Assembly (NCBI GenBank): GCA_032119595.1
Contig: JAUMBQ010000005.1
Coordinates: forward strand, 30,328 to 94,327
DNA from: Solirubrobacteraceae bacterium
Lineage (GTDB): Bacteria; Actinomycetota; Thermoleophilia; Solirubrobacterales; Solirubrobacteraceae
Direction: 5' to 3'
DNA: 64,000 nt
The notes under the pieces are model-generated. The model was not told the origin of the DNA and did no database searches. It worked only from the letters and a program-made list of their open reading frames with translations. How positions within the stretch are numbered: position 1 is the stretch's first letter; each line of letters opens with the position of its first letter. Positions 1 to 64,000 of the stretch are shown here, in pieces. The position numbers were made by a program, and so were the translations under genes.

Positions 1-214
1 CCGTCCGCTCGTGATGACCGGGACGACGCCCGAGGGCGCATCGTTCTCCGTGAAGTTCGGTGGCATCCCTCGCTCTGCAGCGATCGCCATTACGTCGGTC
101 CGCCCCGACGGGTACCGCCCGCGCGGTGCCCAGCAGCTCGCCATCGTCTTCGCTCGGCCGAAGTCGGGCGATGCACGCGTCACCCGCCTGATCGAAGTCA
201 AGCGCCCCTCGTGA
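1..214 (+). CDS. partial CDS (3' end) of a secreted protein paralogous to the next gene
   Basis: The frame is open to the window edge. C-terminal residues TGTTPEGASFSVKFGGIPRSAAIAITSV...VTRLIEV align with the C-terminus of the 211..2322 product (RGTTPSGGVMLVAFRGIPDSASVVVV...TRRIAVV). The TGA stop overlaps the next GTG start (GTGA). Confidence 0.5.
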   Translation, partial: RPLVMTGTTPEGASFSVKFGGIPRSAAIAITSVRPDGYRPRGAQQLAIVFARPKSGDARVTRLIEVKRPS

Positions 215-2322
215 CCTCCCCCAGGTCCTCCCGCGTGGGGGCATTCGTCGTCGCGGCCGCGATGATGCTCGCCGTCGGCATCGCGTCGCCGGCCGTATCG
301 GCTGCGGACACGGTGCCCACGACCATCGACGCGCTTGCGACGACGGCCTCCCAGTCGTCGGCGACGCCTGCCGCCGCCGCTCCGGCGGCTCCCGCCCAGA
401 CCGTCGACCCGGCCGCACCCGACCCCGCATGGGCGCTCCCGGACCGACTGATCGAACGCCTTGACGGGGACTGGCAGAAAAGCCGCCAGCTCTATCTCGA
501 TCGCGGCGGCGTCTCCATCCGGTCCAACGCCATGCTCATGGAGCTGCATGCCCTGGCTGCGCTGGCCGGCCATCAGGGCCCGGCCCGCCAGGACGCTCGC
601 CTCGCCGGCCTCGTCCGGCTGTTCACCACCCCACCCGTCGTCGTCTACAGCACCAAGACCAAACGCGGCACGGCCAGTTTCCCGCACACGCCAGCATGGG
701 AGAGCGTCTACCGCGCCGACAGCGAGCAGGCCATCCTCCACCCCTCCGCCGACGCGATCATCGCCCGCGCGCTGGCGGTTGCCTGGCGAGCACGCGACGT
801 CGCCGGGCTGCCACTCGAAGACAGCCAGCGCATCGAAGTGGTCGTCGGGGCGGTCGCGCGCGGCAAGTGGTACAAGGCGCCGAGCCGCGCCGAGAACCAG
901 ATCAACTGGAACGCCGACGTGTACGCCGCGAACCTCGAGGTCACCGGCGATCGCTCGAACCTCCCGGACTACCGCGCGCACCTCAAGTGGTTCATCGACC
1001 ACGCCTTCCGCAAGGCCTACAAGGGCGGCAGCAGCAACCTCTCCCGCGGGTACGGCTTCCGGTATCTCCCGCAGTACAACGGCGGTGGCGCCAACCAGGT
1101 CGACACCGTGGAGTACGCCAACCTCGTGCACTCCGTGCTCGGGTTCTACACCACGGCCGTGCGTGCCGGGATGCGGCCGCTGAACGGCAAGCAGATCAGC
1201 CAGCTCAAAGCCTGGTCGCGCCACATCCTCTTTGGCACGTGGACCCACGCCGGGTACCTGAACTGGGATTCGGGGCTCGGCACGTCCCGTCGGCACCTTC
1301 GGCAGTACTGGGCGTTCGCGCTCGATTCGCTGGTGCGGGCCTCTGGTCCGGGCGCGCTGCTCGGCACGTCCTCTGAGCGCAGCTACGTGCGGTACATCGC
1401 CGAACAGGGCCTCTCGCTGTTCGCGCGGACCGGGTGGGACGGCACCGGCCCATTGCCTTCTGCCACCAGCTTCGATGCCCCGAACGGGTTCCCCGAAGGG
1501 ACCAGGAGCCCGCTGATCACGCCGCTGCGCTTCGCGGTGATCGCGGCCTCGCTCGATGTCCGCCTCCCGGCGGTGACCCCGCGAGCGATGGGCAACGTCT
1601 ACGCCCACGACAGCGAGTTCGGTCGACTCGTCGTGTCGACCCGCGCCTACAACCTCGCCATCATCAAGCCCGTGAGCCAGGGGGAAGGCGGCTTTGAGCC
1701 GACGCGCCTCTTCGACGCCCAGCAGCGGCCCCTCACGGTGCTGGCCGCAGGCGGCTTCGGCGGCCCGTCGCCGGGTCTGAGACTCCAGCGGGGCGGCTCC
1801 ACCGTGCTCGAAAATCAACCCGGCACGCAGGCCTCTCGCCCGGTGCCAGGCATGTCCGTGGCGCGTAATCGGCGCAACCGCGCGGGAGCGTTCAGCACGC
1901 TCACCGCTGGCGCCAAGCTGCGTTCCGGCAAGGCCTCCATCGCGGTCCAGCACACCTTCAAGGGTTCGGCCTTCAGCACGAAGTACAAGCTCAGCCGCGG
2001 CGCCGCGACGACCGTGACGATGCGGCTGCCCGTGTGGGGGCGCGACAGCACCATCGACTTGCTCCGCGGAGCGCAGATACGCGGAAAGCGCATCGTGCGC
2101 ACCTCCGGAGCCATCCTGATTCGCGGAACGACCCCAAGCGGCGGCGTCATGCTGGTTGCCTTCCGAGGCATACCGGACAGCGCGTCGGTCGTCGTGGTCC
2201 GCCACAACAGGAGTTCCCGGGCACCCGACGGCGCCCGCGAGATCCGACTCCGTTTCAAGGCCGCCAAGGGCATGACGCTGACCCGGCGCATCGCCGTGGT
2301 GGCAAACGCGCCTCAGCGGTAG
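211..2322 (+). CDS. secreted protein of unknown function (signal peptide)
   Basis: 703-aa ORF. The N-terminus MTSPRSSRVGAFVVAAAMMLAVGIASPAVSA|AD is a canonical Sec signal. No catalytic motif was recognised. Its C-terminal beta-rich segment is paralogous to the upstream partial ORF. Confidence 0.75.
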   Translation: MTSPRSSRVGAFVVAAAMMLAVGIASPAVSAADTVPTTIDALATTASQSSATPAAAAPAAPAQTVDPAAPDPAWALPDRLIERLDGDWQKSRQLYLDRGGVSIRSNAMLMELHALAALAGHQGPARQDARLAGLVRLFTTPPVVVYSTKTKRGTASFPHTPAWESVYRADSEQAILHPSADAIIARALAVAWRARDVAGLPLEDSQRIEVVVGAVARGKWYKAPSRAENQINWNADVYAANLEVTGDRSNLPDYRAHLKWFIDHAFRKAYKGGSSNLSRGYGFRYLPQYNGGGANQVDTVEYANLVHSVLGFYTTAVRAGMRPLNGKQISQLKAWSRHILFGTWTHAGYLNWDSGLGTSRRHLRQYWAFALDSLVRASGPGALLGTSSERSYVRYIAEQGLSLFARTGWDGTGPLPSATSFDAPNGFPEGTRSPLITPLRFAVIAASLDVRLPAVTPRAMGNVYAHDSEFGRLVVSTRAYNLAIIKPVSQGEGGFEPTRLFDAQQRPLTVLAAGGFGGPSPGLRLQRGGSTVLENQPGTQASRPVPGMSVARNRRNRAGAFSTLTAGAKLRSGKASIAVQHTFKGSAFSTKYKLSRGAATTVTMRLPVWGRDSTIDLLRGAQIRGKRIVRTSGAILIRGTTPSGGVMLVAFRGIPDSASVVVVRHNRSSRAPDGAREIRLRFKAAKGMTLTRRIAVVANAPQR

Positions 2323-2453
2323 CGACGGCGGCCCGTCGCCGGCCCGTCCATTGGCCGAGATCGCCGCCTTTGCAGGGAACTTCCATGTGAAGGGACGGTG
2401 ATCGGTCACACGAGGTTCACGGCGGCGGGCCCCTGTAGTGGGACGGTCGGACC

Positions 2454-3491
2454 GTGGTCTCCGACGACGCCTTCCCGTTTGGCAGCGAACTTCGCGCGCT
2501 CCCCGATGCGCCGACGCAACCGCTGCCGAGCGCTTCGGCACGGCCAGTGCCGAGACGGCGATCCACCGATCGCCGGCAATCCGAGCGGCTGCCGTTCGTG
2601 GTCGCCCATCGAGGAGCGAGCGGCGTGCTCCCCGAGCACACCCTCCCCGCCTTCGCCCGCGCGATCGCGCTCGGCGCGGATGCCGTGGAGGTCGACGTCG
2701 TTGCGACGTCCGACGGCCGCCTCGTCGCGCGCCATGAATCCGAACTTGCCGACACCACCAACGCCGCCGAGCGTGCCGACCTCGTCGAACTTTCGCGCTC
2801 CCGCGGCCATCAGGTCGATCACGCGGGAGCCCTCTGCACCCACGACCTCACCCTTCGCGACCTCACCCGGCTGCGTGCGCGGCAGCGGTGGCGCCACCGG
2901 CCGATCAATCACGACGACCTCTTCATGGTCCCGTCGCTCCAGCAGGTCCTCGGACTGGTTCGCCGCTCCAGGACGCGCGACGGCCGCGTGCCGGCCATCC
3001 ACATCGAACTCAAGGACGCCGCGCGGCACGCCGAACTTGGCCTGCCCCTCGAGCGCGAGCTCGTCCGTGACCTTGCCTCACAGGGCTGGAACCGCTCCGA
3101 CGCACCGGTCCTCGTGCAGAGTTTCGAGCCCGACAGCCTGCTGCTGCTCGCCGGCCGCAGCGAGGTCCCCCTCCTGCAGCTCGCACGCCTCGACGACGAC
3201 GGACTCGCGCGCTGTACCGACCGCGGCCTGGAGGCGATCGCAACGTACGCCGTAGGCATCGGCGTCTCGCGGGAGCTCCTCGGCGAGACCGGCGGGGAAC
3301 TCATCGCGCGCGCCCAGGCCCGCGGGCTCGTCGTCCACGTGTACACCTTTGCCGACGACGACCCGACGCAGGTCGACACCGCCGGTGCGTACACCGCAGC
3401 GCTCAAGCTCGGTGCCGACGCGCTCATCACCGATTTCGTCGACTCGGCCGTCCGCGCCCGCGACCGCTGGGCCGCCGCCGACGCAGGCTGA
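2454..3491 (+). CDS. glycerophosphodiester phosphodiesterase family protein (GDPD)
   Basis: GDPD signature FVVAHRGASGVLPEHTLPAF followed by GADAVEVDVV. The start codon is uncertain because the ~55-aa N-terminal leader is not conserved-looking. Confidence 0.8.
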   Translation: MVSDDAFPFGSELRALPDAPTQPLPSASARPVPRRRSTDRRQSERLPFVVAHRGASGVLPEHTLPAFARAIALGADAVEVDVVATSDGRLVARHESELADTTNAAERADLVELSRSRGHQVDHAGALCTHDLTLRDLTRLRARQRWRHRPINHDDLFMVPSLQQVLGLVRRSRTRDGRVPAIHIELKDAARHAELGLPLERELVRDLASQGWNRSDAPVLVQSFEPDSLLLLAGRSEVPLLQLARLDDDGLARCTDRGLEAIATYAVGIGVSRELLGETGGELIARAQARGLVVHVYTFADDDPTQVDTAGAYTAALKLGADALITDFVDSAVRARDRWAAADAG

Positions 3492-3510
3492 GCCTCCTCC
3501 CGGACGGTCG

Positions 3511-4329
3511 TCAGATCACCGCAGGGTCATCGCCTGGCGCCTCGACCGGAACGAGTGGAACGTCCTCCAGGCGACGCACCTCGTGTTCGTGCCCCATCCT
3601 TCGCAGGGCCAGGAACGCCGCCCCGAAGATCACCGATCCGACGGTGATGGCCTCAACCGACGCCGCCGGATCCTTGATCGGCGCCGACACCGAGATCTCG
3701 ATCTCCGCGAGTTCGTAGGCCAGTCGGGCATGGTCGTAGAACACGATCGGATCGTCTGCGACGCCAAGCTCTCGGAGCGCGAGCAGAGCCTCCGCGAGGT
3801 CGGCACGGGCGGGCGCAGCCGGATCGACCTGGAACCCGAGCGTGTCGACGAAGGCATCCGTCGCGGCCCGGGCTGACCGAAGGGCCACGTCCTGTTCGGA
3901 CTGCTCTTCAACGTCCGGCTCGGGCGTCGTCGTGGCGGTGGTGCGACGTGCGCTGGTCAAGGCGTACCCCACGACCTGCGCCAGTTCGGCCCGGCCGCTC
4001 GCATCGCCGCCGTCGATCTGGGTCGCGATCTCTCGGATCTGCGCGATCGAGAGCTTCCCCACGTCCGCCAAGACACCCACCACTCGAAGCCGGCGCAGGT
4101 GCGCAACGTCGTAGAGCGCCTGGGTTTTCGCCGTGGCCTGCCCGGGCGGGAGCAGCCCCTCTCGGAGGTAGTACTTGATGGTGCCGATCGGAACGCCGCT
4201 CAAACGGCTGAGTTCTCCGATTCGGAACGGGCCAGGCGCCTCCCCGCCCGCGGACGCTTCGGTGAACGGATTGAACGCCTGGCGGTCGGCCGGCGTGACC
4301 TCCATGAACTCGAGTCGCTTGACGGGCAT
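3511..4329 (-). CDS. MerR family transcriptional regulator
   Basis: N-terminal MerR HTH: FRIGELSRLSGVPIGTIKYYLREGLLPPG...YDVAHLRRLRVV. Divergent from the DUF4188 gene. Confidence 0.85.
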   Translation of the reverse strand: MPVKRLEFMEVTPADRQAFNPFTEASAGGEAPGPFRIGELSRLSGVPIGTIKYYLREGLLPPGQATAKTQALYDVAHLRRLRVVGVLADVGKLSIAQIREIATQIDGGDASGRAELAQVVGYALTSARRTTATTTPEPDVEEQSEQDVALRSARAATDAFVDTLGFQVDPAAPARADLAEALLALRELGVADDPIVFYDHARLAYELAEIEISVSAPIKDPAASVEAITVGSVIFGAAFLALRRMGHEHEVRRLEDVPLVPVEAPGDDPAVI

Positions 4330-4349
4330 GAAGAAGAGTGTAACTTCCT

Positions 4350-4374
4350 AGTTGGAAACCGCCAGTTTCCAACT
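4350..4374. promoter_or_regulatory. dyad AGTTGGAAAC-N5-GTTTCCAACT in the MerR/DUF4188 divergent intergenic region (candidate MerR operator)
   Basis: Perfect 10-bp inverted repeat with a 5-nt spacer, flanked by the direct repeat AACTTCCT (4342-4349 and 4371-4378). It lies 20 bp from the MerR start and 27 bp from the DUF4188 start. Confidence 0.45.
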
Positions 4375-4400
4375 TCCTGCTTGGAGTCCAGAGCCCCGCC

Positions 4401-4895
4401 ATGACCGACCGCACCGTCCCCATGACCGCGACCGATGAGGACGACGTCGTCGTCTTCCTGATCGGCATGACCTTCAACCGCATCTGGAAGGTGCGCTCGT
4501 GGTGGCCGACCTTCACGGCCATGCCGCGCATGATCAAAGAACTCGAGGCGGCACCGGAACTCGGCCTTCTCTCGACGCGAACGACGATTGGGTCGCGCGG
4601 GCCGACGGTGATTCAGTATTGGCGCAGCGTCGAGCATCTGGAACGGTTCGCCCGTGCCAAGGACCACACGCACACGCCGGCGTGGGCGGCGTTCATGAAG
4701 TCGGCGGCGGCGACGAACGGCGACGTCGGCATCTGGCACGAGACGTTCGTGACGCGCCCCGGCGAACGCGAGACCATCTACCACGCCACCCCACGGTTCG
4801 GGTTCGGCAAGGCAGCGTCGCGCTATGCGCCGATCGGCCCCGCCGAGGCGACCGCCAAGAAGCGCCGGCAGGCCGGAGCGCCGTCGGCAACCTAG
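4401..4895 (+). CDS. DUF4188 domain-containing protein
   Basis: 164 aa. The sequence VVFLIGMTFNRIWKVRSWWPTFTAMPRMIKELE...VIQYWRSVEHLERFA is typical of the DUF4188 (monooxygenase-like) family as I remember it. Confidence 0.75.
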   Translation: MTDRTVPMTATDEDDVVVFLIGMTFNRIWKVRSWWPTFTAMPRMIKELEAAPELGLLSTRTTIGSRGPTVIQYWRSVEHLERFARAKDHTHTPAWAAFMKSAAATNGDVGIWHETFVTRPGERETIYHATPRFGFGKAASRYAPIGPAEATAKKRRQAGAPSAT

Positions 4896-5683
4896 AAAAT
4901 TGCGCGCACGGAGCCGCCGTCGACCGACCACACAGCGCCGACGACGTTCGATACCCGGGGCGAGCAGAGGAACACCGCGATGTCGGCCACCTCACCCGCC
5001 GTGCCGACCCGCCCGAGCGGGAGCCCGGCACCCATCGCGTCGATCGCGTCCTGCGCGGTGCCGCCCTTTCGCTCGGCGATCTGATCGGCCATACCGCCGG
5101 GTTCCATCCACAGCTCGGTTGACGCCGGCCCTGGAGCGATCGCGTTGATGAGCACTCCGCGCGGGGCCCAGTGCTCGGCGAAGGCCCGGCTCAGCGCAAG
5201 CTGCCCGCTTTTGGCAACCCCGTAGGCCGGGTTCTGCGACGCGGGCCGTCGTCCGGCACTCGACGTGACGTTCACGATGCGGCCGAACTGCGCTTCCGCC
5301 ATTACCGGTGCGGCCGCCCGCATGAGACGCATCGGCGCGTCGACGTGCTGGGCCCACTGATCACGCCAGTCCGCATCGGTGAGTTCTTCCATTGGCGTGA
5401 CCTTCGTGCCGCCGGCGTTATTGACGAGCACGTCGACGCGGCCGAACCGACGCCGGCACGTGCTCACGATTTGCTCCGCAGCATCCCGGCCGGTGACATC
5501 AGCAACAAGGGTTGCGACCTGCATCCCCGGGAGCTTCGACGCAGCCTCTTCGAGCGCAGCCTCGCCGCGCGCCACCAGCAGCACGCACGCGCCTTCCTCG
5601 ATGAGGCGCTCGGCGATCGCGAAGCCGAACCCGCGGGACCCGCCGGTGACGATGCACGCCCGGCCCTTCAGCTGCAGATCCAT
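4892..5683 (-). CDS. SDR family oxidoreductase
   Basis: Rossmann motif KGRACIVTGGSRGFGFAIA, NNAG, and an active-site YGVAKSG (YxxxK). The start is set at MDLQLKG (ATG 5683); the longer ORF to 5785 adds a non-conserved leader. Confidence 0.9.
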   Translation of the reverse strand: MDLQLKGRACIVTGGSRGFGFAIAERLIEEGACVLLVARGEAALEEAASKLPGMQVATLVADVTGRDAAEQIVSTCRRRFGRVDVLVNNAGGTKVTPMEELTDADWRDQWAQHVDAPMRLMRAAAPVMAEAQFGRIVNVTSSAGRRPASQNPAYGVAKSGQLALSRAFAEHWAPRGVLINAIAPGPASTELWMEPGGMADQIAERKGGTAQDAIDAMGAGLPLGRVGTAGEVADIAVFLCSPRVSNVVGAVWSVDGGSVRAIF

Positions 5684-5812
5684 GGCGGGCAGCCTAGCCC
5701 GCGCGGCGCCGGTCACGAGCGCTTCACGCGTGGTTGGCACGAGGGTCACATCGAATGGACTGGCGCCCGTCAGGCTCGCGGCCACTCACCGCTCTCCAAG
5801 GAGTCCCCCGAA

Positions 5813-7042
5813 GTGTCCTTCCCCACGTTCGCCACCCGGTTCATGGCGGCTGCCGCCGTCTCGGCAGCGATGTCGCTCGGCGCGCTGACCGCCGCCGCCC
5901 CGGCCGCACCCCACGCCACCCACGGCCCGTCGGCCAAGGCCGCCTCGTGGACGTGGCCGTCGCTGAAGTCGAGGCAGCCGCTGGTCATCGGTCACCGCGG
6001 CGCCTCCGGCTACCTGCCCGAGCACACGCTCGCGTCGTATTCGCTCGCCATCACGCAGGGGGCCGACTACATCGAAGCCGACCTCGTCGCGACCAAAGAC
6101 GGTCAGCTGATCTCGCGTCACGAGCCGAACTTGATCGGCACGACCGATGTCGCGAGCCGTCCCGAGTTCGCCAGCCGCAAGCGCACGCTGACGGTGGACG
6201 GCATCGCGGAGGAGGGCTTCTTCGCCTCCGACTTCACACTGGCCGAGATCAAGTCGCTTCGCGCGATCCAGCGCCTGCCCGAGCGCGGCCTGTTCTACGA
6301 CGGCCGCTACTCGATCCCGACGTTCGAAGAGGTCATCGAGCTCGCCAAGCGCCGGGCCCGCAGCACCGGCCGTGAGATCGGCGTCTATGCCGAGACCAAG
6401 CATCCGACGCTCCACAAGCAGCTCGGCCTGCCGCTGGAGCCCAAGGTCGTCGCGGTCCTCAAGAAGGAGCACTGGAACGTGCGCAGCGCCCCGGTCTTCC
6501 TTCAGAGCTTCGAGCCCGGCAGCCTGAAGGACCTCAAGAAGATCTCACCCGACAAGCGCGTCCAGCTCATCGATGCCGACGACGTGAACGCCGACGGCGT
6601 GATCCAGTTCGCGGCCCCGAGCGACCGCCCTTACGACTGGACCACCTCCGGCGATCCGGCGCTCACGGCCCGCACCTACGGCCAGATGGTCACCGACGCG
6701 GGCCTGGATGAGATCCGCAAGTACGCCGACGGCATCGGCCCGTGGAAGCCGTACATCGTGAGCACCAAGCTCGATCCGGCGCTCACGACGCCGGGAGCCT
6801 CGGCGCGGCGCACGATCGCCCCGACCGATCTCGTCGACCGGGCCCACCAGCGCGGACTGGTGGTGCATCCGTTCACGTTCCGTAACGAGCAGCGCTACCT
6901 GTCGGCCAGCTACGGCACGAACCCGGTCGAGGAATACCGCCAGTTCTACGAACTCGGCGTTGACGGTGTCTTCACCGACTACCCCGACACGGCCGTGACG
7001 GCGCGGACGCTGCTGGGGATCGACGCGCTGGCCGCAAACTAA
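5813..7042 (+). CDS. glpQ: secreted glycerophosphodiester phosphodiesterase (GlpQ-like)
   Basis: PLVIGHRGASGYLPEHTLASY...GADYIEADLVATKDGQLISRHE. GTG 5813 is preceded by AAGGAG (5798-5803) and followed by a signal-like segment FMAAAAVSAAMSLGALTAAAPAAP. The annotated 5171 start is antisense overlap with the SDR gene. Confidence 0.85.
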   Translation: MSFPTFATRFMAAAAVSAAMSLGALTAAAPAAPHATHGPSAKAASWTWPSLKSRQPLVIGHRGASGYLPEHTLASYSLAITQGADYIEADLVATKDGQLISRHEPNLIGTTDVASRPEFASRKRTLTVDGIAEEGFFASDFTLAEIKSLRAIQRLPERGLFYDGRYSIPTFEEVIELAKRRARSTGREIGVYAETKHPTLHKQLGLPLEPKVVAVLKKEHWNVRSAPVFLQSFEPGSLKDLKKISPDKRVQLIDADDVNADGVIQFAAPSDRPYDWTTSGDPALTARTYGQMVTDAGLDEIRKYADGIGPWKPYIVSTKLDPALTTPGASARRTIAPTDLVDRAHQRGLVVHPFTFRNEQRYLSASYGTNPVEEYRQFYELGVDGVFTDYPDTAVTARTLLGIDALAAN

Positions 7043-7065
7043 GCGGGCACGACGCCCCATCGTGA

Positions 7066-7102
7066 GCAGTCGCGGGGCCAGAGACCCAAGCTCCGCGACT
7101 GC
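7066..7102. terminator. GC-rich hairpin between convergent glpQ and the CNNM gene
   Basis: GCAGTCGCGG-N17-CCGCGACTGC, a 10-bp perfect stem with no clear U-tract. Confidence 0.45.
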
Positions 7103-7114
7103 AGCGACGCCCCT

Positions 7115-8158
7115 CTAGGACTCCGCGTTGAGCTCGTCGGTGATCTCGCCGACGAGCTCCTCGAGCACGTCTTCCAGGGCGACGAGACCGAGCAGTTCGC
7201 CGCCGCCGTCGGTCACGAGCGCGAGGTGCGCGCCGGTGCGCTGAAGCGTCGACAGGACGCCGCGGAGCGGGTCGCTAATCCCGACGCTCGGCAGGGGCCG
7301 CACGAGGTCGGAGGGCGTCGGCTCGGCGAGGGCCTCGTCGTCGGTGCGCAGGACGTCTTTGAGGTGCAGGTACCCGGAGAGCACGCCGTCCTGGTCCTCG
7401 ACCGGGAAGCGCGAGAAGCCGGTGCGGGAGGCCTCCAGCTCAAGCGCGCGCGGCGTCACGTGCACCGGCACGGTGACGACCTCGTCGAGCGGCAGCAGCA
7501 CGGTCTGCGCGGTGCGCTTCTCGAACTCAAGGGCGCCGGTGAGGAGCTGCTCCTCGCCGAGGTCCAGGAGTCCCTCGCGCCGCGACTCGGCGACGAGCCC
7601 CGCCACTTCGTCGCGCGTGAACGCGCTCGTCACCTCATCGCGAGGGGTGACGCGCAGGATCCGCAGGCAGAGATTCGCGAACGTGTTGAGGGCCACGATG
7701 AAGGGGCCGAGCAGCCGCACGACGACCACCAGCGGCGGGCCGAGGATGAGCGCGGCGCGGTCCGGCGCGGCGAGCGCGAAGTTCTTCGGGACCATCTCGC
7801 CGACCACGACGTGCAGATACACGACGATCGACAGGGCGATCACGAACGCTACGGGGTGCAGGAACGACTCCGGCATCCCCGCCGATGCGAACGGACCCTC
7901 GAGCAGGTGCGCGACGGCCGGCTCACCGATGGAGCCCAGGCCGAGCGAGCAGATCGTGATGCCAAGCTGCGCGCCCGCCATCATCAGCGACACGTTCTCC
8001 ATCGCGTAGAGCGTCGTGCGCGCCGAGCGCGAACCCTCGATCGCCTTCGGCTCAATGTTGGAGCGGCGCGCGGAAATCAGCGCGAACTCGGCGCCGACGA
8101 AGAACGCGTTGGCGAACAGCAGCAAGACCGCAAAGCCCACGAGGGTCAGATCGCTCAT
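7115..8158 (-). CDS. hemolysin-family / CNNM (DUF21-CBS) transporter-associated protein
   Basis: DUF21 N-terminus LLLFANAFFVGAEFALISARRS and GEMVPKNFAL, followed by a CBS pair. Confidence 0.9.
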   Translation of the reverse strand: MSDLTLVGFAVLLLFANAFFVGAEFALISARRSNIEPKAIEGSRSARTTLYAMENVSLMMAGAQLGITICSLGLGSIGEPAVAHLLEGPFASAGMPESFLHPVAFVIALSIVVYLHVVVGEMVPKNFALAAPDRAALILGPPLVVVVRLLGPFIVALNTFANLCLRILRVTPRDEVTSAFTRDEVAGLVAESRREGLLDLGEEQLLTGALEFEKRTAQTVLLPLDEVVTVPVHVTPRALELEASRTGFSRFPVEDQDGVLSGYLHLKDVLRTDDEALAEPTPSDLVRPLPSVGISDPLRGVLSTLQRTGAHLALVTDGGGELLGLVALEDVLEELVGEITDELNAES

Positions 8159-9540
8159 CGCTCGCCCTCGTTCCAGCGCAGCTCGGGATCGTCGCCGTCG
8201 TCGTCCGGGTCGAGTTCCGGGATTTCCTCGAACGCGAGGTGCACGCGGTCAACCCGCAGGCCGTGCATCTCCGTCGCGACGAGCGTGACGCGAAGGTCGG
8301 GGTCGTCGAAGCGCTCGATCGTGAACTCGACCTCGTCGCCTTCGTCCGGGATCCGGCCGAGGTGCAAGGTCAGGAGTCCGGCGAGCGTCTCGTAGTCCTC
8401 GTCTTCGGGCAACGGCACACCGACGACCTCGGAGGCTTCGTCGGGCCGCAGCAGTCCGGAGAGGTCCCAGGTGCCGTCGGGCTCCTGCCGTGCGGAGGCG
8501 TCCGCGTTGTCGTGCTCGTCGACGACGTCACCGACGAGTTCCTCGATGAGGTCCTCCATCGTCACGACACCGTCGACGCCTCCGAACTCGTCGACGACGA
8601 CGGCGATCTGCAGCCGGCCTTCCCGGAGCATCTCCAGGAGGTTGTCGAGTTCGATTGACGACGGCACGACGACGGGGTCGACCATCACGTCGCCGACGGA
8701 CACGCGCTCGCGGTCCTCCGGATCGACGTCGACGACGTGCTTGACGTGCACGATCCCGACGACCTGGTCGACGCCCTCGGGCACGACCGGGAAGCGGGAG
8801 TGGCCGGTGGCATTGGCGAGTTCGTAGACGTCGTTGAGTGGCTGCTGGGGCTCGATCGTCTGCATCCGCACGCGCGGGGTCATGACGTCGTCGGCGCGGC
8901 GGTCGCCGAAGGCCAGGGATCGCGCGAGGAGATCGGCGGTGCCCTCAGCAAGCGTGCCCTGCTCCGCGGAGCGGTTTACAAGCGACGCGAGTTCTTGCGG
9001 CGAGCGCGCTGAGGCCAGCTCTTCCTGGGGCTCGACGCCGAATCGATGCAGGATCACGTTGGCCGTGCCATTGAAGAAGGTGATCGGCCAGGCCACGAGC
9101 CGCGTGAACGTGCGCTGGAAGGCCTGGACGGCCTTGATCGTCTCCAGCGGGCGGGCGATCGCGATGTTCTTGGGCACGAGTTCGCCGAAGACCATCGTGA
9201 GGACCGTCGACAACGCGAGGGCCAGCGCGACGGCGACGCCTTTGGCCGCGCCGTCCGAGAGCCCGAGCGACGCCAGGGGTCCGTCGACGAGTTCAGCGAT
9301 CGATGGCTCCGCGAGGAAGCCGATCGCGAGGTTCGTGACGGTGATACCGACCTGCGCTCCGGAGAGCTGCGTCGAGAGCGAGCGCAGGGCTTTCAGCCCA
9401 CCGGCCGCGCCCTTCTCGCCCGATTCCGCAGCGCGCTCAAGCGTCGGCCGGTCGACGGTGATCATCGCGAACTCGGCCGCGACGAACGCCCCGCAGGCGG
9501 CGACGAGCAGCAGCCCGATCAGGATCAGCAGCCACTCCAT
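8155..9540 (-). CDS. HlyC/CorC family transporter (DUF21-CBS-CorC_HlyC)
   Basis: VAAEFAMITVDR, GELVPKNIAI, a CBS pair and a C-terminal CorC_HlyC-like domain. It has a 4-nt overlap with the downstream paralog. Confidence 0.9.
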   Translation of the reverse strand: MEWLLILIGLLLVAACGAFVAAEFAMITVDRPTLERAAESGEKGAAGGLKALRSLSTQLSGAQVGITVTNLAIGFLAEPSIAELVDGPLASLGLSDGAAKGVAVALALALSTVLTMVFGELVPKNIAIARPLETIKAVQAFQRTFTRLVAWPITFFNGTANVILHRFGVEPQEELASARSPQELASLVNRSAEQGTLAEGTADLLARSLAFGDRRADDVMTPRVRMQTIEPQQPLNDVYELANATGHSRFPVVPEGVDQVVGIVHVKHVVDVDPEDRERVSVGDVMVDPVVVPSSIELDNLLEMLREGRLQIAVVVDEFGGVDGVVTMEDLIEELVGDVVDEHDNADASARQEPDGTWDLSGLLRPDEASEVVGVPLPEDEDYETLAGLLTLHLGRIPDEGDEVEFTIERFDDPDLRVTLVATEMHGLRVDRVHLAFEEIPELDPDDDGDDPELRWNEGER

Positions 9541-9659
9541 GTGGTCACCCCCTGTCGGTCAGCGGCGCGGAGCGGGCTGCGTTGCGGAGGGTCGTCGTCG
9601 TCGAGGGCGGCGGGCATCTGCTGCGGCCACTCTATCGAGCGGCCAGGGCGGCGCCCCGG

Positions 9660-10142
9660 TCAGGCGACCTGGGCGACGAGATCGGTGCCTAGCTGGGTGC
9701 GCTCTGCGCTGCGGCGTTCGCGCGTGTCGCGGGCGGCGAGCACGGCTTCGCTGAGGGCGACGAGTTCGGTCGTCGGGAGATTCACGAAGGTGTCGTGGTG
9801 CACGGGCTGAGGGACGGCGCGCAGCTTGATTTCGGTCGTCTGCTCAAGGTCGTCGTACGCCTGAGCCTCGTCGCCCACTCCGATGCTGGCGAAGCGCACG
9901 ATGAGCAGCATCGCGGTCACGCAGAGCAAGCCGCTGACGAGGTTGGAGATCATCAGCGCTTTGGCGCCGAAGCCGAACAGGTTCACGTAGGCCATCGAGA
10001 GGTTGGTGATGAGCCCCATCCCCCACCCCAGGACGCTCTGTCCTCCGGATGATCGGGTGCGGAGCATGCGCAGGATTTGCGGGAGAGACGCGGCGAGGCC
10101 GACGGCCATCGCGATGCTGGAGATGAGGGAGATGGAGTTCAC
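9660..10142 (-). CDS. PQ-loop / SemiSWEET-like membrane protein with a soluble C-terminal tail
   Basis: Three predicted TM helices with LAASLPQILRMLRTRSSGGQS (a PQ motif). The start is placed at GTG 10142; the ORF is open to 10274 and the start is uncertain. Confidence 0.55.
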   Translation of the reverse strand: MNSISLISSIAMAVGLAASLPQILRMLRTRSSGGQSVLGWGMGLITNLSMAYVNLFGFGAKALMISNLVSGLLCVTAMLLIVRFASIGVGDEAQAYDDLEQTTEIKLRAVPQPVHHDTFVNLPTTELVALSEAVLAARDTRERRSAERTQLGTDLVAQVA

Positions 10143-10791
10143 GGCGGCGGGCTTCTGGGGGAGGTGGTGTTCGGGAATGCAACGAAGCAGCGGCTTTTGC
10201 ACGCGGACGCACAAAAGCCGCTCGAAGCAGGCGCGTCTCTTCCGAGAGTTGCTGGCTTGGGGCGGCCCATCCACGACGCGCCGATCACGGGCGGTCGAGG
10301 GACTTACTGAGGCTCGGCGTACCGAGGTGATCCGTGTGGTCTGACTGACTCTAGAAGCTCATCGGACACGTCCGACCACTTCTGGACCCTTTGGACGGTG
10401 AGCCTGTTCACACAGGCGGAGCGGCGACGCGACGGACGTCCCGTCGTGAACCGATGAGCCAGGCGCGGAACCCCATCTCCGCAGCTATTCCGTCGGGCCC
10501 GAGGTGAGCGTGATGACCACATCGCCAGACTCGAGCACCAAGCGGCCGTCTCTCCGGCCGACGCGGGCGCCGTCGAGTGCATTGGGCGTAGGTCGCAGAC
10601 ACCTCGAGAGGGTAGCCCGAGCCGGCCTGCGGGGACCAAACGGAGGGACCCCCCGAGGCTCGCGGCACTGCTTGCTTCAAGAGCCTGGTCCGGCGATAGT
10701 TCCGTTGGTGACTTCACTCGAGCTGGCGGGCGCGGCTCGCGACTTGTCTTTGGGCGCAGTCGCCGACGACGCGCAGGATTGGGGTATCGAG

Positions 10792-11085
10792 ATGGCAGAC
10801 CCCGCCCGCGTCGACGAGTTCATTTCGTACTGCTCTAAGCATTGGGCACTCCTCAGCCCTCGGGCGAGGGCTGAACTCACTGACCTGGTCTTGCAGTCGG
10901 CCGAGGAAGCGATGGAAGCACGAACGCCCTTCAACCTCGAAGGGCTCCGGCGATTCGCGACGACCGCCGACCCCGATCGTCTGCGCTATTGGCTCGGCCT
11001 GCAGCCGGCAGACGCAGACCCTTGGCTCGTTTCAGCGCAGCTTCGCAACTGGGCTGAGGCCAACGATCTCCAAACGCCGTACTGA
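10792..11085 (+). CDS. hypothetical small alpha-helical protein
   Basis: Start at MADPARVDEFISYCSKHW. The upstream part of the 10504 ORF does not look protein-like. Codons show more A/T third positions than core genes. Confidence 0.4.
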   Translation: MADPARVDEFISYCSKHWALLSPRARAELTDLVLQSAEEAMEARTPFNLEGLRRFATTADPDRLRYWLGLQPADADPWLVSAQLRNWAEANDLQTPY

Positions 11086-11160
11086 CACGTCCGTAATCGA
11101 TCGTCGAGCGAGACGCCTACCTCGATTGAGGCAGGCGGTCGTTGCAGTTGGAGACGTGGT

Positions 11161-11553
11161 CTAGCTCATCTCGAAATCTGTCAGATCAGCTGGGCTGTGG
11201 GCTGCGACGTAGAGAATGAGGGCGGTGATGACGGCTGCTGCGACGACCAGTCGCCACGGGTGCACCTTCTGCAGCGTCGCCGCGTACCAGGCCAAGCCGG
11301 CGCCAAACAGCCCCGCGCTGGCGGCCGCCATGACGAAGAAGGTTGCAAAGGCGTACGGATCGCGGTCTCGAGCAGGGTCGGACTCGAACCGGCTCACATC
11401 AGACACCCCGAAAACCGCGAGGGCGCTGAGAAAGAGGCAGGCCGTCAGCAGCGCGAACGCTGACACGGCAGCGACGACGCGCCGCCGCTCGTCGATCTCG
11501 GTTTCGGCAGGCGCCGGTCCTCTCTCGCTCACTGCGGCACCGTAGGCACGCAA
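11161..11553 (-). CDS. hypothetical membrane protein
   Basis: 130 aa with 3-4 hydrophobic helices (VVAAVSAFALLTACLFLSALAVFGV, FATFFVMAAASAGLFGAGLAWYA, LVVAAAVITALILYVAA). Confidence 0.5.
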   Translation of the reverse strand: MRAYGAAVSERGPAPAETEIDERRRVVAAVSAFALLTACLFLSALAVFGVSDVSRFESDPARDRDPYAFATFFVMAAASAGLFGAGLAWYAATLQKVHPWRLVVAAAVITALILYVAAHSPADLTDFEMS

Positions 11554-11758
11554 GCGTGTTCGCTACACGGTCTCAGACTGGGTGCCATGGATCGATGGTC
11601 GCAGACCTTCGCGGTACCGCCGTCGGCGTCTCGCCCGTGGATCCCTTAGCGAGGAGACCACAGCGGCTGCCGATCGGCTAGCGAAACATTGGCTCCAGGC
11701 TCCCGCAAACACCGCCTCGTGACGCGGCCGAAGAGGGGCGTGAAAGGCAGAACACCTA

Positions 11759-12067
11759 CTAAGGGTGCTCCTCGAAGGTCGAGCCTTCGAGTGGTGGCCA
11801 GACGGTTGGTGCGATCACGAGTGCGCCGAGCAGCGCAACGACCGCTAGCACCTCAGTGTGGGTGGCCAGCGCGGCAAGCGCCACGCCGATGCACGCGGCT
11901 GCCGCTGCGCTACGAACCCAAAAGCGGCGCGAGGTGGGCGCCCGATTCGCGGCGCGACGGTCCAGCAGCCTCCAAATGAGGCCCACGACGAACGGTGCCG
12001 CGAACAGCCCCAGCAGCACGTAGGTTCCCCCTGAACCGTCATCTCCTCCACCACCGAAAAAGAACAC
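11759..12067 (-). CDS. hypothetical membrane protein
   Basis: 102 aa with three hydrophobic segments. No motif was recognised. Confidence 0.4.
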   Translation of the reverse strand: MFFFGGGGDDGSGGTYVLLGLFAAPFVVGLIWRLLDRRAANRAPTSRRFWVRSAAAAACIGVALAALATHTEVLAVVALLGALVIAPTVWPPLEGSTFEEHP

Positions 12068-12214
12068 GCCTTAAGCGTACGGCTCGCTGCGCGATCCGAA
12101 GAGATTTCTCCGGGCGTCAGCCGTCACGAGGACCAGAAGTTGCGTCGCAGACGCTGATCCGCCACCTCGCTCCGTGAGAGGAGCAACCCCGACAGGGATG
12201 GTCGTGCGGGACGG

Positions 12215-12678
12215 TCAGGTCCAGGCGCGGCGAGACGTTCGTGTCTCGCAGGCGACGATGGCTTGGGCCAACTCATCGGCGTAGCCGTGAACCGGGATGG
12301 CGGACCGTAGGGCAGGGAGCAGCGCGGGGTCGGCGATCGCAGCGGCGGCTTCGTATCCGTAGGGTCCGCGGTTGCCGGCTTTGAGGTATTGGATGAGCGG
12401 CTCGACCACCCGCTGGTCGCCGAGCATCGCGAGGTTCACGAGGGCTTGGCCTGCCGCGCTCCAGTTTGCGTCGGCTGTGCAGGCGAGGATCGCGTCGCGG
12501 ATCTCCGGCGTGTCGATGGTCAGCTGCGGGAACCCGAAGCAGGCCGGGCCTGCAACGCGACCAGAGCCGACAGCCGTTCGCCGCCTTCCCCCGAGTCCTC
12601 ATCGGGTTCCAACAACGCCGTGGCAAACAACTCGTCCGTCGAGCGCGGATCCGCCGCCGTCTCTTCCCAGGTCGCCAC
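12215..12678 (-). pseudogene. HEAT (PBS-lyase-type) repeat protein, apparently frameshifted
   Basis: The downstream frame reads FGFPQLTIDTPEIRDAILAC...AGQALVNLAMLGDQRVVEPLIQYLKAGN...DPALLPALRSAI (HEAT_PBS-like). The upstream frame starts at GTG 12678 (VATWEETAADPRSTDELFATALLEPDED...ERLSALVALQARPA) and stops at 12520-12522. The two frames overlap at 12520-12598 and read as one protein if a 1-nt shift is assumed near 12540. Confidence 0.35.
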
Positions 12679-12790
12679 CAGCCAACCCTAGATGCTGCCC
12701 TCCACTGGGCCGCGCCGCGAGAGGGGATCGCGTTGCGAGACGGGTTCCTGTCGACGGGACGCCCATCCGTGACTCGGCCTGGCCGCAGGG

Positions 12791-13228
12791 TTATCGCGTC
12801 GGATCAAACGTCACGTGGGTGCGCCCCGAGCGCAGCTCAAGGGAGTTGCCTCGTCCGATGATCTGCGCCCCGTCCAAGAAGTCGGTGAACCACCTGTCCT
12901 GTACCTCTCGGGCTCCGCTACATCCGATCAGCGTGGACGTGACCCGCAGCGTCTCAAGACGGTCGCCGCGTAGGGCGTAACCGCCGTCAGCGTCGTTGCA
13001 GCCACCGGCGTCCGCGGAGAATCGGCCATCTGCAAACGACAACGTCGGCGCTGTACCCGGAAGGAGCTCAAAGCCGATGACTTTCGAAGCGACGAGATTG
13101 CGACCATCGAGTACTCCACTTCCCGGCAGCGGCTTATCCTGTGGCTCCCCGGACGTCAGGACGACCGTGGCCACGGCGACCGCGACAATCCCGCCCAGGC
13201 TGGCCACAACAAGACGTACCCGAGACAT
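12791..13228 (-). CDS. META domain-containing protein (HslJ-like), membrane-anchored
   Basis: TLSFADGRFSADAGGCNDADGGYALRGDRLETLRVTSTLIGCSG...FLDGAQIIGRGNSLELRSG is the META/DUF306 pattern. The start is at MSRVRLVVASLGGIVAVAVATVVL (ATG 13228). Confidence 0.75.
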   Translation of the reverse strand: MSRVRLVVASLGGIVAVAVATVVLTSGEPQDKPLPGSGVLDGRNLVASKVIGFELLPGTAPTLSFADGRFSADAGGCNDADGGYALRGDRLETLRVTSTLIGCSGAREVQDRWFTDFLDGAQIIGRGNSLELRSGRTHVTFDPTR

Positions 13229-13390
13229 CTCGCGAACCCTCGCAGAGACGACGAGGTCGCGGGACCGAAGCCGCACGGCGAGCCGAGTTCGCGCCTCTTT
13301 CGGGGATCCGTAACCGAGGCGCGAGCATGACGCCTGATCGGCGAGAGCAGCCCCGTTTTGATCGTGGGTGGCTGGCACGTCCGGCGCTTT

Positions 13391-14830
13391 TCAACGGGTC
13401 GCGCTGGCTTGTTGCCGAACCTCAGGCTCGTCGAGTGGGTCGCGTGCAAGCTGATGAAGTCGCTCGCTGACACCCGGGCAGGTGACGTCGACGTGTTGGA
13501 TGCCGGTGGCCCGGATCGACGACTCGCAGTCCCAGAGGCAGTCGATCGCTAGACCGCTGGGGAAGTCGGGGTCGGTGACGGCGATGGCGTCGACGACAAA
13601 GTGGCGACCGAACGAGTATGGCATTTCCTGAAATGCGCGCGTCAGTTCTGGGTACGCGAGACCGCGGTCGTGGCGACCGATCGCCTCCGCGAGACCCGAC
13701 ACGATGTACTGGTCACCGTTGAGACCGGCATCCAGTTCGCGATCGAGCACGCTGCGGCAGAAGTCCACGTCGTTGACGCCCGCGTGCTCTGACAGCACGT
13801 GTGCCGCTGCCGAACGGACTGAGCCGTCGTAGTCGCCCTCTAGCCACTCGTACACCGTCGCGCGTGTCTGGGTGAAAGGCAGCGCGAAGAACGCTCGACG
13901 CAGACTGAGAGGGTGGCTGGTTTGGGTCAAGCGGTTCGGAAGCTCCAGGACGAACGGGAGCACCGCGAGGTTTCCCTGTCGTGCAAGCGCGAGCGCGGCG
14001 ACTCCGCTCATCGGTGCCATCGGATCGGCGGCCGCCTCCAACATCGTCGCCACGTCGTCCGACGACGTTCTCCGGCAGAGTGCGCGGACTACGAGGTCTC
14101 GAGGACGGCGCTTTCCGTCCGAGAGCAGATCAGCCGTCTTGACGTCTGTGTAGATCGGGACCGAGATGCCCCACCGCTGCTCGCCAGGCGGTTCCCCGTG
14201 ACCGACTGCATCGCGAATCGTCGGAAACGTCTCGAGCCAAGCAGCCCAAGGCAGCCGATCGCTCTCCAGCGAACCGCTTTGATCAATGGCGTGCTTGAGC
14301 TGTGCTGCCGCCGGGAACCGTGTGCACAGTGCCTCGGCCAGTCCTTCGACGCGAGTGCTCCAGTCCGCCGCCGGCTCATCGTGGTTGTCGTAGACCAGCA
14401 AGTCGATTGCGTCGAGCCAGTAACGACTGGCTACGGCGGCGCGCCGCAGCGCTGCAATCGCGGCAGCGTCGCCGCGGCTCGCCATCGTTCCGAGCACGCG
14501 CAACGACAGCGGCTCACGGTCCAGATCGTCGGCTTCGATGCCTGAATCGTGGGCTCCAAGCAACGCCTCGATCGCACCCACGTCCACGCCCAACGAGAGT
14601 GCGAGGTCGGCGTAATAGAGCTCACGGCTGTCGATCTCGCGGTCCCAACGCGGATCAACTGCCAGGCAGCGAAGCAGCAACTCGACGGCAACGTCGCCAA
14701 GTTCTAGAGCCCGACGCACGCCCGATCCAAGGCCGCGCTCGAGCTGACCGAGAAGCGTGGTCGACGCCGAGAGTCCTGGCGGCCAGGTCTGCGAGGAGAT
14801 CGTCTTGATCGGGACCGGATCCGAACTCAC
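13391..14830 (-). CDS. hypothetical all-alpha (HEAT/ARM-like) protein
   Basis: 479-aa ORF with a GTG start. It has leucine/alanine-rich helical repeats, e.g. GVAALALARQGNLAVLPFVLEL. No catalytic motif was recognised. Confidence 0.55.
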   Translation of the reverse strand: MSSDPVPIKTISSQTWPPGLSASTTLLGQLERGLGSGVRRALELGDVAVELLLRCLAVDPRWDREIDSRELYYADLALSLGVDVGAIEALLGAHDSGIEADDLDREPLSLRVLGTMASRGDAAAIAALRRAAVASRYWLDAIDLLVYDNHDEPAADWSTRVEGLAEALCTRFPAAAQLKHAIDQSGSLESDRLPWAAWLETFPTIRDAVGHGEPPGEQRWGISVPIYTDVKTADLLSDGKRRPRDLVVRALCRRTSSDDVATMLEAAADPMAPMSGVAALALARQGNLAVLPFVLELPNRLTQTSHPLSLRRAFFALPFTQTRATVYEWLEGDYDGSVRSAAAHVLSEHAGVNDVDFCRSVLDRELDAGLNGDQYIVSGLAEAIGRHDRGLAYPELTRAFQEMPYSFGRHFVVDAIAVTDPDFPSGLAIDCLWDCESSIRATGIQHVDVTCPGVSERLHQLARDPLDEPEVRQQASATR

Positions 14831-15176
14831 CGACCAGATCGTACGTAGCGATCAAAACCCACTCCGCAAACGAACGAGAGCAGACGTGCCGAACCCATCG
14901 GAGTCGCCGGCACCAGGTCTCGATCGGGGAACGCCCACCGAGGCAACGTAAACCGCGCTCTCCTCCACCGCCGCTGAGCAGGGAAGTCTCATATACCCCG
15001 CCCGAATTGATTCGCAGTGGCTCTCAGTCTGGGCGTCACTTCTGGAAGTCGCCAGCCTCGAGGCAGCGCGCACGACCGCAGCGGGCGTGGCCGTCGCTTC
15101 GGCGTTGCCAAGGACCTCGATCGGCGGCTGACCGTCGGACCCCTCAGTTGCCGAACAACCCTCCGCTGGCGGTCCG

Positions 15177-15662
15177 TCAGAGGGGATTCGAAACGCTGGT
15201 GTCCCGCAGCTGCTCGAGTTCGGCCTCGCCCGGGCAAGAGTCGAGACGCTTTGCGCGCTGCCCGCGGGTGGCATCGATGATCGGTCGACCGCCGAGAGGG
15301 CGCTCGAGTTTCACGAGCGTTTCGGTTACCGGCGCTTCGAGCAGCGCACTGCCGCGGTGCACTCCATCGGGGAGTGGCTCGGGTCGCTCCCGGAGCACCA
15401 CGTGGACGGCGTCGTGCTCTTGAGCGACATACACCACCATGTCCTCTCCGTAAGGAGGGGAATAGATCGTGATCGAGAGCCCGTTTGCGGCCACGGAGTA
15501 GCCAAAGAACGGGACCGTGTGCGGCAAGTCCGTCGGATCGCCATCGTCGAATACCGGCGACCCTGCCGGTGGCGTCCACGGCCCGGCGCCTTCTAGGCCC
15601 CAGGGCCGCCCTGCATTCAGGGCTGCGCGCTGCGTGCGCTCCCGAGTGGGGTCAACGGACAT
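15177..15662 (-). CDS. hypothetical protein
   Basis: 161-aa ORF lying 76 bp downstream of the TM-Nudix-like gene on the same strand. No motif was recognised. Confidence 0.45.
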   Translation of the reverse strand: MSVDPTRERTQRAALNAGRPWGLEGAGPWTPPAGSPVFDDGDPTDLPHTVPFFGYSVAANGLSITIYSPPYGEDMVVYVAQEHDAVHVVLRERPEPLPDGVHRGSALLEAPVTETLVKLERPLGGRPIIDATRGQRAKRLDSCPGEAELEQLRDTSVSNPL

Positions 15663-15738
15663 TGGCCCAACCTAGCCGGTCCGAGCGCTGGCTCAGAAGG
15701 CTCTCGGGCAAGGGCAGACCAACGAGCTGTGGTTCGCC

Positions 15739-17109
15739 TCACACCAGCGCCGCGCGGTGCTGCCACGCCAGGCGCAGCAGGGCGTCGGCCGCGGGCGCGA
15801 GGTCGGCGATGGCCAGCGCCTCGCGGATGCCCTCGTCGGTGAACGGGAGGCCCCCGAAGGTGCCGTCGGGGCGGGTTTGGCCGACGAGGGTGCCTTCGCC
15901 GTTCTCGCGGGGCGGCTGGCCGATGATGCGGTCGAAGTCGGCCTCGTCGATCACGAGGACCGTGAGGAGTTCCAGCCAGTACGAGAGCGGGTCGAGGCCG
16001 AAGCCGACGAGCCACGGGCGGGCGGGGCCTGCCCGGCGAGCGGCTTCCAGGCCAGCCAGCGCCGGATCGGTCTCGTAGACGTCTGGGGCGACAGCGCGGT
16101 CGTCGATATGCCACTCGCCAAGGAGTTCCTCGGCCGACTCGCGCACGACGGTCCACCACGGCGCGGCATCGCGCGCGAAGACATCGGGGAGATCGTCGAT
16201 GGCGGGCTGGAACACGCCGGTCGGCACGACGTGCGTCTGGCCACTGACCATCCCGACGGTGCGGCGACGGTGGAGCCAGAACTCGGCGCTGCCATCCGCG
16301 GCACGGCGGAGGACCAGGGTGCTGACCGACGCGACGGTCGTGCGCGCCCCCAGGTCGAACGGATCGGGGACGGCATCGCGCAGGGGCACGAACCCGTCCC
16401 ATGCGCCGATCTCGGCCTCGACCTGTTCGGCGCGCTCGGCGCGCACGAGATCGCACTCCAGCGGCACCGCTTCGTCGAGCGCGGCGAAGTAGCTCGTGCG
16501 GCCGAGCTGCAGGTCGACCCGGTCCGGCGACATCTCAAGCCCCAGCACGCGGTAGCAGTCACGGTTCACGTACCGCCCGGCCGGCGGCTCCTCGAGATCG
16601 ACGATCGCGTCGCTGATGTGGAGATGGCGCGGCCCGAGCGACGTTCGAGGCCGCCACTCCACCAAGGCCTCCCGCAGCGCCTGGGCCACTGGCAACCCCG
16701 GGTCGTCGACGGCATCGACCACGACCTCGGCACCGTCCGGGTCGAGCCGCAGCGGTCGCGACAGCAACCAACGCTTGGGAACCAGCAGGCTGGTGTCTTC
16801 CCACCGCGGCCCCACGTCGCCGATCAGCCCGGCCGCCGCGCGAACCAGCGCGGGGCGCTCCTCACGCACGCGCGTGCGCTCAACCGTGAATCCGATCTGC
16901 GAGAACTCCACTTCGCGCGCGAGATCACGCTTTCGTTTCGCCTCCTCGCGCGTGTCGGCCTCGCCCTGAAGGCGGCGCTTCTCGGCGATCGCCTCCTGCG
17001 CGCGGCGGTACTGCACGATCGCGCCGTAGATCAGCGAGGCGATCACGATCGCGGCCAGCGCGAACCCGGCGATCGCGAGGCCGACAGACGCAACGGGAAC
17101 CAAGACCAT
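15739..17109 (-). CDS. membrane-anchored protein with a C-terminal Nudix-like fold
   Basis: The start is placed at MVLVPVASVGLAIAGFALAAIVIASLIYG (one TM helix), followed by a charged coiled segment. The later stretch VSTLVLRRAADGSAEFWLHRRR...VVPTGVFQP...WWTVVRESAEELLGE resembles Nudix beta-strands plus the REUXEEXGU half of the Nudix box. Confidence 0.6.
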   Translation of the reverse strand: MVLVPVASVGLAIAGFALAAIVIASLIYGAIVQYRRAQEAIAEKRRLQGEADTREEAKRKRDLAREVEFSQIGFTVERTRVREERPALVRAAAGLIGDVGPRWEDTSLLVPKRWLLSRPLRLDPDGAEVVVDAVDDPGLPVAQALREALVEWRPRTSLGPRHLHISDAIVDLEEPPAGRYVNRDCYRVLGLEMSPDRVDLQLGRTSYFAALDEAVPLECDLVRAERAEQVEAEIGAWDGFVPLRDAVPDPFDLGARTTVASVSTLVLRRAADGSAEFWLHRRRTVGMVSGQTHVVPTGVFQPAIDDLPDVFARDAAPWWTVVRESAEELLGEWHIDDRAVAPDVYETDPALAGLEAARRAGPARPWLVGFGLDPLSYWLELLTVLVIDEADFDRIIGQPPRENGEGTLVGQTRPDGTFGGLPFTDEGIREALAIADLAPAADALLRLAWQHRAALV

Positions 17110-17338
17110 GCCCTTGAGTCTGGCGCCTCGGCGGGTCGCACCCCGCACGCCCGCTCGCGTTGACGGGAATGCTCGTCAGCGATGCACACCCCGACCGGCT
17201 ATGACCTGCAACTGGGCACACCTGGATAGGCCGAACGTACAAGGCTCCGGCCTCAGGTTCGGCCGCACGCACAAACGTGCGGCTAGGCTCCTGTTGGAAG
17301 CTGTGGCCCTGCCTACTTCGTCCCCTGATCAAACCCCC

Positions 17339-19000
17339 ATGGCGTACGGCCCAGAACTCGGTGGACCCTTCGATGAAGTGTTCGCGCCCGGAGCGGAGCC
17401 GCACCCCCATACCGTCTCGCTCGCGCGAGAACTTGCCGCTCTTGGGCCGCAAGCACTCGCCGAAGCCGGCCATCGAAGAGACGCCATCTTCGTGCAGCAG
17501 GGCATCACGTTCGACGCGTCCGGCGAGGCCGGCCCCGTTCGTGATCGCCCCTTCCCGCTCGACCTCGTGCCGCGGATCCTGCCGGCCTCCGAGTGGGACC
17601 ACATCGAACGCGGCCTCGCGCAGCGCATCACTGCGCTGAACCGCTTCATCGACGACGTCTACCACGAGCGCGAGATCGTCCGTGCGGGCCTCGTGCCGTG
17701 GCAGCTCATCGTCAGCCGCTCGCACTTCGCCCGCGCCGTGCACGGCATCCGGCCACCAGGCGGCGTCTACTGCCACGTCGCCGGCTGCGACCTCGTCAAG
17801 GACAGCGACGGATCTTGGAAAGTCCTGGAAGACAACGTCCGCACGCCATCCGGCATCTCGTACGTCCTAGAGAACCGTGTCGCGATGACGCGCCTGGTCC
17901 CGCAGTTCTTCCGCGACTACCACGTGCGTCCGGTCGATCAGTACCCGCAGATCCTCGCCGCCGCGCTGCGGGCCGCCGCCCCGAGCGCCGAAGACGAAGC
18001 AACGATCGTCGTCTGGACGCCGGGCTCGATGAACTCCGCGTACTTCGAGCACTCGTTCATCGCACGGCAGATGGGCGTCGAGCTCGTCGAAGCCTCCGAC
18101 CTCGTCGTCCGCGACGACGTGGTCTACATGCGCACGACCGCCGGGCTGCGCCGCGTCCACGCGATCTACCGCCGCCTCGACGACGACTTCATCGACCCGC
18201 TTGAGTTCCGCCCCGACTCACTCCTCGGCGTCCCCGGCCTGATCCGGGCGTACCGCGCCGGCACCGTCGCAATCGCCAATGCCGTCGGCACGGGCGTCGC
18301 CGACGACAAAGCGATCTACCACTACGTGCCGGAGATGATCAAGTTCTACCTGGGCGAGGAGCCAATCCTCGACAACGTCCAGACGTACCTGATGGCCGAC
18401 CCCAAGCAGCTCGAGTACGCGCTCAGCCGCCGCAACGAACTCGTCTTCAAGCCGACGAACGAGTCCGGCGGCAAAGGCGTCTGTATCGGGCCCCGGACCT
18501 CGTCGGAGGCGCTCGATTCGCTCGCGGCCGTCATCCGGTCCAAGCCGGAGGACTGGATCGCGCAGGAGCTCGTGAATCTCTCGACCGTGCCGACGGCCGG
18601 GCCCGACGGCGTGCTCGCCCCGCGGCACGTCGACCTGCGCCCGTTCGCGGTGTTCGGCGAAACGATCAAGATCGTCCCGGGCGGGTTGACCCGCGTGGCG
18701 ATGGTCGAGGGATCGATGATCGTGAACTCCTCCCAGGGCGGCGGCTCCAAGGACACGTGGGTGCTCGAGGAGCAGGACGACGCGCCGCTGACGACCGAGG
18801 CGCTCTCGTCGCGCGTCATGTCGCCGACCATGCCGAACCTGCGGTACGGCAGCGAATGGCACGGCCAACAGCAGCAACAGCAACAGCAGTCGCCGACCGC
18901 ACGTGTCGACCAAACCGCCGCGACGGATCTGGCGGCGGGCTCGGATGACGAGCTGCCACCGCAGCGCCAAGCGTTCCCGACCGACGGAGGGCTTGCCTAG
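17339..19000 (+). CDS. circularly permuted type-2 ATP-grasp protein (COG2308 family)
   Basis: The start is at MAYGPELGGPFDEVF. Conserved blocks are GITFD, RPFPLDLVPRIL, VLEDNVRTPSGISYVLENR, VFKPTNESGGKGV and DLRPF. A ~75-aa low-complexity C-terminal tail contains Q8. Confidence 0.9.
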   Translation: MAYGPELGGPFDEVFAPGAEPHPHTVSLARELAALGPQALAEAGHRRDAIFVQQGITFDASGEAGPVRDRPFPLDLVPRILPASEWDHIERGLAQRITALNRFIDDVYHEREIVRAGLVPWQLIVSRSHFARAVHGIRPPGGVYCHVAGCDLVKDSDGSWKVLEDNVRTPSGISYVLENRVAMTRLVPQFFRDYHVRPVDQYPQILAAALRAAAPSAEDEATIVVWTPGSMNSAYFEHSFIARQMGVELVEASDLVVRDDVVYMRTTAGLRRVHAIYRRLDDDFIDPLEFRPDSLLGVPGLIRAYRAGTVAIANAVGTGVADDKAIYHYVPEMIKFYLGEEPILDNVQTYLMADPKQLEYALSRRNELVFKPTNESGGKGVCIGPRTSSEALDSLAAVIRSKPEDWIAQELVNLSTVPTAGPDGVLAPRHVDLRPFAVFGETIKIVPGGLTRVAMVEGSMIVNSSQGGGSKDTWVLEEQDDAPLTTEALSSRVMSPTMPNLRYGSEWHGQQQQQQQQSPTARVDQTAATDLAAGSDDELPPQRQAFPTDGGLA

Positions 19001-19981
19001 ATGCTGTCTCGAATTGCCCAGGAACTGTTCTGGCTCGGACGCAACGTCGCCCGCGCCGAGCACACGGCCCGCATGCTCGACGGCGTGTTTCAGGCCAGCC
19101 TGCAGAGCGCTGCCGACTCGTCCCGCTCGGGCTCGGCGGCCGTGCGGCTGGACTGGGAATCGATCGTCGCGATCATGGGCGCGGAGTCGGAGTCCGGCAA
19201 CGGCTCCGCCGACGTCCTGCGACGCATGACGCTCGACCAAACCGAGCCGGCCTCGCTGATTTCATGCGTCGGCCGCGCCCGCGAAGGCGCGCGCACCGTG
19301 CGTGATGTCGTGTCGGCGGAGATGTGGGAGGCGATCAACACCACGCACCTCACGCTCGCCGAGAGCGACGTGCCCGGTCGGTTCAGCATGGGTCCGTATT
19401 CGGTCTTCCAGTACGTGCGCGAACGCAGTGCGCTCTTCTGGGGCCTCACCAGCCGCACGATGCTGCGCGACGAGGCCAACGCGTTCCTGATCGCCGGCGG
19501 CCGGATCGAGTCCGCCGACATGGTCCTGCGCATGCTGCGCGTCGCCATGCCGGCGCCCGAAGCGGTCGAAGGCGAAGCCGTCGCCGATGCCAGCCTCCAA
19601 GACGGCCAGGCCCAGGCCCTCCTCCACGCCGTCGGTGGCTTCCAGGCCTTCCGTCGCGCGGTCCCGTCCCCTGCCCACGCCGGTCCCGTCGCGCGATTCC
19701 TACTCTACGAGCGCAACTATCCCGACTCGGTCGCCGCGTCCGTCGACGCACTCCACCGCGCCCTCAACAACGCCGACGACTCCCCGCGCCGCTCCGAGCC
19801 CGTCCTGCGGCTTAGTCGCCTCGGTGCCGACCTCGACTTCCGCGGTCGCGGCGCCTCGACCGACGCGAACCTCGCCGAGACGTGCGAGCTCGTGCAGTCC
19901 GAGCTGACCCTGATCGACAAGGACATCTCCGAGCGCTACTTCGCCGGGGCCATGCCCGCAGCCGGCCTGGTGATGGCATGA
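19001..19981 (+). CDS. alpha-E domain-containing protein (COG2307 family)
   Basis: The N-terminus MLSRIAQELFWLGRNVARAEHTARMLD is typical for this family. The ATG immediately follows the TAG of the ATP-grasp gene. Confidence 0.9.
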   Translation: MLSRIAQELFWLGRNVARAEHTARMLDGVFQASLQSAADSSRSGSAAVRLDWESIVAIMGAESESGNGSADVLRRMTLDQTEPASLISCVGRAREGARTVRDVVSAEMWEAINTTHLTLAESDVPGRFSMGPYSVFQYVRERSALFWGLTSRTMLRDEANAFLIAGGRIESADMVLRMLRVAMPAPEAVEGEAVADASLQDGQAQALLHAVGGFQAFRRAVPSPAHAGPVARFLLYERNYPDSVAASVDALHRALNNADDSPRRSEPVLRLSRLGADLDFRGRGASTDANLAETCELVQSELTLIDKDISERYFAGAMPAAGLVMA

Positions 19982-20856
19982 ACTACGAGATCCACTACCT
20001 CACCGAGTACAGCTACTCGGATGCCGTCACCGACAACCTCAATGCACTGCGCGTGCACCCGGCGACGACGTCCTCGCAGCGGTGCGACGAGTTCCACGTG
20101 CGGCTCGAACCGGAGGCACGTCTGCAGCGGCACGTCGACTACTACGGCACGCAGGTGCTGGAGTTCGGCATCGCCAAGCCGCACGATCACCTGACGATCG
20201 ACGTACGCGCCCGCGTGGTGACCTCGGAGCCGAAGCAGGCGCCGGAAGCCGACTGGGACGCGCTGCTCAGCGAGAGCTACATCGAGGTGGCCGGCGAGTT
20301 CCTCCTCCCACTCGGCGACGAGCCGGTCGCGCTCAACCATCAGCTCGTCGACGACGTGCGTGGCGCCACGCCGCTCGCGACCGTGCACAACCTCGCGAAC
20401 ATCATCGCCGACCGGTTCCGCTACGAACCCGGTGCCACGTACGTCGGCTCGACCGTCGACGACTTCCTCAATGCAGGCGCCGGTGTCTGCCAGGACTTCG
20501 CCCATCTCGGCGTGGTCCTGCTGCGCCGCAACGGGATCGCCGCCCGCTACGTGTCCGGGTATCTGTTCTCGACCGGCGCCGAGCAGGACGACGCCGCCGA
20601 GTCGGTCGAAGTCCAGACCCACGCCTGGGTCGAAGCGCTGCTGCCCGGGGACGCGGAGAACCCAGAACCGGTCTGGGTCGGCATCGACCCGACCAACCGA
20701 AAGCTTGCCGGAGAGACGCACGTGAAGATCGGCCATGGACGCCGCTACTCCGACGTCCCTCCGACCAAGGGCGTGTATTTCGGCTCAGCAGGAGCCGAGC
20801 TCACGGTGGCGGTCACGATGACTCGCCTCGACGCGGCTACGTCCGCCAGGACGTAG
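19978..20856 (+). CDS. transglutaminase-like family protein (COG1305)
   Basis: MNYEIHYLTEYSYSD (bacterial TGase N-domain), then GAGVCQDFAHLGVVLLRRNGIAARYVSGY (catalytic Cys) and HAWVE...GIDPTN (His/Asp). ATGA overlap with the alpha-E gene. Confidence 0.9.
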   Translation: MNYEIHYLTEYSYSDAVTDNLNALRVHPATTSSQRCDEFHVRLEPEARLQRHVDYYGTQVLEFGIAKPHDHLTIDVRARVVTSEPKQAPEADWDALLSESYIEVAGEFLLPLGDEPVALNHQLVDDVRGATPLATVHNLANIIADRFRYEPGATYVGSTVDDFLNAGAGVCQDFAHLGVVLLRRNGIAARYVSGYLFSTGAEQDDAAESVEVQTHAWVEALLPGDAENPEPVWVGIDPTNRKLAGETHVKIGHGRRYSDVPPTKGVYFGSAGAELTVAVTMTRLDAATSART

Positions 20857-20869
20857 CGCAAAGCTTCCC

Positions 20870-20905
20870 CCGCGCCGCCTCCCCCGGGACGAGGAGGCGG
20901 CGCGG
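20870..20905. terminator. 13-bp GC hairpin between convergent genes
   Basis: CCGCGCCGCCTCC-N10-GGAGGCGGCGCGG. Confidence 0.55.
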
Positions 20906-20933
20906 CGGGTCAGCGCTTCGCAGACAGGACCGC

Positions 20934-23156
20934 TCAGGCGCGCAGGGTGAACGCCGTGGTCGTCGGGGTGCCTCCAGGCACGGCGATGGTGACGACGATC
21001 TTGAGGGTCCGGCGCGCCTTCAGCAGCCGGCGACCGTCGGCCGTGAGCTTCAGTACCACGGTGGGCGACTCGCCTTGGCTGGCTGTGACCGTCTTGGCCT
21101 TCACGACGGTCACGCGCTTCGCTTTGCTCCGAGCCGTCAGCTTGATCTTCGAGGCGGTGGACGCGCTGACCTTCACCTTGACGCCCGCTCCGGCCGCCAG
21201 CGCGAGCCGCACCGACGTGCCCTTGGCCGTGGCCCTGAGTTTCGTCGGAGTCGGCGCGACCGGCTTTGGCGTCGGGATCGGCGTCGGAGTTGGCTTGGGA
21301 GTTGGGTTGGGATCAGTCGTCGGCGACGGGACGATCGTGGGCTCGGGCGTCGGCGTTGGCGTCGGCGTCGGGTTCACGGGTGCGGTGAGGACCTGAATCG
21401 GCGCGGCGAGACTGCGCGACGGAAGGTCGTTCTGCGCGCCCGAGACGCACGAGGAGCCCGCGAGAAACCGCAGCGTGTGTTCCCCGGCGGTCGTGCCGAC
21501 TGGGATCGTGATCGTGCCTGTACCCGCGCCGCTGGCGTCAGCCTGGACGCACTCGACGATCGCGCCCGCGTCGACCTTCACGCCGACCTTCTGCCCGGCG
21601 GTCCCGTCTCCACGCAGGAACCCGGCCACGGTGAACGACACGACCGTCCCCGCGGGGACCGGCTCGGACGAGGCGAGGGTGACCTTGGCAGCGACCACTG
21701 CCTCGAACGCGAGGGCAACCGTCGGCGTCGGGCTGACGGCGGAGGCCGAGACCAGCGTCAGGACGTGATCGCCGAGCGCAGTCCCTGAGGCGACGGCAAC
21801 GTTGGCGATGACCCGCCCGTCGGCGGCGGCGGCCGTCAACGGCGTGCCAACGGCGACGCCATCGAGCCTGACCATGACGGATTCCCCGCTGGCGAAGCCC
21901 TCGCCCGTGATCGGCAACGTGCCGCCGACCGACGCGCGCGTGAACGGGCTCGCGACGAACGGTGCGGTGGCATTCACCACGAGCGCGTTCGACAACGCCA
22001 CGAGCCGCGGCATCGGATCCGTCACGAGCGGTGGCACGCACGCCGTGCCGCCCGCCACGAACACCGACTTGGTGCCCGCGGATTCATCCGCCGGGACGGT
22101 GCCGGTGATCAGGGCGCCGCCCGTCGCGTCCGTCTGACCGCATCCGATGAGCTTGTCGCCCGGCTGAAGCACGAGCCCGACCCGCTGGCCCGCGCCGGCG
22201 ATCCCGACGAAGCCGTCGGCGCGAACCGCGATGGTGTTCCCAGGCCGCACCGACGGCGTCAGCAACGTCGCTGACTGAGCGACCCGGTTGAGCGCCGTCG
22301 AGCGACTGACACCACCGGCCGTGAACTGCAGCGTCTTGCCGCCCGGCGACCCCGGCGGGAGCGTGAGCGCCGCCGTGAAGTCGCCGGACGCGCTCGTCGA
22401 GAGGTCGGTGAGCGGGCTGCTCCCGAGGTTCTTCGCCGTCACGGGGGTGCCGTCGAGCGCGACCGCGACCGACGCGCTCGGCCCCCAGCCGAGCCCCTTC
22501 GCGGTCACGGTGCCCGGCGTCGCCGGGAATGTGGTGCCCGGGTAGAAGGTGCCCTCCGCATTGGTGAAGCCGAGCGTCAGCGCGTCGGACGCCGTAACCC
22601 ACGCCTTGCCCGTGATCGGCACCGTCGTGTTGAGGGTGCCGCTCGTGTTCACGCCCTCGGTGCTGAAGGCGCCGGAGAGCACCCGGAACCAGTGCTGGCC
22701 GGCGTTTGGCGCCTCGCCCGGACCGGCCTTGGGGATGTTCAGTGGCAGGTCGACCCACCCCGACACGTCACCGTCGGCTTCGGCTGGGAACGCGGCGACG
22801 AGTTCCTCCTCGATCTGGAAGCGGTTCGCATCGTTCTCGTCCGGGACGCCGCCGGCCAGCGGCCCCCAATCCCGGAACACGTCGTTGTCGTTCCACTTGA
22901 GCACGAACACCGGCAGGCCTTTGCCGACCCCCGGATTCGTCCCGACGAACCCGGTCCCGGTGAACGTGACGCGCTGCGTCGACGGCTCGCCGGCCACGAC
23001 CGTCCCGGTGCTGAACGTGACGCTGGCTCCGCTCGGCGCGGTGTACGTGAGTGGGGCAGCGTGCGCCGACGCGGGCGACGCGAACGCCGCAGCCGTGGCG
23101 AGCAACGCCGCCGTCCGAAGGCCGCGCGCCCGTGAGATTCCTGTGCGTGGAGTCAT
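20934..23156 (-). CDS. secreted multi-Ig-like-repeat surface protein with PT-rich linker and Lys-rich C-terminal module
   Basis: Signal peptide MTPRTGISRARGLRTAALLATAAAFASPASAHA|AP. Repeated modules of the form GFxxGxxVxVxLDG. Linker NPTPTPTPTPEPTIVPSPTTDPNPTPKPTPTPIPTPKP. The C-terminal ~105 aa are Lys/Arg-rich and beta-type. Confidence 0.8.
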   Translation of the reverse strand: MTPRTGISRARGLRTAALLATAAAFASPASAHAAPLTYTAPSGASVTFSTGTVVAGEPSTQRVTFTGTGFVGTNPGVGKGLPVFVLKWNDNDVFRDWGPLAGGVPDENDANRFQIEEELVAAFPAEADGDVSGWVDLPLNIPKAGPGEAPNAGQHWFRVLSGAFSTEGVNTSGTLNTTVPITGKAWVTASDALTLGFTNAEGTFYPGTTFPATPGTVTAKGLGWGPSASVAVALDGTPVTAKNLGSSPLTDLSTSASGDFTAALTLPPGSPGGKTLQFTAGGVSRSTALNRVAQSATLLTPSVRPGNTIAVRADGFVGIAGAGQRVGLVLQPGDKLIGCGQTDATGGALITGTVPADESAGTKSVFVAGGTACVPPLVTDPMPRLVALSNALVVNATAPFVASPFTRASVGGTLPITGEGFASGESVMVRLDGVAVGTPLTAAAADGRVIANVAVASGTALGDHVLTLVSASAVSPTPTVALAFEAVVAAKVTLASSEPVPAGTVVSFTVAGFLRGDGTAGQKVGVKVDAGAIVECVQADASGAGTGTITIPVGTTAGEHTLRFLAGSSCVSGAQNDLPSRSLAAPIQVLTAPVNPTPTPTPTPEPTIVPSPTTDPNPTPKPTPTPIPTPKPVAPTPTKLRATAKGTSVRLALAAGAGVKVKVSASTASKIKLTARSKAKRVTVVKAKTVTASQGESPTVVLKLTADGRRLLKARRTLKIVVTIAVPGGTPTTTAFTLRA

Positions 23157-23189
23157 TGACGATCCTGAATGCCTGAGGGTTCGGACCCG

Positions 23190-25007
23190 CTACTTGCGGG
23201 TGGCCTTGAGCGTCGCCTTGACGGCCTTGGTCGACCGCTTGGACCGGTCGGCCGACGGCGAGAACTTCACGGTGAGCGTGCCGCGGATCGCCTTCTTGCT
23301 CTTCAGCTTCGCCTTGCCGTAGTCGGTCTGCTTGAGCGCGAAGCTGATCGACCCCGCCTTCGTGGCGGTGCCCTCGCCACGAGCGATGGTGCGTCCGCCA
23401 GCGGTCAGCGTGGCGCTCAGGGTGCCGGCGGCCGGCGCCTCGACGTTCACCTTCGTGCCGACGAGCCTCAGCGACTCCAGTGCGATCGAGAGTTCGCTGA
23501 GGCCGCTGCCGACCGGGCCCTGCAAGCCAGCCGAACCAGCCGAACCGGCCGGGCCGGCCGGGCCGACCGCGCCATCGGCGCCCTTCGACCCGGCCGCCCC
23601 GTCAGCGCCCTTGGCGCCAACCTCGCCCTTGTCGCCCTTGGGCAGATCAGCCGGTCGCAGCACGTTGACGGCCTGCACCTGCGCGGCACCGGTCGTCGTG
23701 CCCGTCGTCATGCTCGACACGTAGGCGGTGCCGGTCTCACTATCGACGTCGACATCGAGCGCGTTGCCCGTCGTCGGAATGCCATGGACCCACGTGTCGG
23801 TGGTCGCATCGATGACCGACAGAACGCGCGAACTGAGATCCGACGAGTAGACGAGCCGGCGCTCGGGATCGACCGCGATGGCGTTCGGCGAGCCAGTCGC
23901 GTCGATCGTCTTGACCACCTTGCGGAAGGTGGCGGGGTGCGCCGGATCAAGGTCGACGACCGAGATGGTGCGGGCACCGGAGTTGGCCGTGTAGAGCTTC
24001 TTGCCAACCGGATCAAAGCCCGGACGCGCATTCTTGCCGACGCCCTTGATCACCGCGACGACCGCGGCGGCGTTGTTCTCCTTCACGAGCGGAGCGCTCG
24101 TGTTGACCAGATCGAGGTCGACCACGCGGACGACATCGCTGTTCGGGACAGCCGGATCGGCGTCGGTGGCATTGAACGTGCCGACGTACAGCAGATTGTT
24201 CGCCGTGTCGATTGCGAGGCCAACGGCCCCGGGCACCGGGATCGTGGCCTCGACGGCGCGCGTCTCGGTGTTGATCTGCGAGACGACGCCGCCCGTGGCG
24301 TTGTAGCCCGCGACGTACGCCTTGTGACGGGTGCTGTCGACGACGGGTGTGCGGGCCCGGACGAGCCCGGTCGCCGAGGCGGGCAAAACGTGCGCGTTGC
24401 TGACGGTCTCTGACTGCTTGAAGATCGCGACGCTGCTCGTGCGGGTCTGCACCGTGACGATCGTCGGGTCTGGGGCACCGTCGGGATTCGTCGTCGCGAC
24501 ATCGACGGCGACGCCGTAGGGGTTGTTCGAGGTCTGCGTGGTGTTTGCCGTCGCGATACCGGTCGTTGCACCACTTCCGGTCGTCGGCGGGGTCGTGGGC
24601 AGCGTGTACGCGCCGCCGGGCGTCGAACCGTCGGCGCCGAAGAGGTTCGCGAAGTTGAAGTTCTTCAGGAAGCCTTTGGTGTCGAGATCGAGCTGAACCA
24701 CCTTGGCGGTGTTGGCCTGCGCCACGACGTCGTAGTAGCTGCTCGAGAAGCCCGTCGCTAGAGCGGTGTTCGGCAGGAAGTGACGCTCGAACATCGCTGA
24801 GCGCGCGTCGGCGGCGTAGAGGCGGCGGTTCAGCGGGTCGATGCCGAGCTCGTACCCCTGGATCACACCGGTGGTGATGTCCTGAACCGATGAAGACCAG
24901 CCCGGAGCCGGCGTCGGCGCGGCGAAGGCCGACGGTGCCATGGCCAGCAGCGAGGTGGTGCCGGCGCAGACGCAGAAGAGGCGGCGAGCAGCAGACGAAT
25001 GAAGCAA
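23190..25007 (-). CDS. secreted YVTN-type beta-propeller protein with collagen-like GXY tract and Lys-rich C-terminal module
   Basis: Probable TTG start at 25007 with GGGAG 7 nt upstream and the signal RRLFCVCAGTTSLLAMAPSAFA|AP. Repeats of the type KAYVAGY / LLYVGTF / KLYTANS / LVYSSDL / TAYVSSM. There are 14 GXY triplets (GDKGEVGAKGADG...GLQGPVG). Confidence 0.75.
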   Translation of the reverse strand: MLHSSAARRLFCVCAGTTSLLAMAPSAFAAPTPAPGWSSSVQDITTGVIQGYELGIDPLNRRLYAADARSAMFERHFLPNTALATGFSSSYYDVVAQANTAKVVQLDLDTKGFLKNFNFANLFGADGSTPGGAYTLPTTPPTTGSGATTGIATANTTQTSNNPYGVAVDVATTNPDGAPDPTIVTVQTRTSSVAIFKQSETVSNAHVLPASATGLVRARTPVVDSTRHKAYVAGYNATGGVVSQINTETRAVEATIPVPGAVGLAIDTANNLLYVGTFNATDADPAVPNSDVVRVVDLDLVNTSAPLVKENNAAAVVAVIKGVGKNARPGFDPVGKKLYTANSGARTISVVDLDPAHPATFRKVVKTIDATGSPNAIAVDPERRLVYSSDLSSRVLSVIDATTDTWVHGIPTTGNALDVDVDSETGTAYVSSMTTGTTTGAAQVQAVNVLRPADLPKGDKGEVGAKGADGAAGSKGADGAVGPAGPAGSAGSAGLQGPVGSGLSELSIALESLRLVGTKVNVEAPAAGTLSATLTAGGRTIARGEGTATKAGSISFALKQTDYGKAKLKSKKAIRGTLTVKFSPSADRSKRSTKAVKATLKATRK

Positions 25008-25065
25008 GGAGGGACTCCCGGAGGCGGGGTTGGCTCGTCCGGGCGAACCGGCGAGCTTGGCGAGT

Positions 25066-25085
25066 TTATTAGGCTTGCCTAATAA
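25066..25085. promoter_or_regulatory. AT-rich palindrome TTATTAGGC-TT-GCCTAATAA in the divergent promoter region
   Basis: Perfect 9-bp arms. On the minus strand it overlaps a sigma70-like TTGCCC-N18-TAATAA upstream of the beta-propeller gene. This is one of the most AT-rich spots in the window. Confidence 0.4.
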
Positions 25086-25218
25086 GTAAGGGCAACCTAA
25101 CAAAGTGGGTGGCGCGCATGCACTGCGGTGCCAAGGGGGACGACTTCGGCGCCAGTGCCGAGGACACCGCCGGGTCGCCCATCGGCCCGAAAAGCACGGC
25201 GGACGCTGGTCGTTGAAG

Positions 25219-27336
25219 ATGCAGGGGCCGATGACCGACCTCACCGACTTCCCCCCGCCCGCCGCTGCCGATCCTGCGGCGCCCCTCGTGCCCGGATTCG
25301 CGAAGATCCCGCCCGCGTTCTGGAGCGACCGCGTGCAGCGGATGCGCGGCGAAAAGGGCGAGCGACCGCTGAGCGATGTCGATGAGGACGGCCTGGACGT
25401 GCGCTGGCTCTACTCGCCCGACGATGCCCTCGCCGCCGACCCCGCCGGCCTCCCGGGGGCCGCGCCGTTCGTGCGCGGCACGCGGATCGGCACCGCCTGG
25501 GATATCCGCCAGGAGCACACCCACCCGGTCATCCGCACCGCCAACGCGCAGGTGCTCGAAGATCTCGTCGGCGGCGTCACATCGGTCACGCTGCGACTCG
25601 ACGCTGCGGGACGCCAAGCGCTGATCCATCCGAGCGCGACGTTCGACGAGGCCCGCGGACTCGGCGGCATCGCGGTCTCGGATGTCGACGATCTCGACGC
25701 GGTGCTCGAGGGCGCGTATCTCGAGCTCGCACCCGTCGCACTCGACGCCGGCCCGGCCGCCATCCCGGCCGCCGCACTCCTGCGGGCCGTCTGGGAGCGC
25801 CGCGAGCTGGATCTCGCTGAGGTCCGAGGGTCCTTCGGGATCGATCCGATCGGCACCCTCGCCGAAGAGGGCCACCTGCTCGACGACCCGGCGGACGCGA
25901 TCGCGCTCGCCGGCCGGATCGCCGCGGAAACCGCCGAGTCGACGCCGCAGGTGCAGTCGCTGCGGGTCGACGCACGTGCCTTCGTTCGGGCCGGCGCCAC
26001 GCCCGCGCTTGAGATCGCGCTCGCCGCGCTCACCGGCACCACCTACCTCCGCGCGGCTGCCGATGCCGGACTCTCCCCCGCGCTCGCCGCCGGTCAGATC
26101 GAGTTCCAGCTCACCGCCGGTCAGGTCCAGTTCCAGGAGATCGCGAAGCTGCGCGCCTTCCGCCGCATCTGGGCTCGCATCCTCGAAGCCAGCGGCGTCC
26201 CGGCCGACCAACGGCGTTCGCCGGTCTACGCCCGCGCGACCGACCGAATGCTCTCCCGGGTCGACCCATGGACCAACTTGCTGCGCGGCACGACGAGCCT
26301 GTTCGGCGCGGCCGTCGGTGGAGCGGACGGCGCGACCGTCGCGGCGTTCGACGCGATGCTCGGACTGCCGAGCACGCTCGGGCGGCGCATCGCCCGCAAC
26401 ACCCAGATCATCCTGCTCGAGGAATCGGGTCTGGCCCGCGTGGCCGATCCGGCTGGCGGCTCGTGGTACGTCGAGTCGCACACCGACGCCGTTGCCCAAG
26501 CGGCGTGGGCGCACGTCCAGCGCCTCGAGGGCGCTGGCGGCATCACGCAGGCACTCTCAACCGGCCAACTCCAAGCCGAACTCGCTGGACTCGCGGCGAG
26601 CCGCACCGAGGAACTCGTCACTCGCAAGCGCGAGCTGACCGGCGTCAACGCCTTCCCACTCCTCGGCGATGAAGGCCTAGAGGAGGCCGAGACGATCGAC
26701 CTGACCGAGCTGGCCCGGCGCGACCGCGCGCGCCGAGCCACTCGCCCGGACGTCGCCGGCCTGGCCGCCGCGCAGGCAGCGCCGACTCCCAGCGCCGCCA
26801 CCCTCGCGTCACTGACGGCCCTCGCCACGGCCGGCGCTCGGATCGACGAGCTCGCGCCGCTGATCCACGGCGCGCGCTACGACCGCCCGTCGCTCCATGG
26901 CACCAGAGACGCTGAGCCCTTCGAGGCGCTCCGCAACGCCGCGACGACAGCAGGCACGGCCACGCCGCAGGTGCTCCTCGCTCCGATCGGCCCGCTCGCC
27001 GCGACCGTCACCATCGTCACCTGGGCGACGAACTTCTTCGCGGTCGGCGGTATCGCCGCCGTCCTTCCGGATGGCGACGAGGACCCCGCGGCGCTTGCCG
27101 CGAAGGACGGCCATGGCGTCGTGGTCCTATGCCCCGGCAAGGGCGTCGACGACGACACCACCGCTGAGCTCGCCCGCCGACTCCGCGACGCCGGCGCCGA
27201 CCACCTGATCCTCGCCGGCGCCACCGACGAACGGGCCGCCGCCCTCGGCGCCGATCGCGGCGTGCGCGATGGCATCGACATGGCGAGCGCCCTTACCGAC
27301 ATCCAGCACCTCCTCACGGCAAAGCAGGACGCATGA
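25219..27336 (+). CDS. mutA: methylmalonyl-CoA mutase small (beta) subunit
   Basis: [21 protein letters not shown], then an MCM-like barrel and a C-terminal B12-binding-like domain lacking the DxHxxG motif. 4-nt overlap with mutB. The start is either ATG 25219 or 25231. Confidence 0.85.
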
Positions 27337-29540
27337 GCCCCTCGCCCGATCACGTGATCCCCGACCTCACGACCGTCGACCTCGGCGGCGTCGAGCAGAC
27401 GCCCGTGTCGCCCGCGTTGGCGGACGCCGCAGCGGCCAGCGCAGCCGGTTGGGAAGCCCCCGAGGGCTTCACGATCAAGCCGAGTTACACCTCAGCGGAC
27501 CGCGACGGCCTGGACTTCCTCGGTGGCATGCCGGGCTACGCCCCGTACCTGCGCGGCCCGTATCCGACGATGTACGTCGAGAAGCCGTGGACCGTCCGCC
27601 AGTACGCGGGCTTCTCCACCGCGGAGGCCTCCAACGCCTTCTACCGCCGCAACCTCGCGGCCGGCCAGAAGGGCCTGTCGGTCGCCTTCGACCTCGCGAC
27701 CCACCGCGGCTACGACTCCGACCACCCGCGCGTGGCCGGCGACGTTGGCATGGCCGGCGTCGCCATCGACTCGATCTACGACACCCGCACGCTCTTCGAC
27801 GGCATCCCGCTCGATCAGATGTCGGTCTCGATGACGATGAACGGCGCGGTGCTTCCGGTGCTCGCGCTGTACATCGTCGCGGGCGAGGAGCAGGGCGTCG
27901 ACCACAAGCAGCTCTCGGGGACGATCCAGAACGACATCCTCAAGGAGTTCATGGTTCGCAACACCTACATCTACCCGCCGAAGCCGTCGATGCGGATCAT
28001 CTCCGACATCTTCGCCTACACGGCCAAGGAGATGCCGAGGTTCAACTCGATCTCGATCTCCGGGTACCACATGCAGGAGGCCGGAGCCTCGGCCGATCTG
28101 GAGCTCGCGTACACCCTGGCCGACGGCGTCGAGTACGTCCGTGCGGGCATTGCGGCCGGCATGCCGGTCGACCGGTTCGCGCCGCGACTCTCGTTCTTCT
28201 GGGCCGTCGGGATGAACTTCTTCATGGAGGTCGCGAAGATGCGCGCCGGGCGGATCCTCTGGGCACGCCTGATGCGGCAGTTCGAGCCAGGCGACCTGCG
28301 TTCGCTCTCGCTGCGCACGCACTGCCAGACGTCCGGCTGGAGTCTCGCCGCGCAGGACGTCTACAACAACGTGATTCGCACCGGTATCGAGGCGATGGCC
28401 GCGACGCAGGGCCACACGCAGTCCCTGCACACCAACGCGCTCGATGAGGCCCTCGGCCTCCCAAGCGACTTCTCGGCGCGCATCGCCCGCAACACGCAGC
28501 TCTTCCTCCAGCAGGAGTCGGGTACGACGGATGTCATCGACCCGTGGGGCGGCTCGTATTACGTCGAGCAGCTCACGGCGCAGCTTGCGCACCGCGCGCT
28601 CGCGCACATCGAGGAGATCGAGAGCCTCGGCGGGATGACCGAGGCGATCGATGCCGGCATTCCGAAGCTGCGCATCGAGGAGTCGGCGGCGCGCGTGCAG
28701 GCCCGTATCGACAGTGGACGCCAGACCGTCGTGGGCGTGAACTCGTTCCGGCCGGACATCGACACCGACATCAACGTCCTCAAGATCAACAACACCGAGG
28801 TGCGCGCCGCGCAGATCGCCAAGCTCGAACGCCTGCGGGCCGAGCGCGACGAGCCGCAAGTGCGGCAGGCGCTGGAGCACCTCACGAACGCCGCCGGAAG
28901 CGGTGACGGCAACCTGCTGGACCTGGCGGTCGTCGCGGCGCGAGCCAAGGCCAGCGTCGGCGAGATCAGCGACGCGCTCGAGAAGATCTATGGTCGTCAT
29001 GCGGCCGAGATCCGGTCGATCGCAGGCGTGTACAGGAGCGAAGTGGGCGAGAACGACATTCCATTCGCCAGGACCAAGCGGCTCGTGGAGTCGTTCTCCG
29101 AGCAGGAGGGCCGCCGGCCGCGCATCCTCGTGGCCAAGATGGGGCAGGACGGCCACGACCGCGGCCAGAAGGTGATCGCCACGGCGTTCGCCGACCTCGG
29201 CTTCGACGTCGACATCGGCCCGCTGTTCCAGACGCCGGAGGAGGTCGCTCGCCAGGCGATCGAGGCCGACGTGCACATCGTCGGCGCCAGCTCGCTGGCC
29301 GCCGGGCACCTCACGCTCGTGCCGCAGCTCCGCAAGGCGCTCGACCAGATGGACCGCCCGGACATCCTCGTGGTCGTCGGCGGCGTGATCCCGCCCGCGG
29401 ACTTCGACGAACTCCGCGCTGGCGGCGCCGACGCGATCTTCCCGCCCGGCACCGTGATCGGCGAAGCCGCCAGCGGCCTCGTCGAACTCCTCATCGAGCG
29501 TCTCGGGCTCGAGCGCCCAGGCGATGTCGTCACCGCCTGA
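27333..29540 (+). CDS. mutB: methylmalonyl-CoA mutase large (alpha) subunit
   Basis: [47 protein letters not shown] and a C-terminal B12 domain with GQDGHDRG. Confidence 0.95.
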
Positions 29541-30549
29541 TCGGCGGCGTGCCCGCCCCTCGGTCGACGCGCTCGCCGAGGGGGTGCTCGCCGGCGACCG
29601 GACCAAACTCTCGCAGGCGATCACGCTGGCCGAGAGCCGCCGCCCGGCCGATCAAGCTCTCGCGCAGGAGCTGATCGCGAAGGTGCTGCCGCACACCGGC
29701 GGGGCCCGCCGGATCGGCGTCACCGGCGTGCCCGGCGCGGGCAAGTCGACCACGATCGAAGCACTCGGTGTCTGGCTCGTGGAGCAGGGCCACCGGGTCG
29801 CGGTGCTCACGATCGACCCGTCGAGCGCTCGTTCAGGCGGCTCGATCCTCGGCGACAAGACCCGCATGCAGCGCTTGGCGCTCCTCGACCACGCCTACAT
29901 CCGCCCGTCACCGTCGTCCGGCGTGCTCGGCGGCGTCGCGCGGCGCACGCGTGAAGCCATGCTGCTGTGCGAGGCAGCCGGGTTCGACGTGGTGATCGTC
30001 GAGTCCGTGGGCGTCGGCCAGTCGGAGGCGGTGCTGGCCGACCTCGTCGACTGCTGCGCGCTACTCCTCGTACCCGGCGCTGGCGACGACCTTCAGGGCA
30101 TCAAGCGCGGCATCATGGAAATCGCCGACGTCGTGGTCGTCAACAAGGCCGACGGCGACCGCGTCATGCTCGCGCGGAGGGCGGCGTCCGACTACCGCCA
30201 GGCGCTGCACCTGCTCCCACCCGCCACCCCGGGCTGGACGACGGTCGTCCTCACCTGCAGCGCCACCGAGGGCACTGGCCTGCCAGAGGTGTGGCAGGCC
30301 GTCGAGGACCATCGCGCGCATCTCGAACAGGACGGCGCGCTCACGCGCCGCCGCGAAGCGCAGCAGCTCAGGTGGCTGCGATCGCTCGTCGACGAGGCCG
30401 TACTCGCCGCCTTCCACGCCCGGCCAGGCGTCGCGGAGGCGCTGGCCATCGCCGAGGCCGCCGTCACGGACCAGTCGCAGACGGTGCCTCAGGCCACCGC
30501 GACGGTCCTCGAAGCCGCCGAAAACGGCTTCGAGTCCGCAGCGAAGTAA
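29524..30549 (+). CDS. meaB: methylmalonyl-CoA mutase-associated GTPase MeaB
   Basis: P-loop GVPGAGKST, then ETVGVGQSE-type [10 protein letters not shown] and VVNKADG. It overlaps the mutB 3' end. Confidence 0.95.
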
Positions 30550-30620
30550 CGCCCGCCGCGAGGTGACGCCCGCCGCGGAGTAACGCCGCCCGACCGTCGT
30601 GGCCCGGGCGGAGCCATTGG

Positions 30621-31184
30621 TTACGGAGTGGTGGCGGGCGTCGTTCCGGCCGGAGAGGTCGAGGCCGGAGTCGTCGCCGCGTCTTGACTCGTGCCGATGT
30701 ACCACTTGCCGTCGACCCGCTCGAACTGGGTGACGCGGCCTGAGACCGTGCCCTCCGCCAGATCGCCGTCGACCTTGATGTCCTCGATCTTCTGCGGCTT
30801 CAGATCCGCGGTGTCGGACTGCTTGGCGATCTTCGTGGTGATCGTCGCGCATTTCTCCTTGACGGTGCCCTTGCCCTTCGCGCCGGCGACGAGGATCTTG
30901 AGCGAATCCGGAGCGAGGAGGTCGCAGAACGCGGCGCCGTCGCCCGCCTGGAGCGCCTTGAACGCGGCGTCGCTGACGGCCTGAATGGCCGGAGCTTCGG
31001 GGCTGGCCGCCGCGGATTTCGCCTTCGCGGGTTCGTCGTCTCCGCCGCAGCCGGCGAGCACAAGGGAGAGGCCGAGGAGCGCCGCGGCGCGTCCGATCGG
31101 CAGGCGGCGGACGCCGTGGCTGGTGCGAAGCTGCGGCGCGCGGGACGCCTGGTCGGCTCCGCTGCGGCTCGTGACGGTGGACAT
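30621..31184 (-). CDS. lipoprotein of unknown function
   Basis: Lipobox LVLAGC after a positively charged N-region, with a PT/ST-rich C-terminus. Confidence 0.7.
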   Translation of the reverse strand: MSTVTSRSGADQASRAPQLRTSHGVRRLPIGRAAALLGLSLVLAGCGGDDEPAKAKSAAASPEAPAIQAVSDAAFKALQAGDGAAFCDLLAPDSLKILVAGAKGKGTVKEKCATITTKIAKQSDTADLKPQKIEDIKVDGDLAEGTVSGRVTQFERVDGKWYIGTSQDAATTPASTSPAGTTPATTP

Positions 31185-31320
31185 CCGCGGAGTATCTCAG
31201 CGACCGGGCCGGCCGCGCCCCGGTGACGTCCGTCGCTCGACCGACCGGGAGGCCCGTCGGGGCCTGCGACCGCCAAGTGGCTCGCGACGACTGGCCGCTG
31301 CGGTACCGTCCGCGCGCGCC

Positions 31321-32472
31321 ATGCTTGACCGCCCGACCCCACCGCCGACCGGCCCGCAGCGCACCGATTCCCACGGCAGAGGCCTCCCGGACGACACGCG
31401 CGCGGCGCTGCGCGCCGAGCGCGCAGCGCGCCATGCCGCGCGCGACGCGAGGCGCCGCGACGCCCAGCGCGCCCGTCGCAAACGGCTGGTGAGCAAGCTC
31501 GGCCCGGTCGCGCTCGCCGCCGTCGTCGTGCTCGGCGGAGCGTTCACGGGTCTCCAGTTGGCGTCCGGCGATCAGCCGACCCCAAGCCCGGCCGCCCAGC
31601 GCGGCGTGGAGCAGGCCGGCACGTCGCCAGAGTTCGACTCCTCGCAGACGGTCGCGAACGGACCCATCACGGCACCGACGAGCGCGAGTCTGCTCGACCT
31701 CAAACTGGCGGGCACCACCGACGCGTTCGCGATCGACTTCAAGGACCCGCCGCGCAGCGGCGTGCTGTTTGATCTGGATACCGGCCGGGTCCTTTGGCGC
31801 AAGAGCCCAGACCGAGTCCTCCCCATCGCGAGCGTCACGAAGATGATGACCGCGCTCGTGGTGGTCAACGAGCTCAAGGCCGGTGCCAAGGTGAAGATCA
31901 CCAAGGACGCCCTGAAATACACGGGGTCAGGCGTCGGCGTGCTGCCCAAGGGCAAGTCAGTCGGACTGTCGGCAATGCTCCATGGCCTCCTGCTGGCCTC
32001 GGGCAACGACGCCGCGATCGCCCTCGCGATCGCCGCCAGCGGCAGCCAGAAGGCGTTCATTCGAGACATGAATCTGCGGGCACAGGCGATGGGGCTCACC
32101 TGCACCAAATACGCGTCACCCAGCGGCATCGTCGACAAGGGCAACCACTCGTGCGCCGCCGATCTCGCCGTCCAGGCCAAGGCCGTGCTCGACCATCCGC
32201 GCCTCGCCCCGATCGTGGGCCGCCGCCAGGCGACGCTGAAGTTCCCGATCAAGGGCGGCAAGCTCTTCCTCTACAACCACAACCCGCTGCTCAAACAGCA
32301 GTTCCCCGGCACCATCGGGGTCAAGACGGGCTACACCGACGCGGCGGGCAAGACGTTCGTCGCCGCCGTCCGGCACAAGGGCAAGCGCTACGGCCTCGTG
32401 CTCCTGCACTCGCCGGACATCGGCAAGCAAGCCAAACAGCTCTTCCAGCGCGCCTACGCCGCCGACGCCTAA
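31321..32472 (+). CDS. D-alanyl-D-alanine carboxypeptidase (serine peptidase S11)
   Basis: All three PBP motifs are present: SVTK (ASVTKMMTA), SGN (LLASGNDAA) and KTG (VKTGYT). The start is at MLDRPTPPP (ATG 31321), followed by a TM segment. Confidence 0.9.
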   Translation: MLDRPTPPPTGPQRTDSHGRGLPDDTRAALRAERAARHAARDARRRDAQRARRKRLVSKLGPVALAAVVVLGGAFTGLQLASGDQPTPSPAAQRGVEQAGTSPEFDSSQTVANGPITAPTSASLLDLKLAGTTDAFAIDFKDPPRSGVLFDLDTGRVLWRKSPDRVLPIASVTKMMTALVVVNELKAGAKVKITKDALKYTGSGVGVLPKGKSVGLSAMLHGLLLASGNDAAIALAIAASGSQKAFIRDMNLRAQAMGLTCTKYASPSGIVDKGNHSCAADLAVQAKAVLDHPRLAPIVGRRQATLKFPIKGGKLFLYNHNPLLKQQFPGTIGVKTGYTDAAGKTFVAAVRHKGKRYGLVLLHSPDIGKQAKQLFQRAYAADA

Positions 32473-32496
32473 TCGCGTGCGGCCCACGGCGCCCCG

Positions 32497-32594
32497 GATC
32501 GCTGACCGAGGGTCGCTGGTCGAGGGTCGCTGGTCGCGGGTCGCTGGTCGCGGTTCCCGGGTCCCGGGTCCCGGGTCGCGGGTCGCTGGTCGCA
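32497..32594. repeat. 14-unit heptanucleotide tandem array (consensus GGTCGCK)
   Basis: GATCGCT GACCGAG GGTCGCT GGTCGAG GGTCGCT GGTCGCG GGTCGCT GGTCGCG GTTCCCG GGTCCCG GGTCCCG GGTCGCG GGTCGCT GGTCGCA, read directly from the sequence. Confidence 0.9.
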
Positions 32595-32706
32595 CAAGAC
32601 GAGCACCATCGTCACCCCGATCATCGGTCGTGATCGCTGTGTGAAGCGTCCCTCGATCGAGCGACGAACTCCGAGTCTGGCGCGTTGGCGCTGGTAGCGT
32701 CGAGTC

Positions 32707-33198
32707 ATGCGCCTGTCCCAGCGTCTTGCCCCTTCGATCGCGCTTGCGGCCGTGGCCCTGGCCGGCCTGCCCGCGGTGGCCTCCGCAGCGACGGATCCAG
32801 CCGCACCCACGCCGATCCTCCCGCGCCCAGGCGCATGTGAGGTCATCGCTCCGCCGGTCCAGGGTGCCGTGAAGTTCGCGATCTCGCCATCCAAGGTGAA
32901 GGAGGGCACCCAGCCCCGCCTCCGCTACCTGATCCTGAACGTCGGCAAGACGTGCCTCGGGTACACCGGCGCGCCGTACGGCCTCCAGCAGTCCGGCTTC
33001 GCTGGCTGGTCCGACATCCCGTGGGACACCGGCATCTGGCCCCAGTACATCCGCACCATCAAGCCCGGCGGATACGTCGTCGGCACCACGGCCCCACTCC
33101 CGGCCAGCCTCAGCGCCGGCGGCTTCTACCGCGTGATCCCAAAGTTCACGCCCGACGCCGAGCAGCCCGTCGCCAGCGCGCTCTTGACTGTCGTCTAA
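32707..33198 (+). CDS. secreted hypothetical protein
   Basis: Signal peptide MRLSQRLAPSIALAAVALAGLPAVASA|AT. 163 aa. Confidence 0.65.
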   Translation: MRLSQRLAPSIALAAVALAGLPAVASAATDPAAPTPILPRPGACEVIAPPVQGAVKFAISPSKVKEGTQPRLRYLILNVGKTCLGYTGAPYGLQQSGFAGWSDIPWDTGIWPQYIRTIKPGGYVVGTTAPLPASLSAGGFYRVIPKFTPDAEQPVASALLTVV

Positions 33199-33213
33199 CG
33201 GCGAGCCAGCTCG

Positions 33214-33237
33214 CGAGTTCAGCGAAGCCTGAACTCG
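33214..33237 (+). terminator. hairpin CGAGTTCAG-CGAAGC-CTGAACTCG after the 32707 gene
   Basis: 9-bp perfect stem 16 nt after the stop codon. Confidence 0.5.
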
Positions 33238-33330
33238 TGGTTGCGACCACCTAACGCTTCAACAGCCCGGCGCCAGCGGGCCCATCGGCTGGCGAGAGCG
33301 GCGCGATGGATGCGCTGACGGCGGACTGGA

Positions 33331-33465
33331 CTCGACGCCGGCTACGGCGCCAACGGGCCTATCGGCCAGTTCCCCGCTCCCAAACGCTGGGCTCCACGTT
33401 AGACCACAAAATAGGGTGTGCTTTGTACTAAAACGGTCAGTCAAAACTACGCCCTATTTTCCGGT
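33331..33465. repeat. 135-bp intergenic repeat unit A (degenerate AT-flanked hairpin at its 3' end)
   Basis: It shares the blocks CTCGACGCCGGCT, GGCGCC..CGGGCCTAT, TTAGACCACAAAATAGGGTG, CTTTGTAC and CCCTATTTTCCGGT with unit B. Confidence 0.8.
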
Positions 33466-33536
33466 ACGACACTTCCGCATCGCCCCGGGCGCGCTCGGCG
33501 AGTGCGGCGCGCCGAATGAGCTGGCGGCGGGCGAGG

Positions 33537-33671
33537 CTCGACGCCGGCTTCGGCGCCGGCGGGCCTATTCAGCAAGTCCGAGGACCCAGACTCCTCATCG
33601 CCTTTAGACCACAAAATAGGGTGGACTTTGTACGACCCCGGTTTCGGGAAAAGTCCACCCTATTTTCCGGT
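33537..33671. repeat. 135-bp intergenic repeat unit B (perfect 17-bp AT-flanked hairpin at 33613-33666)
   Basis: AAAATAGGGTGGACTTT / AAAGTCCACCCTATTTT with an inner CCCG-GTTT-CGGG. It lies exactly 206 bp downstream of unit A. Confidence 0.8.
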
Positions 33672-33810
33672 GTGAGAATCCGGCCCGCCCGAGGCCCGTC
33701 AGCGCCGCAGCCGGCGCGGACTCCCGCCCGCAACCCGCTCGGGCCGCCCGCCCCCTCGGTGCGAAGAGGCCCGCGGGCGGCAAACCCAGCGCCGACTCCC
33801 GCCCGAGAAG

Positions 33811-33916
33811 ACTTCGACACCGTCCCCCACCCGCGCAAAGGGACTTCGACATCGTCCCCCGCCCCGCGCGGAGGCACCTCGACTCCTCCCCCACACGCGC
33901 CGAGGAGGCTTCGACA
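33811..33916. repeat. ~33-bp tandem repeat, 3.3 copies (ACTTCGACAYCGTCCCCC...)
   Basis: Units start at 33811, 33843, 33876 and 33909 (the last is partial). Confidence 0.75.
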
Positions 33917-33943
33917 CTGCGGCCCCGCATCGCGGGGCCGCAG
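33917..33943 (-). terminator. strong GC hairpin downstream of the 33989 gene
   Basis: CTGCGGCCCCGC-ATC-GCGGGGCCGCAG (12-bp stem), 46 nt after the stop codon on the minus strand. Confidence 0.6.
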
Positions 33944-33988
33944 CACGAACGATCGGTCAGTGGCTCGTGGCCACTGAGGCGATGAGGC

Positions 33989-35452
33989 CTACTTGCCGCT
34001 GAGCTTGTAGGGAACCTGCGAGGTGACCGTGTTCCCGAGGGTGTCCTTCACGGTCGTGACGAGCGTCAGCTTGACGGGCTTGCTGCCCTTGATTGCCTTC
34101 AGGGCCTTGCGACCTTCCTTGGTCGAGAAGATCGAGACCTTGACGGTCTCGCCCGGTGCCGTGCTGGTCGCGGTGCCGGTGCCGACCACGATCGGCGCCT
34201 TCGGAGCCTTCTTCTTCTTTTTCTTCGGAGCGAAGGCGCTCTTCGAACCCTTCTTATCCTTGGCGACCGGCAGCAGCAGCTGCTGCGTCACGGTGCCGGG
34301 TTCATCGAGCGTGATGAATGAGAACAGACCGCTCTTGAGGAACGACTTGAGGGTCGTGCTGGGCGCACCGAGGTCGTTCTTCTTGATGACCGGAGCTGCC
34401 ACGTCCACCGGGGGCGCCGGCGGAACCACACCGACCGGCACGGTCGTCGTGACCGTGAGGGTGGTGGTCACGTCTCCGGCGGTCGTCTGGCGGACTTCGC
34501 GGTAGGTGATCAGATCGCCCGCCTGGATAGGCGTCCCGAAGTTGACGCCGTACGCCGTCGCGGTCGCGCTGGTGAGGCGCCCATGGCCGACGGCCTCGTA
34601 TGGCGCACCGGGCACACCGGTCCGCGCGGTGCGGCATTCCGCGTCGCGGTCGAGGTAGTAGGTCTGACCAGCGGGTGCCGGGATTGCCGGCGGTGCCGGC
34701 GCCACGTCCGCCACGGCGACCGACTTGTAGAGCCCGTAATCGAAGTAGTAGCAGGTGCCCACGAAGTCACTCGTGTCCGACCCAGTCGGCTTTGCCCTCC
34801 AGGTGTAGACCCCGGGCGTAACACCGTGACGGAGGACCGCACGAGCGACACGGCGCTCGAGTGTCGCCGTGACTTCGGTGCCTTCAGCCGTTCGACCGAT
34901 CGTCGCGTCGGGGCTCCCGATGACACTCGAGATCACGGCGGGCGCTGCGGTCACCGTGGTGTCGAAGACGGTCGCCTTGGTGTCGCTGCGGTAGACCCGA
35001 AGCAGATCACCCGGAACCAGCGAGATCGGAATCGACGTACCGCTGTCGTCCTCCGTCTTGAGCGCGGCGCCGCCTCGAAGCTGCTCGAGGTTGCCGCAGC
35101 TGAAGGACGGACGCTTGATCGCCGGCGTCACGAAGACGCCGTTCTTGTCGTAGTTCGAGTTGTAGGTGCCACAGATCCCCTCGGCAGGCTCGACGTACCC
35201 CGGGGCGGCAAACTCAGCTTCCGTGGGGTCCTGGCTCACGTACCCGTCGTACGAGCCGGTGGGAAGTCGGCCCGGGTTCGGCGCCGGCTGGCCCCCGTCG
35301 TACCAGTAGTCGGCCGGGAAGGTGGAGTAGCTGATGGACTTGTACAGCGGCGACGCTTCGGCCGGTGCCGCAAACGTGAGCGCGCTTGCCGACAACGCCA
35401 GAGCGAAGCCAGCGCGACGCAGACGCGCCGCCGGGTGGTGGGAAAGGGTCAT
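33989..35452 (-). CDS. secreted protein with poly-Lys linker and Lys-rich C-terminal module
   Basis: The start is at MTLSHHPAARLRRAGFALALSASALTFAAPAEA|SP (ATG 35452). The protein contains APKKKKKKAPKAP. Its C-terminus GETVKVSIFSTKEGRKALKAIKGSKPVKLTLVTTVKDTLGN is like the C-termini of the 20934 and 23190 products. Confidence 0.75.
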   Translation of the reverse strand: MTLSHHPAARLRRAGFALALSASALTFAAPAEASPLYKSISYSTFPADYWYDGGQPAPNPGRLPTGSYDGYVSQDPTEAEFAAPGYVEPAEGICGTYNSNYDKNGVFVTPAIKRPSFSCGNLEQLRGGAALKTEDDSGTSIPISLVPGDLLRVYRSDTKATVFDTTVTAAPAVISSVIGSPDATIGRTAEGTEVTATLERRVARAVLRHGVTPGVYTWRAKPTGSDTSDFVGTCYYFDYGLYKSVAVADVAPAPPAIPAPAGQTYYLDRDAECRTARTGVPGAPYEAVGHGRLTSATATAYGVNFGTPIQAGDLITYREVRQTTAGDVTTTLTVTTTVPVGVVPPAPPVDVAAPVIKKNDLGAPSTTLKSFLKSGLFSFITLDEPGTVTQQLLLPVAKDKKGSKSAFAPKKKKKKAPKAPIVVGTGTATSTAPGETVKVSIFSTKEGRKALKAIKGSKPVKLTLVTTVKDTLGNTVTSQVPYKLSGK

Positions 35453-35665
35453 GGGTCCTCGAGGGTGGGTGGACGCTGTGGACAACCGCCGGGGCGCGCA
35501 AACGCACCGCAACGGCGCGTCGCACGGTAACCGGCCCCTCCCCGGAAAGACAGCAATTCCAATTCGCCGCAAGCGCCGTCACGAGTCTCGCCCCCAGAAC
35601 GCGACGACGCAGCCGAGCCCCAGCTGGGCGCCGACCAACCCAAGCACGTAGCCCCCGCAGCCAAC

Positions 35666-35784
35666 GGGCGGGGCGGGGGCGACCCAGCCGGGGCGAGTCC
35701 GCGGCGGACTGTCCGGTTCTGGCCGCTAGGCCATAACCGGACCGTCCGATCGTCGGCCCCGGCTGGGTCACCCCCGCCCCGCCC
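35666..35784. repeat. 119-bp GC-rich palindromic element, copy 1 (MITE/REP-like or structured RNA)
   Basis: 29-nt terminal inverted repeats GGGCGGGGCGGGGGCGACCCAGCCGGGGC / GCCCCGGCTGGGTCACCCCCGCCCCGCCC. The second copy is at 62291-62409. Confidence 0.85.
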
Positions 35785-35794
35785 CAACCAAGGA

Positions 35795-37615
<1,821 letters not shown>

Positions 37616-37678
37616 CGCGAACCCTCCAGGTTAGAGCGCGCGGGGGTAGGGCGCGGCGAGGGTTGGTCTGGGCCGTGA

Positions 37679-37785
37679 CGGGGCGGAGTGGTCCCCCTCT
37701 GGTCGCCGCTACCGTAGGCGGCGATTGCTGGCCGGGGTTCGGGCATTGGACGCTCGGCCTCCCGCCGGGGGACCACTCCGCCCCG
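37679..37785. repeat. 107-bp palindromic element with 19-bp perfect terminal inverted repeats
   Basis: CGGGGCGGAGTGGTCCCCC (37679-37697) / GGGGGACCACTCCGCCCCG (37767-37785), with an inner hairpin TCGCCGC-TACCGTAG-GCGGCGA. Confidence 0.8.
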
Positions 37786-37900
37786 CCCCTGCTGATCGCG
37801 TTCGCCGGCCCTACGGTGGGTCGCGTTCTGGACGTTGGTGTCAGTCGGCTGGGTCGACCCTGAGCTGCCTTCGGCGGGATTCGCGTTCTGGACCTTGGTG

Positions 37901-39574
37901 TTAGCTGGCTGGGGTGACGGTGACCGTGCCGTTGGAGAAGAGGCCGTCGGAGCCGAGGGTGATGGCGCCTTGGACGGGGATGGTGCCACCGGTGGCTGGC
38001 AGCGTGAACGGCGTGCGCGGGAACCCGATGGGCCGCGGGCCGGTAAGGGGGTTGTCGGTGATCACCGGTCCGCAGTTGCAGCCAGGCGTGGGCGGGTCGA
38101 CGCAGTGGAAGGTGTAGTCCACGACGGTGTCGTTGGTGAAATCAACAGCCACCGAGATCGTCTCCGGCCCGGTCTTGGTCACGGTGACCGACCACGTGCC
38201 GCTCGACACCGGGTTGATGATGGTGCAGATATCGATCTTCGACGCCGACGCCAGCGGCGACCATGTCACGGGCCCAGAGGCCGTCGACTTCGCGGGTGCG
38301 CTGTCCTTGACGGGAGCGGTCACCAACGTGCCAGACAACGATGCCGAGGCGTCGTGCGTGGCAAAGACGCCACGCTCGGTGTCCGCCAGCGTGACCGTGT
38401 ACTTCGCCTGGCACGCGCCGTTCTTCAGGTTCTTCTGCAGGCGATCGGCGACGACCTTGCGGATGTACTCGACGGCGGCGTACGTGAGGTACGTGGTCGC
38501 GATGTCGGTGTAGATCATGCCCTTGATGTTGCTGATCGACTTGTAGTCCCAAGGCGTTTCCCCCTTGGCGAAGTTCACGCCGGACTGCGGGCCAAAGATG
38601 CCACCCGCGTTCGGGTTGATGTGGCTCGACTGCTCCTTGATGGCCGCGGTGAAGTCGCCGCTGCCCTCGCCGAAGATGCCCTTGCTCGTGAAGCCGCTGC
38701 CGACGCGTCGGCCGCGCCAGGTGCTCGTCTTCTCGCCGGTGCCGCCGAACTGGAACTCGGTCTGCACGTCGACGTTGTCAATGGTCTTCCAAGCGCCGTC
38801 GTCGCCGATGGCCAGTTCGTAGCTCGAGTCGACCTTCGCGGAGATCGTCTGCGAGGCGCCGTCCGTGGTGATCGTGATCTTGGCCGAGGCGGAAAGCTTC
38901 CCGTCGACCTTGCCGTCTTTCGGGCAGGCGGTCGGAGCGTCGTTGAAACTCACTTCCAGCTTCACCTTGGCCGACTTCGCGTCGGTGACTTTGTCGGCTC
39001 CGAGTTCCTTCAGGCCCTTGCCGTCGGCGGAGAACTCGACGGTCGCGGAGGCCTGGTACCCCAGCTTGCCATCGGTGTTGACATCGGAGGCGTCGAGCTT
39101 GGCCGACCCCTGCGTGCCCTTCGCCGGGTCACCAAACGTCTGATTGAGATGAATGCCCTTGTCGTCGGCGAGGCGACGGGCCTGCATGCCGCTGCGCCAC
39201 TGGTTGAGGGTGCGATCGACGAGAGCCTTCGTCGCCTTCTTGCCGACCTTCTGCTCGATCTTGTCGAGCGCTTCCGGGTCGACCGTGAGTGCCTGATTGA
39301 TCTGGTCGGCGGCACTCGCCACCGACCCCTGCGAGGTCGTCGCCGGCGGCTCAAGCCGCGAGGCTTTGAGCTTCGGCGGCTTGGCGCATTTCGGCTTGCC
39401 CGTCTTGGTCTTGGCGACCTTGGCCTTCGTGCCCGAACCGATCAGCACCGGGACTGTCCCGGCTTTGCACTTCAGCTTCTTGGCAGCCTGCGCTGGGGTG
39501 GTGCCACCGGCAAACAGCGCCGCAGAGAGCAGGAAGATCCAAAAGGGGTGCCGGACCACCGAGCGAGAGCGCAT
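37901..39574 (-). CDS. secreted Lys-rich protein of unknown function
   Basis: The start is at MRSRSVVRHPFWIFLLSAALFAGGTTPAQA|AKK (ATG 39574). The mature N-terminus is KKLKCKAG...GKPKCAKPPKLK. No motif was recognised. Confidence 0.75.
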   Translation of the reverse strand: MRSRSVVRHPFWIFLLSAALFAGGTTPAQAAKKLKCKAGTVPVLIGSGTKAKVAKTKTGKPKCAKPPKLKASRLEPPATTSQGSVASAADQINQALTVDPEALDKIEQKVGKKATKALVDRTLNQWRSGMQARRLADDKGIHLNQTFGDPAKGTQGSAKLDASDVNTDGKLGYQASATVEFSADGKGLKELGADKVTDAKSAKVKLEVSFNDAPTACPKDGKVDGKLSASAKITITTDGASQTISAKVDSSYELAIGDDGAWKTIDNVDVQTEFQFGGTGEKTSTWRGRRVGSGFTSKGIFGEGSGDFTAAIKEQSSHINPNAGGIFGPQSGVNFAKGETPWDYKSISNIKGMIYTDIATTYLTYAAVEYIRKVVADRLQKNLKNGACQAKYTVTLADTERGVFATHDASASLSGTLVTAPVKDSAPAKSTASGPVTWSPLASASKIDICTIINPVSSGTWSVTVTKTGPETISVAVDFTNDTVVDYTFHCVDPPTPGCNCGPVITDNPLTGPRPIGFPRTPFTLPATGGTIPVQGAITLGSDGLFSNGTVTVTPAS

Positions 39575-39609
39575 GACGGCGATCTTGACGCGTTGGCAGC
39601 CGCGCCACA

Positions 39610-40434
39610 ATGCGGAGAAACCCGCGGATCGTGGTGCCGAGGCGCCAGCGCCGTCGTCCGGCAGCTCGACAACCGCGCCCTGAACCGGCGCTCCGGCTGG
39701 GCCGGCGCGGCTACCGTGGTCGGGTGCTCCGGCGTCTCCTGGTGCTGTCGGTCGTCGGGCTGCTCCTCGCGACTGGCGGCCGAATCATTCTGCTCATCGC
39801 GGCCAGCGGCACGCCGGACGCGGCTGACGCAGGCGAGGTCGCTGCCGTCCCTGCCGGGCAGCACCGAGCCGCGATCATCTTTGGCGCGGGGCTTCGCGAC
39901 GGCAAGCCTGGGCCGCTTCTCGTGGACCGGATCAAGGCCGGCGAGAAGCTGCTGGCCGAGCGGCGGGTGGATCTGCTCCTGCTCACCGGCGACAACTCCC
40001 GCGAGGAGTACGACGAGCCTGGGGCCATGTACGCGCGGGTCCTCTCCGACGGCGTGCCGGCCACGCAAGTTGCCGTCGACTACGGCGGACGACGCACGTG
40101 GGATTCGTGCGTGCGCGCCCGCCGAGTGTTCGGAGTCCGGCGCGCGATCATCGTCACCAACGACTTCCACCGCGCGCGAACCGTCGTGTCATGTGAGGCC
40201 GCCGGGATCGAAGTCGACGGCGCCGTCGGGACCTCCACAGGGCCGTACCGTCGCGTCGACCAGACGAAGTGGAAGGTCCGCGAGCTCGTCGCCTCGTGGC
40301 GAGGCGGCGTCGATGCGTGGGTCCGCCATCCGAAGGTGCCGGTCGGTGGCCAGCCGATCGACCCGTATGACGCCTGCGCGGTCTGGCGTTCCCTGAGTCC
40401 CGAGGACCGCGGCAGCAAGCCGGGCGACTGCTGA
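39610..40434 (+). CDS. SanA/YdcF (DUF218) family protein
   Basis: An N-terminal TM segment, then AIIFGAGLRDGKPGPLLVDRIKAGEKLL...LLLLTGDNSREEYDEPGAM...IIVTNDFHRARTV. Confidence 0.85.
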   Translation: MRRNPRIVVPRRQRRRPAARQPRPEPALRLGRRGYRGRVLRRLLVLSVVGLLLATGGRIILLIAASGTPDAADAGEVAAVPAGQHRAAIIFGAGLRDGKPGPLLVDRIKAGEKLLAERRVDLLLLTGDNSREEYDEPGAMYARVLSDGVPATQVAVDYGGRRTWDSCVRARRVFGVRRAIIVTNDFHRARTVVSCEAAGIEVDGAVGTSTGPYRRVDQTKWKVRELVASWRGGVDAWVRHPKVPVGGQPIDPYDACAVWRSLSPEDRGSKPGDC

Positions 40435-40452
40435 GCGACGTACGCTCTCCTC

Positions 40453-40788
40453 GTGTTCTCAAACCCGACGACTCCGACGTGGCCCGTGGCAGCCGGCGCC
40501 CTGCTGGCCGGCTTCGCCGTCGCCGACCTCACGGGAGTTCGCGCCCTCGGCGGCATCGTGCTCTTCCTGGGCGCACTCTGGTGCGGCCTGCACTGGAAGA
40601 CCCACCGCGGCCTACCAATCGCGCTCTCGCTGGTGTTCCTGCTCCTCGCGCTGTTCGCGCTCTCGCACGTGCTGGGAGACCAGATCGGGGCGTGGCCCTC
40701 GGTGTTCGTCGTCAGCGCAGTGATGGGCGCCGCTGCCTGGGCCGTCGCGGATCGCCGCGACGTGCCGCACGTCAACGACGTGGTGTAG
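40453..40788 (+). CDS. small integral membrane protein
   Basis: 111 aa with four hydrophobic helices. Confidence 0.55.
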   Translation: MFSNPTTPTWPVAAGALLAGFAVADLTGVRALGGIVLFLGALWCGLHWKTHRGLPIALSLVFLLLALFALSHVLGDQIGAWPSVFVVSAVMGAAAWAVADRRDVPHVNDVV

Positions 40789-40795
40789 ATCGGCG

Positions 40796-42928
40796 CTACC
40801 GCGCGAGTTTCGCCCGCAGGGCTCGTTCGAGCCGCACGGCCTCCTCGACGTGCAGGGCGCGGAGCGTCAACACGTACACCGCGCTCCCGAGCCCGAGCGA
40901 CAACGCGAGGCTGATGATCAGCCCGAACGTGCCGCCCCCGACGACGCCGCGCACCGCGGCGTCGACGGCCAGGACGACCACGGTGAGCACGGCGGCAGCC
41001 GCGAGCACTCGGCTAGCGGTCTTGAGCGTGCGCCCGAGCCCCAGCGACCCGCCGAGACGCCCGTGGAGCACAAAGATCTGCGCGCCGACCACGGCGATGT
41101 TGGCGACGACGGTGCCCGCAACGATGCCGGCGATCCCGAGCGGCTTGTAGAGCGCGACCGACACGATCACGTTGACGACGAGGCTGAGCACCGCGATACG
41201 CGTCGTCGTCCACGGATCCTTGAGCGCGAAGAAAGTTCGGGTCAGCAGCAGGTTGATGCCGTTGAGTGGAAGCGTGATCGAGAAGACCCAGAGCGCCTCG
41301 GCGGTCATCGTCGTGGACTCGGGCGTGAACTTGCCACCCTCGTAGACGAGCCGGATGATCGGAGCGGCCAGCGCGATCGAGACCGCCGCGGCCGGGATCA
41401 GCAGGACGAGAATCTGCCGCATCCCATCGCCGATGATGTCGCGGAGATCGTCGTGATCGTGGCGGGCCGCGGCGCGGCTGAGGGCCGGGAAGAGCACGGT
41501 CGCGATCGCGACGCTGAAGATGCCCTGCGGCAGCATGTACAGCCGGAACGCGGCGTCGATCGCGCGGATCGCGCCGTCGCTGATCTTGGCCCCGAGGGTG
41601 GAGTTGATGAGCAGGTTGAAGTTCACGAGGCCGAGCCCGAGCGCGACCGGGATCATCAGCGTGAGCACCTTGCGGACCTGCGGGTCGCGGGCACCCTCGA
41701 GGCGTGGCCGACCCCAGCGGAACCCGGCCTTGCGGACCATCGGAAGCGCAAGCATGAGCTGCGCGATCGTGCCCACGAGCACGCCGACGGCATAGCCGTA
41801 GAGTTCATCCGGGCCGTCGAGCGTCACGTGCGTGACGACCATGAACACCATGATCAGCACGTTCCAGAGCACCGGCGAGACCGCCGGCACTGTGAAGTGA
41901 TCCTCGGCGTTCAGGATGCCGACAAGAAGGCCGTTGATCCCGAGCAGCGCGACGACCGGGAACATGATCTGGGTCAGCACGACCGCGAGATCCACATCGG
42001 CCTGGCTGAGCTTCGAGTCGCCCGCAAACAGGGGCACGATCACCGGGCTGAGCAGGATCGAGACGGCGGTGATCGCCGACAGGCCAAGCAGCGCGACCCA
42101 GGCAAGCTCCGCTGCCAGCTTCATCGCGTCCTTGCGGCGTCCTTGCTGAAGCAGGTCGCTAAAGACCGGGACGAACGCGGCCGAGAGCGCGGCGTCCGCG
42201 AAAAGGGAACGCAGCAGGTTCGGGATCTGGAAGGCCAGCGTGAAGGCGGAGATCGGGCCTTCGGTGCCGTAAAACCGGGTCGAGAGCACCTCGCGGATCA
42301 GGCCCGCTACCCGCGAGAAGGCGGTGAGCAGCGAGAAGATCGCGGTGTTGCGCGCGCGTCCGGCGGGGGTTGGCTGCGCGTTGGTCTGCCCGGCAGGGGC
42401 CTCCGCCATCGGCTTCGTGGTGATGACGGTCGACTGGTCGTCGAAGTCGGGGCGTTGGGTCTCGGCTCGCGCGGCCGGTTGGTCACCGGGCCGGCCGGGC
42501 TGGTTCGCCTGCTGTGCGGCGAGGACTGAGGCGTCACGAGGGCCGAGGGGGCGATCGGCGCCACGCGAGCCGCCCGGGCGACCGGGGAGGTCGAAGTCGG
42601 GGGCGTCGTAGTCGCTGGCGCCGAGGTCTGATCCGGCACGACGGCGTCCGCCCGGCGTCGATGGGACCGATGGATCCATGCCCCCGCGGGGGGCGTCGGC
42701 GGTCGGAATGTCGCCCGGGCGCGGGGTCGCGGTGCCGCGGCTGCCTCGGCCTCCCCCACGTCGGCGCTCGCGGCGATCCCGTTCGGTGACCTCGCGGGCA
42801 GCCGCCCTCGCGGCTTCCTTGGGATCGCGTCCCTCGGCTGCGGCCTGGGCGGCCGCAGCCTCGCGCGCTGCCATCCGCGCCGCAGCTCGGGCGGCAGCGG
42901 CCGACCGCTCTGGTGAGTCCCCTGCCAT
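40796..42928 (-). CDS. murJ: lipid II flippase MurJ with a long disordered N-terminal extension
   Basis: The MurJ core begins at RNTAIFSLLTAFSRVAGLIREVL. It is preceded by ~190 Ala/Arg/Pro/Gly-rich residues if ATG 42928 is used; an alternative start is ATG 42409. The annotated 43177 start would overlap rpsT. Confidence 0.85.
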   Translation of the reverse strand: MAGDSPERSAAAARAAARMAAREAAAAQAAAEGRDPKEAARAAAREVTERDRRERRRGGGRGSRGTATPRPGDIPTADAPRGGMDPSVPSTPGGRRRAGSDLGASDYDAPDFDLPGRPGGSRGADRPLGPRDASVLAAQQANQPGRPGDQPAARAETQRPDFDDQSTVITTKPMAEAPAGQTNAQPTPAGRARNTAIFSLLTAFSRVAGLIREVLSTRFYGTEGPISAFTLAFQIPNLLRSLFADAALSAAFVPVFSDLLQQGRRKDAMKLAAELAWVALLGLSAITAVSILLSPVIVPLFAGDSKLSQADVDLAVVLTQIMFPVVALLGINGLLVGILNAEDHFTVPAVSPVLWNVLIMVFMVVTHVTLDGPDELYGYAVGVLVGTIAQLMLALPMVRKAGFRWGRPRLEGARDPQVRKVLTLMIPVALGLGLVNFNLLINSTLGAKISDGAIRAIDAAFRLYMLPQGIFSVAIATVLFPALSRAAARHDHDDLRDIIGDGMRQILVLLIPAAAVSIALAAPIIRLVYEGGKFTPESTTMTAEALWVFSITLPLNGINLLLTRTFFALKDPWTTTRIAVLSLVVNVIVSVALYKPLGIAGIVAGTVVANIAVVGAQIFVLHGRLGGSLGLGRTLKTASRVLAAAAVLTVVVLAVDAAVRGVVGGGTFGLIISLALSLGLGSAVYVLTLRALHVEEAVRLERALRAKLAR

Positions 42929-43112
42929 GAGCCGACGATCGTATCCGGCCAGTGGCAGCGAAACCCGCTCCTGCTCTTGCGCTCGGCGCCGCGGCCGAGC
43001 CTTTCGGCTGTTCCTGAGACGCCGCGGCGGGAACCCTGGACGCCGCTGAGCAATTCGCCGACGAAGGGCACCGCATCGCGGAGACGTTGTCGGTATCGTC
43101 TGCCGTCGCTCT

Positions 43113-43379
43113 ATGGCAAACATTGCATCCCAGAAGAAGCGCATTCTGCGCAGCGAACGCGAGCGGCTTGAGAACAAGCGCTACACGTCGTCGATCAAGA
43201 CGTACTTCCGTCGTCTCGAGGCGTCCGTCGCCTCGAACGATGACGCGAAGGCGACCGATGATCTCCGTCTTCTTCAGAAGACGATCGACAAGGCCGTCAA
43301 GCGCGGCGCGCTGCACAAGAACACCGGCGCTCGCAAGAAGTCCCGCGCCGTGCGGCTCCGCCGCGGCGCCAGCGCGTAA
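43113..43379 (+). CDS. rpsT: 30S ribosomal protein S20
   Basis: MANIASQKKRILRSERERLENKRYTSSIKT... Confidence 0.97.
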   Translation: MANIASQKKRILRSERERLENKRYTSSIKTYFRRLEASVASNDDAKATDDLRLLQKTIDKAVKRGALHKNTGARKKSRAVRLRRGASA

Positions 43380-43416
43380 CCCGCGCTAGCTTCACCGCTC
43401 TTCCACGACACGTTTT

Positions 43417-43446
43417 GCGCCCGGCTCGTCCGGGCGCTTTGTCGTT
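43417..43446 (+). terminator. intrinsic terminator of rpsT
   Basis: GCGCCCGG-CTCGT-CCGGGCGC followed by TTTGTCGTT. Confidence 0.75.
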
Positions 43447-43461
43447 CTCAGGCCGACTAAA

Positions 43462-43584
43462 CGCTGAGCGGCCAAAATGTGTTGCCCCGACAACAACAAA
43501 TGGCCGCTCACCCCCGCCCGCGCGCCCAGCCAGCGCTGAGCGGCAAAAATGTGTTGCCCCGACAACAACAAATGGCCGCTCACC
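43462..43584. repeat. two 51-bp hairpin repeats with a 72-bp period
   Basis: CGCTGAGCGGCCAAAATGTGTTGCCCCGACAACAACAAATGGCCGCTCACC at 43462-43512 and again at 43534-43584, differing at one position. The outer stem is GAGCGGCCA/TGGCCGCTC and the inner stem is TGTTG/CAACA. Confidence 0.85.
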
Positions 43585-43637
43585 GCCGCTCACGCCACCG
43601 CCCGCGCTTATGGCGCGACCGGGCCCGCGAATGCCGC

Positions 43638-44636
43638 TTAGCGCGAGGCGGTGACCGGCGGCCGGAAGAGCTGCTGGATCACGAGAACGTCGGGGTCGCC
43701 GGCGGCGCCGCCACGGCTGGCGATCTCGATCGCGCTCAGCCGGACGACCAGCGTGTCGAGCCAGGCGCGGTCGGCGCGAGCGGCCTCCTGAACGCGCTTC
43801 CCGCGTGCCCACGGCGGCCCCTTGACCGACGCCTCGACCTGCTGCCGTGACTCGCCAGCGGCCAGCCGAACGGCGAGATCGCGGAGCTCGCGCGCCCGGG
43901 ACTGCACCATCATGAGCAGCCGGACCGACGTCTCGCCGCGGCTGCCAAGTTCGAGCATGAGGCGCAGCGCTTGCTGCTCGTTGCCTGCAACCAGCGCGTC
44001 GACCAGCGGCCAGGCGACAAGATCGGCGTCGTCGCCGACGAACGGCGCCACGTCCGAAGCGCCGAGGCGGACGCCCGGCTCGGTGCCGAGCGCCAGAACT
44101 TCCAAGACCCGCGTGAGCCGTGACGGGCGACGCCCAATCCGATTGCCGATCATCTCGGCTGCTTCGCGGTCGAGTTCGATCTTCCGCTCGGACGCTTCCC
44201 GGACAACCCAGCCGGCCAGGTTCTTCTCCTCGGGCAGCTTGACGAGGTCGATCACGCCGCCGCATTTGCCGACCGCCTCGATGAGCGACGCGGGCGCGGT
44301 CTTGCTCTTTTCCTCGCGGGCGAAGAACGCGATCGTGGTGGTGGCGTCGAGCTGGCCGAGCGCAGGAACGAGGCGCTGCGCGACCTCTTTGTCCTTCCAC
44401 TTCTGCACGTCGTCAACGATGATCACGCGGTGTTCGGCCCCCAGCGTGAGAGCGCCGAGCGCGTTCGCGGCAGCGTCGGGCGTGGCCTCGGCACCTTCGA
44501 GGAACTCCAGGTCGGCACCGAGGCGCTGGGCCAGGTTGCGGAGATTCGCGCGACGTTCGGCGAGCTTGCCGTGATCGTCGCCGTGGAGGAGATAGGCGGG
44601 CTTGAGGTTCGCCACGAGCACCCCACGGTAGAGCAC
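43638..44636 (-). CDS. holA: DNA polymerase III subunit delta
   Basis: LKPAYLLHGDDHGKLAERR..., with the conserved position next to rpsT and comEC. Confidence 0.9.
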   Translation of the reverse strand: MLYRGVLVANLKPAYLLHGDDHGKLAERRANLRNLAQRLGADLEFLEGAEATPDAAANALGALTLGAEHRVIIVDDVQKWKDKEVAQRLVPALGQLDATTTIAFFAREEKSKTAPASLIEAVGKCGGVIDLVKLPEEKNLAGWVVREASERKIELDREAAEMIGNRIGRRPSRLTRVLEVLALGTEPGVRLGASDVAPFVGDDADLVAWPLVDALVAGNEQQALRLMLELGSRGETSVRLLMMVQSRARELRDLAVRLAAGESRQQVEASVKGPPWARGKRVQEAARADRAWLDTLVVRLSAIEIASRGGAAGDPDVLVIQQLFRPPVTASR

Positions 44637-44706
44637 CCGTCTGGCCAGCGCCGCGTGCGCCAGCGGAAATTGCGCGCAGAGCGGCGAACGGGTTTACGCT
44701 GGCGCG

Positions 44707-45375
44707 ATGCAGACGATTGCCGAGGGCGTGATCCGGATCCAATTGGCTCCGCGCGCCGGGCTGAACGCGTACCTCCTCGGCAAGACGATCCTCGTCGATA
44801 CGGGCCTCCCGTTCCAACGTGGTCGGCTCGAACGCGCGCTGATCGATCACCAACTTGAGCGGATCGTCCTGACGCACGCGCACATCGACCACGCCGGTAC
44901 GGTGGCGGCGCTGTCGGCTGAGCACGGGTGCGAAGTCCTGTGCGGTGCCGCCGACCTCGCCGACCTCGCTGCGGGCATCTCGCCACCCCTCGCGCTGGGC
45001 CGCCCGATGATCCCGATCCAGCGGGCGATCGTGCGGTACCGCGGACTGCGGTCCAGTGCCCTTCGCGACGGAGACGACGTCGGCGAAGGCTTCATCGCGG
45101 TCGGCACACGAGGCCATACGCCCGGGCACCATGCCTTGTGGCGTGAACGGGACGGGGTCCTCATCGCGGGCGACGCGCTCTTCGGCGTTTCGAAGTTCCT
45201 GCGCACCGGCGTCTTCCCGCCTTTCGGCATCGATCAGCCTGATCGGGACGGCTGCACACGCGCGATCATCCGCATGGCAGAGCTTCGCCCGAAGCTGATC
45301 GCCTTCGGCCATGGCCCGCCACTCGTCGACGACGCCGCCCACCAGCTCTCAGCCCTGGCGAAGACCCTGCGGTAA
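44707..45375 (+). CDS. MBL-fold metallo-hydrolase
   Basis: THAHIDHAG motif. Confidence 0.85.
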   Translation: MQTIAEGVIRIQLAPRAGLNAYLLGKTILVDTGLPFQRGRLERALIDHQLERIVLTHAHIDHAGTVAALSAEHGCEVLCGAADLADLAAGISPPLALGRPMIPIQRAIVRYRGLRSSALRDGDDVGEGFIAVGTRGHTPGHHALWRERDGVLIAGDALFGVSKFLRTGVFPPFGIDQPDRDGCTRAIIRMAELRPKLIAFGHGPPLVDDAAHQLSALAKTLR

Positions 45376-45445
45376 TCGCTGCGGGCACCCTCCCGGTTCG
45401 GAGAAGAAACCTTGGCTCCGGGGTCCGCGATGAGAAGATGGGCCG

Positions 45446-45856
45446 ATGCGCATCGCTTTGAACGTCATCTGGCTGATCTTCGGGGGTATTTGGCTCGCGA
45501 TCGGTTATGCCTTTGCGGCGCTCATCTGCTTCTGCTTGATCGTGACCATCCCGTTCGGGATCGCGTCGCTGCGCATCGCGATGTTCACACTCTGGCCGTT
45601 CGGTCGCCGCATCGAACGCCGGGCCGACGCCGGTGCCGCGTCGACGATCGGCAACGTCCTGTGGTTCGTGCTCTTCGGCTGGTGGCTGGCCCTCGGCCAT
45701 CTCATCAGCGGCATCGCCATGTGCATCACGATCATCGGGATTCCGCTCGGTCTCGCCAACTTCAAGATGATCCCGATCTCGTTCACCCCGCTCGGCCGCG
45801 AGATCGTCGACGCCGACGCGGGCGCCGCCCCAGGCCAGTTCGTCGCGACGCGCTAG
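45446..45856 (+). CDS. yccF: YccF domain-containing inner membrane protein
   Basis: Two YccF repeats: NVIWLIFGGIWLAIGY...IVTIPFGIASLRIA and NVLWFVLFGWWLALGH...ITIIGIPLGLANFKM. Confidence 0.85.
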   Translation: MRIALNVIWLIFGGIWLAIGYAFAALICFCLIVTIPFGIASLRIAMFTLWPFGRRIERRADAGAASTIGNVLWFVLFGWWLALGHLISGIAMCITIIGIPLGLANFKMIPISFTPLGREIVDADAGAAPGQFVATR

Positions 45857-45870
45857 CCGTCGCGACGGCT
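45855..45870. terminator. short palindrome AGCCGT-CGCG-ACGGCT between convergent yccF and comEC
   Basis: 16-bp perfect palindrome overlapping the yccF stop codon. Weak evidence. Confidence 0.3.
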
Positions 45871-45911
45871 CAGGCACGCGTCCGGTTCGTCGTGCCATTC
45901 GCGCGGCCGGT

Positions 45912-48230
45912 TCACCTCCGCTTGATCGCGATCTTCTGCACCAACACGCGCCCTGCGGCGTCGGCGCGGATGTCGAGGGTGCCGTCTCGATCGGTACGCA
46001 GGGTTGGGACGCCGGCGGCCTGAAGGGTCGCGAGGGTGGCCGGCGTCGGGTGGCCGTAACCGTTTGGGGTGCCGAGACTGATCACCGCGAGCTGCGGGCG
46101 GAGCCGTCGCAGAACCGTCGGCAGTTCCTCATCGTTGCTGCCGTGATGGCTGACGAGTAGCACATCGCCCTGGAGGTTCGGAATCGTCGTGAGGACATTG
46201 CCTTCGGCGTCTGCTGGGAGCAGCGCTCGCAGCGTTCCGATCTGCGCTTCGACGACGACGGCACGGTCGTTTGGGTCGCCAGGCTGCGCCGCCGCGCGAC
46301 CAGTAGGCCAGCGCAGCCGCAAGGCGACCCGCCCGAACGCGACCCGCTGGCCGACCGTCGCTGGCACGACCCGGACGCCGCGCCGCTTGGCCGCCCTAAC
46401 CGCGGCGTCGTGCGTCGGCCCGCCGCCAGGCATCCCGCCGTCGAGCAGAAGATCGGTCGGAAACGCGCCGATGACGGCTGCCGCGCCGCCGTCGTGATCG
46501 GCCGCGGGGTGACTCAAGATGACGGCTCGCAGCCGCCGCACACCCGTACGGCGCACGGCCGCCACGACGCCGCCATCCAACGGACCCGCATCGATCAACA
46601 CGCCCTCCACCCCATCCTGGAGCAGCGTCGCGTTGCCCTGACCGATGTCGAGGACGACCATTCGAGGCTGTGCGGGAGGTCTCGGCACGGCCATCGCCAG
46701 CACCACGAATGCCGCAGCGGTCACGGCGCCGACGACGCGCTTCGGTGGCCGAAGCACTCCCGCGAGCGCGATCCCTACGACGACCGCCGCTGCACCCTGC
46801 CACCCGACGACGGCATACGAGCGATGTTCCGACCATGTCGCCACCGACAGGGTGATGCCCGCGGCCAGCCCACCCGGCTGTGCCAGGAGCGCTGCGACGA
46901 CCGGAGCGATCGGCGTGAACACCGCGGCCAACGCGCCGCTCCAGACGGCGATCCCGACGAGCGGCAAAACCAGCGCATTGGCGACGAGCCCGATCAACGA
47001 CAGCTCGCCGAAGGTGAACAGCATGATCGGCGCCGTCGCGACCGTCGCGACCAGACTGCACGCCAGCCCGGCAGCCAGCCGTCGTGGAATGCCGAAACTG
47101 CTGATCACTCGGGCCGTGCGCGGCGCCAGCCCGATGAGCGCGGCAGCCGCCGCGAAGCTGAGCTGCCAACCCACGTCGAGCGTCGCGCGGGGATCGAGTG
47201 CAAGCGTCGCGACCGCTGCGAACGCGAGCGCGTCGGCCCCGCGCTGCTCCCGGCCCAGCGACAGCGCCAGCAGCCCAGCGAGTCCCATCACTCCGGCCCG
47301 TTGGATCGACGGCCCACCGCCGGCCAACGGCACATACGCGCAGACCGCGACGGCGCAAAGCGCCAGGCGCAGCCGATCCGGGGCGCCGACCAGCCACCCG
47401 ACCGCCATGACCAGCGCGACCACGAGCGCGATATTCCCACCGCTTGCCGCCACGAGATGCCACAGCCCGGAGGTGCGCAAAGCTTCCTGATCGGCCTCGT
47501 CAATCCCGTCATCAGCTCCGAGCGCCATGCCAGCGAGCAACGCTCCCCGTCGGATCCCGACCGCCTCGGAGAGCGTGCGTTGTGCGTGCTCCCCAAAGCG
47601 GTCGACCTGCCCGAGCGGGCCACCACGCCGCCGGCCGGTCGCTCTGAGTTCCGTCGGCTGCACCCGCCCACTCACGCCGAGTCGACGCAACCGGGCGTCG
47701 TTCCCGTCGGCCCTGAGCGGCAGGACTGGGCCGCGGAACTCCGCGATCGCTCCACGCGGAAGGGCGGGCGATGGCGCACCGAACCGCGTGGCCATCACCA
47801 CGACCGACCGGCCACCGACCACCCCCAGCGCGGACGACGAGCGCTCCCGCGACCCCGCTGCCAGCGGCTCGCGCAGCACGACGCTGGTCCAGCCGCCGGC
47901 GGCCTTGCCCGCAGGCGCCGGCATCGTGGAGGCCGCCGCATCGATCGCGCCGGCTCGGGCTCCACCCGCCACGACCGCGACCGCGACGGCAAACCACACC
48001 ACGGCGGACCGGCCGGGCCGCGTGAACCCAGCGACCAGCAGCCCGGCGGGCACCAGTACCCCCGCCGAGCCATGCAACCACGGGCCGGCCGCGAGCCCGA
48101 CCGCGACCGCACCCCAGCACCACGCCGGTAGCCAACGTCGGGCGCCGTCGGCGACACCGGCCCGTCGAAGCGTCCGGTATTGCACACGATCGACGGCCCA
48201 TGCGAGCCCTTGCCCGGCGGTCGCGATCAC
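45912..48230 (-). CDS. comEC: ComEC/Rec2 family DNA internalisation protein (with MBL domain)
   Basis: A polytopic competence domain (LWHLVAASGGNIALV) and a C-terminal MBL domain (VLDIGQGNATLL...SHPAADHDGG). Confidence 0.9.
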   Translation of the reverse strand: MIATAGQGLAWAVDRVQYRTLRRAGVADGARRWLPAWCWGAVAVGLAAGPWLHGSAGVLVPAGLLVAGFTRPGRSAVVWFAVAVAVVAGGARAGAIDAAASTMPAPAGKAAGGWTSVVLREPLAAGSRERSSSALGVVGGRSVVVMATRFGAPSPALPRGAIAEFRGPVLPLRADGNDARLRRLGVSGRVQPTELRATGRRRGGPLGQVDRFGEHAQRTLSEAVGIRRGALLAGMALGADDGIDEADQEALRTSGLWHLVAASGGNIALVVALVMAVGWLVGAPDRLRLALCAVAVCAYVPLAGGGPSIQRAGVMGLAGLLALSLGREQRGADALAFAAVATLALDPRATLDVGWQLSFAAAAALIGLAPRTARVISSFGIPRRLAAGLACSLVATVATAPIMLFTFGELSLIGLVANALVLPLVGIAVWSGALAAVFTPIAPVVAALLAQPGGLAAGITLSVATWSEHRSYAVVGWQGAAAVVVGIALAGVLRPPKRVVGAVTAAAFVVLAMAVPRPPAQPRMVVLDIGQGNATLLQDGVEGVLIDAGPLDGGVVAAVRRTGVRRLRAVILSHPAADHDGGAAAVIGAFPTDLLLDGGMPGGGPTHDAAVRAAKRRGVRVVPATVGQRVAFGRVALRLRWPTGRAAAQPGDPNDRAVVVEAQIGTLRALLPADAEGNVLTTIPNLQGDVLLVSHHGSNDEELPTVLRRLRPQLAVISLGTPNGYGHPTPATLATLQAAGVPTLRTDRDGTLDIRADAAGRVLVQKIAIKRR

Positions 48231-48928
48231 AGGTCGAGCTGCTCACGCAGGCTGGCGAGGCGCTTCTCGCCCACCCCCGACACGTCGTCGAGCTGCTCGA
48301 TACGGGTGAACCCTCCGAGCTTCGTGCGCAGCTCGATGATCGCGGCCGCCATCGAAGGGCCGACGCCGTCGAGGGTGTCGAGCTGCTCCGCCGTCGCCGA
48401 GTTCAGGCTCAGTTTCATCCCTGGCGCCAAGCCAGCGCCTGCGCCATCGCCGGCGGAGGCCCCGCCACTTCCCGGCGCCGTTCCTCCGCCTGCTGCACTT
48501 GGGACCGCGCCCGCGAGCCGCGGGACGATGACCTGCCGGCCGTCGGTCAGCCGCGCCGCCAGGTTCACCTGCGTCAGGTCAGCGTCCGCGGTCAGACCGC
48601 CCGCGCGCTTGACCGCATCGATCAGCCGCCCCGGGGCGTGCACCTTGTAGACACCGGGTCTCCGGACCGCGCCAGCCACGTGCACCACGAACCGCTTCGC
48701 CTTGGGCTTCCCGCCCGCCGACCCCGAGTTCCCCGTGGCCCCGCCGCCACCCGGCGAGGCACCTCGCGCCGTCCCTAGCCCAGGCCCGCCGAGCACCGCC
48801 GGAGAGACCGCCTCCTGCTTCGGCCCCGCTAGGAGCCAAAGCCCGCCGAGCAGCGTGAGCGCCGCCGCCCCGCGACCCCACCGCCTGATCGCGTCCTGCC
48901 AGTCCACCCCCGCGAAGCTATGGACCAA
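48227..48928 (-). CDS. comEA: ComEA family DNA-binding protein (SLBB + HhH)
   Basis: VHVAGAVRRPGVYKV...RLIDAVKRAGG (SLBB) and LNSATAEQLDTLDGVGPSMAAAIIELR (HhH). 4-nt overlap with comEC. Confidence 0.85.
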   Translation of the reverse strand: MVHSFAGVDWQDAIRRWGRGAAALTLLGGLWLLAGPKQEAVSPAVLGGPGLGTARGASPGGGGATGNSGSAGGKPKAKRFVVHVAGAVRRPGVYKVHAPGRLIDAVKRAGGLTADADLTQVNLAARLTDGRQVIVPRLAGAVPSAAGGGTAPGSGGASAGDGAGAGLAPGMKLSLNSATAEQLDTLDGVGPSMAAAIIELRTKLGGFTRIEQLDDVSGVGEKRLASLREQLDL

Positions 48929-48965
48929 ATGCCCTCAGCAGACGCGCACTCCGTTACGGAACTGC

Positions 48966-49035
48966 GCGGACCTTGCGGCGGCGCAACGTGCTCGGTCAAC
49001 GCGGACCCTGCGGCGGCCCGGCGTACTCAGTCAGC
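48966..49035. repeat. 35-bp tandem duplication spanning the stop codon of the giant gene
   Basis: GCGGACCTTGCGGCGGCGCAACGTGCTCGGTCAAC (48966-49000) and GCGGACCCTGCGGCGGCCCGGCGTACTCAGTCAGC (49001-49035). Confidence 0.6.
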
Positions 49036-52000
49036 GGCGACGCAGCGCCAAACGCACCGTGCGCGAGGCGCCGTCGCCCACCACCCGGATCGCGACCGAC
49101 CGCTGACCGCACGACGACCGCACCGTGATCGTGGACGAACGTGCGCTGCCGCCCTTGGACCGAGCGCGCAGCCTGGCCAGTCGCTGGCGTCCCTGCCACA
49201 CCGTCGCCGCGACGTCCGTCGCGAGTCGATACCGAACTGGCCCACAGGCGCCGGCACGCCGCAGCTGGCCGATCGGCTTCAGAGCGATCACGACCGGCGC
49301 GATCGCTCGTACGCGAACGGCCACCGGCAAGCTGGTGCCGGTCCCGCCTGGCGGCCCGGCGAGCGCGCGCAGGACGTGTCGACCGACCGGCAGTCGCGAC
49401 AGGTCCAGCGACGATCCACGACCGACCACGATCATCCGTTTGCCGGTCGCCCAGCGGATGCCGCGACCAGGCAGCGCGTCGCCGGTCGGCGTCTTCGCCG
49501 TCGCGGTCAGCACCTGTCGCTCGCCCTTGCGAACGAGGTAGCTGGTCTCGGCGTCGTTGATCTCGACACCAGGCGGCCCGCCGCTGAAGGTGAGCTCGCC
49601 GCTCACCGCGGTTCGGGTGCTGAACCCGTCGGTCACCGTCACCCGCACGCGCCCACGACCGCCCGGCGCCGCTGGCAGCACGCCGCCGGAGATCACGTGA
49701 CGGTCACCGCCGCGGCCGCCCGCGAGGACCTTCCACGTTTCGCCACGGTCGCTCGACACCTCGATCGTCGCGAGCGGACGGTCGCCCTCTGGGTCGTCGG
49801 TGCGCCACCGCACCTCAAGGAGGCCGCGCCTGGTCACGCGAGTACCAGCAGCCGGTGCGGTCAACGCGACCGTCGGCGCTGCGCCAGCGTCAAGCTGAGC
49901 GAGGACGTGTCCACCATCTACGGCGACCGCCTCTATCCGCGTGACACCGTCGCCCGGAAGGACGACGGAAGCCGCAATCGCGATGCTGCCGTCCGGTGCC
50001 GCCTCAGCGTCCTCGGGCTGGGTGGCCACGCGAGCGCTGGCCACCAGCGATCCGTCGGCGCGTCGCGCGTCGATGCGCAGCGGCCCGTCCGGAGCGGCTG
50101 ATGCAGCCGCGGCGAGTTCAACCTCCGTCCGCTCGGTCGGCGTGACCGTGAAGCGCGTGAACTGCGTGTCGCGAATGCCGATGCTCACGGCGATCGCGGG
50201 CTTCAGCGGGCTCGCCGGTGCTTTGGCCTGAGTCGTTCGGGCTGGGTTTGCCCGGCGCCCGACGGGCCGGCTGCCTCGGTTGGCCGCGCTGAACGGAGCG
50301 CCGCGATCCGGCCTGCTCCCCGACTCGCCCGGCGTCGCGAGGCGCCCCAGCCGCAACGGCACGCCCAAGAACGACCGCCGGCTTGAGATGCCGACCGGGT
50401 CGTCGGCAAGCGGTGCGAGCGCGTTGCGGAGCAGTGCGTAGGCGTATGGGCACGACGGGAGGATCCCGAACCGGTAGGTCGACAGCACCGTCGGCTTGCA
50501 CGGCAACGCCACACCGTTCGTGTACCCGCGATTGACCGCATCCGGGGTGCGCTCGGTGTATTCCTGGCTACCGCGCACCATCGCGTTCCAGTACCGGGTG
50601 CTCCACCAGGTCCCGTTCCCCGGGGCAAGCGCCGCGCCGAGCGTCCCACGTGGCACGCCGCCACACGCCGAGGTGACGTCTCGAAGCTCCGCGCCGCCAC
50701 AGCCGGCCGCGAGCGGCGGCCGGTTCTCCACTCGCCGGTAGCCCGCAGGATGACCGTCGCCAGGAGAACGCTCGATGGCCTCCCCGCCGACGTAGCCGAA
50801 ATGATCGGGTTCCCAGTTCGCTGCCCAGACCGCACCACCTCGACCCGACGCCGGGCGTAGCCCCTGCATCTGGGCCAGCGCACGACCGATCGACGGCGCG
50901 CTCGCCGGCTCCCCTGCACGAAGACTCACGACGCTCTGCATGTCGGGCGACGGCGCTGAGTTCGACGAGGGAAGCCGGTCGCTGCGCTCGATGAAGGCTG
51001 CGGCGCGCTGCCCGCCCCCAGCAGGCGACCCCACCCCCGGCACGCATCGGCCCGCTTGATAGGCGCAGCGGTCCGCGATGGCGATCGCAGGACTGTCAGC
51101 CGGTCGACCGGCCGGCGCGTCGCCGCGGTTCAAACGACGGTCGACGAGATTTCGGGCGTCGGCGAGTACCGAGGCGGCGTCAAGCTGGTTGCTCGGCGCG
51201 AGGTACGCGAACGTTCGCGGTGCGTCGAGATAGAACGGGACCGGGGAGAAACTGGACAGACGCGACTGCAACGTTTGCGAGGCGCGGTACTCCAGCTGCC
51301 CACGGTCTGGCGGCAGGACCGACACCACTGAGGCCCGCACCGGCTCCATTTGCGCCACGGCTGGATAGCGAATCGTGATCCGGTCGTTGTCGCGAGCGCA
51401 GTTCTCACATTGCGCAGGCACGCCTGGCGTCTCAGGAACCGAGTCGCGCATCGACGGAGAGGTGTGTGAGGCGAGGATGAACTCGTACGGCCGGGTGAGC
51501 TTGATCGAGAACGCGTACGGCACAGCGCGGTCGCGCATCTCTGGACTCACGCCGACGGCGTTGGTAATGGGAACCCGGTCCGGCTGGTAGAGCAGCCGGG
51601 TGATCGGGACTTCGCTTCGCGAGTTGTTCTCGTCGGCTTGGCGCTCTCCCTCGGCTCGCTCGTAGCGCCCGGACAGGTAGACGCCCGGCGACGGCGCGCT
51701 GGTGCCGCGCCCGCCGTGGGCGACCACCCATACGAGCACGATGCCCATGCCCTTGGAGAGCACGACCCCGTCGTAGAGCGCGTCGCGGGCTGGCGGCCCA
51801 GGCCAGGCCGTGGAGGTCTGCCGCTGAACGCCCTGCGTGATCTCCATGCCGACGACGTCGTAGTCCGGGCGGACTGGCTTGGGCGGGAGCACCTGGATCG
51901 AGACGGGCACGTCGAGCGACAGACCGAGCCCGTTCGAAACGCGGTACAGGACGGTGTCGACCCCCGGCGTGTCGCGCACCTTCCGGGTGACGCTGATCGT

Positions 52001-54043
52001 CGCGCGCTGGTCGATGAGGGAGCTGAATGGGTTCAAAAGGTTGGGGCATGTGCCGAACGTCGTGCGCACGCAGACGGTGCCGTCCGACGTTCCGAGGTCG
52101 ACCTGGAAGGTGATCCGGACGACAGACCCGGGCTCGGGGTTCGCTGGGCTGAGGATGGGGCCGATGAGGAGCGTCGGCGGTGGGATGCGGAACGACTGAA
52201 CCCGCTCAACCTCCGGAACGGGGCGGTACGTCTCCGTGAGGAGCTTGGGCACCTGCGTCACGAGGAGCGAGGACGGCATCAGCCAAGACGATCCAGGCAC
52301 CGTGACCGGAGCCAGCGGTGGCAGGCTCGGTGCCGGCGTCGGGGTCGGCGTGGGGGTCGGCAGCGGCGTGGGGACCGTGGTCGGGGCCGGCGTCGGCGTC
52401 GGTGACCCAGGCGTGGGCGTCGGCGTCGGCGTGAGCGTGGGCGTCGGCGTGGGCGTCGGCGCCGTGACGACGTACGTCGCCTGCGCGGAATTCTCGCCTG
52501 CGAGGGAGTCGAACACGCGCACGCGAACGGTGCGGCTCTGCGCCACAGGCACCGCCACCGAGGTCGTCGGCGCAGCGCCGATCACGTCTTCGGTCGAGTT
52601 GCCGTCGGTGTCGAAGGCGTACGTGAGGACTCCCGGCCCGTCTGGATCAGCGCTGCCGGAGGCGTCGAGCGTGATCATCGCCGGGGCTGCCGCGGTCGGC
52701 GGGGTGAGCTGGAGGGCCGCCGTCGGTGGCGCATTGAGGCTCACCCGGACCGCGCTTGCGGCCGCGTCGACCAGGTCATCACCTGGAGTGTTGCCCGTGA
52801 AGACCACCATGCCGCCGTTCTCGAAGACGGCCGCTGGCTGCTCACGGTGGCCGGACACGGTCTCGGCCAACCCTGGCTTGGGTCCACCGGGGTTCCACCG
52901 CGTATCGGCAGTTCCGTCGGGCTTCAGGCGTGCCGTCACCGACTGCGTCCCATCGCCATCCGTCACGCCCGACACGACGATGGACCCGTCGCCCTGCCAG
53001 GCGCCGTCGATCGCTCGCACGTTCTCGCTCCACTGCGCGGCCCGGACGGTGCCGACCGGCGCGCCGTCGATCGTGAGTCGCTGGGAGAGCAGCACTCGCG
53101 CGGGCGGCGTCGGTGAGAGACGCTGGCCGATCGCCATGAGCCCGGACGGCACGGCCACGAACCGCGACAGGTGGACCCGCTCAGAAAACGAAAACGCTCC
53201 GCCCGTCCCGAAGTCGCCATCGAGCGCACCCGAGGAGAGCCGCCGTTCGATGACGGCGGCGTTCGGCGAAGGATCGCCGCTCGCCAGGAGTTCGTGGCGA
53301 GCAAGCAGGAACTTCCCTGCGGTCTCGGCAATCAGGTCGACCACGCGATCCACGCCGTTAACGCCAGCCCCTCCGGGCGTCGGGTCAAATGCGAGGAACC
53401 CCGCGCCTCCCAGCGAGCTGCCCAGCGCCCCGGCCGCGTCGAGGTCGGCGAGGAAGAGGGTGTGCGTCGTCCCGCCTGTCGTTCGCTCTCCGGCGACCGC
53501 CGCCGCCCCTCCACCGCGGACGGCGATCGCCGTTGCCACCGAGCCCGAACCAGCGCCGAGGTTCCGCACGCCGTTCACGCCGTAGCTCAGGTCCAGCCCC
53601 GAGCCATCGTGGGCGATCCCGACGACGACGGCTTCGCCGCTCGCACTCGCGCCAGCTACCAGCAGCCGCTGCACCGTCGCCGCGGCGCGGCGCCCCGTCG
53701 GCGACCGGTCCGGCAGCGTGATGACGCTGGCGGCGAGGTCGAGGATGCCGTCTCCGCCACCGTAGGCCGGGTCAAGCGCCCCGGCCGCGGTCAGCTTCAC
53801 GATCCGCGTCATGTTCGTGAGCGAGGCCTGGCGACGCAGGACGACGTAGTTCCCGCCCGCGGGTGCGGCCGCCGCATCGACGGGGTACAGATCAGCGCCA
53901 GCAGCCGCGAGCGTCCGGACTCCCGCTACCCCGAACGCAGCATCGCGAGCGCCTGCGGGCGCAGCATGTGCCGTCCCCGCCAGCGTCTGGGAGCAAACAA
54001 CCACTGCGAGCAGCAGCCGCAAGCCGAGGGGAAGACCACGCAT
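49031..54043 (-). CDS. giant secreted protein: delta-60-like repeats, PKD domain, PT linker, large unassigned central region, Ig-like C-terminus
   Basis: Signal peptide MRGLPLGLRLLLAVVVCSQTLAGTAHA|AP (ATG 54043; the ORF is open to 54070). Delta-60-like repeats: GALDPAYGGGDG, LDLSYGVNG, GALDGDFGTGG. PKD motif: ITLDASGSADPDGPGVLTYAFDTDGN. Linker: TPTPTPTLTPTPTPTPGSPTPTP. Confidence 0.8.
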   Translation of the reverse strand: MRGLPLGLRLLLAVVVCSQTLAGTAHAAPAGARDAAFGVAGVRTLAAAGADLYPVDAAAAPAGGNYVVLRRQASLTNMTRIVKLTAAGALDPAYGGGDGILDLAASVITLPDRSPTGRRAAATVQRLLVAGASASGEAVVVGIAHDGSGLDLSYGVNGVRNLGAGSGSVATAIAVRGGGAAAVAGERTTGGTTHTLFLADLDAAGALGSSLGGAGFLAFDPTPGGAGVNGVDRVVDLIAETAGKFLLARHELLASGDPSPNAAVIERRLSSGALDGDFGTGGAFSFSERVHLSRFVAVPSGLMAIGQRLSPTPPARVLLSQRLTIDGAPVGTVRAAQWSENVRAIDGAWQGDGSIVVSGVTDGDGTQSVTARLKPDGTADTRWNPGGPKPGLAETVSGHREQPAAVFENGGMVVFTGNTPGDDLVDAAASAVRVSLNAPPTAALQLTPPTAAAPAMITLDASGSADPDGPGVLTYAFDTDGNSTEDVIGAAPTTSVAVPVAQSRTVRVRVFDSLAGENSAQATYVVTAPTPTPTPTLTPTPTPTPGSPTPTPAPTTVPTPLPTPTPTPTPAPSLPPLAPVTVPGSSWLMPSSLLVTQVPKLLTETYRPVPEVERVQSFRIPPPTLLIGPILSPANPEPGSVVRITFQVDLGTSDGTVCVRTTFGTCPNLLNPFSSLIDQRATISVTRKVRDTPGVDTVLYRVSNGLGLSLDVPVSIQVLPPKPVRPDYDVVGMEITQGVQRQTSTAWPGPPARDALYDGVVLSKGMGIVLVWVVAHGGRGTSAPSPGVYLSGRYERAEGERQADENNSRSEVPITRLLYQPDRVPITNAVGVSPEMRDRAVPYAFSIKLTRPYEFILASHTSPSMRDSVPETPGVPAQCENCARDNDRITIRYPAVAQMEPVRASVVSVLPPDRGQLEYRASQTLQSRLSSFSPVPFYLDAPRTFAYLAPSNQLDAASVLADARNLVDRRLNRGDAPAGRPADSPAIAIADRCAYQAGRCVPGVGSPAGGGQRAAAFIERSDRLPSSNSAPSPDMQSVVSLRAGEPASAPSIGRALAQMQGLRPASGRGGAVWAANWEPDHFGYVGGEAIERSPGDGHPAGYRRVENRPPLAAGCGGAELRDVTSACGGVPRGTLGAALAPGNGTWWSTRYWNAMVRGSQEYTERTPDAVNRGYTNGVALPCKPTVLSTYRFGILPSCPYAYALLRNALAPLADDPVGISSRRSFLGVPLRLGRLATPGESGSRPDRGAPFSAANRGSRPVGRRANPARTTQAKAPASPLKPAIAVSIGIRDTQFTRFTVTPTERTEVELAAAASAAPDGPLRIDARRADGSLVASARVATQPEDAEAAPDGSIAIAASVVLPGDGVTRIEAVAVDGGHVLAQLDAGAAPTVALTAPAAGTRVTRRGLLEVRWRTDDPEGDRPLATIEVSSDRGETWKVLAGGRGGDRHVISGGVLPAAPGGRGRVRVTVTDGFSTRTAVSGELTFSGGPPGVEINDAETSYLVRKGERQVLTATAKTPTGDALPGRGIRWATGKRMIVVGRGSSLDLSRLPVGRHVLRALAGPPGGTGTSLPVAVRVRAIAPVVIALKPIGQLRRAGACGPVRYRLATDVAATVWQGRQRLARLRARSKGGSARSSTITVRSSCGQRSVAIRVVGDGASRTVRLALRRR

Positions 54044-54202
54044 CGGGTCGAGTCTCGCAGGCGTGCCCACCGAACTCCAACGCGCCAGAAGAATTCATCA
54101 TTTCATCGCGACGGCTGATTCCCAACGCCAGCCCGCCTGCGGACGAACTCTTGGCGAACGCCCCAAAACGCTCCGAACGGCTGAACGCGGGTGGTCTTCG
54201 GT

Positions 54203-55705
54203 TCAGTGCGGCCGGTCGAGCCGCGCGTCTTCGAGGTCGAGGTCGCGCTCGATGCGATGCAGCACGTCGGTGTGTAGGAATCCGATGTCGCGAAGCCGGA
54301 TCAGCTCGCGCCGCTCGGCATTGAGCGCTTCGCGGCGCAGGCGCTGGTAGGCCTGGGAGCGGTCCTCGACGGCGCCATCGTCGTCATCGTCGAAGCGTGC
54401 TTTGAACCGCCGGATCCTGAACTCGTAGGCGGCCTTCATCCGGGCCGCTGAGTCCTCACCGACCCAGCCCTCCGACCCGAGTTCATCGAGCCGCGCGATC
54501 GCTGCCTGCGCGGCTTTGAGCCGCGCCTTCGCCTCGCGCGCTTCGTTCGTCGCACCGTCATCCAAGCCGACCAGCCGGATCATCAGCGGCAGGAGCAGGC
54601 CCTGGCCGACGATCGTCACCAGGATCACGAAGTACACGATCAGCACGATCAGGTCCCGCGCTGGGAAGGCGTCGCCGGACTCCGTGAGCGCGGGGATCGT
54701 GAGCGCCGCCGCGAGCGACACGGCGCCTCGCATGCCGGTGAACGCCACGAGGAACGTCTCTCCCCACGGCGCCAGCGGGCTCTTGATCTCGCGGGCCTGG
54801 TTCCAGATCATCCGGCGCAGCCCGGCCGTCGCGAACACGTAGAGGAACCGCACCACGATCACGGCGACCGACACGATCACGCCGTAGAACAGCAGCGTTC
54901 CCGCGGAGTAGTCGTCGGAGACGGCGTCGATGATCGACGGCAGCTGCGTGCCGAGCAGGATGAACAGCGCCGCGTTGAGCACGAAGATGAGGAGTTCCCA
55001 GACCGCCGTGGACTGCAGCCGGGTGATCGGCGTGACCAGGATCGGCGCTCGCCAGCCGAGCCAGATACCGGACGTGACGGCCGCAAGCACGCCACTCGCG
55101 CCGAGCGCATCGGCCGGGAGGAACGCCAGGAACGGCGTGAGGAGCGACACCGTGATCTCGGTGAGCGGGTCGTCGAGCGGTTTGCGGACCTGCACGATCA
55201 CCCAACTGATCGCGATCCCTATCGCGACGCCACCGGCAGAGCTGAGCACGAACTCGCCGACGGCAACCGGCGCGGAGAACGACCCCGCGACCACTGCCGC
55301 GATCGCGAACTTGAGCAGGATCAGCGCGGTCGCGTCGTTGATGAGCGACTCGCCCTCGACGACGGTCACGAACCGCCGGGGTGCGCCGAGCCGCCCAGCG
55401 ATCGCGGTCGCCGCAACCGGATCGGTCGGTGAGAGGACCGCGCCGAGCGTGAACGCAGCCGCCCAGCTCATCCCGTCGATAAACGTGTGGGCGACCACGC
55501 CGACGAGCGCCATGGTCGCGAGCACGAGGCCGATCGAGAGCGACGCCACTGGTCGGAGATTCGCTTTGAGATCCCGCAACGAGGAGAAGAACGCTGCCCC
55601 GTAGAGCAGCGGCGGCAAGAAGATCACGAGCACGAGCTCGGGCTCGAGCGTGAAGTTCGGGATCCCCGGCGCAAAGCCGAGCACCAGGCCCCCGAGGACC
55701 AGCAC
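54203..55705 (-). CDS. Na+/H+ antiporter (CPA1/NhaP type)
   Basis: LVLGGLVLGFAPGIPNFTLEPELVLVIFLPPLLY, with a C-terminal cytoplasmic helical domain. The first canonical start (GTG 55705) lies inside what should be TM2, so the true start is probably upstream (see findings). Confidence 0.85.
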   Translation of the reverse strand: MLVLGGLVLGFAPGIPNFTLEPELVLVIFLPPLLYGAAFFSSLRDLKANLRPVASLSIGLVLATMALVGVVAHTFIDGMSWAAAFTLGAVLSPTDPVAATAIAGRLGAPRRFVTVVEGESLINDATALILLKFAIAAVVAGSFSAPVAVGEFVLSSAGGVAIGIAISWVIVQVRKPLDDPLTEITVSLLTPFLAFLPADALGASGVLAAVTSGIWLGWRAPILVTPITRLQSTAVWELLIFVLNAALFILLGTQLPSIIDAVSDDYSAGTLLFYGVIVSVAVIVVRFLYVFATAGLRRMIWNQAREIKSPLAPWGETFLVAFTGMRGAVSLAAALTIPALTESGDAFPARDLIVLIVYFVILVTIVGQGLLLPLMIRLVGLDDGATNEAREAKARLKAAQAAIARLDELGSEGWVGEDSAARMKAAYEFRIRRFKARFDDDDDGAVEDRSQAYQRLRREALNAERRELIRLRDIGFLHTDVLHRIERDLDLEDARLDRPH

Positions 55706-55848
55706 GATCGGGTACGGGATCGTGACGAAGTACGCGATCAGCAGCAGGCCGGTGACAGCCGCTAGGAGCGCGAAGAACGCGAGGTCGTCTGCCCCGCCCC
55801 CGGTGGAGGCGAGCGGAAGCAGATCGATCGCGGCGCCGGCTATCGCCG

Positions 55849-58317
55849 CTACCTCACCACGAAGTTCACGAGCTTGCCGCGCACGACGATCACCTTCACG
55901 ACCGTTTTGCCATCCAGGTGCGATGCGACGTTCGGCTCGCCACGCGCCAGGCGTTCAAGCTCGGCATCGTCGGCGTCCGCGGGCGCGGTCACGCGTCCGC
56001 GCACCTTGCCCATCACCTGGCAGACCAGCTCGATCTCGTCCGACTCCAGGTAGCGCGCCTCGGCCTGCGGCCACGGCTGTTCCCACAGACGCGCGCCGTC
56101 GTTGAGCAGCGCGTAGCCGTCGGTCGACACATGCGGGACGAACGGGTAGATCAGCGAGTTCGCCGTCGAGAGCGCGAAGCGGATGATCCCGGGCTCTGCG
56201 TCGCCACGCTTGGCCATCGAGAGTTCGTTGAGGAGCTCCATCACCGCCGCAATGGCCGTGTTGAAGTTGAAGCGCTCGCCGATGTCAGCGGTGACCTTGT
56301 CGATCGCCCAATGCGCCTTGCGCAGGATGCGCAGGCCGTCGGCGTTCGGCGACTCCGGCAGCGGATCGGCTGCAAGCGTGTCGGCCGCCTCGGCGCTCGT
56401 GCGCCACAGCCGCGAGATAAACCGCGACATGCCTTCGACGCCTTCGTCGCTCCAGTCGGCGTCTTGATCTGGCGGCCCGATGAACAGCACGTACGCGCGG
56501 AGCGTGTCGGCCCCGTAGCGCTCGACCATCACGCGCGGCGACACGACGTTGCCCTTGGACTTGGACATCTTCGCCCCGTCCTTGGTGATCATCCCCTGCG
56601 TAAACAGGTTCGCGAATGGTTCGCGGGTCTTGATCAGGCCAAGGTCGGCCAGCGCCTTCGTGAAGAAGCGCGCGTAGAGCAGGTGGAGGATCGCGTGCTC
56701 GACGCCGCCGATGTACTGATCGACTGGCATCCAGCGGTTCGCCCGCGCGGGATCCCAGGCGGCCGAATTGTTTTGCGCGTCCGTGTACCGCAGGAAGTAC
56801 CAGGACGAATCGACGAACGTGTCCATCGTGTCGGTCTCGCGCTTAGCGGGAGCGCTGCAGTTCGGGCACGGAACGTTGACCCAGTCCTCGGCGGCAGCGA
56901 GCGGCGACTTGCCCTTGGGCTTGTACTCCGTCACGTCGGGCAGCTCGACCGGAAGCTGGTCCTCGGGCACCGGCACGATGCCGCACGACGGGCAGTGGAT
57001 GATCGGGATCGGGCAGCCCCAGTAGCGCTGGCGGCTGAGCAGCCAGTCGCGCAGGCGGTAGTTGACCGTCGCGTGGCCTTTGCCCTCAGTGTCGAGCCAC
57101 GTGGTGATGGCGTCGAGCGCCTCGCGGTTCTGCTGCCCGTCGAACTGCGCGCCGGAGTTCATCAGCGGGCCGTCGCCGACGAACGGCAGCTCGGTGGCGA
57201 CGCCGTCCTGCGCGTCCGGGTCGGCGATGACCTGTTTGATCGGCAGGTCGAACTTCGTCGCGAAGTCGAAGTCGCGACCGTCGTGCGCGGGCACGGCCAT
57301 GATCGCGCCAGTGCCGTAGTCCATCAGCACGTAGTCGGCGACGTACATCGGCAGCTGCTCGCCGTTCACCGGGTTGGTGACGTAACGACCGAGGAAGACA
57401 CCGGTCTTCTCACGACTGTCGTCGCCACGCTCGTGCGCGTCACCCGTCATCGCCTCGCGGACGTAGTCGGCGACCGCCTGCTCCTGGTCGGTGCCCTTGG
57501 CGAGCGTGAGCACGTCGGCGTGCTCGGGGGCCATCACGAAGAACGTCGCGCCGAAGAGCGTGTCGGGGCGGGTGGTGAAGACGGTGTAGCTGGTGTCGGT
57601 GTCGTCGCAGCGGAACGCGACCTCGGCGCCCTGCGAGCGACCGATCCAGTTGCGCTGCATCGTCTTGACGTGCGGCGGCCAGTTGATGGTGTCGAGGTCT
57701 TCGAGGAGCTGGTCGGCGTAGTCGGTGATCCGGAAGAACCACTGCGTGAGTTGACGGATCTCCACGAGCGCGCCGGAGCGTTCGCCGCGGCCGTCAATCA
57801 CCTGCTCGTTGGCCAGGACCGTCTCCTCGACCGGGTCCCAGTTGACCGCCGCTTCCTTGCGGTACGCGAGGCCTCGCTCGAAGAACTGCAGGAAGATCCA
57901 CTGGGTCCAGCGGTAGTACTCAGGCGTGTGCGTGCCGAGCTCGCGGGTCCAGTCGATTGACACGCCCCAGCGGCGGAACTGCTCCTGGAAGCTCGCGATC
58001 GCAGCCTCGGTCGACACGCGCGGGTGCTGGCCGGTCTTGATCGCGTGGTTCTCGGCCGGCAGGCCGAAGGCGTCGTAGCCCATCGGGTGCAGGACGCGGT
58101 GGCCCGTGCGGCGCTTGAAGTGCGCCACGGCATCGCCGATCGTGTAGTTCTTGAGGTGGCCGACGTGCGGCTCGCCGCTCGGGTAGGGCAGCATCTCGAG
58201 CACGTAGGCGTCGCGATCGGTGGGGCCGTCCTCAGGCACCACCCACGTCTGCTCCTCCTCCCACACGCGCTGCCAGCGCGGCTCGATCTCCTGAGGGTCG
58301 TAGCGGTACTCGGCCAT
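55849..58317 (-). CDS. leuS: leucine--tRNA ligase
   Basis: The start is at MAEYRYDPQEIEPRWQRVWEEE. It has HVGH (class I HIGH) and KMSKSKGN (KMSKS). Confidence 0.97.
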   Translation of the reverse strand: MAEYRYDPQEIEPRWQRVWEEEQTWVVPEDGPTDRDAYVLEMLPYPSGEPHVGHLKNYTIGDAVAHFKRRTGHRVLHPMGYDAFGLPAENHAIKTGQHPRVSTEAAIASFQEQFRRWGVSIDWTRELGTHTPEYYRWTQWIFLQFFERGLAYRKEAAVNWDPVEETVLANEQVIDGRGERSGALVEIRQLTQWFFRITDYADQLLEDLDTINWPPHVKTMQRNWIGRSQGAEVAFRCDDTDTSYTVFTTRPDTLFGATFFVMAPEHADVLTLAKGTDQEQAVADYVREAMTGDAHERGDDSREKTGVFLGRYVTNPVNGEQLPMYVADYVLMDYGTGAIMAVPAHDGRDFDFATKFDLPIKQVIADPDAQDGVATELPFVGDGPLMNSGAQFDGQQNREALDAITTWLDTEGKGHATVNYRLRDWLLSRQRYWGCPIPIIHCPSCGIVPVPEDQLPVELPDVTEYKPKGKSPLAAAEDWVNVPCPNCSAPAKRETDTMDTFVDSSWYFLRYTDAQNNSAAWDPARANRWMPVDQYIGGVEHAILHLLYARFFTKALADLGLIKTREPFANLFTQGMITKDGAKMSKSKGNVVSPRVMVERYGADTLRAYVLFIGPPDQDADWSDEGVEGMSRFISRLWRTSAEAADTLAADPLPESPNADGLRILRKAHWAIDKVTADIGERFNFNTAIAAVMELLNELSMAKRGDAEPGIIRFALSTANSLIYPFVPHVSTDGYALLNDGARLWEQPWPQAEARYLESDEIELVCQVMGKVRGRVTAPADADDAELERLARGEPNVASHLDGKTVVKVIVVRGKLVNFVVR

Positions 58318-58444
58318 CTGTCGATGAGGATACGTGGGCAGGCGCGGCGGGGCTTTTCGCTCGGGCGCGGCGCCCGGCTCCCGAGCGAACCCATCGCCCG
58401 AGGGACACGCCATCCGCACCGAGCGCGAAGCCATCCGCGCGGGC

Positions 58445-59269
58445 TCAGCCCACGGCAGCAGCGCCCACTGCAATTTCGGTCGGCACGCCGAGCGGGAGCG
58501 CCTGCGCGGGCACGCCGCGCTCCGCGGCCGCCGCGAGGAACCGCTCGGCCGCGTCGGCCATCGGCTCATAGATCCCGCCGATCTCGTAGCCCTCAGCGTG
58601 AATCGGCACGGCAAGCCGCGCTCCGAGGAGCTGCGCGGCGACCGCAGCTTGCATCGGGTCCATCACGATCGGCAGCTCGCTGGCTGGCTTGCGGTGAGGG
58701 AACCGCACGCGCGCATCATTCACCGACGTCAAGACGACGTCGAACGGGCCGTGCCGCAGCGCCATCCGCCACCACGCGCCGTGGAACATCGTGTCGCCCA
58801 GGTGCAGCACCTTCACTCCGCCGGCTTCGACCAGCCACGCGACTTGCGGGTCACCGAGTCCATCGACGGCCGGGAGCGCTGTGACCGTGAAGGCACCGAT
58901 CGTCACCGACTCCCAGGGCGCCACCTGCCGACGATTCAGCCCGGCCACGCGGAACTCATGCTCGGCCTGCGCGAGCCCCAGCTCCTCGAGGTCGCCACCA
59001 CCGCCAGCCGGCGGACCAAGCACCGGGGCACCAGGCACGAGCGCGGCAGCCAGCGCGCCGGCGTCGGCGTGATCACGGTGCAGGTGCGTGACCAGCCCGG
59101 CGACGGCTCGCCCAGCGGCCGCCGGGACGACTTCCGGCAGCGGCGTGCCAGCCGCACGTTCGCCGAAGGGCGCGAACGCCGCCCCGGGATCGAGCAGCGG
59201 ATCGATCACCACTGTCGCGCCATCCAATTCGAGTTCGACCCCAGCCCATCCCAGCCATGTCAGTCGCAT
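58445..59269 (-). CDS. MBL-fold metallo-hydrolase (UlaG-like)
   Basis: MRLTWLGWAGVELELDG...VTHLHRDHAD. Divergent from the TetR gene. Confidence 0.8.
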   Translation of the reverse strand: MRLTWLGWAGVELELDGATVVIDPLLDPGAAFAPFGERAAGTPLPEVVPAAAGRAVAGLVTHLHRDHADAGALAAALVPGAPVLGPPAGGGGDLEELGLAQAEHEFRVAGLNRRQVAPWESVTIGAFTVTALPAVDGLGDPQVAWLVEAGGVKVLHLGDTMFHGAWWRMALRHGPFDVVLTSVNDARVRFPHRKPASELPIVMDPMQAAVAAQLLGARLAVPIHAEGYEIGGIYEPMADAAERFLAAAAERGVPAQALPLGVPTEIAVGAAAVG

Positions 59270-59355
59270 CGTCCATCCACTCCTTCGCATGTGGCGGCGG
59301 CCAGATCGACCGCCGCGCAGCGCAATTCGCCGCCCCTCGAGTTATACCGCACGAT

Positions 59356-59385
59356 CGTTCGTTCGTATTCTTTTACGCACGAACG
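59356..59385. promoter_or_regulatory. imperfect palindrome CGTTCGTTCGTA-N6-TACGCACGAACG (candidate TetR operator)
   Basis: 11 of 12 arm positions are complementary. It lies in the 137-bp divergent intergenic region between the MBL and TetR genes. Confidence 0.45.
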
Positions 59386-59406
59386 TTCGGCCGCTACGCT
59401 GCTCCT

Positions 59407-60006
59407 ATGGCCAGACGCTCCCTCGCCGATGTCGCCGACAGCCGAACGGCCGTCGTGGAGGCCGCCGTCGACCTCGCCTCCGTGATCGGCCTCGAAGGAC
59501 TGACCATCGGGCGCCTCGCAACCGACCTGTCGATGAGCAAGAGCGGCCTCATCGGACGCTTCGGCGACAAGGAGACCCTCCAGCGCGCCGTGCTTCAAGC
59601 GGCCATCGAGCGCTTCACCGCCGCCGTCTGGGAACCAGCCGCCGGCGCCGCGGCGGGCCTGCCGCGCCTGGAGGCCGTGATCGACCACTGGATCGAGCAC
59701 CTGCGCTCAGACACCTTCCCTGGCGGCTGCTTTCTCACCACGGCCTCCGTCGAGTACGACGCCCGCCCCGGCCCCCTCCACGACGACATCGCCGCCGCCG
59801 TCCACCGCTGGCTCACCGTCCTGCAGCACGACGCCACCACCGCCCAGGCCGCAGGCGACCTCCCTCCCACCACCGACCCAGCCGACGTCGCGTTCCAGCT
59901 CTACAGCCTCGCCTCAGGAGGCAGCGTCGCCGCGAGGATCACGGACGATGCCAAAGGCCTCGACCGAGTTCGCACGGCCATGCGACGCACGATCGGACTC
60001 AACTAG
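59407..60006 (+). CDS. TetR/AcrR family transcriptional regulator
   Basis: HTH: AAVDLASVIGLEGLTIGRLATDLSMSKSGLIGRFGDKETLQ. Confidence 0.9.
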   Translation: MARRSLADVADSRTAVVEAAVDLASVIGLEGLTIGRLATDLSMSKSGLIGRFGDKETLQRAVLQAAIERFTAAVWEPAAGAAAGLPRLEAVIDHWIEHLRSDTFPGGCFLTTASVEYDARPGPLHDDIAAAVHRWLTVLQHDATTAQAAGDLPPTTDPADVAFQLYSLASGGSVAARITDDAKGLDRVRTAMRRTIGLN

Positions 60007-60039
60007 ATCGACGGGCGACAGACCACCCGACCCGCTCAG

Positions 60040-60156
60040 ACCCCCAGGGACGCGGAAACGAAGCATGCCCGCACTCCACGACTCGCGGTCACGAGGGCCC
60101 CGCGAAGCGGTACGAAGGCCCCCGCAAGCGAAGGCCTTCGTACCCGAGCGTGGAGC
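60040..60156. repeat. left copy of a ~120-bp direct repeat (modules A+B, ending in a degenerate tRNA-Ala 3' fragment)
   Basis: Module B (60112-60156) matches 62445-62489 at 44 of 45 positions. Module A (60040-60110) aligns with 62165-62245. Confidence 0.8.
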
Positions 60157-60163
60157 CGAACGA

Positions 60164-62053
60164 CTAGGGGGTGATAGCCGCCGCGTAGAGCTGGCTGATC
60201 TTCGCGGCCGTGAGCCCAGTCGAGAACACGGCGACATCGTCGATCCCACCCTTGAAGCGCAGCGCACCACCGTAGGCCCCGATCTGGCCCCCGACGGCGG
60301 TCGTGCCGGCGCTCAGCGCATACGTGCCGACGGCCACGCCGTTGCGGTACACGACCAGCTGGCTGCCGCTTGCGACGAGTGCCCAGTGCACCCAAGTGCC
60401 AACGTTGCTGGCTGTGGCGATCGTGGCGCTCGTCGCCGTGCCACCCAGACGATCCGCGGTGAACGAGACCGACGTCTGGCCGACTTTGATCGACGCGCCA
60501 CCCTCGCCACCAAACACGTAGCCCGACGGAGCACCCGAATCGACCTTCGTCCACGCCGACACCGTGAAGTCGGAGCCCGTGTAGACGGTCGGGACGGTCA
60601 CATGACGCGTTCCGCCGAAGTACTGGCTCGTGTCGCTGGTGCCGAGGCCTGGGCCCGTCAGACCGTAGGTGCCGGCGGCCGGCGTGGCACCGTCGCTCGC
60701 GAGGCCCGCGTTCGCCGGTGTGCCTGCGCTGTCGTGGATGCGCCCGGACAGCGTTGGCTGATCGAGCAGGCGAACGGCGCGGGGCTCACCGAGACGCCAG
60801 AACGCCGCAAGGCCGGTCGTGGCGAGCACGCTGTTTGCGTAGCGCGCCTTCGGGACGATCCGCACGCCGTAGCTGTTATCGGAGCCCTTCCAGAGCACTT
60901 CGACCTTGAGGCCGGAGGTCGGCTCGGTGTAGGTCGCACCTGCCGGCCAGGCACCTGGCGCTCCGCCCGGCACACTGGGGCAGGAGCCGCTCGGGCGCTG
61001 CACGATCGCAGTGCCCAAAGTCTGGTCGATCGAGGCAGTGTTGACCAACGTGATCACGACGCCGTCGCGGCAGCCGGGCGTCTCGCCGGCGACCGGTGCG
61101 CGCACCTCGACCGTGAGCTCACGCGAGGTTGACAAGGGCACGCTCAGCACCTTCTTGCCACTCGTCAACGTGGAGTCGATCGGTAGGACCGCCGACACCA
61201 GCGCGCCAGTCGTGCCCGGAACGCACACGACCTGTGACGCACCGATCCATTCGAGACCGAGCTGGCCCGCGGCCAACGGCGCTAGCCAGGGGGAGGAATG
61301 GCTGGCCATGATGTCGTAGCCGGCCGTGAGCGTGGAGTCGCTCGGCTGGATATAGAGGTCTGCGAGGCCCAGACCGTGGAGGGTCTCATGGGCGAGGGTG
61401 GCCTGGTCGGCGTTGACCGGGGCTCGGTAGCCACTTTGGATCGTGGCTCCGCCGGGCGCCGTGAACGGTCGGGTCGTCGCGTTCGCGCGGTACGGCGTCG
61501 GCAGGATCGCCCCAACGAAGTCGACGCTCGAGTAGATGCCGTTGCCGAACTGCGCGCTGGCGAGCGCCATCGCGTCATCGAGCAACTCGTATGGCTTGGT
61601 GTTGTAGTACGAGGACTCATGCGGCATCCGCAGCCACGTGGGCGAGGCGTTGGCGAAGTGCGTTGACACGGAGAACTGACCGCGGCTCAGCGACCCGAAC
61701 GGACCGGCGTCCAGCAGCGTTGGGACCGCGGCGGTGAGATCGGCCTGTGCACCGTTGCCAGGGCCGGTGCTTCCACCTGTCGGACTCGGGAAGTCCACCG
61801 GAATGAGCAGCGTCGACCTCGAGCCCGTGGCGGCCAAGGGATAAGCCGGCACTGAGCCGTAGGCGTTGCCGCGGCCAGGCGTTGAGCCCGTCTGGCCGAA
61901 GCGCGGCAGCGCGCACGGGCCACTGGTGAGCGCCTGGGCCTGCGGTGCAACGACCGCAGCGCCGACGGCGATCACACCGACGGTCGAAACAACGCGCAAG
62001 ACGCGTTTACGGATTGGAATCACCGCAGAGCGGCGCACGTGGAGGTGGGACAT
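60164..62053 (-). CDS. secreted M6-like (immune inhibitor A-type) zinc metalloprotease fused to a LamG/concanavalin-like domain
   Basis: The start is at MSHLHVRRSAVIPIRKRVLRVVSTVGVIAVGAAVVAPQAQA|LT (ATG 62053). HETLHGLGLADLY matches the M6 pattern HExxHxLGLxDxY. The C-terminal FTVSAWTKVD...WVHWALVASGSQLVVYRNG...GGIDDVAVF is LamG-like. Confidence 0.8.
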   Translation of the reverse strand: MSHLHVRRSAVIPIRKRVLRVVSTVGVIAVGAAVVAPQAQALTSGPCALPRFGQTGSTPGRGNAYGSVPAYPLAATGSRSTLLIPVDFPSPTGGSTGPGNGAQADLTAAVPTLLDAGPFGSLSRGQFSVSTHFANASPTWLRMPHESSYYNTKPYELLDDAMALASAQFGNGIYSSVDFVGAILPTPYRANATTRPFTAPGGATIQSGYRAPVNADQATLAHETLHGLGLADLYIQPSDSTLTAGYDIMASHSSPWLAPLAAGQLGLEWIGASQVVCVPGTTGALVSAVLPIDSTLTSGKKVLSVPLSTSRELTVEVRAPVAGETPGCRDGVVITLVNTASIDQTLGTAIVQRPSGSCPSVPGGAPGAWPAGATYTEPTSGLKVEVLWKGSDNSYGVRIVPKARYANSVLATTGLAAFWRLGEPRAVRLLDQPTLSGRIHDSAGTPANAGLASDGATPAAGTYGLTGPGLGTSDTSQYFGGTRHVTVPTVYTGSDFTVSAWTKVDSGAPSGYVFGGEGGASIKVGQTSVSFTADRLGGTATSATIATASNVGTWVHWALVASGSQLVVYRNGVAVGTYALSAGTTAVGGQIGAYGGALRFKGGIDDVAVFSTGLTAAKISQLYAAAITP

Positions 62054-62164
62054 GATTCGAACATACTCTACGGCCCTAGAGGCGTCAATCTGTCCCGGAG
62101 ACCCACCGAATAGCCCAGGCCTTCGAGTACCGGAGAAGCGAAGCAGAGTCCTCAAACCCGCCAA

Positions 62165-62245
62165 CCTGCCCAGACCCCCCAGAACGGGGCAAGCGAAGCA
62201 GTGCCCGCAAGCACCACGACCCGCGGTCACGAAGCCGCCGCGCAG
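62165..62245. repeat. right copy of repeat module A
   Basis: CAGACCCCCCAGAACGGGGCAAGCGAAGCAGTGCCCGCAAGCACCACGACCCGCGGTCACGAAGCCGCCGCGCAGCGG aligns with 60037-60110. Confidence 0.7.
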
Positions 62246-62290
62246 CGGGGGCCGCAACCCACCAACGCCGCCATGGCTACCAGCGAGCCA

Positions 62291-62409
62291 GGGCGGGCCG
62301 GGGGTGACCCCGCCGGGGCGAGTCCGCGGCCGATCGTACGGTTCTGCCCGCCAGGGCATAACCGGATGATCGGATCGTCGGCCCCGGCGGGGTCACCCCC
62401 GGCCCGCCC
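62291..62409. repeat. 119-bp GC-rich palindromic element, copy 2
   Basis: Perfect 29-nt arms GGGCGGGCCGGGGGTGACCCCGCCGGGGC / GCCCCGGCGGGGTCACCCCCGGCCCGCCC. It has the same length, orientation and central motif (GAGTCCGCGGC...CATAACCGGA...GATCGTCG) as copy 1. Confidence 0.85.
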
Positions 62410-62444
62410 GAGACCCGCCCAACCCACCAAACGGCGCCGAAACG

Positions 62445-62489
62445 ACGAAGGCCCCCGCAAGCGAAGGCCTTCGTACCCGAGAGTGGAGC
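62445..62489. repeat. right copy of repeat module B (hairpin ACGAAGGCC-N12-GGCCTTCGT; likely tRNA-Ala terminator)
   Basis: 44/45 identical to 60112-60156. Its last 6 nt are the tRNA-Ala 3' end. Confidence 0.8.
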
Positions 62490-62556
62490 TGAGGGGACTC
62501 GAACCCCTGACTTCCGCCATGCCATGGCGGCGCTCTACCAGCTGAGCTACAGCCCC
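62484..62556 (-). tRNA. tRNA-Ala (anticodon GGC)
   Basis: 73 nt. Acceptor GGGGCTG/CAGCTCC with G3:U70. D arm GCTC-AGCTGGTA-GAGC. Anticodon arm CCGCC-ATGGCAT-GGCGG. T arm AGGGG-TTCGAGT-CCCCT. CCA is not encoded. Confidence 0.95.
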
Positions 62557-62712
62557 GCGGGAGCGAGGATGTTACCAGCGACGAGTTGGGGACGCGTCGT
62601 GGAAGGCCGCCGTGAGCGCGGGCTTGCGGATTGACCGTCCTGGAACGAAAAGAGCCCCGCAGGGCGGGGCACTTTCGATGACGGTTGGTGGGTCGGCCGG
62701 AGCCGGTGCTCG

Positions 62713-63786
62713 CTACGCGAGGAACTCCGGGATGTCGAAGTCGCGCTCGGTGGCGTTCGAGATGGAGATGAAATCGGGGACGCCGAGTTCGTCGTCGCTG
62801 CTCAGGCTCGTCGTCCGCGAGGTCCGCCGGGCTGAGATCTCGGGTCGCCCCCGGCGCTCATCCTCCGCTGGCGGGTTGGATACCGCGTCGAGCCGTGAGA
62901 TGAGGGCGCGGTGGGCCTGCTGCGTGTCGCGCAGGATGCGTTCGCCGTTGGAGCGCATCGATGCACCGAGCTGCTGGAGGTTGGCACCGAGTTCGTTGCC
63001 CTCTTCGAGGACTTCGGAGGCGGCGGCGCGGGCGTTGCTCACGATTTCGCGGCTGCGCTTGACGGCTTCGTCGCGGCGCTCTTTGACTTCGCGCTCAACC
63101 TCGGCGCGCAGCGCGATGGCTTCTTCTTCCACACCGGCCATGATGCGGTCGCGCTCGCCTTTGGCTTCTTCGCGGATCTGGCGAAGTTCCATTTCGGCAG
63201 CGGACTTCTCGCGGGCCAGTTCGCCGCGCACTTGGCGGCGCAGCTGGTCGGCTTCGTGCTCGGAGACGCCGATGATCTCGTCGGCCTCGCCCTGTGCCGA
63301 GGAGATGAGTTCGTCGACTTCGCCGCGCGTCTCGCGGACGAGCTGCTCGGCTTCGGCGCGGGCGGCGTCAAGGATCTGTGCGGCTTCGCGCTGAACGGCG
63401 TCGCGCTCAGCGATCGCGTGCTCGCGGGCACGGGCAGCGCTCTCGCGGGCCTTCGCCTCAGCGCGGGCAGCGCGGGCCTTGCCGGCGGCGATGATCTCGC
63501 TCGCTTCACGCTCAGCAGCTTCGACGCGCAACTCGGCGGCGCGGTCGGCTTCACTGATGCGCTCGCGGGCGCGGCGCTCGGCCTGGCGACGGAGTTCCTC
63601 GGCGGCGCGCTCGGCAGCGTCAACGACGAGCTCCACGCGTGCGGACGCGTTGCCCCACGGGGTGCTCTTCCCGCCCTTGGCGTTCGGGGTGGTCCCTGAA
63701 GCCTCGCCCGCGAAGGGGCGCACGGGCTCGGGCGTGCCTTCGGCTTCTGCCATGCCCGCGATGGTACGCGTCGCTCCGGTCGTCAT
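62713..63786 (-). CDS. long coiled-coil protein with C-terminal FtsZ-CTP-like motifs
   Basis: The start is at MTTGATRTIAGMAEAEG (ATG 63786). About 250 aa are Ala/Glu/Arg heptad-like sequence (AEELRRQAERRARERISEADRAAELRVEAAEREA...). The C-terminus is DDELGVPDFISISNATERDFDIPEFLA. Confidence 0.7.
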   Translation of the reverse strand: MTTGATRTIAGMAEAEGTPEPVRPFAGEASGTTPNAKGGKSTPWGNASARVELVVDAAERAAEELRRQAERRARERISEADRAAELRVEAAEREASEIIAAGKARAARAEAKARESAARAREHAIAERDAVQREAAQILDAARAEAEQLVRETRGEVDELISSAQGEADEIIGVSEHEADQLRRQVRGELAREKSAAEMELRQIREEAKGERDRIMAGVEEEAIALRAEVEREVKERRDEAVKRSREIVSNARAAASEVLEEGNELGANLQQLGASMRSNGERILRDTQQAHRALISRLDAVSNPPAEDERRGRPEISARRTSRTTSLSSDDELGVPDFISISNATERDFDIPEFLA

Positions 63787-64000
63787 GGCCGTTCCTTTCG
63801 TCGAAGCGGCCAATGGTCCTTCCCAAATCGCGAGAACTCTTCGGCGTCCTGGACGGATGTGGCGCCCCGCCGCGCGCGCCCCGCCAACGCAAAGGCCCCG
63901 TCGAAACGGGCCCCAAAGGAAATCTGGCCCGACCCCGCCCAGTCCAGGCCCCGTCGGAACGCAGCACAAGGAATCCGGACCCGCCCTTCCACGCAAGCCC

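Follow-up and report, generated by a model that had tools for sequence, protein, structure and literature searches.

Three unrelated secreted proteins of a Patulibacter-like actinobacterium share a cationic C-terminal domain of approximately 100 residues, predicted to be a beta-sandwich. The proteins, named A, B and C here, are encoded in the window, which is the whole stretch of 64,000 nucleotides that was analyzed. We propose that the three proteins end in an unnamed domain family that retains secreted proteins electrostatically on the envelope; to this statement as a whole we give an even chance.

Architecture of proteins A, B and C

The first-pass annotation had described four open reading frames whose products end in a common tail. 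Translation confirmed the four reading frames as described, and each product (A to D) possesses a signal-peptide-like N-terminus. The common tail was confirmed for A, B and C, but not for D, in searches with an HMM built from proteins outside the window (outside-only HMM) and in comparison with shuffled sequences. The parts of A, B and C are as follows.

20934..23156, minus strand: gene A, 740-aa secreted protein (translation)
23058-23156, minus strand: signal peptide of A
21243..21383, minus strand: Pro/Thr-rich linker of A, residues 592-638
20937..21242, minus strand: cationic module of A, predicted Ig-like, residues 639-740 (outside-only HMM)
21009-21044, minus strand: helix motif TADGRRLLKARR of the A module
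23190..25007, minus strand: gene B, 605-aa secreted protein (translation)
24912-25007, minus strand: signal peptide of B
23502..23636, minus strand: collagen-like G-X-Y stalk of B, residues 458-502 (Pfam Collagen)
23193..23501, minus strand: cationic module of B, predicted Ig-like, residues 503-605 (outside-only HMM)
23292-23327, minus strand: helix motif TDYGKAKLKSKK of the B module
33989..35452, minus strand: gene C, 487-aa secreted protein (translation)
35354-35452, minus strand: signal peptide of C
33992..34345, minus strand: cationic module of C, predicted Ig-like, residues 370-487 (HMM and hhalign)
34088-34123, minus strand: helix motif TKEGRKALKAIK of the C module
34196..34267, minus strand: 24-residue Lys-rich insertion VAKDKKGSKSAFAPKKKKKKAPKA in the C module (score after deletion)

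Protein A is composed of a signal peptide, an acidic passenger, the Pro/Thr-rich linker and the module. Its passenger matched no Pfam or NCBIfam domain and is 33-36% identical to module-bearing proteins at two other loci, L004 and L008. In the same databases, the linker gave low-complexity matches only (internalin K, TonB and PARP). In B, the signal peptide is followed by a YncE/YVTN-like beta-propeller, the collagen-like stalk and the module. The start codon of B is TTG at 25007, with GGGAG 8 nt upstream. The stalk matched Pfam Collagen with E=7e-7, above the gathering score, and orthologues of B are present at locus L002 (a Patulibacter MAG; 66% identity) and at L003 (48%). The passenger of C contains no domain recognizable in Pfam or NCBIfam, and an exact copy of protein C was found in the Logan assembly of SRR22423862. 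By BLAST, the passengers of A, B and C share nothing, in agreement with the earlier description of these proteins as otherwise unrelated.

Relationship of the three tails

The outside-only HMM was constructed from 22 non-window proteins, among which there is no orthologue of B, and has 97 positions. When it was run against all 588 six-frame ORFs of the window, B scored 75.2 bits (E=1e-22), A scored 25.2 bits over profile positions 7-92 of 97 (E=4e-7) and C scored 21.4 bits in its C-terminal half (E=6e-6); the best ORF after these three had E=0.05. As isolated tails, A, B and C scored 31.3, 80.8 and 25.9 bits, respectively. Among 2000 composition-matched shuffles per tail, the maximum was 11.5 bits (9.8 bits for the shuffles of A), and reversed tail sequences failed against the HMM. 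Moreover, the C module was aligned to the family by hhalign with E=1e-4, and phmmer related the A tail to tails at L004, which lies in another genome, with E=2e-11 and 3e-8.

The first-pass annotation had placed a Pro/Thr-rich, collagen-like or poly-Lys linker ahead of the module. This is correct for A (Pro/Thr-rich) and B (collagen-like). The poly-Lys segment of C, however, is an insertion inside the module and not a linker; with this segment deleted, C scored higher, reaching 34 bits across positions 9-92 of the profile. The module is about 100 residues long rather than 50-60, a full Ig-like sandwich according to the models described below, and therefore the module of C extends to approximately 34345 and not to 34180.

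Several simpler comparisons gave less. Pairwise BLAST of the tails gave only weak matches (E=0.06-0.1 against a database of four sequences), an HMM of the three window tails retrieved its own members alone and was uninformative, and when the three or four tails were aligned by themselves with MAFFT, the C-terminal half of the alignment could not be trusted. Six-frame ORFs totaling about 99,000 residues contain the core motif T..G[RK]..LK..[KR] exactly three times, once each in A, B and C at 33-45 residues from the C-terminus, but this count is not independent evidence because the pattern was derived from the A, B and C sequences themselves.

From the profile searches, it is nearly certain that the tails of A, B and C are homologous and form one domain family. 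That they are alike merely as Lys/Arg/Thr/Val-rich beta-strands of a high-GC genome is an explanation to which we give almost no credence: the weak BLAST pairing and the sizeable HMMER bias term (17 bits for A) are in its favor, but the three tails surpass the best of their shuffles by 15-70 bits, reversal abolishes the match, the alignments to the profile are collinear across about 85 positions, and the equally basic tail of D scores just 0.4 bits. On the sequence evidence, compositional bias is refuted as the explanation of the A, B and C tails and stands for that of D.

The tail of D had been regarded as an Arg-rich variant of the module.

49034..49303, minus strand: Arg-rich C-terminal tail of D (1679-aa protein, 49031 gene), not a detectable module member

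Its score of 0.4 bits against the outside-only HMM was equalled or beaten by 513 of 2000 of its own shuffles, hhalign gave a probability of 0.3%, and a broadened profile did not match it. By these tests, D is not a detectable member of the family. A helix-less variant of the module does exist (L008 12332-14263, 23.6 bits), and we considered whether D possesses this variant, as do relatives with DUF5122 propellers; this was rejected, as the helix-less-subtype profile gave no match. Protein D is rich in Arg along its whole length, with 131 Arg residues outside the tail.

Predicted fold of the module

According to the structure models, the module is an Ig-like beta-sandwich of about 100 residues with one short amphipathic helix. 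The AlphaFold2 (AF2) model of the B module (pLDDT 78.9, pTM 0.64) contains seven strands and a helix at 53-61. The model of the A module, which was built on a thinner alignment, has a pLDDT of 75.6, with strands and a helix at 68-77, and the order of strands, helix and strands is identical in the two models. The predicted helix corresponds to the T-x-x-G-R/K-x-x-L-K motif; it follows the fifth long strand and precedes the last hairpin. The Lys-rich insertion of C is positioned in the loop of the hairpin that the second and third long strands form, and in the alignments of A-type modules, the loop at this site is also extended with basic residues.

As a structural class, the models are Ig-like (a beta-sandwich of approximately seven strands). 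Foldseek aligned them with the PapD N-domain, CopC, SoxY, GbpA and GH2 Ig-like domains at a TM-score of about 0.6 and 7-19% identity. There was no match at E<=0.001, the best values being 0.0096 and 0.018, and no specific superfamily can be assigned because every Foldseek E-value is at least 0.0096. A PDB sequence search gave chance-level matches only (for example, OspA at E=0.09). As modeled, the fold is a sandwich of a generic kind, and none of its structural neighbors is informative. The module resembles Big_x, FlgD_ig, PKD, PapD-like and CopC/SoxY-type sandwiches at this level (TM-score of about 0.6), but differs from them in its extra helix, its extreme charge and its obligate-like terminal position.

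Comparison with known domains

The module was compared with Pfam-A (2025 copy) and NCBIfam release 20. No model was significant for the module in the four proteins and 27 family members; the best sub-threshold Pfam matches were Biotin_lipoyl in one member (E=0.0078) and the Ig-type Big_3_5 (E=0.017), and several Big_x families showed weak sub-threshold similarity. Thus, the earlier view that the module is not LPXTG, SLH or the C-terminal domain (CTD) of the type IX secretion system (T9SS) is borne out, and no characterized Pfam, NCBIfam or PDB family matches it.

No LPXTG-like motif and no Gram_pos_anchor match were found in A, B, C or D, and the maximum 19-residue Kyte-Doolittle mean is 0.75-1.24, under the threshold of about 1.6. 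The combination of motif, hydrophobic segment and basic tail that makes up a sortase- or exosortase-type signal was not seen in them. From the known repertoire of non-covalent wall-binding domains, which has been cataloged (PMC5817068), SLH, LysM, SH3b/GW, WxL, CWB1, CWB2, SPOR and SLAP were unmatched in the four proteins and the 27 members.

Members of the family

An exhaustive HMMER search of 1.84 billion representatives yielded 40 matches at E<=1e-3, 36 of which are genuine. The remaining four, multi-repeat proteins (P0012, P0016, P0019 and P0021), were judged spurious; they have no terminal module and contain many weak stretches, each of at most 13 bits, or none at E<=1e-3 locally. In all 36 relatives, the module is single and ends 0-20 residues (mostly 0-9) from the C-terminus. 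A, B and C likewise each carry one C-terminal module on a signal-peptide-bearing protein. There is one exception: the L004 protein at 6958-8148 carries an internal module followed by a cupredoxin domain, and therefore the terminal position is not obligatory. A signal-peptide-like start was recognized by inspection in 17 of the 17 members with a complete N-terminus.

Among the passengers of the relatives are propellers (YVTN or DUF5122 with collagen, and one of the PD40 type), an S8 subtilase, a GH44 enzyme and several proteins of unknown function. Their linkers are collagen, Pro/Thr-rich or Gly-rich, and most B-type relatives have a collagen stalk directly ahead of the module, as does B. The genes are clustered: related loci contain 4-7 copies of the module per approximately 20 kb, the module being present on seven of nine consecutive secreted-protein genes at L004 and on four genes within 17.5 kb at L008. 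Co-occurrence of a dedicated sortase or secretion gene had been envisaged. None adjoins any copy in the window and five other loci, where the neighbors either encode unrelated housekeeping functions or carry the module themselves.

The family is fast-evolving and is found in Solirubrobacterales-type genomes; relatives with a name come from a Patulibacter MAG and a Solirubrobacteraceae MAG, and this range is based on only three named MAG records. A word-indexed protein search gave nothing with tail A, one close relative with tail B and eight matches with a 27-sequence profile; its members have diverged too far to be seeded by 5-mers.

Charge of the module

The net charge of the module is +20 in A (pI 12.0), +15 in B (pI 10.9) and +17 in C. 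Each contains 20-28 Lys/Arg residues and next to no Asp/Glu, and the passengers of the three proteins have pI values of 5.2-5.6. The family is defined by the outside-only HMM; A, B and C also show its charge pattern, namely a net charge of at least +13, very few acidic residues and an acidic passenger. Across the family, the modules have a pI of 10.5-12, a net charge of +13 to +31 and 0-4 acidic residues, and the passengers mostly have a pI of about 4-5 (4.1-5.2). The ratio of Lys to Arg varies from 19:3 to 0:28. The charge is kept while the identity of the basic residue drifts, which argues for selection on the charge itself. The conserved columns of the alignment are the hydrophobic core, Gly or basic residues; neither an aromatic platform nor a conserved polar motif for binding is visible in it.

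Proposed function

The charge, the position and the architecture make non-covalent, electrostatic retention at the surface a plausible function of the module. After export via Sec or Tat, the polycationic module would attach to anionic envelope polymers without a covalent bond and chiefly through its charge; candidate ligands are teichoic or teichuronic-type wall polymers, an acidic polysaccharide and membrane lipids. The linker may act as a wall-spanning stalk that pushes the acidic passenger outward, and where the stalk is collagen, the three modules brought together in a trimer would increase avidity.

Two known kinds of surface protein are comparable. The first comprises the LPXTG-anchored collagen-like proteins Scl1 and Scl2 and Gram-positive surface proteins with Pro-rich wall-spanning regions, in which a signal peptide, a globular passenger, a collagen or Pro/Thr-rich stalk and a C-terminal anchoring element follow one another. 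The NCBIfam SclA/SclB and internalin K models matched stalk and linker regions of our proteins, the Scl collagen models matching B. This parallel in architecture supports retention, although the module differs from the Scl element in being a folded basic domain with no LPXTG and no hydrophobic segment. The second is the S-layer proteins of Lactobacillus, whose cationic wall-binding regions bind lipoteichoic acid (PMC5993097). Here too, a strongly basic end is joined to an acidic or neutral protein, and retention, putative in the case of the module, is independent of sortase, with a charge complementary to anionic wall polymers. Unlike these and other wall-binding regions, the module is a single sandwich, predicted to be Ig-like, rather than tandem repeats, and it has no sequence kinship with them.

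More tentatively, with somewhat less than an even chance, the module may be the main sortase-independent surface-display device of the Solirubrobacterales, with dozens or hundreds of copies per genome docking on a lineage-specific anionic wall polymer. To our knowledge, almost nothing is known of the cell surface of Thermoleophilia and Solirubrobacterales, and our literature search found no described surface-anchoring domain from Thermoleophilia. Both groups are abundant in soil (PMC6544083, PMC11737030). One recognizable tail on a large and varied share of the secretome would allow direct prediction of the surface proteome of Solirubrobacterales. The module would also be a handle for identifying the wall polymer bound, and it might serve as a small display tag that attaches itself. 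If it is a display device, it would represent a class of cell-wall-binding domain that is new, and a display tag that is portable, from widespread, barely studied soil bacteria. In any case, an unclassified domain family is added, for which neither Pfam-A nor NCBIfam holds a model in the versions given above.

The strong positive charge equally suits binding of DNA, exopolysaccharide or soil minerals. The module may instead adsorb to the surroundings and not to the cell's own wall, fixing exo-enzymes and adhesins in a biofilm or in soil through extracellular DNA, acidic exopolysaccharide, humic material or clay. We consider this unlikely, although it is the strongest competitor. The charge data fit it equally, degradative enzymes (the S8 protease and GH44) are among the passengers, the structural neighbors include GbpA and accessory domains of glycosidases that are carbohydrate-binding or Ig-like, and the hosts seem to be MAGs of soil or environmental origin. 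However, many passengers are propellers or unknowns rather than enzymes, a stalk with a terminal element is the architecture typical of cell-anchored proteins, and the lack of an aromatic platform or conserved polar motif in the alignment does not favor substrate binding.

Slightly less probable is a generic Ig-like spacer or oligomerization domain with no role in targeting, whose basic charge offsets acidic passengers or steadies a collagen trimer. The generic fold and the weak Big_x similarities would be expected of such a domain, and the B-type module directly follows the collagen stalk, which is the expected site of a trimerization nucleus. Ig spacers, however, are usually internal and in tandem, whereas all 36 relatives have just one module, at the terminus; collagen is missing from A, C and most members not of the B type; and the charge excess (+13 to +31) is similar on strongly and weakly acidic passengers.

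Compared with these alternatives and with surface retention, a C-terminal signal for sorting, secretion or folding, read and then removed by dedicated machinery as in the case of the T9SS CTD or the pre-peptidase C-terminal domain, is improbable. The T9SS CTD is an Ig-like sandwich of about 80-100 residues found within one lineage at the extreme C-terminus of diverse secreted cargo, in many copies per genome. The module is likewise a single, predicted Ig-like, C-terminal, multi-copy domain of 90-100 residues on very diverse, unrelated secreted proteins, at the extreme C-terminus in all 36 database relatives. In contrast to the CTD of Bacteroidota, it is polycationic, what is conserved in its sequence is mainly charge and not a set of fixed recognition motifs, one copy is internal (L004), and no PorU/PorV-type partner was seen near the module genes, nor any conserved partner gene adjoining copies in the six loci. 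The Por_Secre_tail models (TIGR04183, TIGR04131 and PF18962) were unlisted even at E<=10 for the 27 members and at E<=0.1 for the four full proteins, and no member matched another CTD model. The relatives belong to Actinomycetota, which are not known to have a T9SS, and the proteins already bear N-terminal signal peptides. If the module were nevertheless a sorting signal, it would indicate that monoderm actinobacteria possess a step of export or processing as yet undescribed.

Three of four secreted proteins share a C-terminal domain

The first-pass annotation had assigned one basic C-terminal template, in an Arg-rich variant for D, to four otherwise unrelated secreted proteins, here called A to D.

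Secreted proteins compared
20934-23156, minus strand: protein A, 740 aa
23190-25007, minus strand: protein B, 605 aa; TTG start with GGGAG 8 nt upstream
33989-35452, minus strand: protein C, 487 aa
49031-54070, minus strand: protein D, 1679 aa

All four N-termini are signal-peptide-like. Searches with Pfam and NCBIfam models identified a collagen-like stalk in B behind a propeller of YncE/YVTN type, and delta-60/DUF5122 propeller repeats in D; neither A nor C has a recognisable domain, and the four tails have zero coverage. D also possesses a PT-rich linker and several Ig-like domains. The passengers (the regions upstream of linker and tail) show no BLAST similarity to one another, which agrees with the description of these proteins as otherwise unrelated.

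When the tails were compared by BLAST in a four-sequence database, matches were weak (E=0.06-0.1) and the D tail had none. The motif T..G[RK]..LK..[KR] has just three matches among approximately 99,000 residues of six-frame window ORFs, in each case 33-45 residues before the end of A, B or C; because the pattern was derived from these same sequences, this count is not independent evidence. An exhaustive HMMER search of 1.84 billion representatives with a profile of the B tail and its one close relative gave 40 proteins at E<=1e-3. Four of these, long repetitive proteins in which many stretches matched weakly, were discarded. An independent profile of 22 members, with none from the window and no B orthologues, was then run against all 588 six-frame window ORFs.

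Scores of the four tails against the 22-member profile (588 ORFs; isolated tail; best of 2000 shuffles)
B: 75.2 bits, E=1e-22; isolated 80.8 bits; shuffles 10.4 bits
A: 25.2 bits, E=4e-7, nearly the whole profile; isolated 31.3 bits; shuffles 9.8 bits
C: 21.4 bits, E=6e-6, C-terminal half; isolated 25.9 bits; shuffles 11.5 bits
D: no match; isolated 0.4 bits; shuffles 11.5 bits, 513 scoring at least as high as the tail

The next ORF had E=0.05, and the reversed tails failed against this profile. The D tail gave an hhalign probability of 0.3% and was matched neither by a broadened profile nor by a profile of the helix-less subtype described below. Moreover, the Arg-richness of D spans its full length (151 R, 18 K), whereas the tails of A, B and C are Lys-rich. 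Therefore, the observation holds for three tails, with significant profile similarity, and not for D. Judged from their sequences, the tails of A, B and C are a real homologous C-terminal domain, as yet unnamed.

Predicted structure of the module

The module is approximately 100 residues long rather than 50-60. Fold prediction, which the first-pass annotation had proposed, was performed by AlphaFold2 with family alignments as input and gave a beta-sandwich for both A (pLDDT 75.6, pTM 0.61) and B (seven strands, pLDDT 78.9, pTM 0.64). Near the end of both models, a strand is followed by a short helix and a terminal hairpin: the template G-x-x-x-V-x-L-x-x-T-x-x-G-R/K-x-x-L-K corresponds to the fifth long strand and the short helix, and the previously described Gly turn and basic strand to the last hairpin. 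The poly-Lys stretch of C is preceded by the N-terminal half of its module (LKSGLFSFITLDEPGTVTQQLLL). When the 24-residue Lys-rich segment was removed, the score of the C tail rose to 34 bits over profile positions 9-92. Therefore, the poly-Lys stretch is a loop insertion within the module and not, as had been thought, a linker before it. The corresponding loop in A-type modules carries a basic extension.

The tails of A to D have no hydrophobic segment and no LPXTG-like motif. A scan of 27 family members against Pfam/NCBIfam models at E<=10 gave scattered sub-threshold matches only (Big_6, Big_8, Big_3_5, FlgD_ig and others), with no SLH, LysM, SH3b/GW, WxL, CWB, SLAP, Por_Secre_tail or Gram_pos_anchor; the earlier statement that the tails are not assignable to LPXTG, SLH or the T9SS CTD is thus upheld. 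A profile search of PDB sequences gave chance-level matches, and a catalogue of known wall-binding domains (PMC5817068) has nothing resembling the module. The Foldseek neighbours, none at E<=0.001, were generic sandwiches (PapD N-domain, CopC, SoxY, GbpA and GH2 Ig-like domains; TM ~0.6, identity 7-19%). Thus, the module is an unclassified family with a predicted Ig-like fold.

The wider family and related loci

Each of the 36 genuine relatives has one module; the distance between its end and the C-terminus is 0-9 residues in most of them and never exceeds 20. It is preceded by collagen G-X-Y repeats or by Pro/Thr/Ala-rich or Gly-rich segments. Among the passengers are propellers (YVTN, DUF5122 and one of PD40 type), two enzymes (an S8 subtilase and a GH44 glycosidase) and several unknowns. 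Every member with a complete N-terminus has, by inspection, a signal-peptide-like start. Module net charge is +13 to +31 (pI 10.5-12) and passenger pI mostly 4.1-5.2. K:R ratios span 19:3 to 0:28, acidic residues number just 0-4, and in 15 of the 96 match columns basic residues account for 50% or more. In these alignments, the conserved property is charge and not residue identity.

The family is lineage-restricted and locally abundant. For example, two loci from other genomes, L004 and L008, have the module in seven of nine consecutive secreted-protein genes and in four genes within 17.5 kb, respectively. Homologues of A (passenger identity 33-36%) and B (35-42%) adjoin in three different genomes (window 20934-25007, L004 8228-11926 and L008 3749-7494), sharing one orientation in the window and diverging in the other two loci. 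This adjacency suggests that the A and B surface proteins are functionally linked. The 396-aa secreted product of L004 6958-8148, with a cupredoxin-like domain at each end and a long poly-Pro linker before the module, has the only internal copy seen (residues ~221-310); in its paralogue (L004 12040-13014) the module is terminal. Therefore, the terminal position is a strong rule but not an absolute one. DUF5122-propeller proteins at L008 12332-14263 and L004 14882-16783, distant kin of the D N-terminus, carry a variant module in which a short Lys-rich turn replaces the helix; against the family profile, the copy in L008 reaches 23.6 bits. The D tail resembles neither form.

Proposed function

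These proteins would have a surface-protein layout, in which an acidic passenger destined for export is followed by an extended stalk and then by a polycationic domain at the end. This layout is like that of wall-anchored proteins of monoderm bacteria, but those have an LPXTG signal in place of a folded cationic domain. The closest functional precedent available comes from Lactobacillus S-layer proteins, whose cationic wall-binding region binds lipoteichoic acid (PMC5993097). The layout, the conservation of charge rather than of residues and this precedent lead us to favour a predicted function in which anionic envelope polymers retain the proteins non-covalently, by electrostatic attraction; in collagen-stalked members, trimer avidity may add to retention. 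An anchoring role is reasonable but unproven. Alternatively, the same polycationic domain might adsorb to extracellular polyanions or soil surfaces, or the Ig-like module might serve only in structure or oligomerisation. A signal for sorting or folding that is cleaved off, by analogy with the T9SS CTD, is disfavoured, since no conserved partner gene, such as the dedicated sortase or secretion gene first envisaged, lies beside any module copy in the loci examined (window and related), which argues against sorting machinery encoded nearby.

Genomic surroundings

The window is ordinary chromosome (G+C ~70%) and encodes lepA, leuS, comEC, murJ and methylmalonyl-CoA mutase with meaB. Searched with protein B, the nearest genome records are MAGs of a Patulibacter sp., at 66% identity, and of "Actinomycetes", at 48%; a Solirubrobacteraceae MAG supplies the database protein nearest to the B tail. 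Judged from these matches, the host is a Solirubrobacterales-like actinobacterium. Protein A has no record in public data; therefore, the organism is barely sampled. A sequence identical to C is present on a 1977-nt contig (L001) of Logan assembly SRR22423862.

Other features of the window
17108-20856, plus strand: conserved row of three genes (circularly permuted ATP-grasp, alpha-E domain protein, transglutaminase-like) just upstream of gene A
37901-39610, minus strand: secreted protein with a Lys-rich segment directly after the signal peptide (AAKKLKCKAG...KAKVAKTKTGKPKCAKPPKLK)
43462-43595: 62-nt element present twice in tandem, with 94% identity and 72-nt spacing
62483-62556, minus strand: tRNA-Ala (anticodon GGC), the sole RNA gene that Rfam and ARAGORN detected in the window

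In the 37901-39610 product the basic stretch is N-terminal, not C-terminal. An 853-aa plus-strand ORF overlapping this gene has no Pfam match; the minus-strand gene appears to be the real one and the plus-strand ORF spurious. Each 62-nt copy has an inverted repeat (GAGCGGCC...GGCCGCTC) flanking an AT-rich loop; the copies sit where no convincing genes are seen and are possibly a REP-like intergenic repeat.

What the first reader, a model, noticed from the sequence alone, without database searches (positions are those of the whole stretch)
35666..35784. 119-bp GC-rich palindromic element family with paired (compensatory) substitutions between its two copies
Two copies (35666-35784 and 62291-62409) have the same length and orientation and share 29-nt terminal inverted repeats. 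Where the copies differ in the arms, both partners change together. CCAGCC/GGCTGG becomes CCCGCC/GGCGGG, and GGGGCGGGGG/CCCCCGCCCC becomes GGGCCGGGGG/CCCCCGGCCC. The inner hairpin TGGCC-GCTA-GGCCA becomes TGCCC-GCCA-GGGCA. The only arm mismatch (copy 1) is C/A on the plus strand, which is a G.U wobble in a minus-strand transcript. Both copies lie just downstream of minus-strand genes: about 10 bp after the lepA stop and 75 bp after tRNA-Ala. Preserved pairing despite sequence drift points to a selected hairpin. That could be a structured RNA or terminator, a REP/MITE-type element recognised as a hairpin, or a protein-binding cruciform. No transposase is present in the window.
Basis: seen in the sequence. 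Interest (0 to 1): 0.7.

Follow-up and report, generated by a model that had tools for sequence, protein, structure and literature searches.

The report
Lineage-specific 119-bp palindromic intergenic repeat
Two copies of a 119-bp GC-rich DNA hairpin lie between genes of a soil actinobacterium (Solirubrobacterales); their arms have changed in matched pairs, as happens in small mobile palindromic repeats such as REPINs and MITEs, so this is a new family of a known kind, not a new mechanism.

Summary
Copies at 35666-35784 and 62291-62409 are both 119 nt, in the same orientation and 87% identical, with 29-nt terminal inverted repeats. Each folds into one long hairpin (about -114 kcal/mol, z -10 to -13). 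Of the 16 differences, 10 form five base pairs changed on both sides that stay Watson-Crick. In 200,000 simulations of independent mutation, five or more such pairs arose once.

The element is an insertion. Three relatives keep lepA followed by the same secreted-protein gene, and none has the hairpin. A paralogous stretch in the window (60019-60159) matches both flanks of copy 2 but lacks 196 nt containing it. Both copies are non-coding. There is no Rfam match, no U-tract, and no transposase, integrase or RAYT in the window.

Wobble pairs do not favour one strand. Three of the five paired changes are GC-to-CG flips, and one set of changes is clustered. This fits a DNA-level hairpin better than a minus-strand RNA.

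No third copy turned up anywhere, so copy number, target-site rule and mobilising enzyme remain unknown. Best reading: a lineage-restricted REPIN/MITE-like palindromic repeat. Interest is moderate to low.

The parts
35666..35784 (.). Copy 1 of the 119-nt palindromic element. It lies in the spacer between the lepA stop (35795) and the start (35452) of a 487-aa secreted-protein gene, both on the minus strand.
   Evidence: the gene start is confirmed by a 100% match to the 487-aa protein P0121
62291..62409 (.). Copy 2, same orientation and 87% identical. It lies between tRNA-Ala (62484-62556, minus strand) and the inferred start (62053) of a Laminin_G_3 secreted-protein gene.
35666..35694 (.). 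Left 29-nt arm of copy 1. It pairs with 35756-35784; 28 of 29 positions are complementary, with a C.A mismatch at position 15.
35756..35784 (.). Right 29-nt arm of copy 1.
62291..62319 (.). Left 29-nt arm of copy 2. It pairs with 62381-62409; 29 of 29 positions are complementary.
62381..62409 (.). Right 29-nt arm of copy 2.
35695..35755 (.). 61-nt core of copy 1: an imperfect inner hairpin. Its asymmetries are identical in both copies. These are a 6-nt against 2-nt internal loop (GAGTCC / CG), a bulged A84 and a C54.T69 mismatch. The 4-nt apical loop differs (GCTA in copy 1, GCCA in copy 2).
62320..62380 (.). 61-nt core of copy 2. It carries three of the five compensated pairs (41/82, 44/79, 57/66) and the clustered changes at positions 44-45 and 77-79.
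62249..62444 (.). 196-nt stretch present at locus 2 but absent from the paralogous region A. It consists of 42 nt, the hairpin and 35 nt.
60019..60159 (.). Region A, a paralogous 'empty site'. An X module (78% identical to 62153-62248) is followed directly by a 48-nt hairpin plus tRNA-3'-end repeat (96% identical to 62445-62492).
   Evidence: (D18)
62255..62272 (.). Left flanking direct repeat of copy 2, CAACCCACCAACGCCGCC. Its partner is 62420-62438, CAACCCACCAAACGGCGCC.
   Evidence: read
62420..62438 (.). Right flanking direct repeat of copy 2.
   Evidence: read
35636..35647 (.). A similar C/A-rich motif left of copy 1, CAACCCAAGCAC. Its partner, CAACCAAGGAC, is at 35785-35795. CAAC also abuts both hairpin ends (35662-35665 and 35785-35788).
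   Evidence: read; the left flanks of the two copies align weakly over about 60 nt (5 of 500 shuffles score as high)

Best explanation
The two sequences belong to a lineage-restricted family of small, non-coding, palindromic interspersed repeats. The family is of the REPIN / MITE / ERIC / Correia kind and sits in a Solirubrobacterales (Thermoleophilia, Actinomycetota) chromosome.

Shown:
- Each copy is an insertion into an intergenic spacer.
- Each forms one very long, near-perfect hairpin.
- The two arms of each copy have stayed complementary while the copies diverged by 13%.

Inferred:
- The hairpin itself, as folded single-stranded DNA or a cruciform, is what the propagation or maintenance process sees. 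One route is that a trans-acting enzyme recognises folded ssDNA, as RAYT does for REPINs. Only source elements with intact hairpins then spread. The other route is that mismatches are erased inside each copy by intrastrand template switching during replication.
- Any effect on neighbouring genes, such as a barrier at the lepA mRNA 3' end or insulation of the downstream secreted-protein genes, would be secondary.
For: - Two copies lie at unrelated loci with sharp homology boundaries at the hairpin ends.
- The copies have no coding periodicity.
- The window belongs to Solirubrobacterales by LepA relatives.
- Orthologous empty sites exist. The order lepA -> secreted-protein orthologue is conserved in L014 (43% identity), L074 (50%) and L076 (28%, E 1e-33). 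Their spacers are 122, 208 and 202 nt, against 343 nt in the window. None contains the element.
- A paralogous empty site exists for copy 2: region A lacks 196 nt.
- Paired substitutions are significant.
- Three of the five are GC<->CG flips, and positions 44-45 and 77-79 change as a cluster. This fits DNA-level correction or hairpin-dependent copying, not stepwise RNA compensation.
- Wobbles are not strand-specific.
- There is no Rfam family and no U-tract.
- Compensatory changes across the hairpin are reported as common in REPINs (PMC3116915). Template switching is documented to create and maintain hairpins (PMC8794818).
- Other palindromes of about 120 nt occur in the same order of bacteria: window 37672-37792, L076 1071-1193 and L012 1662-1782.
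Against: - Only two copies are known.
- Pattern scans of 185,579 representative genomes and of the JGI metagenomes gave only chance hits. The same was true of viral contigs, plasmids and phages. A search for spurious ORFs translated from the element also found nothing. An abundant, spreading family is therefore not demonstrated.
- There is no consistent target-site duplication: CAAC/CAAC at copy 1, nothing at copy 2.
- No transposase, RAYT or integrase is in the window, and the rest of the genome could not be read.
- The arms are not themselves small REP hairpins and carry no terminal GTAG or CGTC tag.
- Weak similarity extends beyond the hairpin on one side. The unit that moved may therefore be larger, or may have spread by segmental duplication.
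Confidence: 0.55

Rival explanations
1. The element is a functional structured RNA. It could be a cis-acting element in the 3' UTR of lepA or in the 5' leader of the downstream secreted-protein genes (an mRNA stabiliser, an RNase III site, or a U-tract-less terminator). It could also be an independent small RNA. Selection on RNA pairing would explain the covariation.
For: - The fold is very stable and the covariation is significant.
- Both copies have the same orientation relative to flanking minus-strand genes.
- Both lie at similar distances upstream of a secreted-protein start codon (213 and 237 nt) and just after lepA or tRNA-Ala.
- REP, ERIC and Correia elements are known to act this way once transcribed (established knowledge; PMC3733652).
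Against: - It is absent from the orthologous lepA spacers of three relatives.
- There is no Rfam family; only sub-threshold miRNA-precursor-like noise.
- There is no U-tract and no promoter-like site at the element.
- Wobble evidence is split between strands, and 3 of 5 compensations are GC<->CG flips.
- tRNA-Ala already has a separate hairpin at 62445-62477.
Confidence: 0.15
2. The element is not mobile by itself. The two hairpins would be the best-preserved parts of a larger mosaic intergenic segment (X module, linker, hairpin). That segment spread by segmental duplication or gene conversion, and its arms were homogenised by template switching.
For: - The left flanks of the two copies align weakly over about 60 nt (5 of 500 shuffles).
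- They share an 11-mer, CCCCCAGAACG, at 35591-35601 and 62176-62186.
- An X module and a 48-nt hairpin repeat are duplicated around the Laminin_G_3 gene.
- Similar C/A-rich direct repeats flank both hairpins.
- The window's spacers are full of other local repeats.
Against: - Homology drops from 87% to near background exactly at the hairpin ends on the right side, and within a few nucleotides on the left.
- Region A has the X module without the hairpin, so the modules are separable.
- The two loci are 26.6 kb apart in unrelated gene contexts.
Confidence: 0.15
3. The element is a recombination or protein-binding site recognised as a folded hairpin or cruciform. Analogies are an integron attC site or a phage ssDNA attP. 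It would mark junctions where variable genes are inserted next to conserved anchors (the lepA 3' end and tRNA-Ala).
For: - Both copies sit at the boundary between a conserved anchor gene and a fast-evolving or rare secreted-protein gene.
- The asymmetries are identical in both copies: the internal loop, the bulged A84 and the C54.T69 mismatch.
- The size is within the attC range.
- A 48-nt repeat that includes 9 nt of the tRNA-Ala 3' end brackets the Laminin_G_3 gene.
Against: - The flanks do not form the inverted RYYYAAC / GTTRRRY core sites of attC (read).
- There is no integrase or recombinase in the window.
- The secreted-protein gene after lepA is ancestral in relatives that lack the hairpin, so the hairpin did not arrive with the gene.
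Confidence: 0.08

Closest known systems
REPINs (REP doublets forming hairpins, mobilised by RAYT transposases; Bertels & Rainey 2011, PMC3116915)
   Same: - A non-coding, extragenic unit of about 100-120 nt that folds into one long hairpin.
- Conserved ends with a less conserved spacer.
- Compensatory changes across the hairpin are described there as common.
- No terminal duplication is required.
   Different: - The arms here are 29-nt G/C-rich inverted repeats. They are not small REP stem-loops and carry no GTAG or CGTC tag.
- No RAYT is seen.
- REP families were catalogued in Proteobacteria, Cyanobacteria, Chloroflexi, PVC and other phyla, but not in Actinobacteria (PMC3733652).
- The copy number here is unknown.
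Bacterial MITEs and long palindromic repeats (Correia/NEMIS of Neisseria, ERIC/IRU of enterobacteria, RUP/BOX of pneumococcus)
   Same: - Size of 100-150 bp with terminal inverted repeats of about 26-30 bp.
- Intergenic location next to gene ends, and presence/absence polymorphism between relatives.
- They can be co-transcribed as hairpins.
   Different: - These comparisons rest on my own knowledge of those families.
- Correia elements have a TA duplication and others have defined duplications. Here there is CAAC at one copy and none at the other.
- No parental IS with matching ends is known.
- The strict arm-to-arm co-variation is not a feature expected from dsDNA recognition by a DDE transposase.
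Integron attC sites (for example the roughly 120-bp Vibrio cholerae repeats)
   Same: An imperfect palindrome of similar length, recognised elsewhere as folded ssDNA. Structure is conserved more than sequence, and extrahelical bases are conserved.
   Different: There are no inverted R''/R' core sites, no integrase, no cassette array, and the element lies upstream of its neighbouring ORF, not downstream. Membership is not met.
Quasipalindrome correction / template-switch mutation (PMC8794818, PMC8604942)
   Same: It explains one-step paired changes, GC<->CG flips and clustered changes in both arms of an inverted repeat.
   Different: It is a mutational process, not an element family. It does not explain how the sequence came to be at two loci.

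Membership tests
MITE (miniature inverted-repeat transposable element) | Terminal inverted repeats | tested here: met
   The arms are 29 nt, 28/29 and 29/29 complementary.
MITE (miniature inverted-repeat transposable element) | Short, with no coding capacity | tested here: met
   The element is 119 nt and shows no GC3 periodicity across it.
MITE (miniature inverted-repeat transposable element) | Target-site duplication of fixed length | tested here: inconclusive
   Copy 1 has CAAC on both sides. Copy 2 has CCA / GAG, with no duplication. Longer C/A-rich direct repeats lie 0-21 nt away from the ends.
MITE (miniature inverted-repeat transposable element) | Presence/absence polymorphism at homologous sites | tested here: met
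   The element is absent from the orthologous lepA spacers of L014, L074 and L076, and from paralogous region A.
MITE (miniature inverted-repeat transposable element) | A related autonomous IS with the same ends, or many dispersed copies | not testable with these tools
   The source contig (344 kb, NCBI) could not be fetched beyond the window. There is none in the window.
REPIN | Two inverted REP units that together form a long hairpin | tested here: inconclusive
   The long hairpin is present. The arms are not convincing stand-alone REP stem-loops and have no terminal GTAG/CGTC tag (read; PMC3733652).
REPIN | Compensatory changes across the hairpin | tested here: met
   There are five compensated pairs; 1 of 200,000 simulations reaches that number.
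REPIN | A cognate single-copy RAYT (Y1 HUH transposase) flanked by the repeats | not testable with these tools
   There is none among the window ORFs. The rest of the genome is unavailable.
Intrinsic (Rho-independent) terminator | GC-rich hairpin followed by a U-tract | tested here: not met
   No terminator-like sites were found around either copy on either strand.
Integron attC site | Inverted core sites RYYYAAC ... GTTRRRY, and an association with cassettes or IntI | tested here: not met
   The flanks of copy 1 are direct (CAAC/CAAC), not inverted. Copy 2 has neither core site. There is no integrase.
Any Rfam RNA family | A covariance-model score at or above the gathering threshold | tested here: not met
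   Only tRNA-Ala passes in the window. The permissive search gives miRNA-precursor models at 37 bits against a threshold of 168.

The most novel reading that the evidence does not exclude
Solirubrobacterales genomes may carry a class of hairpin elements of about 120 nt that are specified by structure, not by sequence. The candidates are the 119-nt family, window 37672-37792, its positional counterpart L076 1071-1193, and L012 1662-1782. An as yet unidentified enzyme (HUH or tyrosine type) would recognise them as folded single-stranded DNA and move or recombine them. This would be an actinobacterial counterpart of REPIN/RAYT or attC/IntI systems, which have not been described in this phylum.
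Probability: 0.15. Interest if true: 0.7.

Novelty: new member of a known kind. Interest (0 to 1): 0.35.

Why it matters
If the family proves to be numerous in the source genome, it would extend hairpin-dependent intergenic repeats (REPIN-like elements) to the Thermoleophilia, a deep and poorly studied actinobacterial class. I found no paper in the library linking such repeats to that class.

It would also give a clean test case for a general question. Are the 'compensatory' substitutions seen in long hairpins produced by selection on folding, or by replication template switching? The two have different signatures. Template switching predicts GC<->CG flips and contiguous tracts. Selection on RNA predicts strand-specific wobble intermediates.

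On its own, with two copies and no enzyme, it is an ordinary small repeat with no shown effect on the neighbouring genes.

Tried and rejected
**Searches for further copies (all negative)**
- A two-block pattern scan of the representative genomes gave 13 hits, and a similar scan of JGI metagenomes gave 21. All had the wrong spacing or were chance matches by nhmmer.
- A 15-mer scan of viral contigs gave 35 chance hits.
- blastn against plasmids and phages gave only fragments of 35-45 nt.
- A covariance model of the two copies returned only generic hairpins. It was run on the window and on 15 of the fetched loci, mostly Solirubrobacterales relatives.
- A profile of the element's open reading frames (+0 and -0) searched against 1.84 billion representative proteins returned only low-complexity partial hits in long proteins.

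**Fetching more of the source genome**
- The window's secreted protein matches P0121 on a 344-kb NCBI contig. Only a 1,977-nt Logan contig (L073) is readable, and it stops 47 nt short of the element.
- The contig with the closest LepA (99%, P0001) has no DNA on file.

**Readings rejected**
- attC: no inverted core sites.
- Intrinsic terminator: no U-tract.
- Rfam family: none.
- Homology between the two downstream secreted proteins: none.
- Assembly artefact: two diverged copies with matched changes cannot be a fold-back artefact.
- The hairpin arriving together with the downstream gene at lepA: the gene is ancestral in relatives that lack the hairpin.

**Inconclusive**
- Sequence relatedness of the 119-nt family to the other palindromes of about 120 nt. 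Mononucleotide-shuffle tests gave 6/300, 40/300 and 76/300.

Full report
**What is in the sequence**

Window 35666-35784 and 62291-62409 are each 119 nt and in the same orientation. They align without gaps at 87% identity, with 16 differences.

Each copy has 29-nt terminal inverted repeats, 28/29 complementary in copy 1 and 29/29 in copy 2. The 61-nt core is itself an imperfect hairpin, so the whole unit folds into one long stem-loop. As RNA the fold energy is -107 to -114.5 kcal/mol on either strand, with z-scores of -10 to -13 against dinucleotide shuffles. As DNA it is -65 to -68 kcal/mol.

The window has 69% G+C. blastn, nhmmer and a covariance model run with filters off find no third copy in the 64 kb.

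**The paired substitutions**

I counted the differences on the common structure of 52 pairs.
- Five pairs differ on both sides and remain Watson-Crick: 8/112 GC->CG, 21/99 AT->CG, 41/82 GC->CG, 44/79 CG->TA and 57/66 GC->CG.
- A sixth pair, 45/78, goes from a T.C mismatch to C-G.
- Three changes are one-sided: position 15 (C.A -> T-A), position 77 (G-C -> G.T) and position 48 (C-G -> A.G).
- One change is in the apical loop (position 62).

In 200,000 simulations of 16 independent substitutions, five or more compensated pairs arose once. Sliding the pairing register by one to three columns gives none. The tool's own shuffle control is weak here because there are only two sequences (11 of 500 shuffles reach the observed value).

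The asymmetric features of the core are identical in both copies: a 6-nt against 2-nt internal loop, the bulged A84 and the C54.T69 mismatch.

**Which strand, and RNA or DNA**

That is correct but not decisive.
- Copy 2 has G46.T77 on the plus strand, which is a C.A mismatch on the minus strand.
- Both copies use G36.T88 and G39.T85 on the plus strand in the RNA fold.
- The fold energies are equal for copy 1 and favour the plus strand for copy 2.
- Three of the five compensated pairs are GC<->CG flips, which have no wobble intermediate.
- Positions 44-45 and 77-79 change as one cluster.

These features fit a process acting on DNA better than stepwise compensation in a strand-specific RNA. Such a process could be copying from hairpin-competent source elements, or intrastrand template switching. 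Template switching is documented to create and maintain hairpins in single events (PMC8794818). With two copies this is an indication, not a test.

**Context**

LepA places the window in the Solirubrobacterales (Solirubrobacteraceae/Baekduia-like, class Thermoleophilia). The closest LepA proteins are 99%, 97%, 93% and 92% identical.

Copy 1 lies 10 nt after the lepA stop codon. It is 213 nt upstream of the start of a 487-aa secreted protein whose gene model is confirmed by an identical database protein.

Copy 2 lies 74 nt after tRNA-Ala, beyond a separate 33-nt hairpin. It is 237 nt upstream of the inferred start of a secreted Laminin_G_3 protein.

Neither copy shows coding periodicity. No sigma-70-like promoter or U-tract terminator was found at either copy. 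No Rfam family matches. Pfam scans of about 56 candidate ORFs covering the window's GC3-supported coding regions found no transposase, integrase or Y1/RAYT protein. The two downstream proteins are unrelated.

**Evidence that the element is an insertion**

The order lepA -> secreted protein is conserved in three relatives.
- In L014/L015 (97% LepA), the next gene is a 43%-identical orthologue.
- In L074, it is a 50%-identical homologue directly after lepA.
- In L076 (93% LepA), it is an orthologue at 28% identity, E 1e-33.

Their spacers are 122, 208 and 202 nt, against 343 nt in the window. None contains the element by blastn, nhmmer or the covariance model. In L016 (92% LepA) the spacer is 22 nt.

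For copy 2 there is a paralogous empty site inside the window. Region A (60019-60159) has an X module that is 78% identical to 62153-62248. That module is followed directly by a 48-nt repeat that is 96% identical to 62445-62492. The locus of copy 2 has 196 extra nucleotides between these two blocks: 42 nt, the hairpin and 35 nt.

**Limits of the element**

On the right the homology ends at the hairpin. On the left the two flanks align weakly over about 60 nt (5 of 500 shuffles score as high). They also share CCCCCAGAACG further out.

Both hairpins are bracketed by similar C/A-rich direct repeats. For copy 2 these are CAACCCACCAACGCCGCC at 62255-62272 and CAACCCACCAAACGGCGCC at 62420-62438. For copy 1 they are CAACCCAAGCAC at 35636-35647 and CAACCAAGGAC at 35785-35795.

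Copy 1 has CAAC abutting both ends, while copy 2 has no duplication. I cannot tell whether these motifs are a preferred target, part of a larger unit, or a separate module of a mosaic spacer.

**Search for more members**

None was found.
- Two-block patterns that both window copies match exactly returned only chance hits in the representative genomes and in JGI metagenomes.
- The same was true of viral contigs, plasmids and phages.
- A profile of the element's two open frames found no spurious ORFs among 1.84 billion representative proteins.

The source genome is evidently not in the scanned DNA collections. Its 344-kb contig could not be read beyond the window. Copy number, subfamily structure and any mobilising gene therefore remain unknown, and the family may be confined to this species.

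**Related structures**

Other palindromes of about 120 nt exist in this order of bacteria.
- Window 37672-37792 lies 56 nt upstream of lepA and has 26-nt arms.
- L076 1071-1193 lies 66 nt upstream of lepA in a relative. It is weakly similar to the window one (7 of 1,000 shuffles), and by eye its arms differ from it by matched changes.
- L012 1662-1782 has perfect 25-nt arms. A CTAG at each end supplies the stop codons of two convergent genes.

They are not demonstrably related in sequence to the 119-nt family. None was seen in 36 kb of Baekduia DNA around lepA.

**Interpretation**

The best-supported reading is a lineage-restricted, non-autonomous palindromic interspersed repeat of the REPIN/MITE/ERIC/Correia kind (confidence about 0.55). 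Its hairpin is maintained at the DNA level. Bertels and Rainey state that compensatory changes across REPIN hairpins are common (PMC3116915), so the striking feature of this finding has a direct precedent.

Membership of the REPIN family proper is not established. The arms are not REP stem-loops with a GTAG or CGTC tag, and no RAYT is seen. A survey of REP families did not list Actinobacteria (PMC3733652).

The rivals are:
- a functional RNA hairpin (0.15);
- the conserved part of a larger duplicated mosaic segment (0.15);
- a hairpin-type recombination or binding site (0.08).

**Verdict**

The novelty class is a new member of a known kind, and the interest is moderate to low (0.35). The main open point is that only two copies could be examined.

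Noticed in passing
window 60019-60159 and 62153-62248 plus 62445-62492: A module of about 145 nt is present on both sides of the Laminin_G_3 gene (60164-62053, minus strand). It consists of an X block at 78% identity and a 48-nt block at 96% identity. The 48-nt block is a 12-bp-stem hairpin plus 9 nt matching the tRNA-Ala 3' end. It looks like att-type direct repeats or a segmental duplication bracketing a 2.3-kb gene that has only one distant homologue in the protein database (43%, Patulibacter).
   Followed up: partly
window 37672-37792; L076 1071-1193: A second palindrome of about 121 nt (26-nt arms, 88% complementary) lies 56 nt upstream of the lepA start. A relative with 93% LepA identity has a 123-nt palindrome 66 nt upstream of lepA. 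Its loop-proximal segments are similar, but its arms differ by matched changes (GGTCCCCC/GGGGGACC against GGTCGGGC/GCCCGACC). L014 and L016 lack it.
   Followed up: partly
L012 1662-1782 (Solirubrobacterales MAG, OY970074.1): A 121-nt palindrome with perfect 25-nt arms sits between convergent ORFs. CTAG at each end provides the stop codon of both ORFs. This resembles a MITE with a CTAG target duplication.
   Followed up: partly
window 62101-62210: Two tandem 55-nt units (71% identical) lie between copy 2 and the Laminin_G_3 start. They contain small hairpins with AAGCGAAGCA-type loops, and the same loop motif recurs in the 48-nt hairpin repeat.
   Followed up: no
window 33291-33385 / 33497-33591 and 33403-33465 / 33608-33671: The 0.8-kb spacer downstream of the 487-aa gene holds a unit repeated at a 206-nt period. 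It includes unusually AT-rich hairpins (ACCACAAAATAGGGTG ... CACCCTATTTTCCGGT). The Logan contig L073 breaks inside one of them.
   Followed up: no
window 43462-43523 / 43534-43595: Two tandem 62-nt units (94% identical, 72-nt period) each form a hairpin (GAGCGGCCA...TGGCCGCTC). They lie in the spacer between an ORF ending near 43378 and holA; that ORF may be rpsT, judged only from gene order in Baekduia loci and not tested.
   Followed up: no
window 37821-37863 / 37881-37923 and 32495-32593: A 43-nt repeat with 60-nt spacing lies upstream of lepA. A separate array with a 14-nt period (GGGTCGCTGGTCGC-like) lies after the Peptidase_S11 gene.
   Followed up: no
L078 11373-11672 and 12689-12988 (Baekduia alba CP114013.1): A tandem duplication of about 1.3 kb includes the 3' end of lepA (300 nt at 99% identity) and leaves a LepA_C fragment ORF. 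Like the window, it shows that the lepA 3' flank is structurally plastic in this order.
   Followed up: partly
window 37901-40788 and 49031-55705, compared with L077/L078: Compared with Baekduia (leuS-comEA-comEC-holA-rpsT-murJ-lepA, tightly packed), the window has extra genes. These lie between murJ and lepA (a 111-aa ORF, a DUF218 protein and a 569-aa unknown) and between leuS and comEA (a Na/H exchanger and a 1679-aa protein).
   Followed up: no
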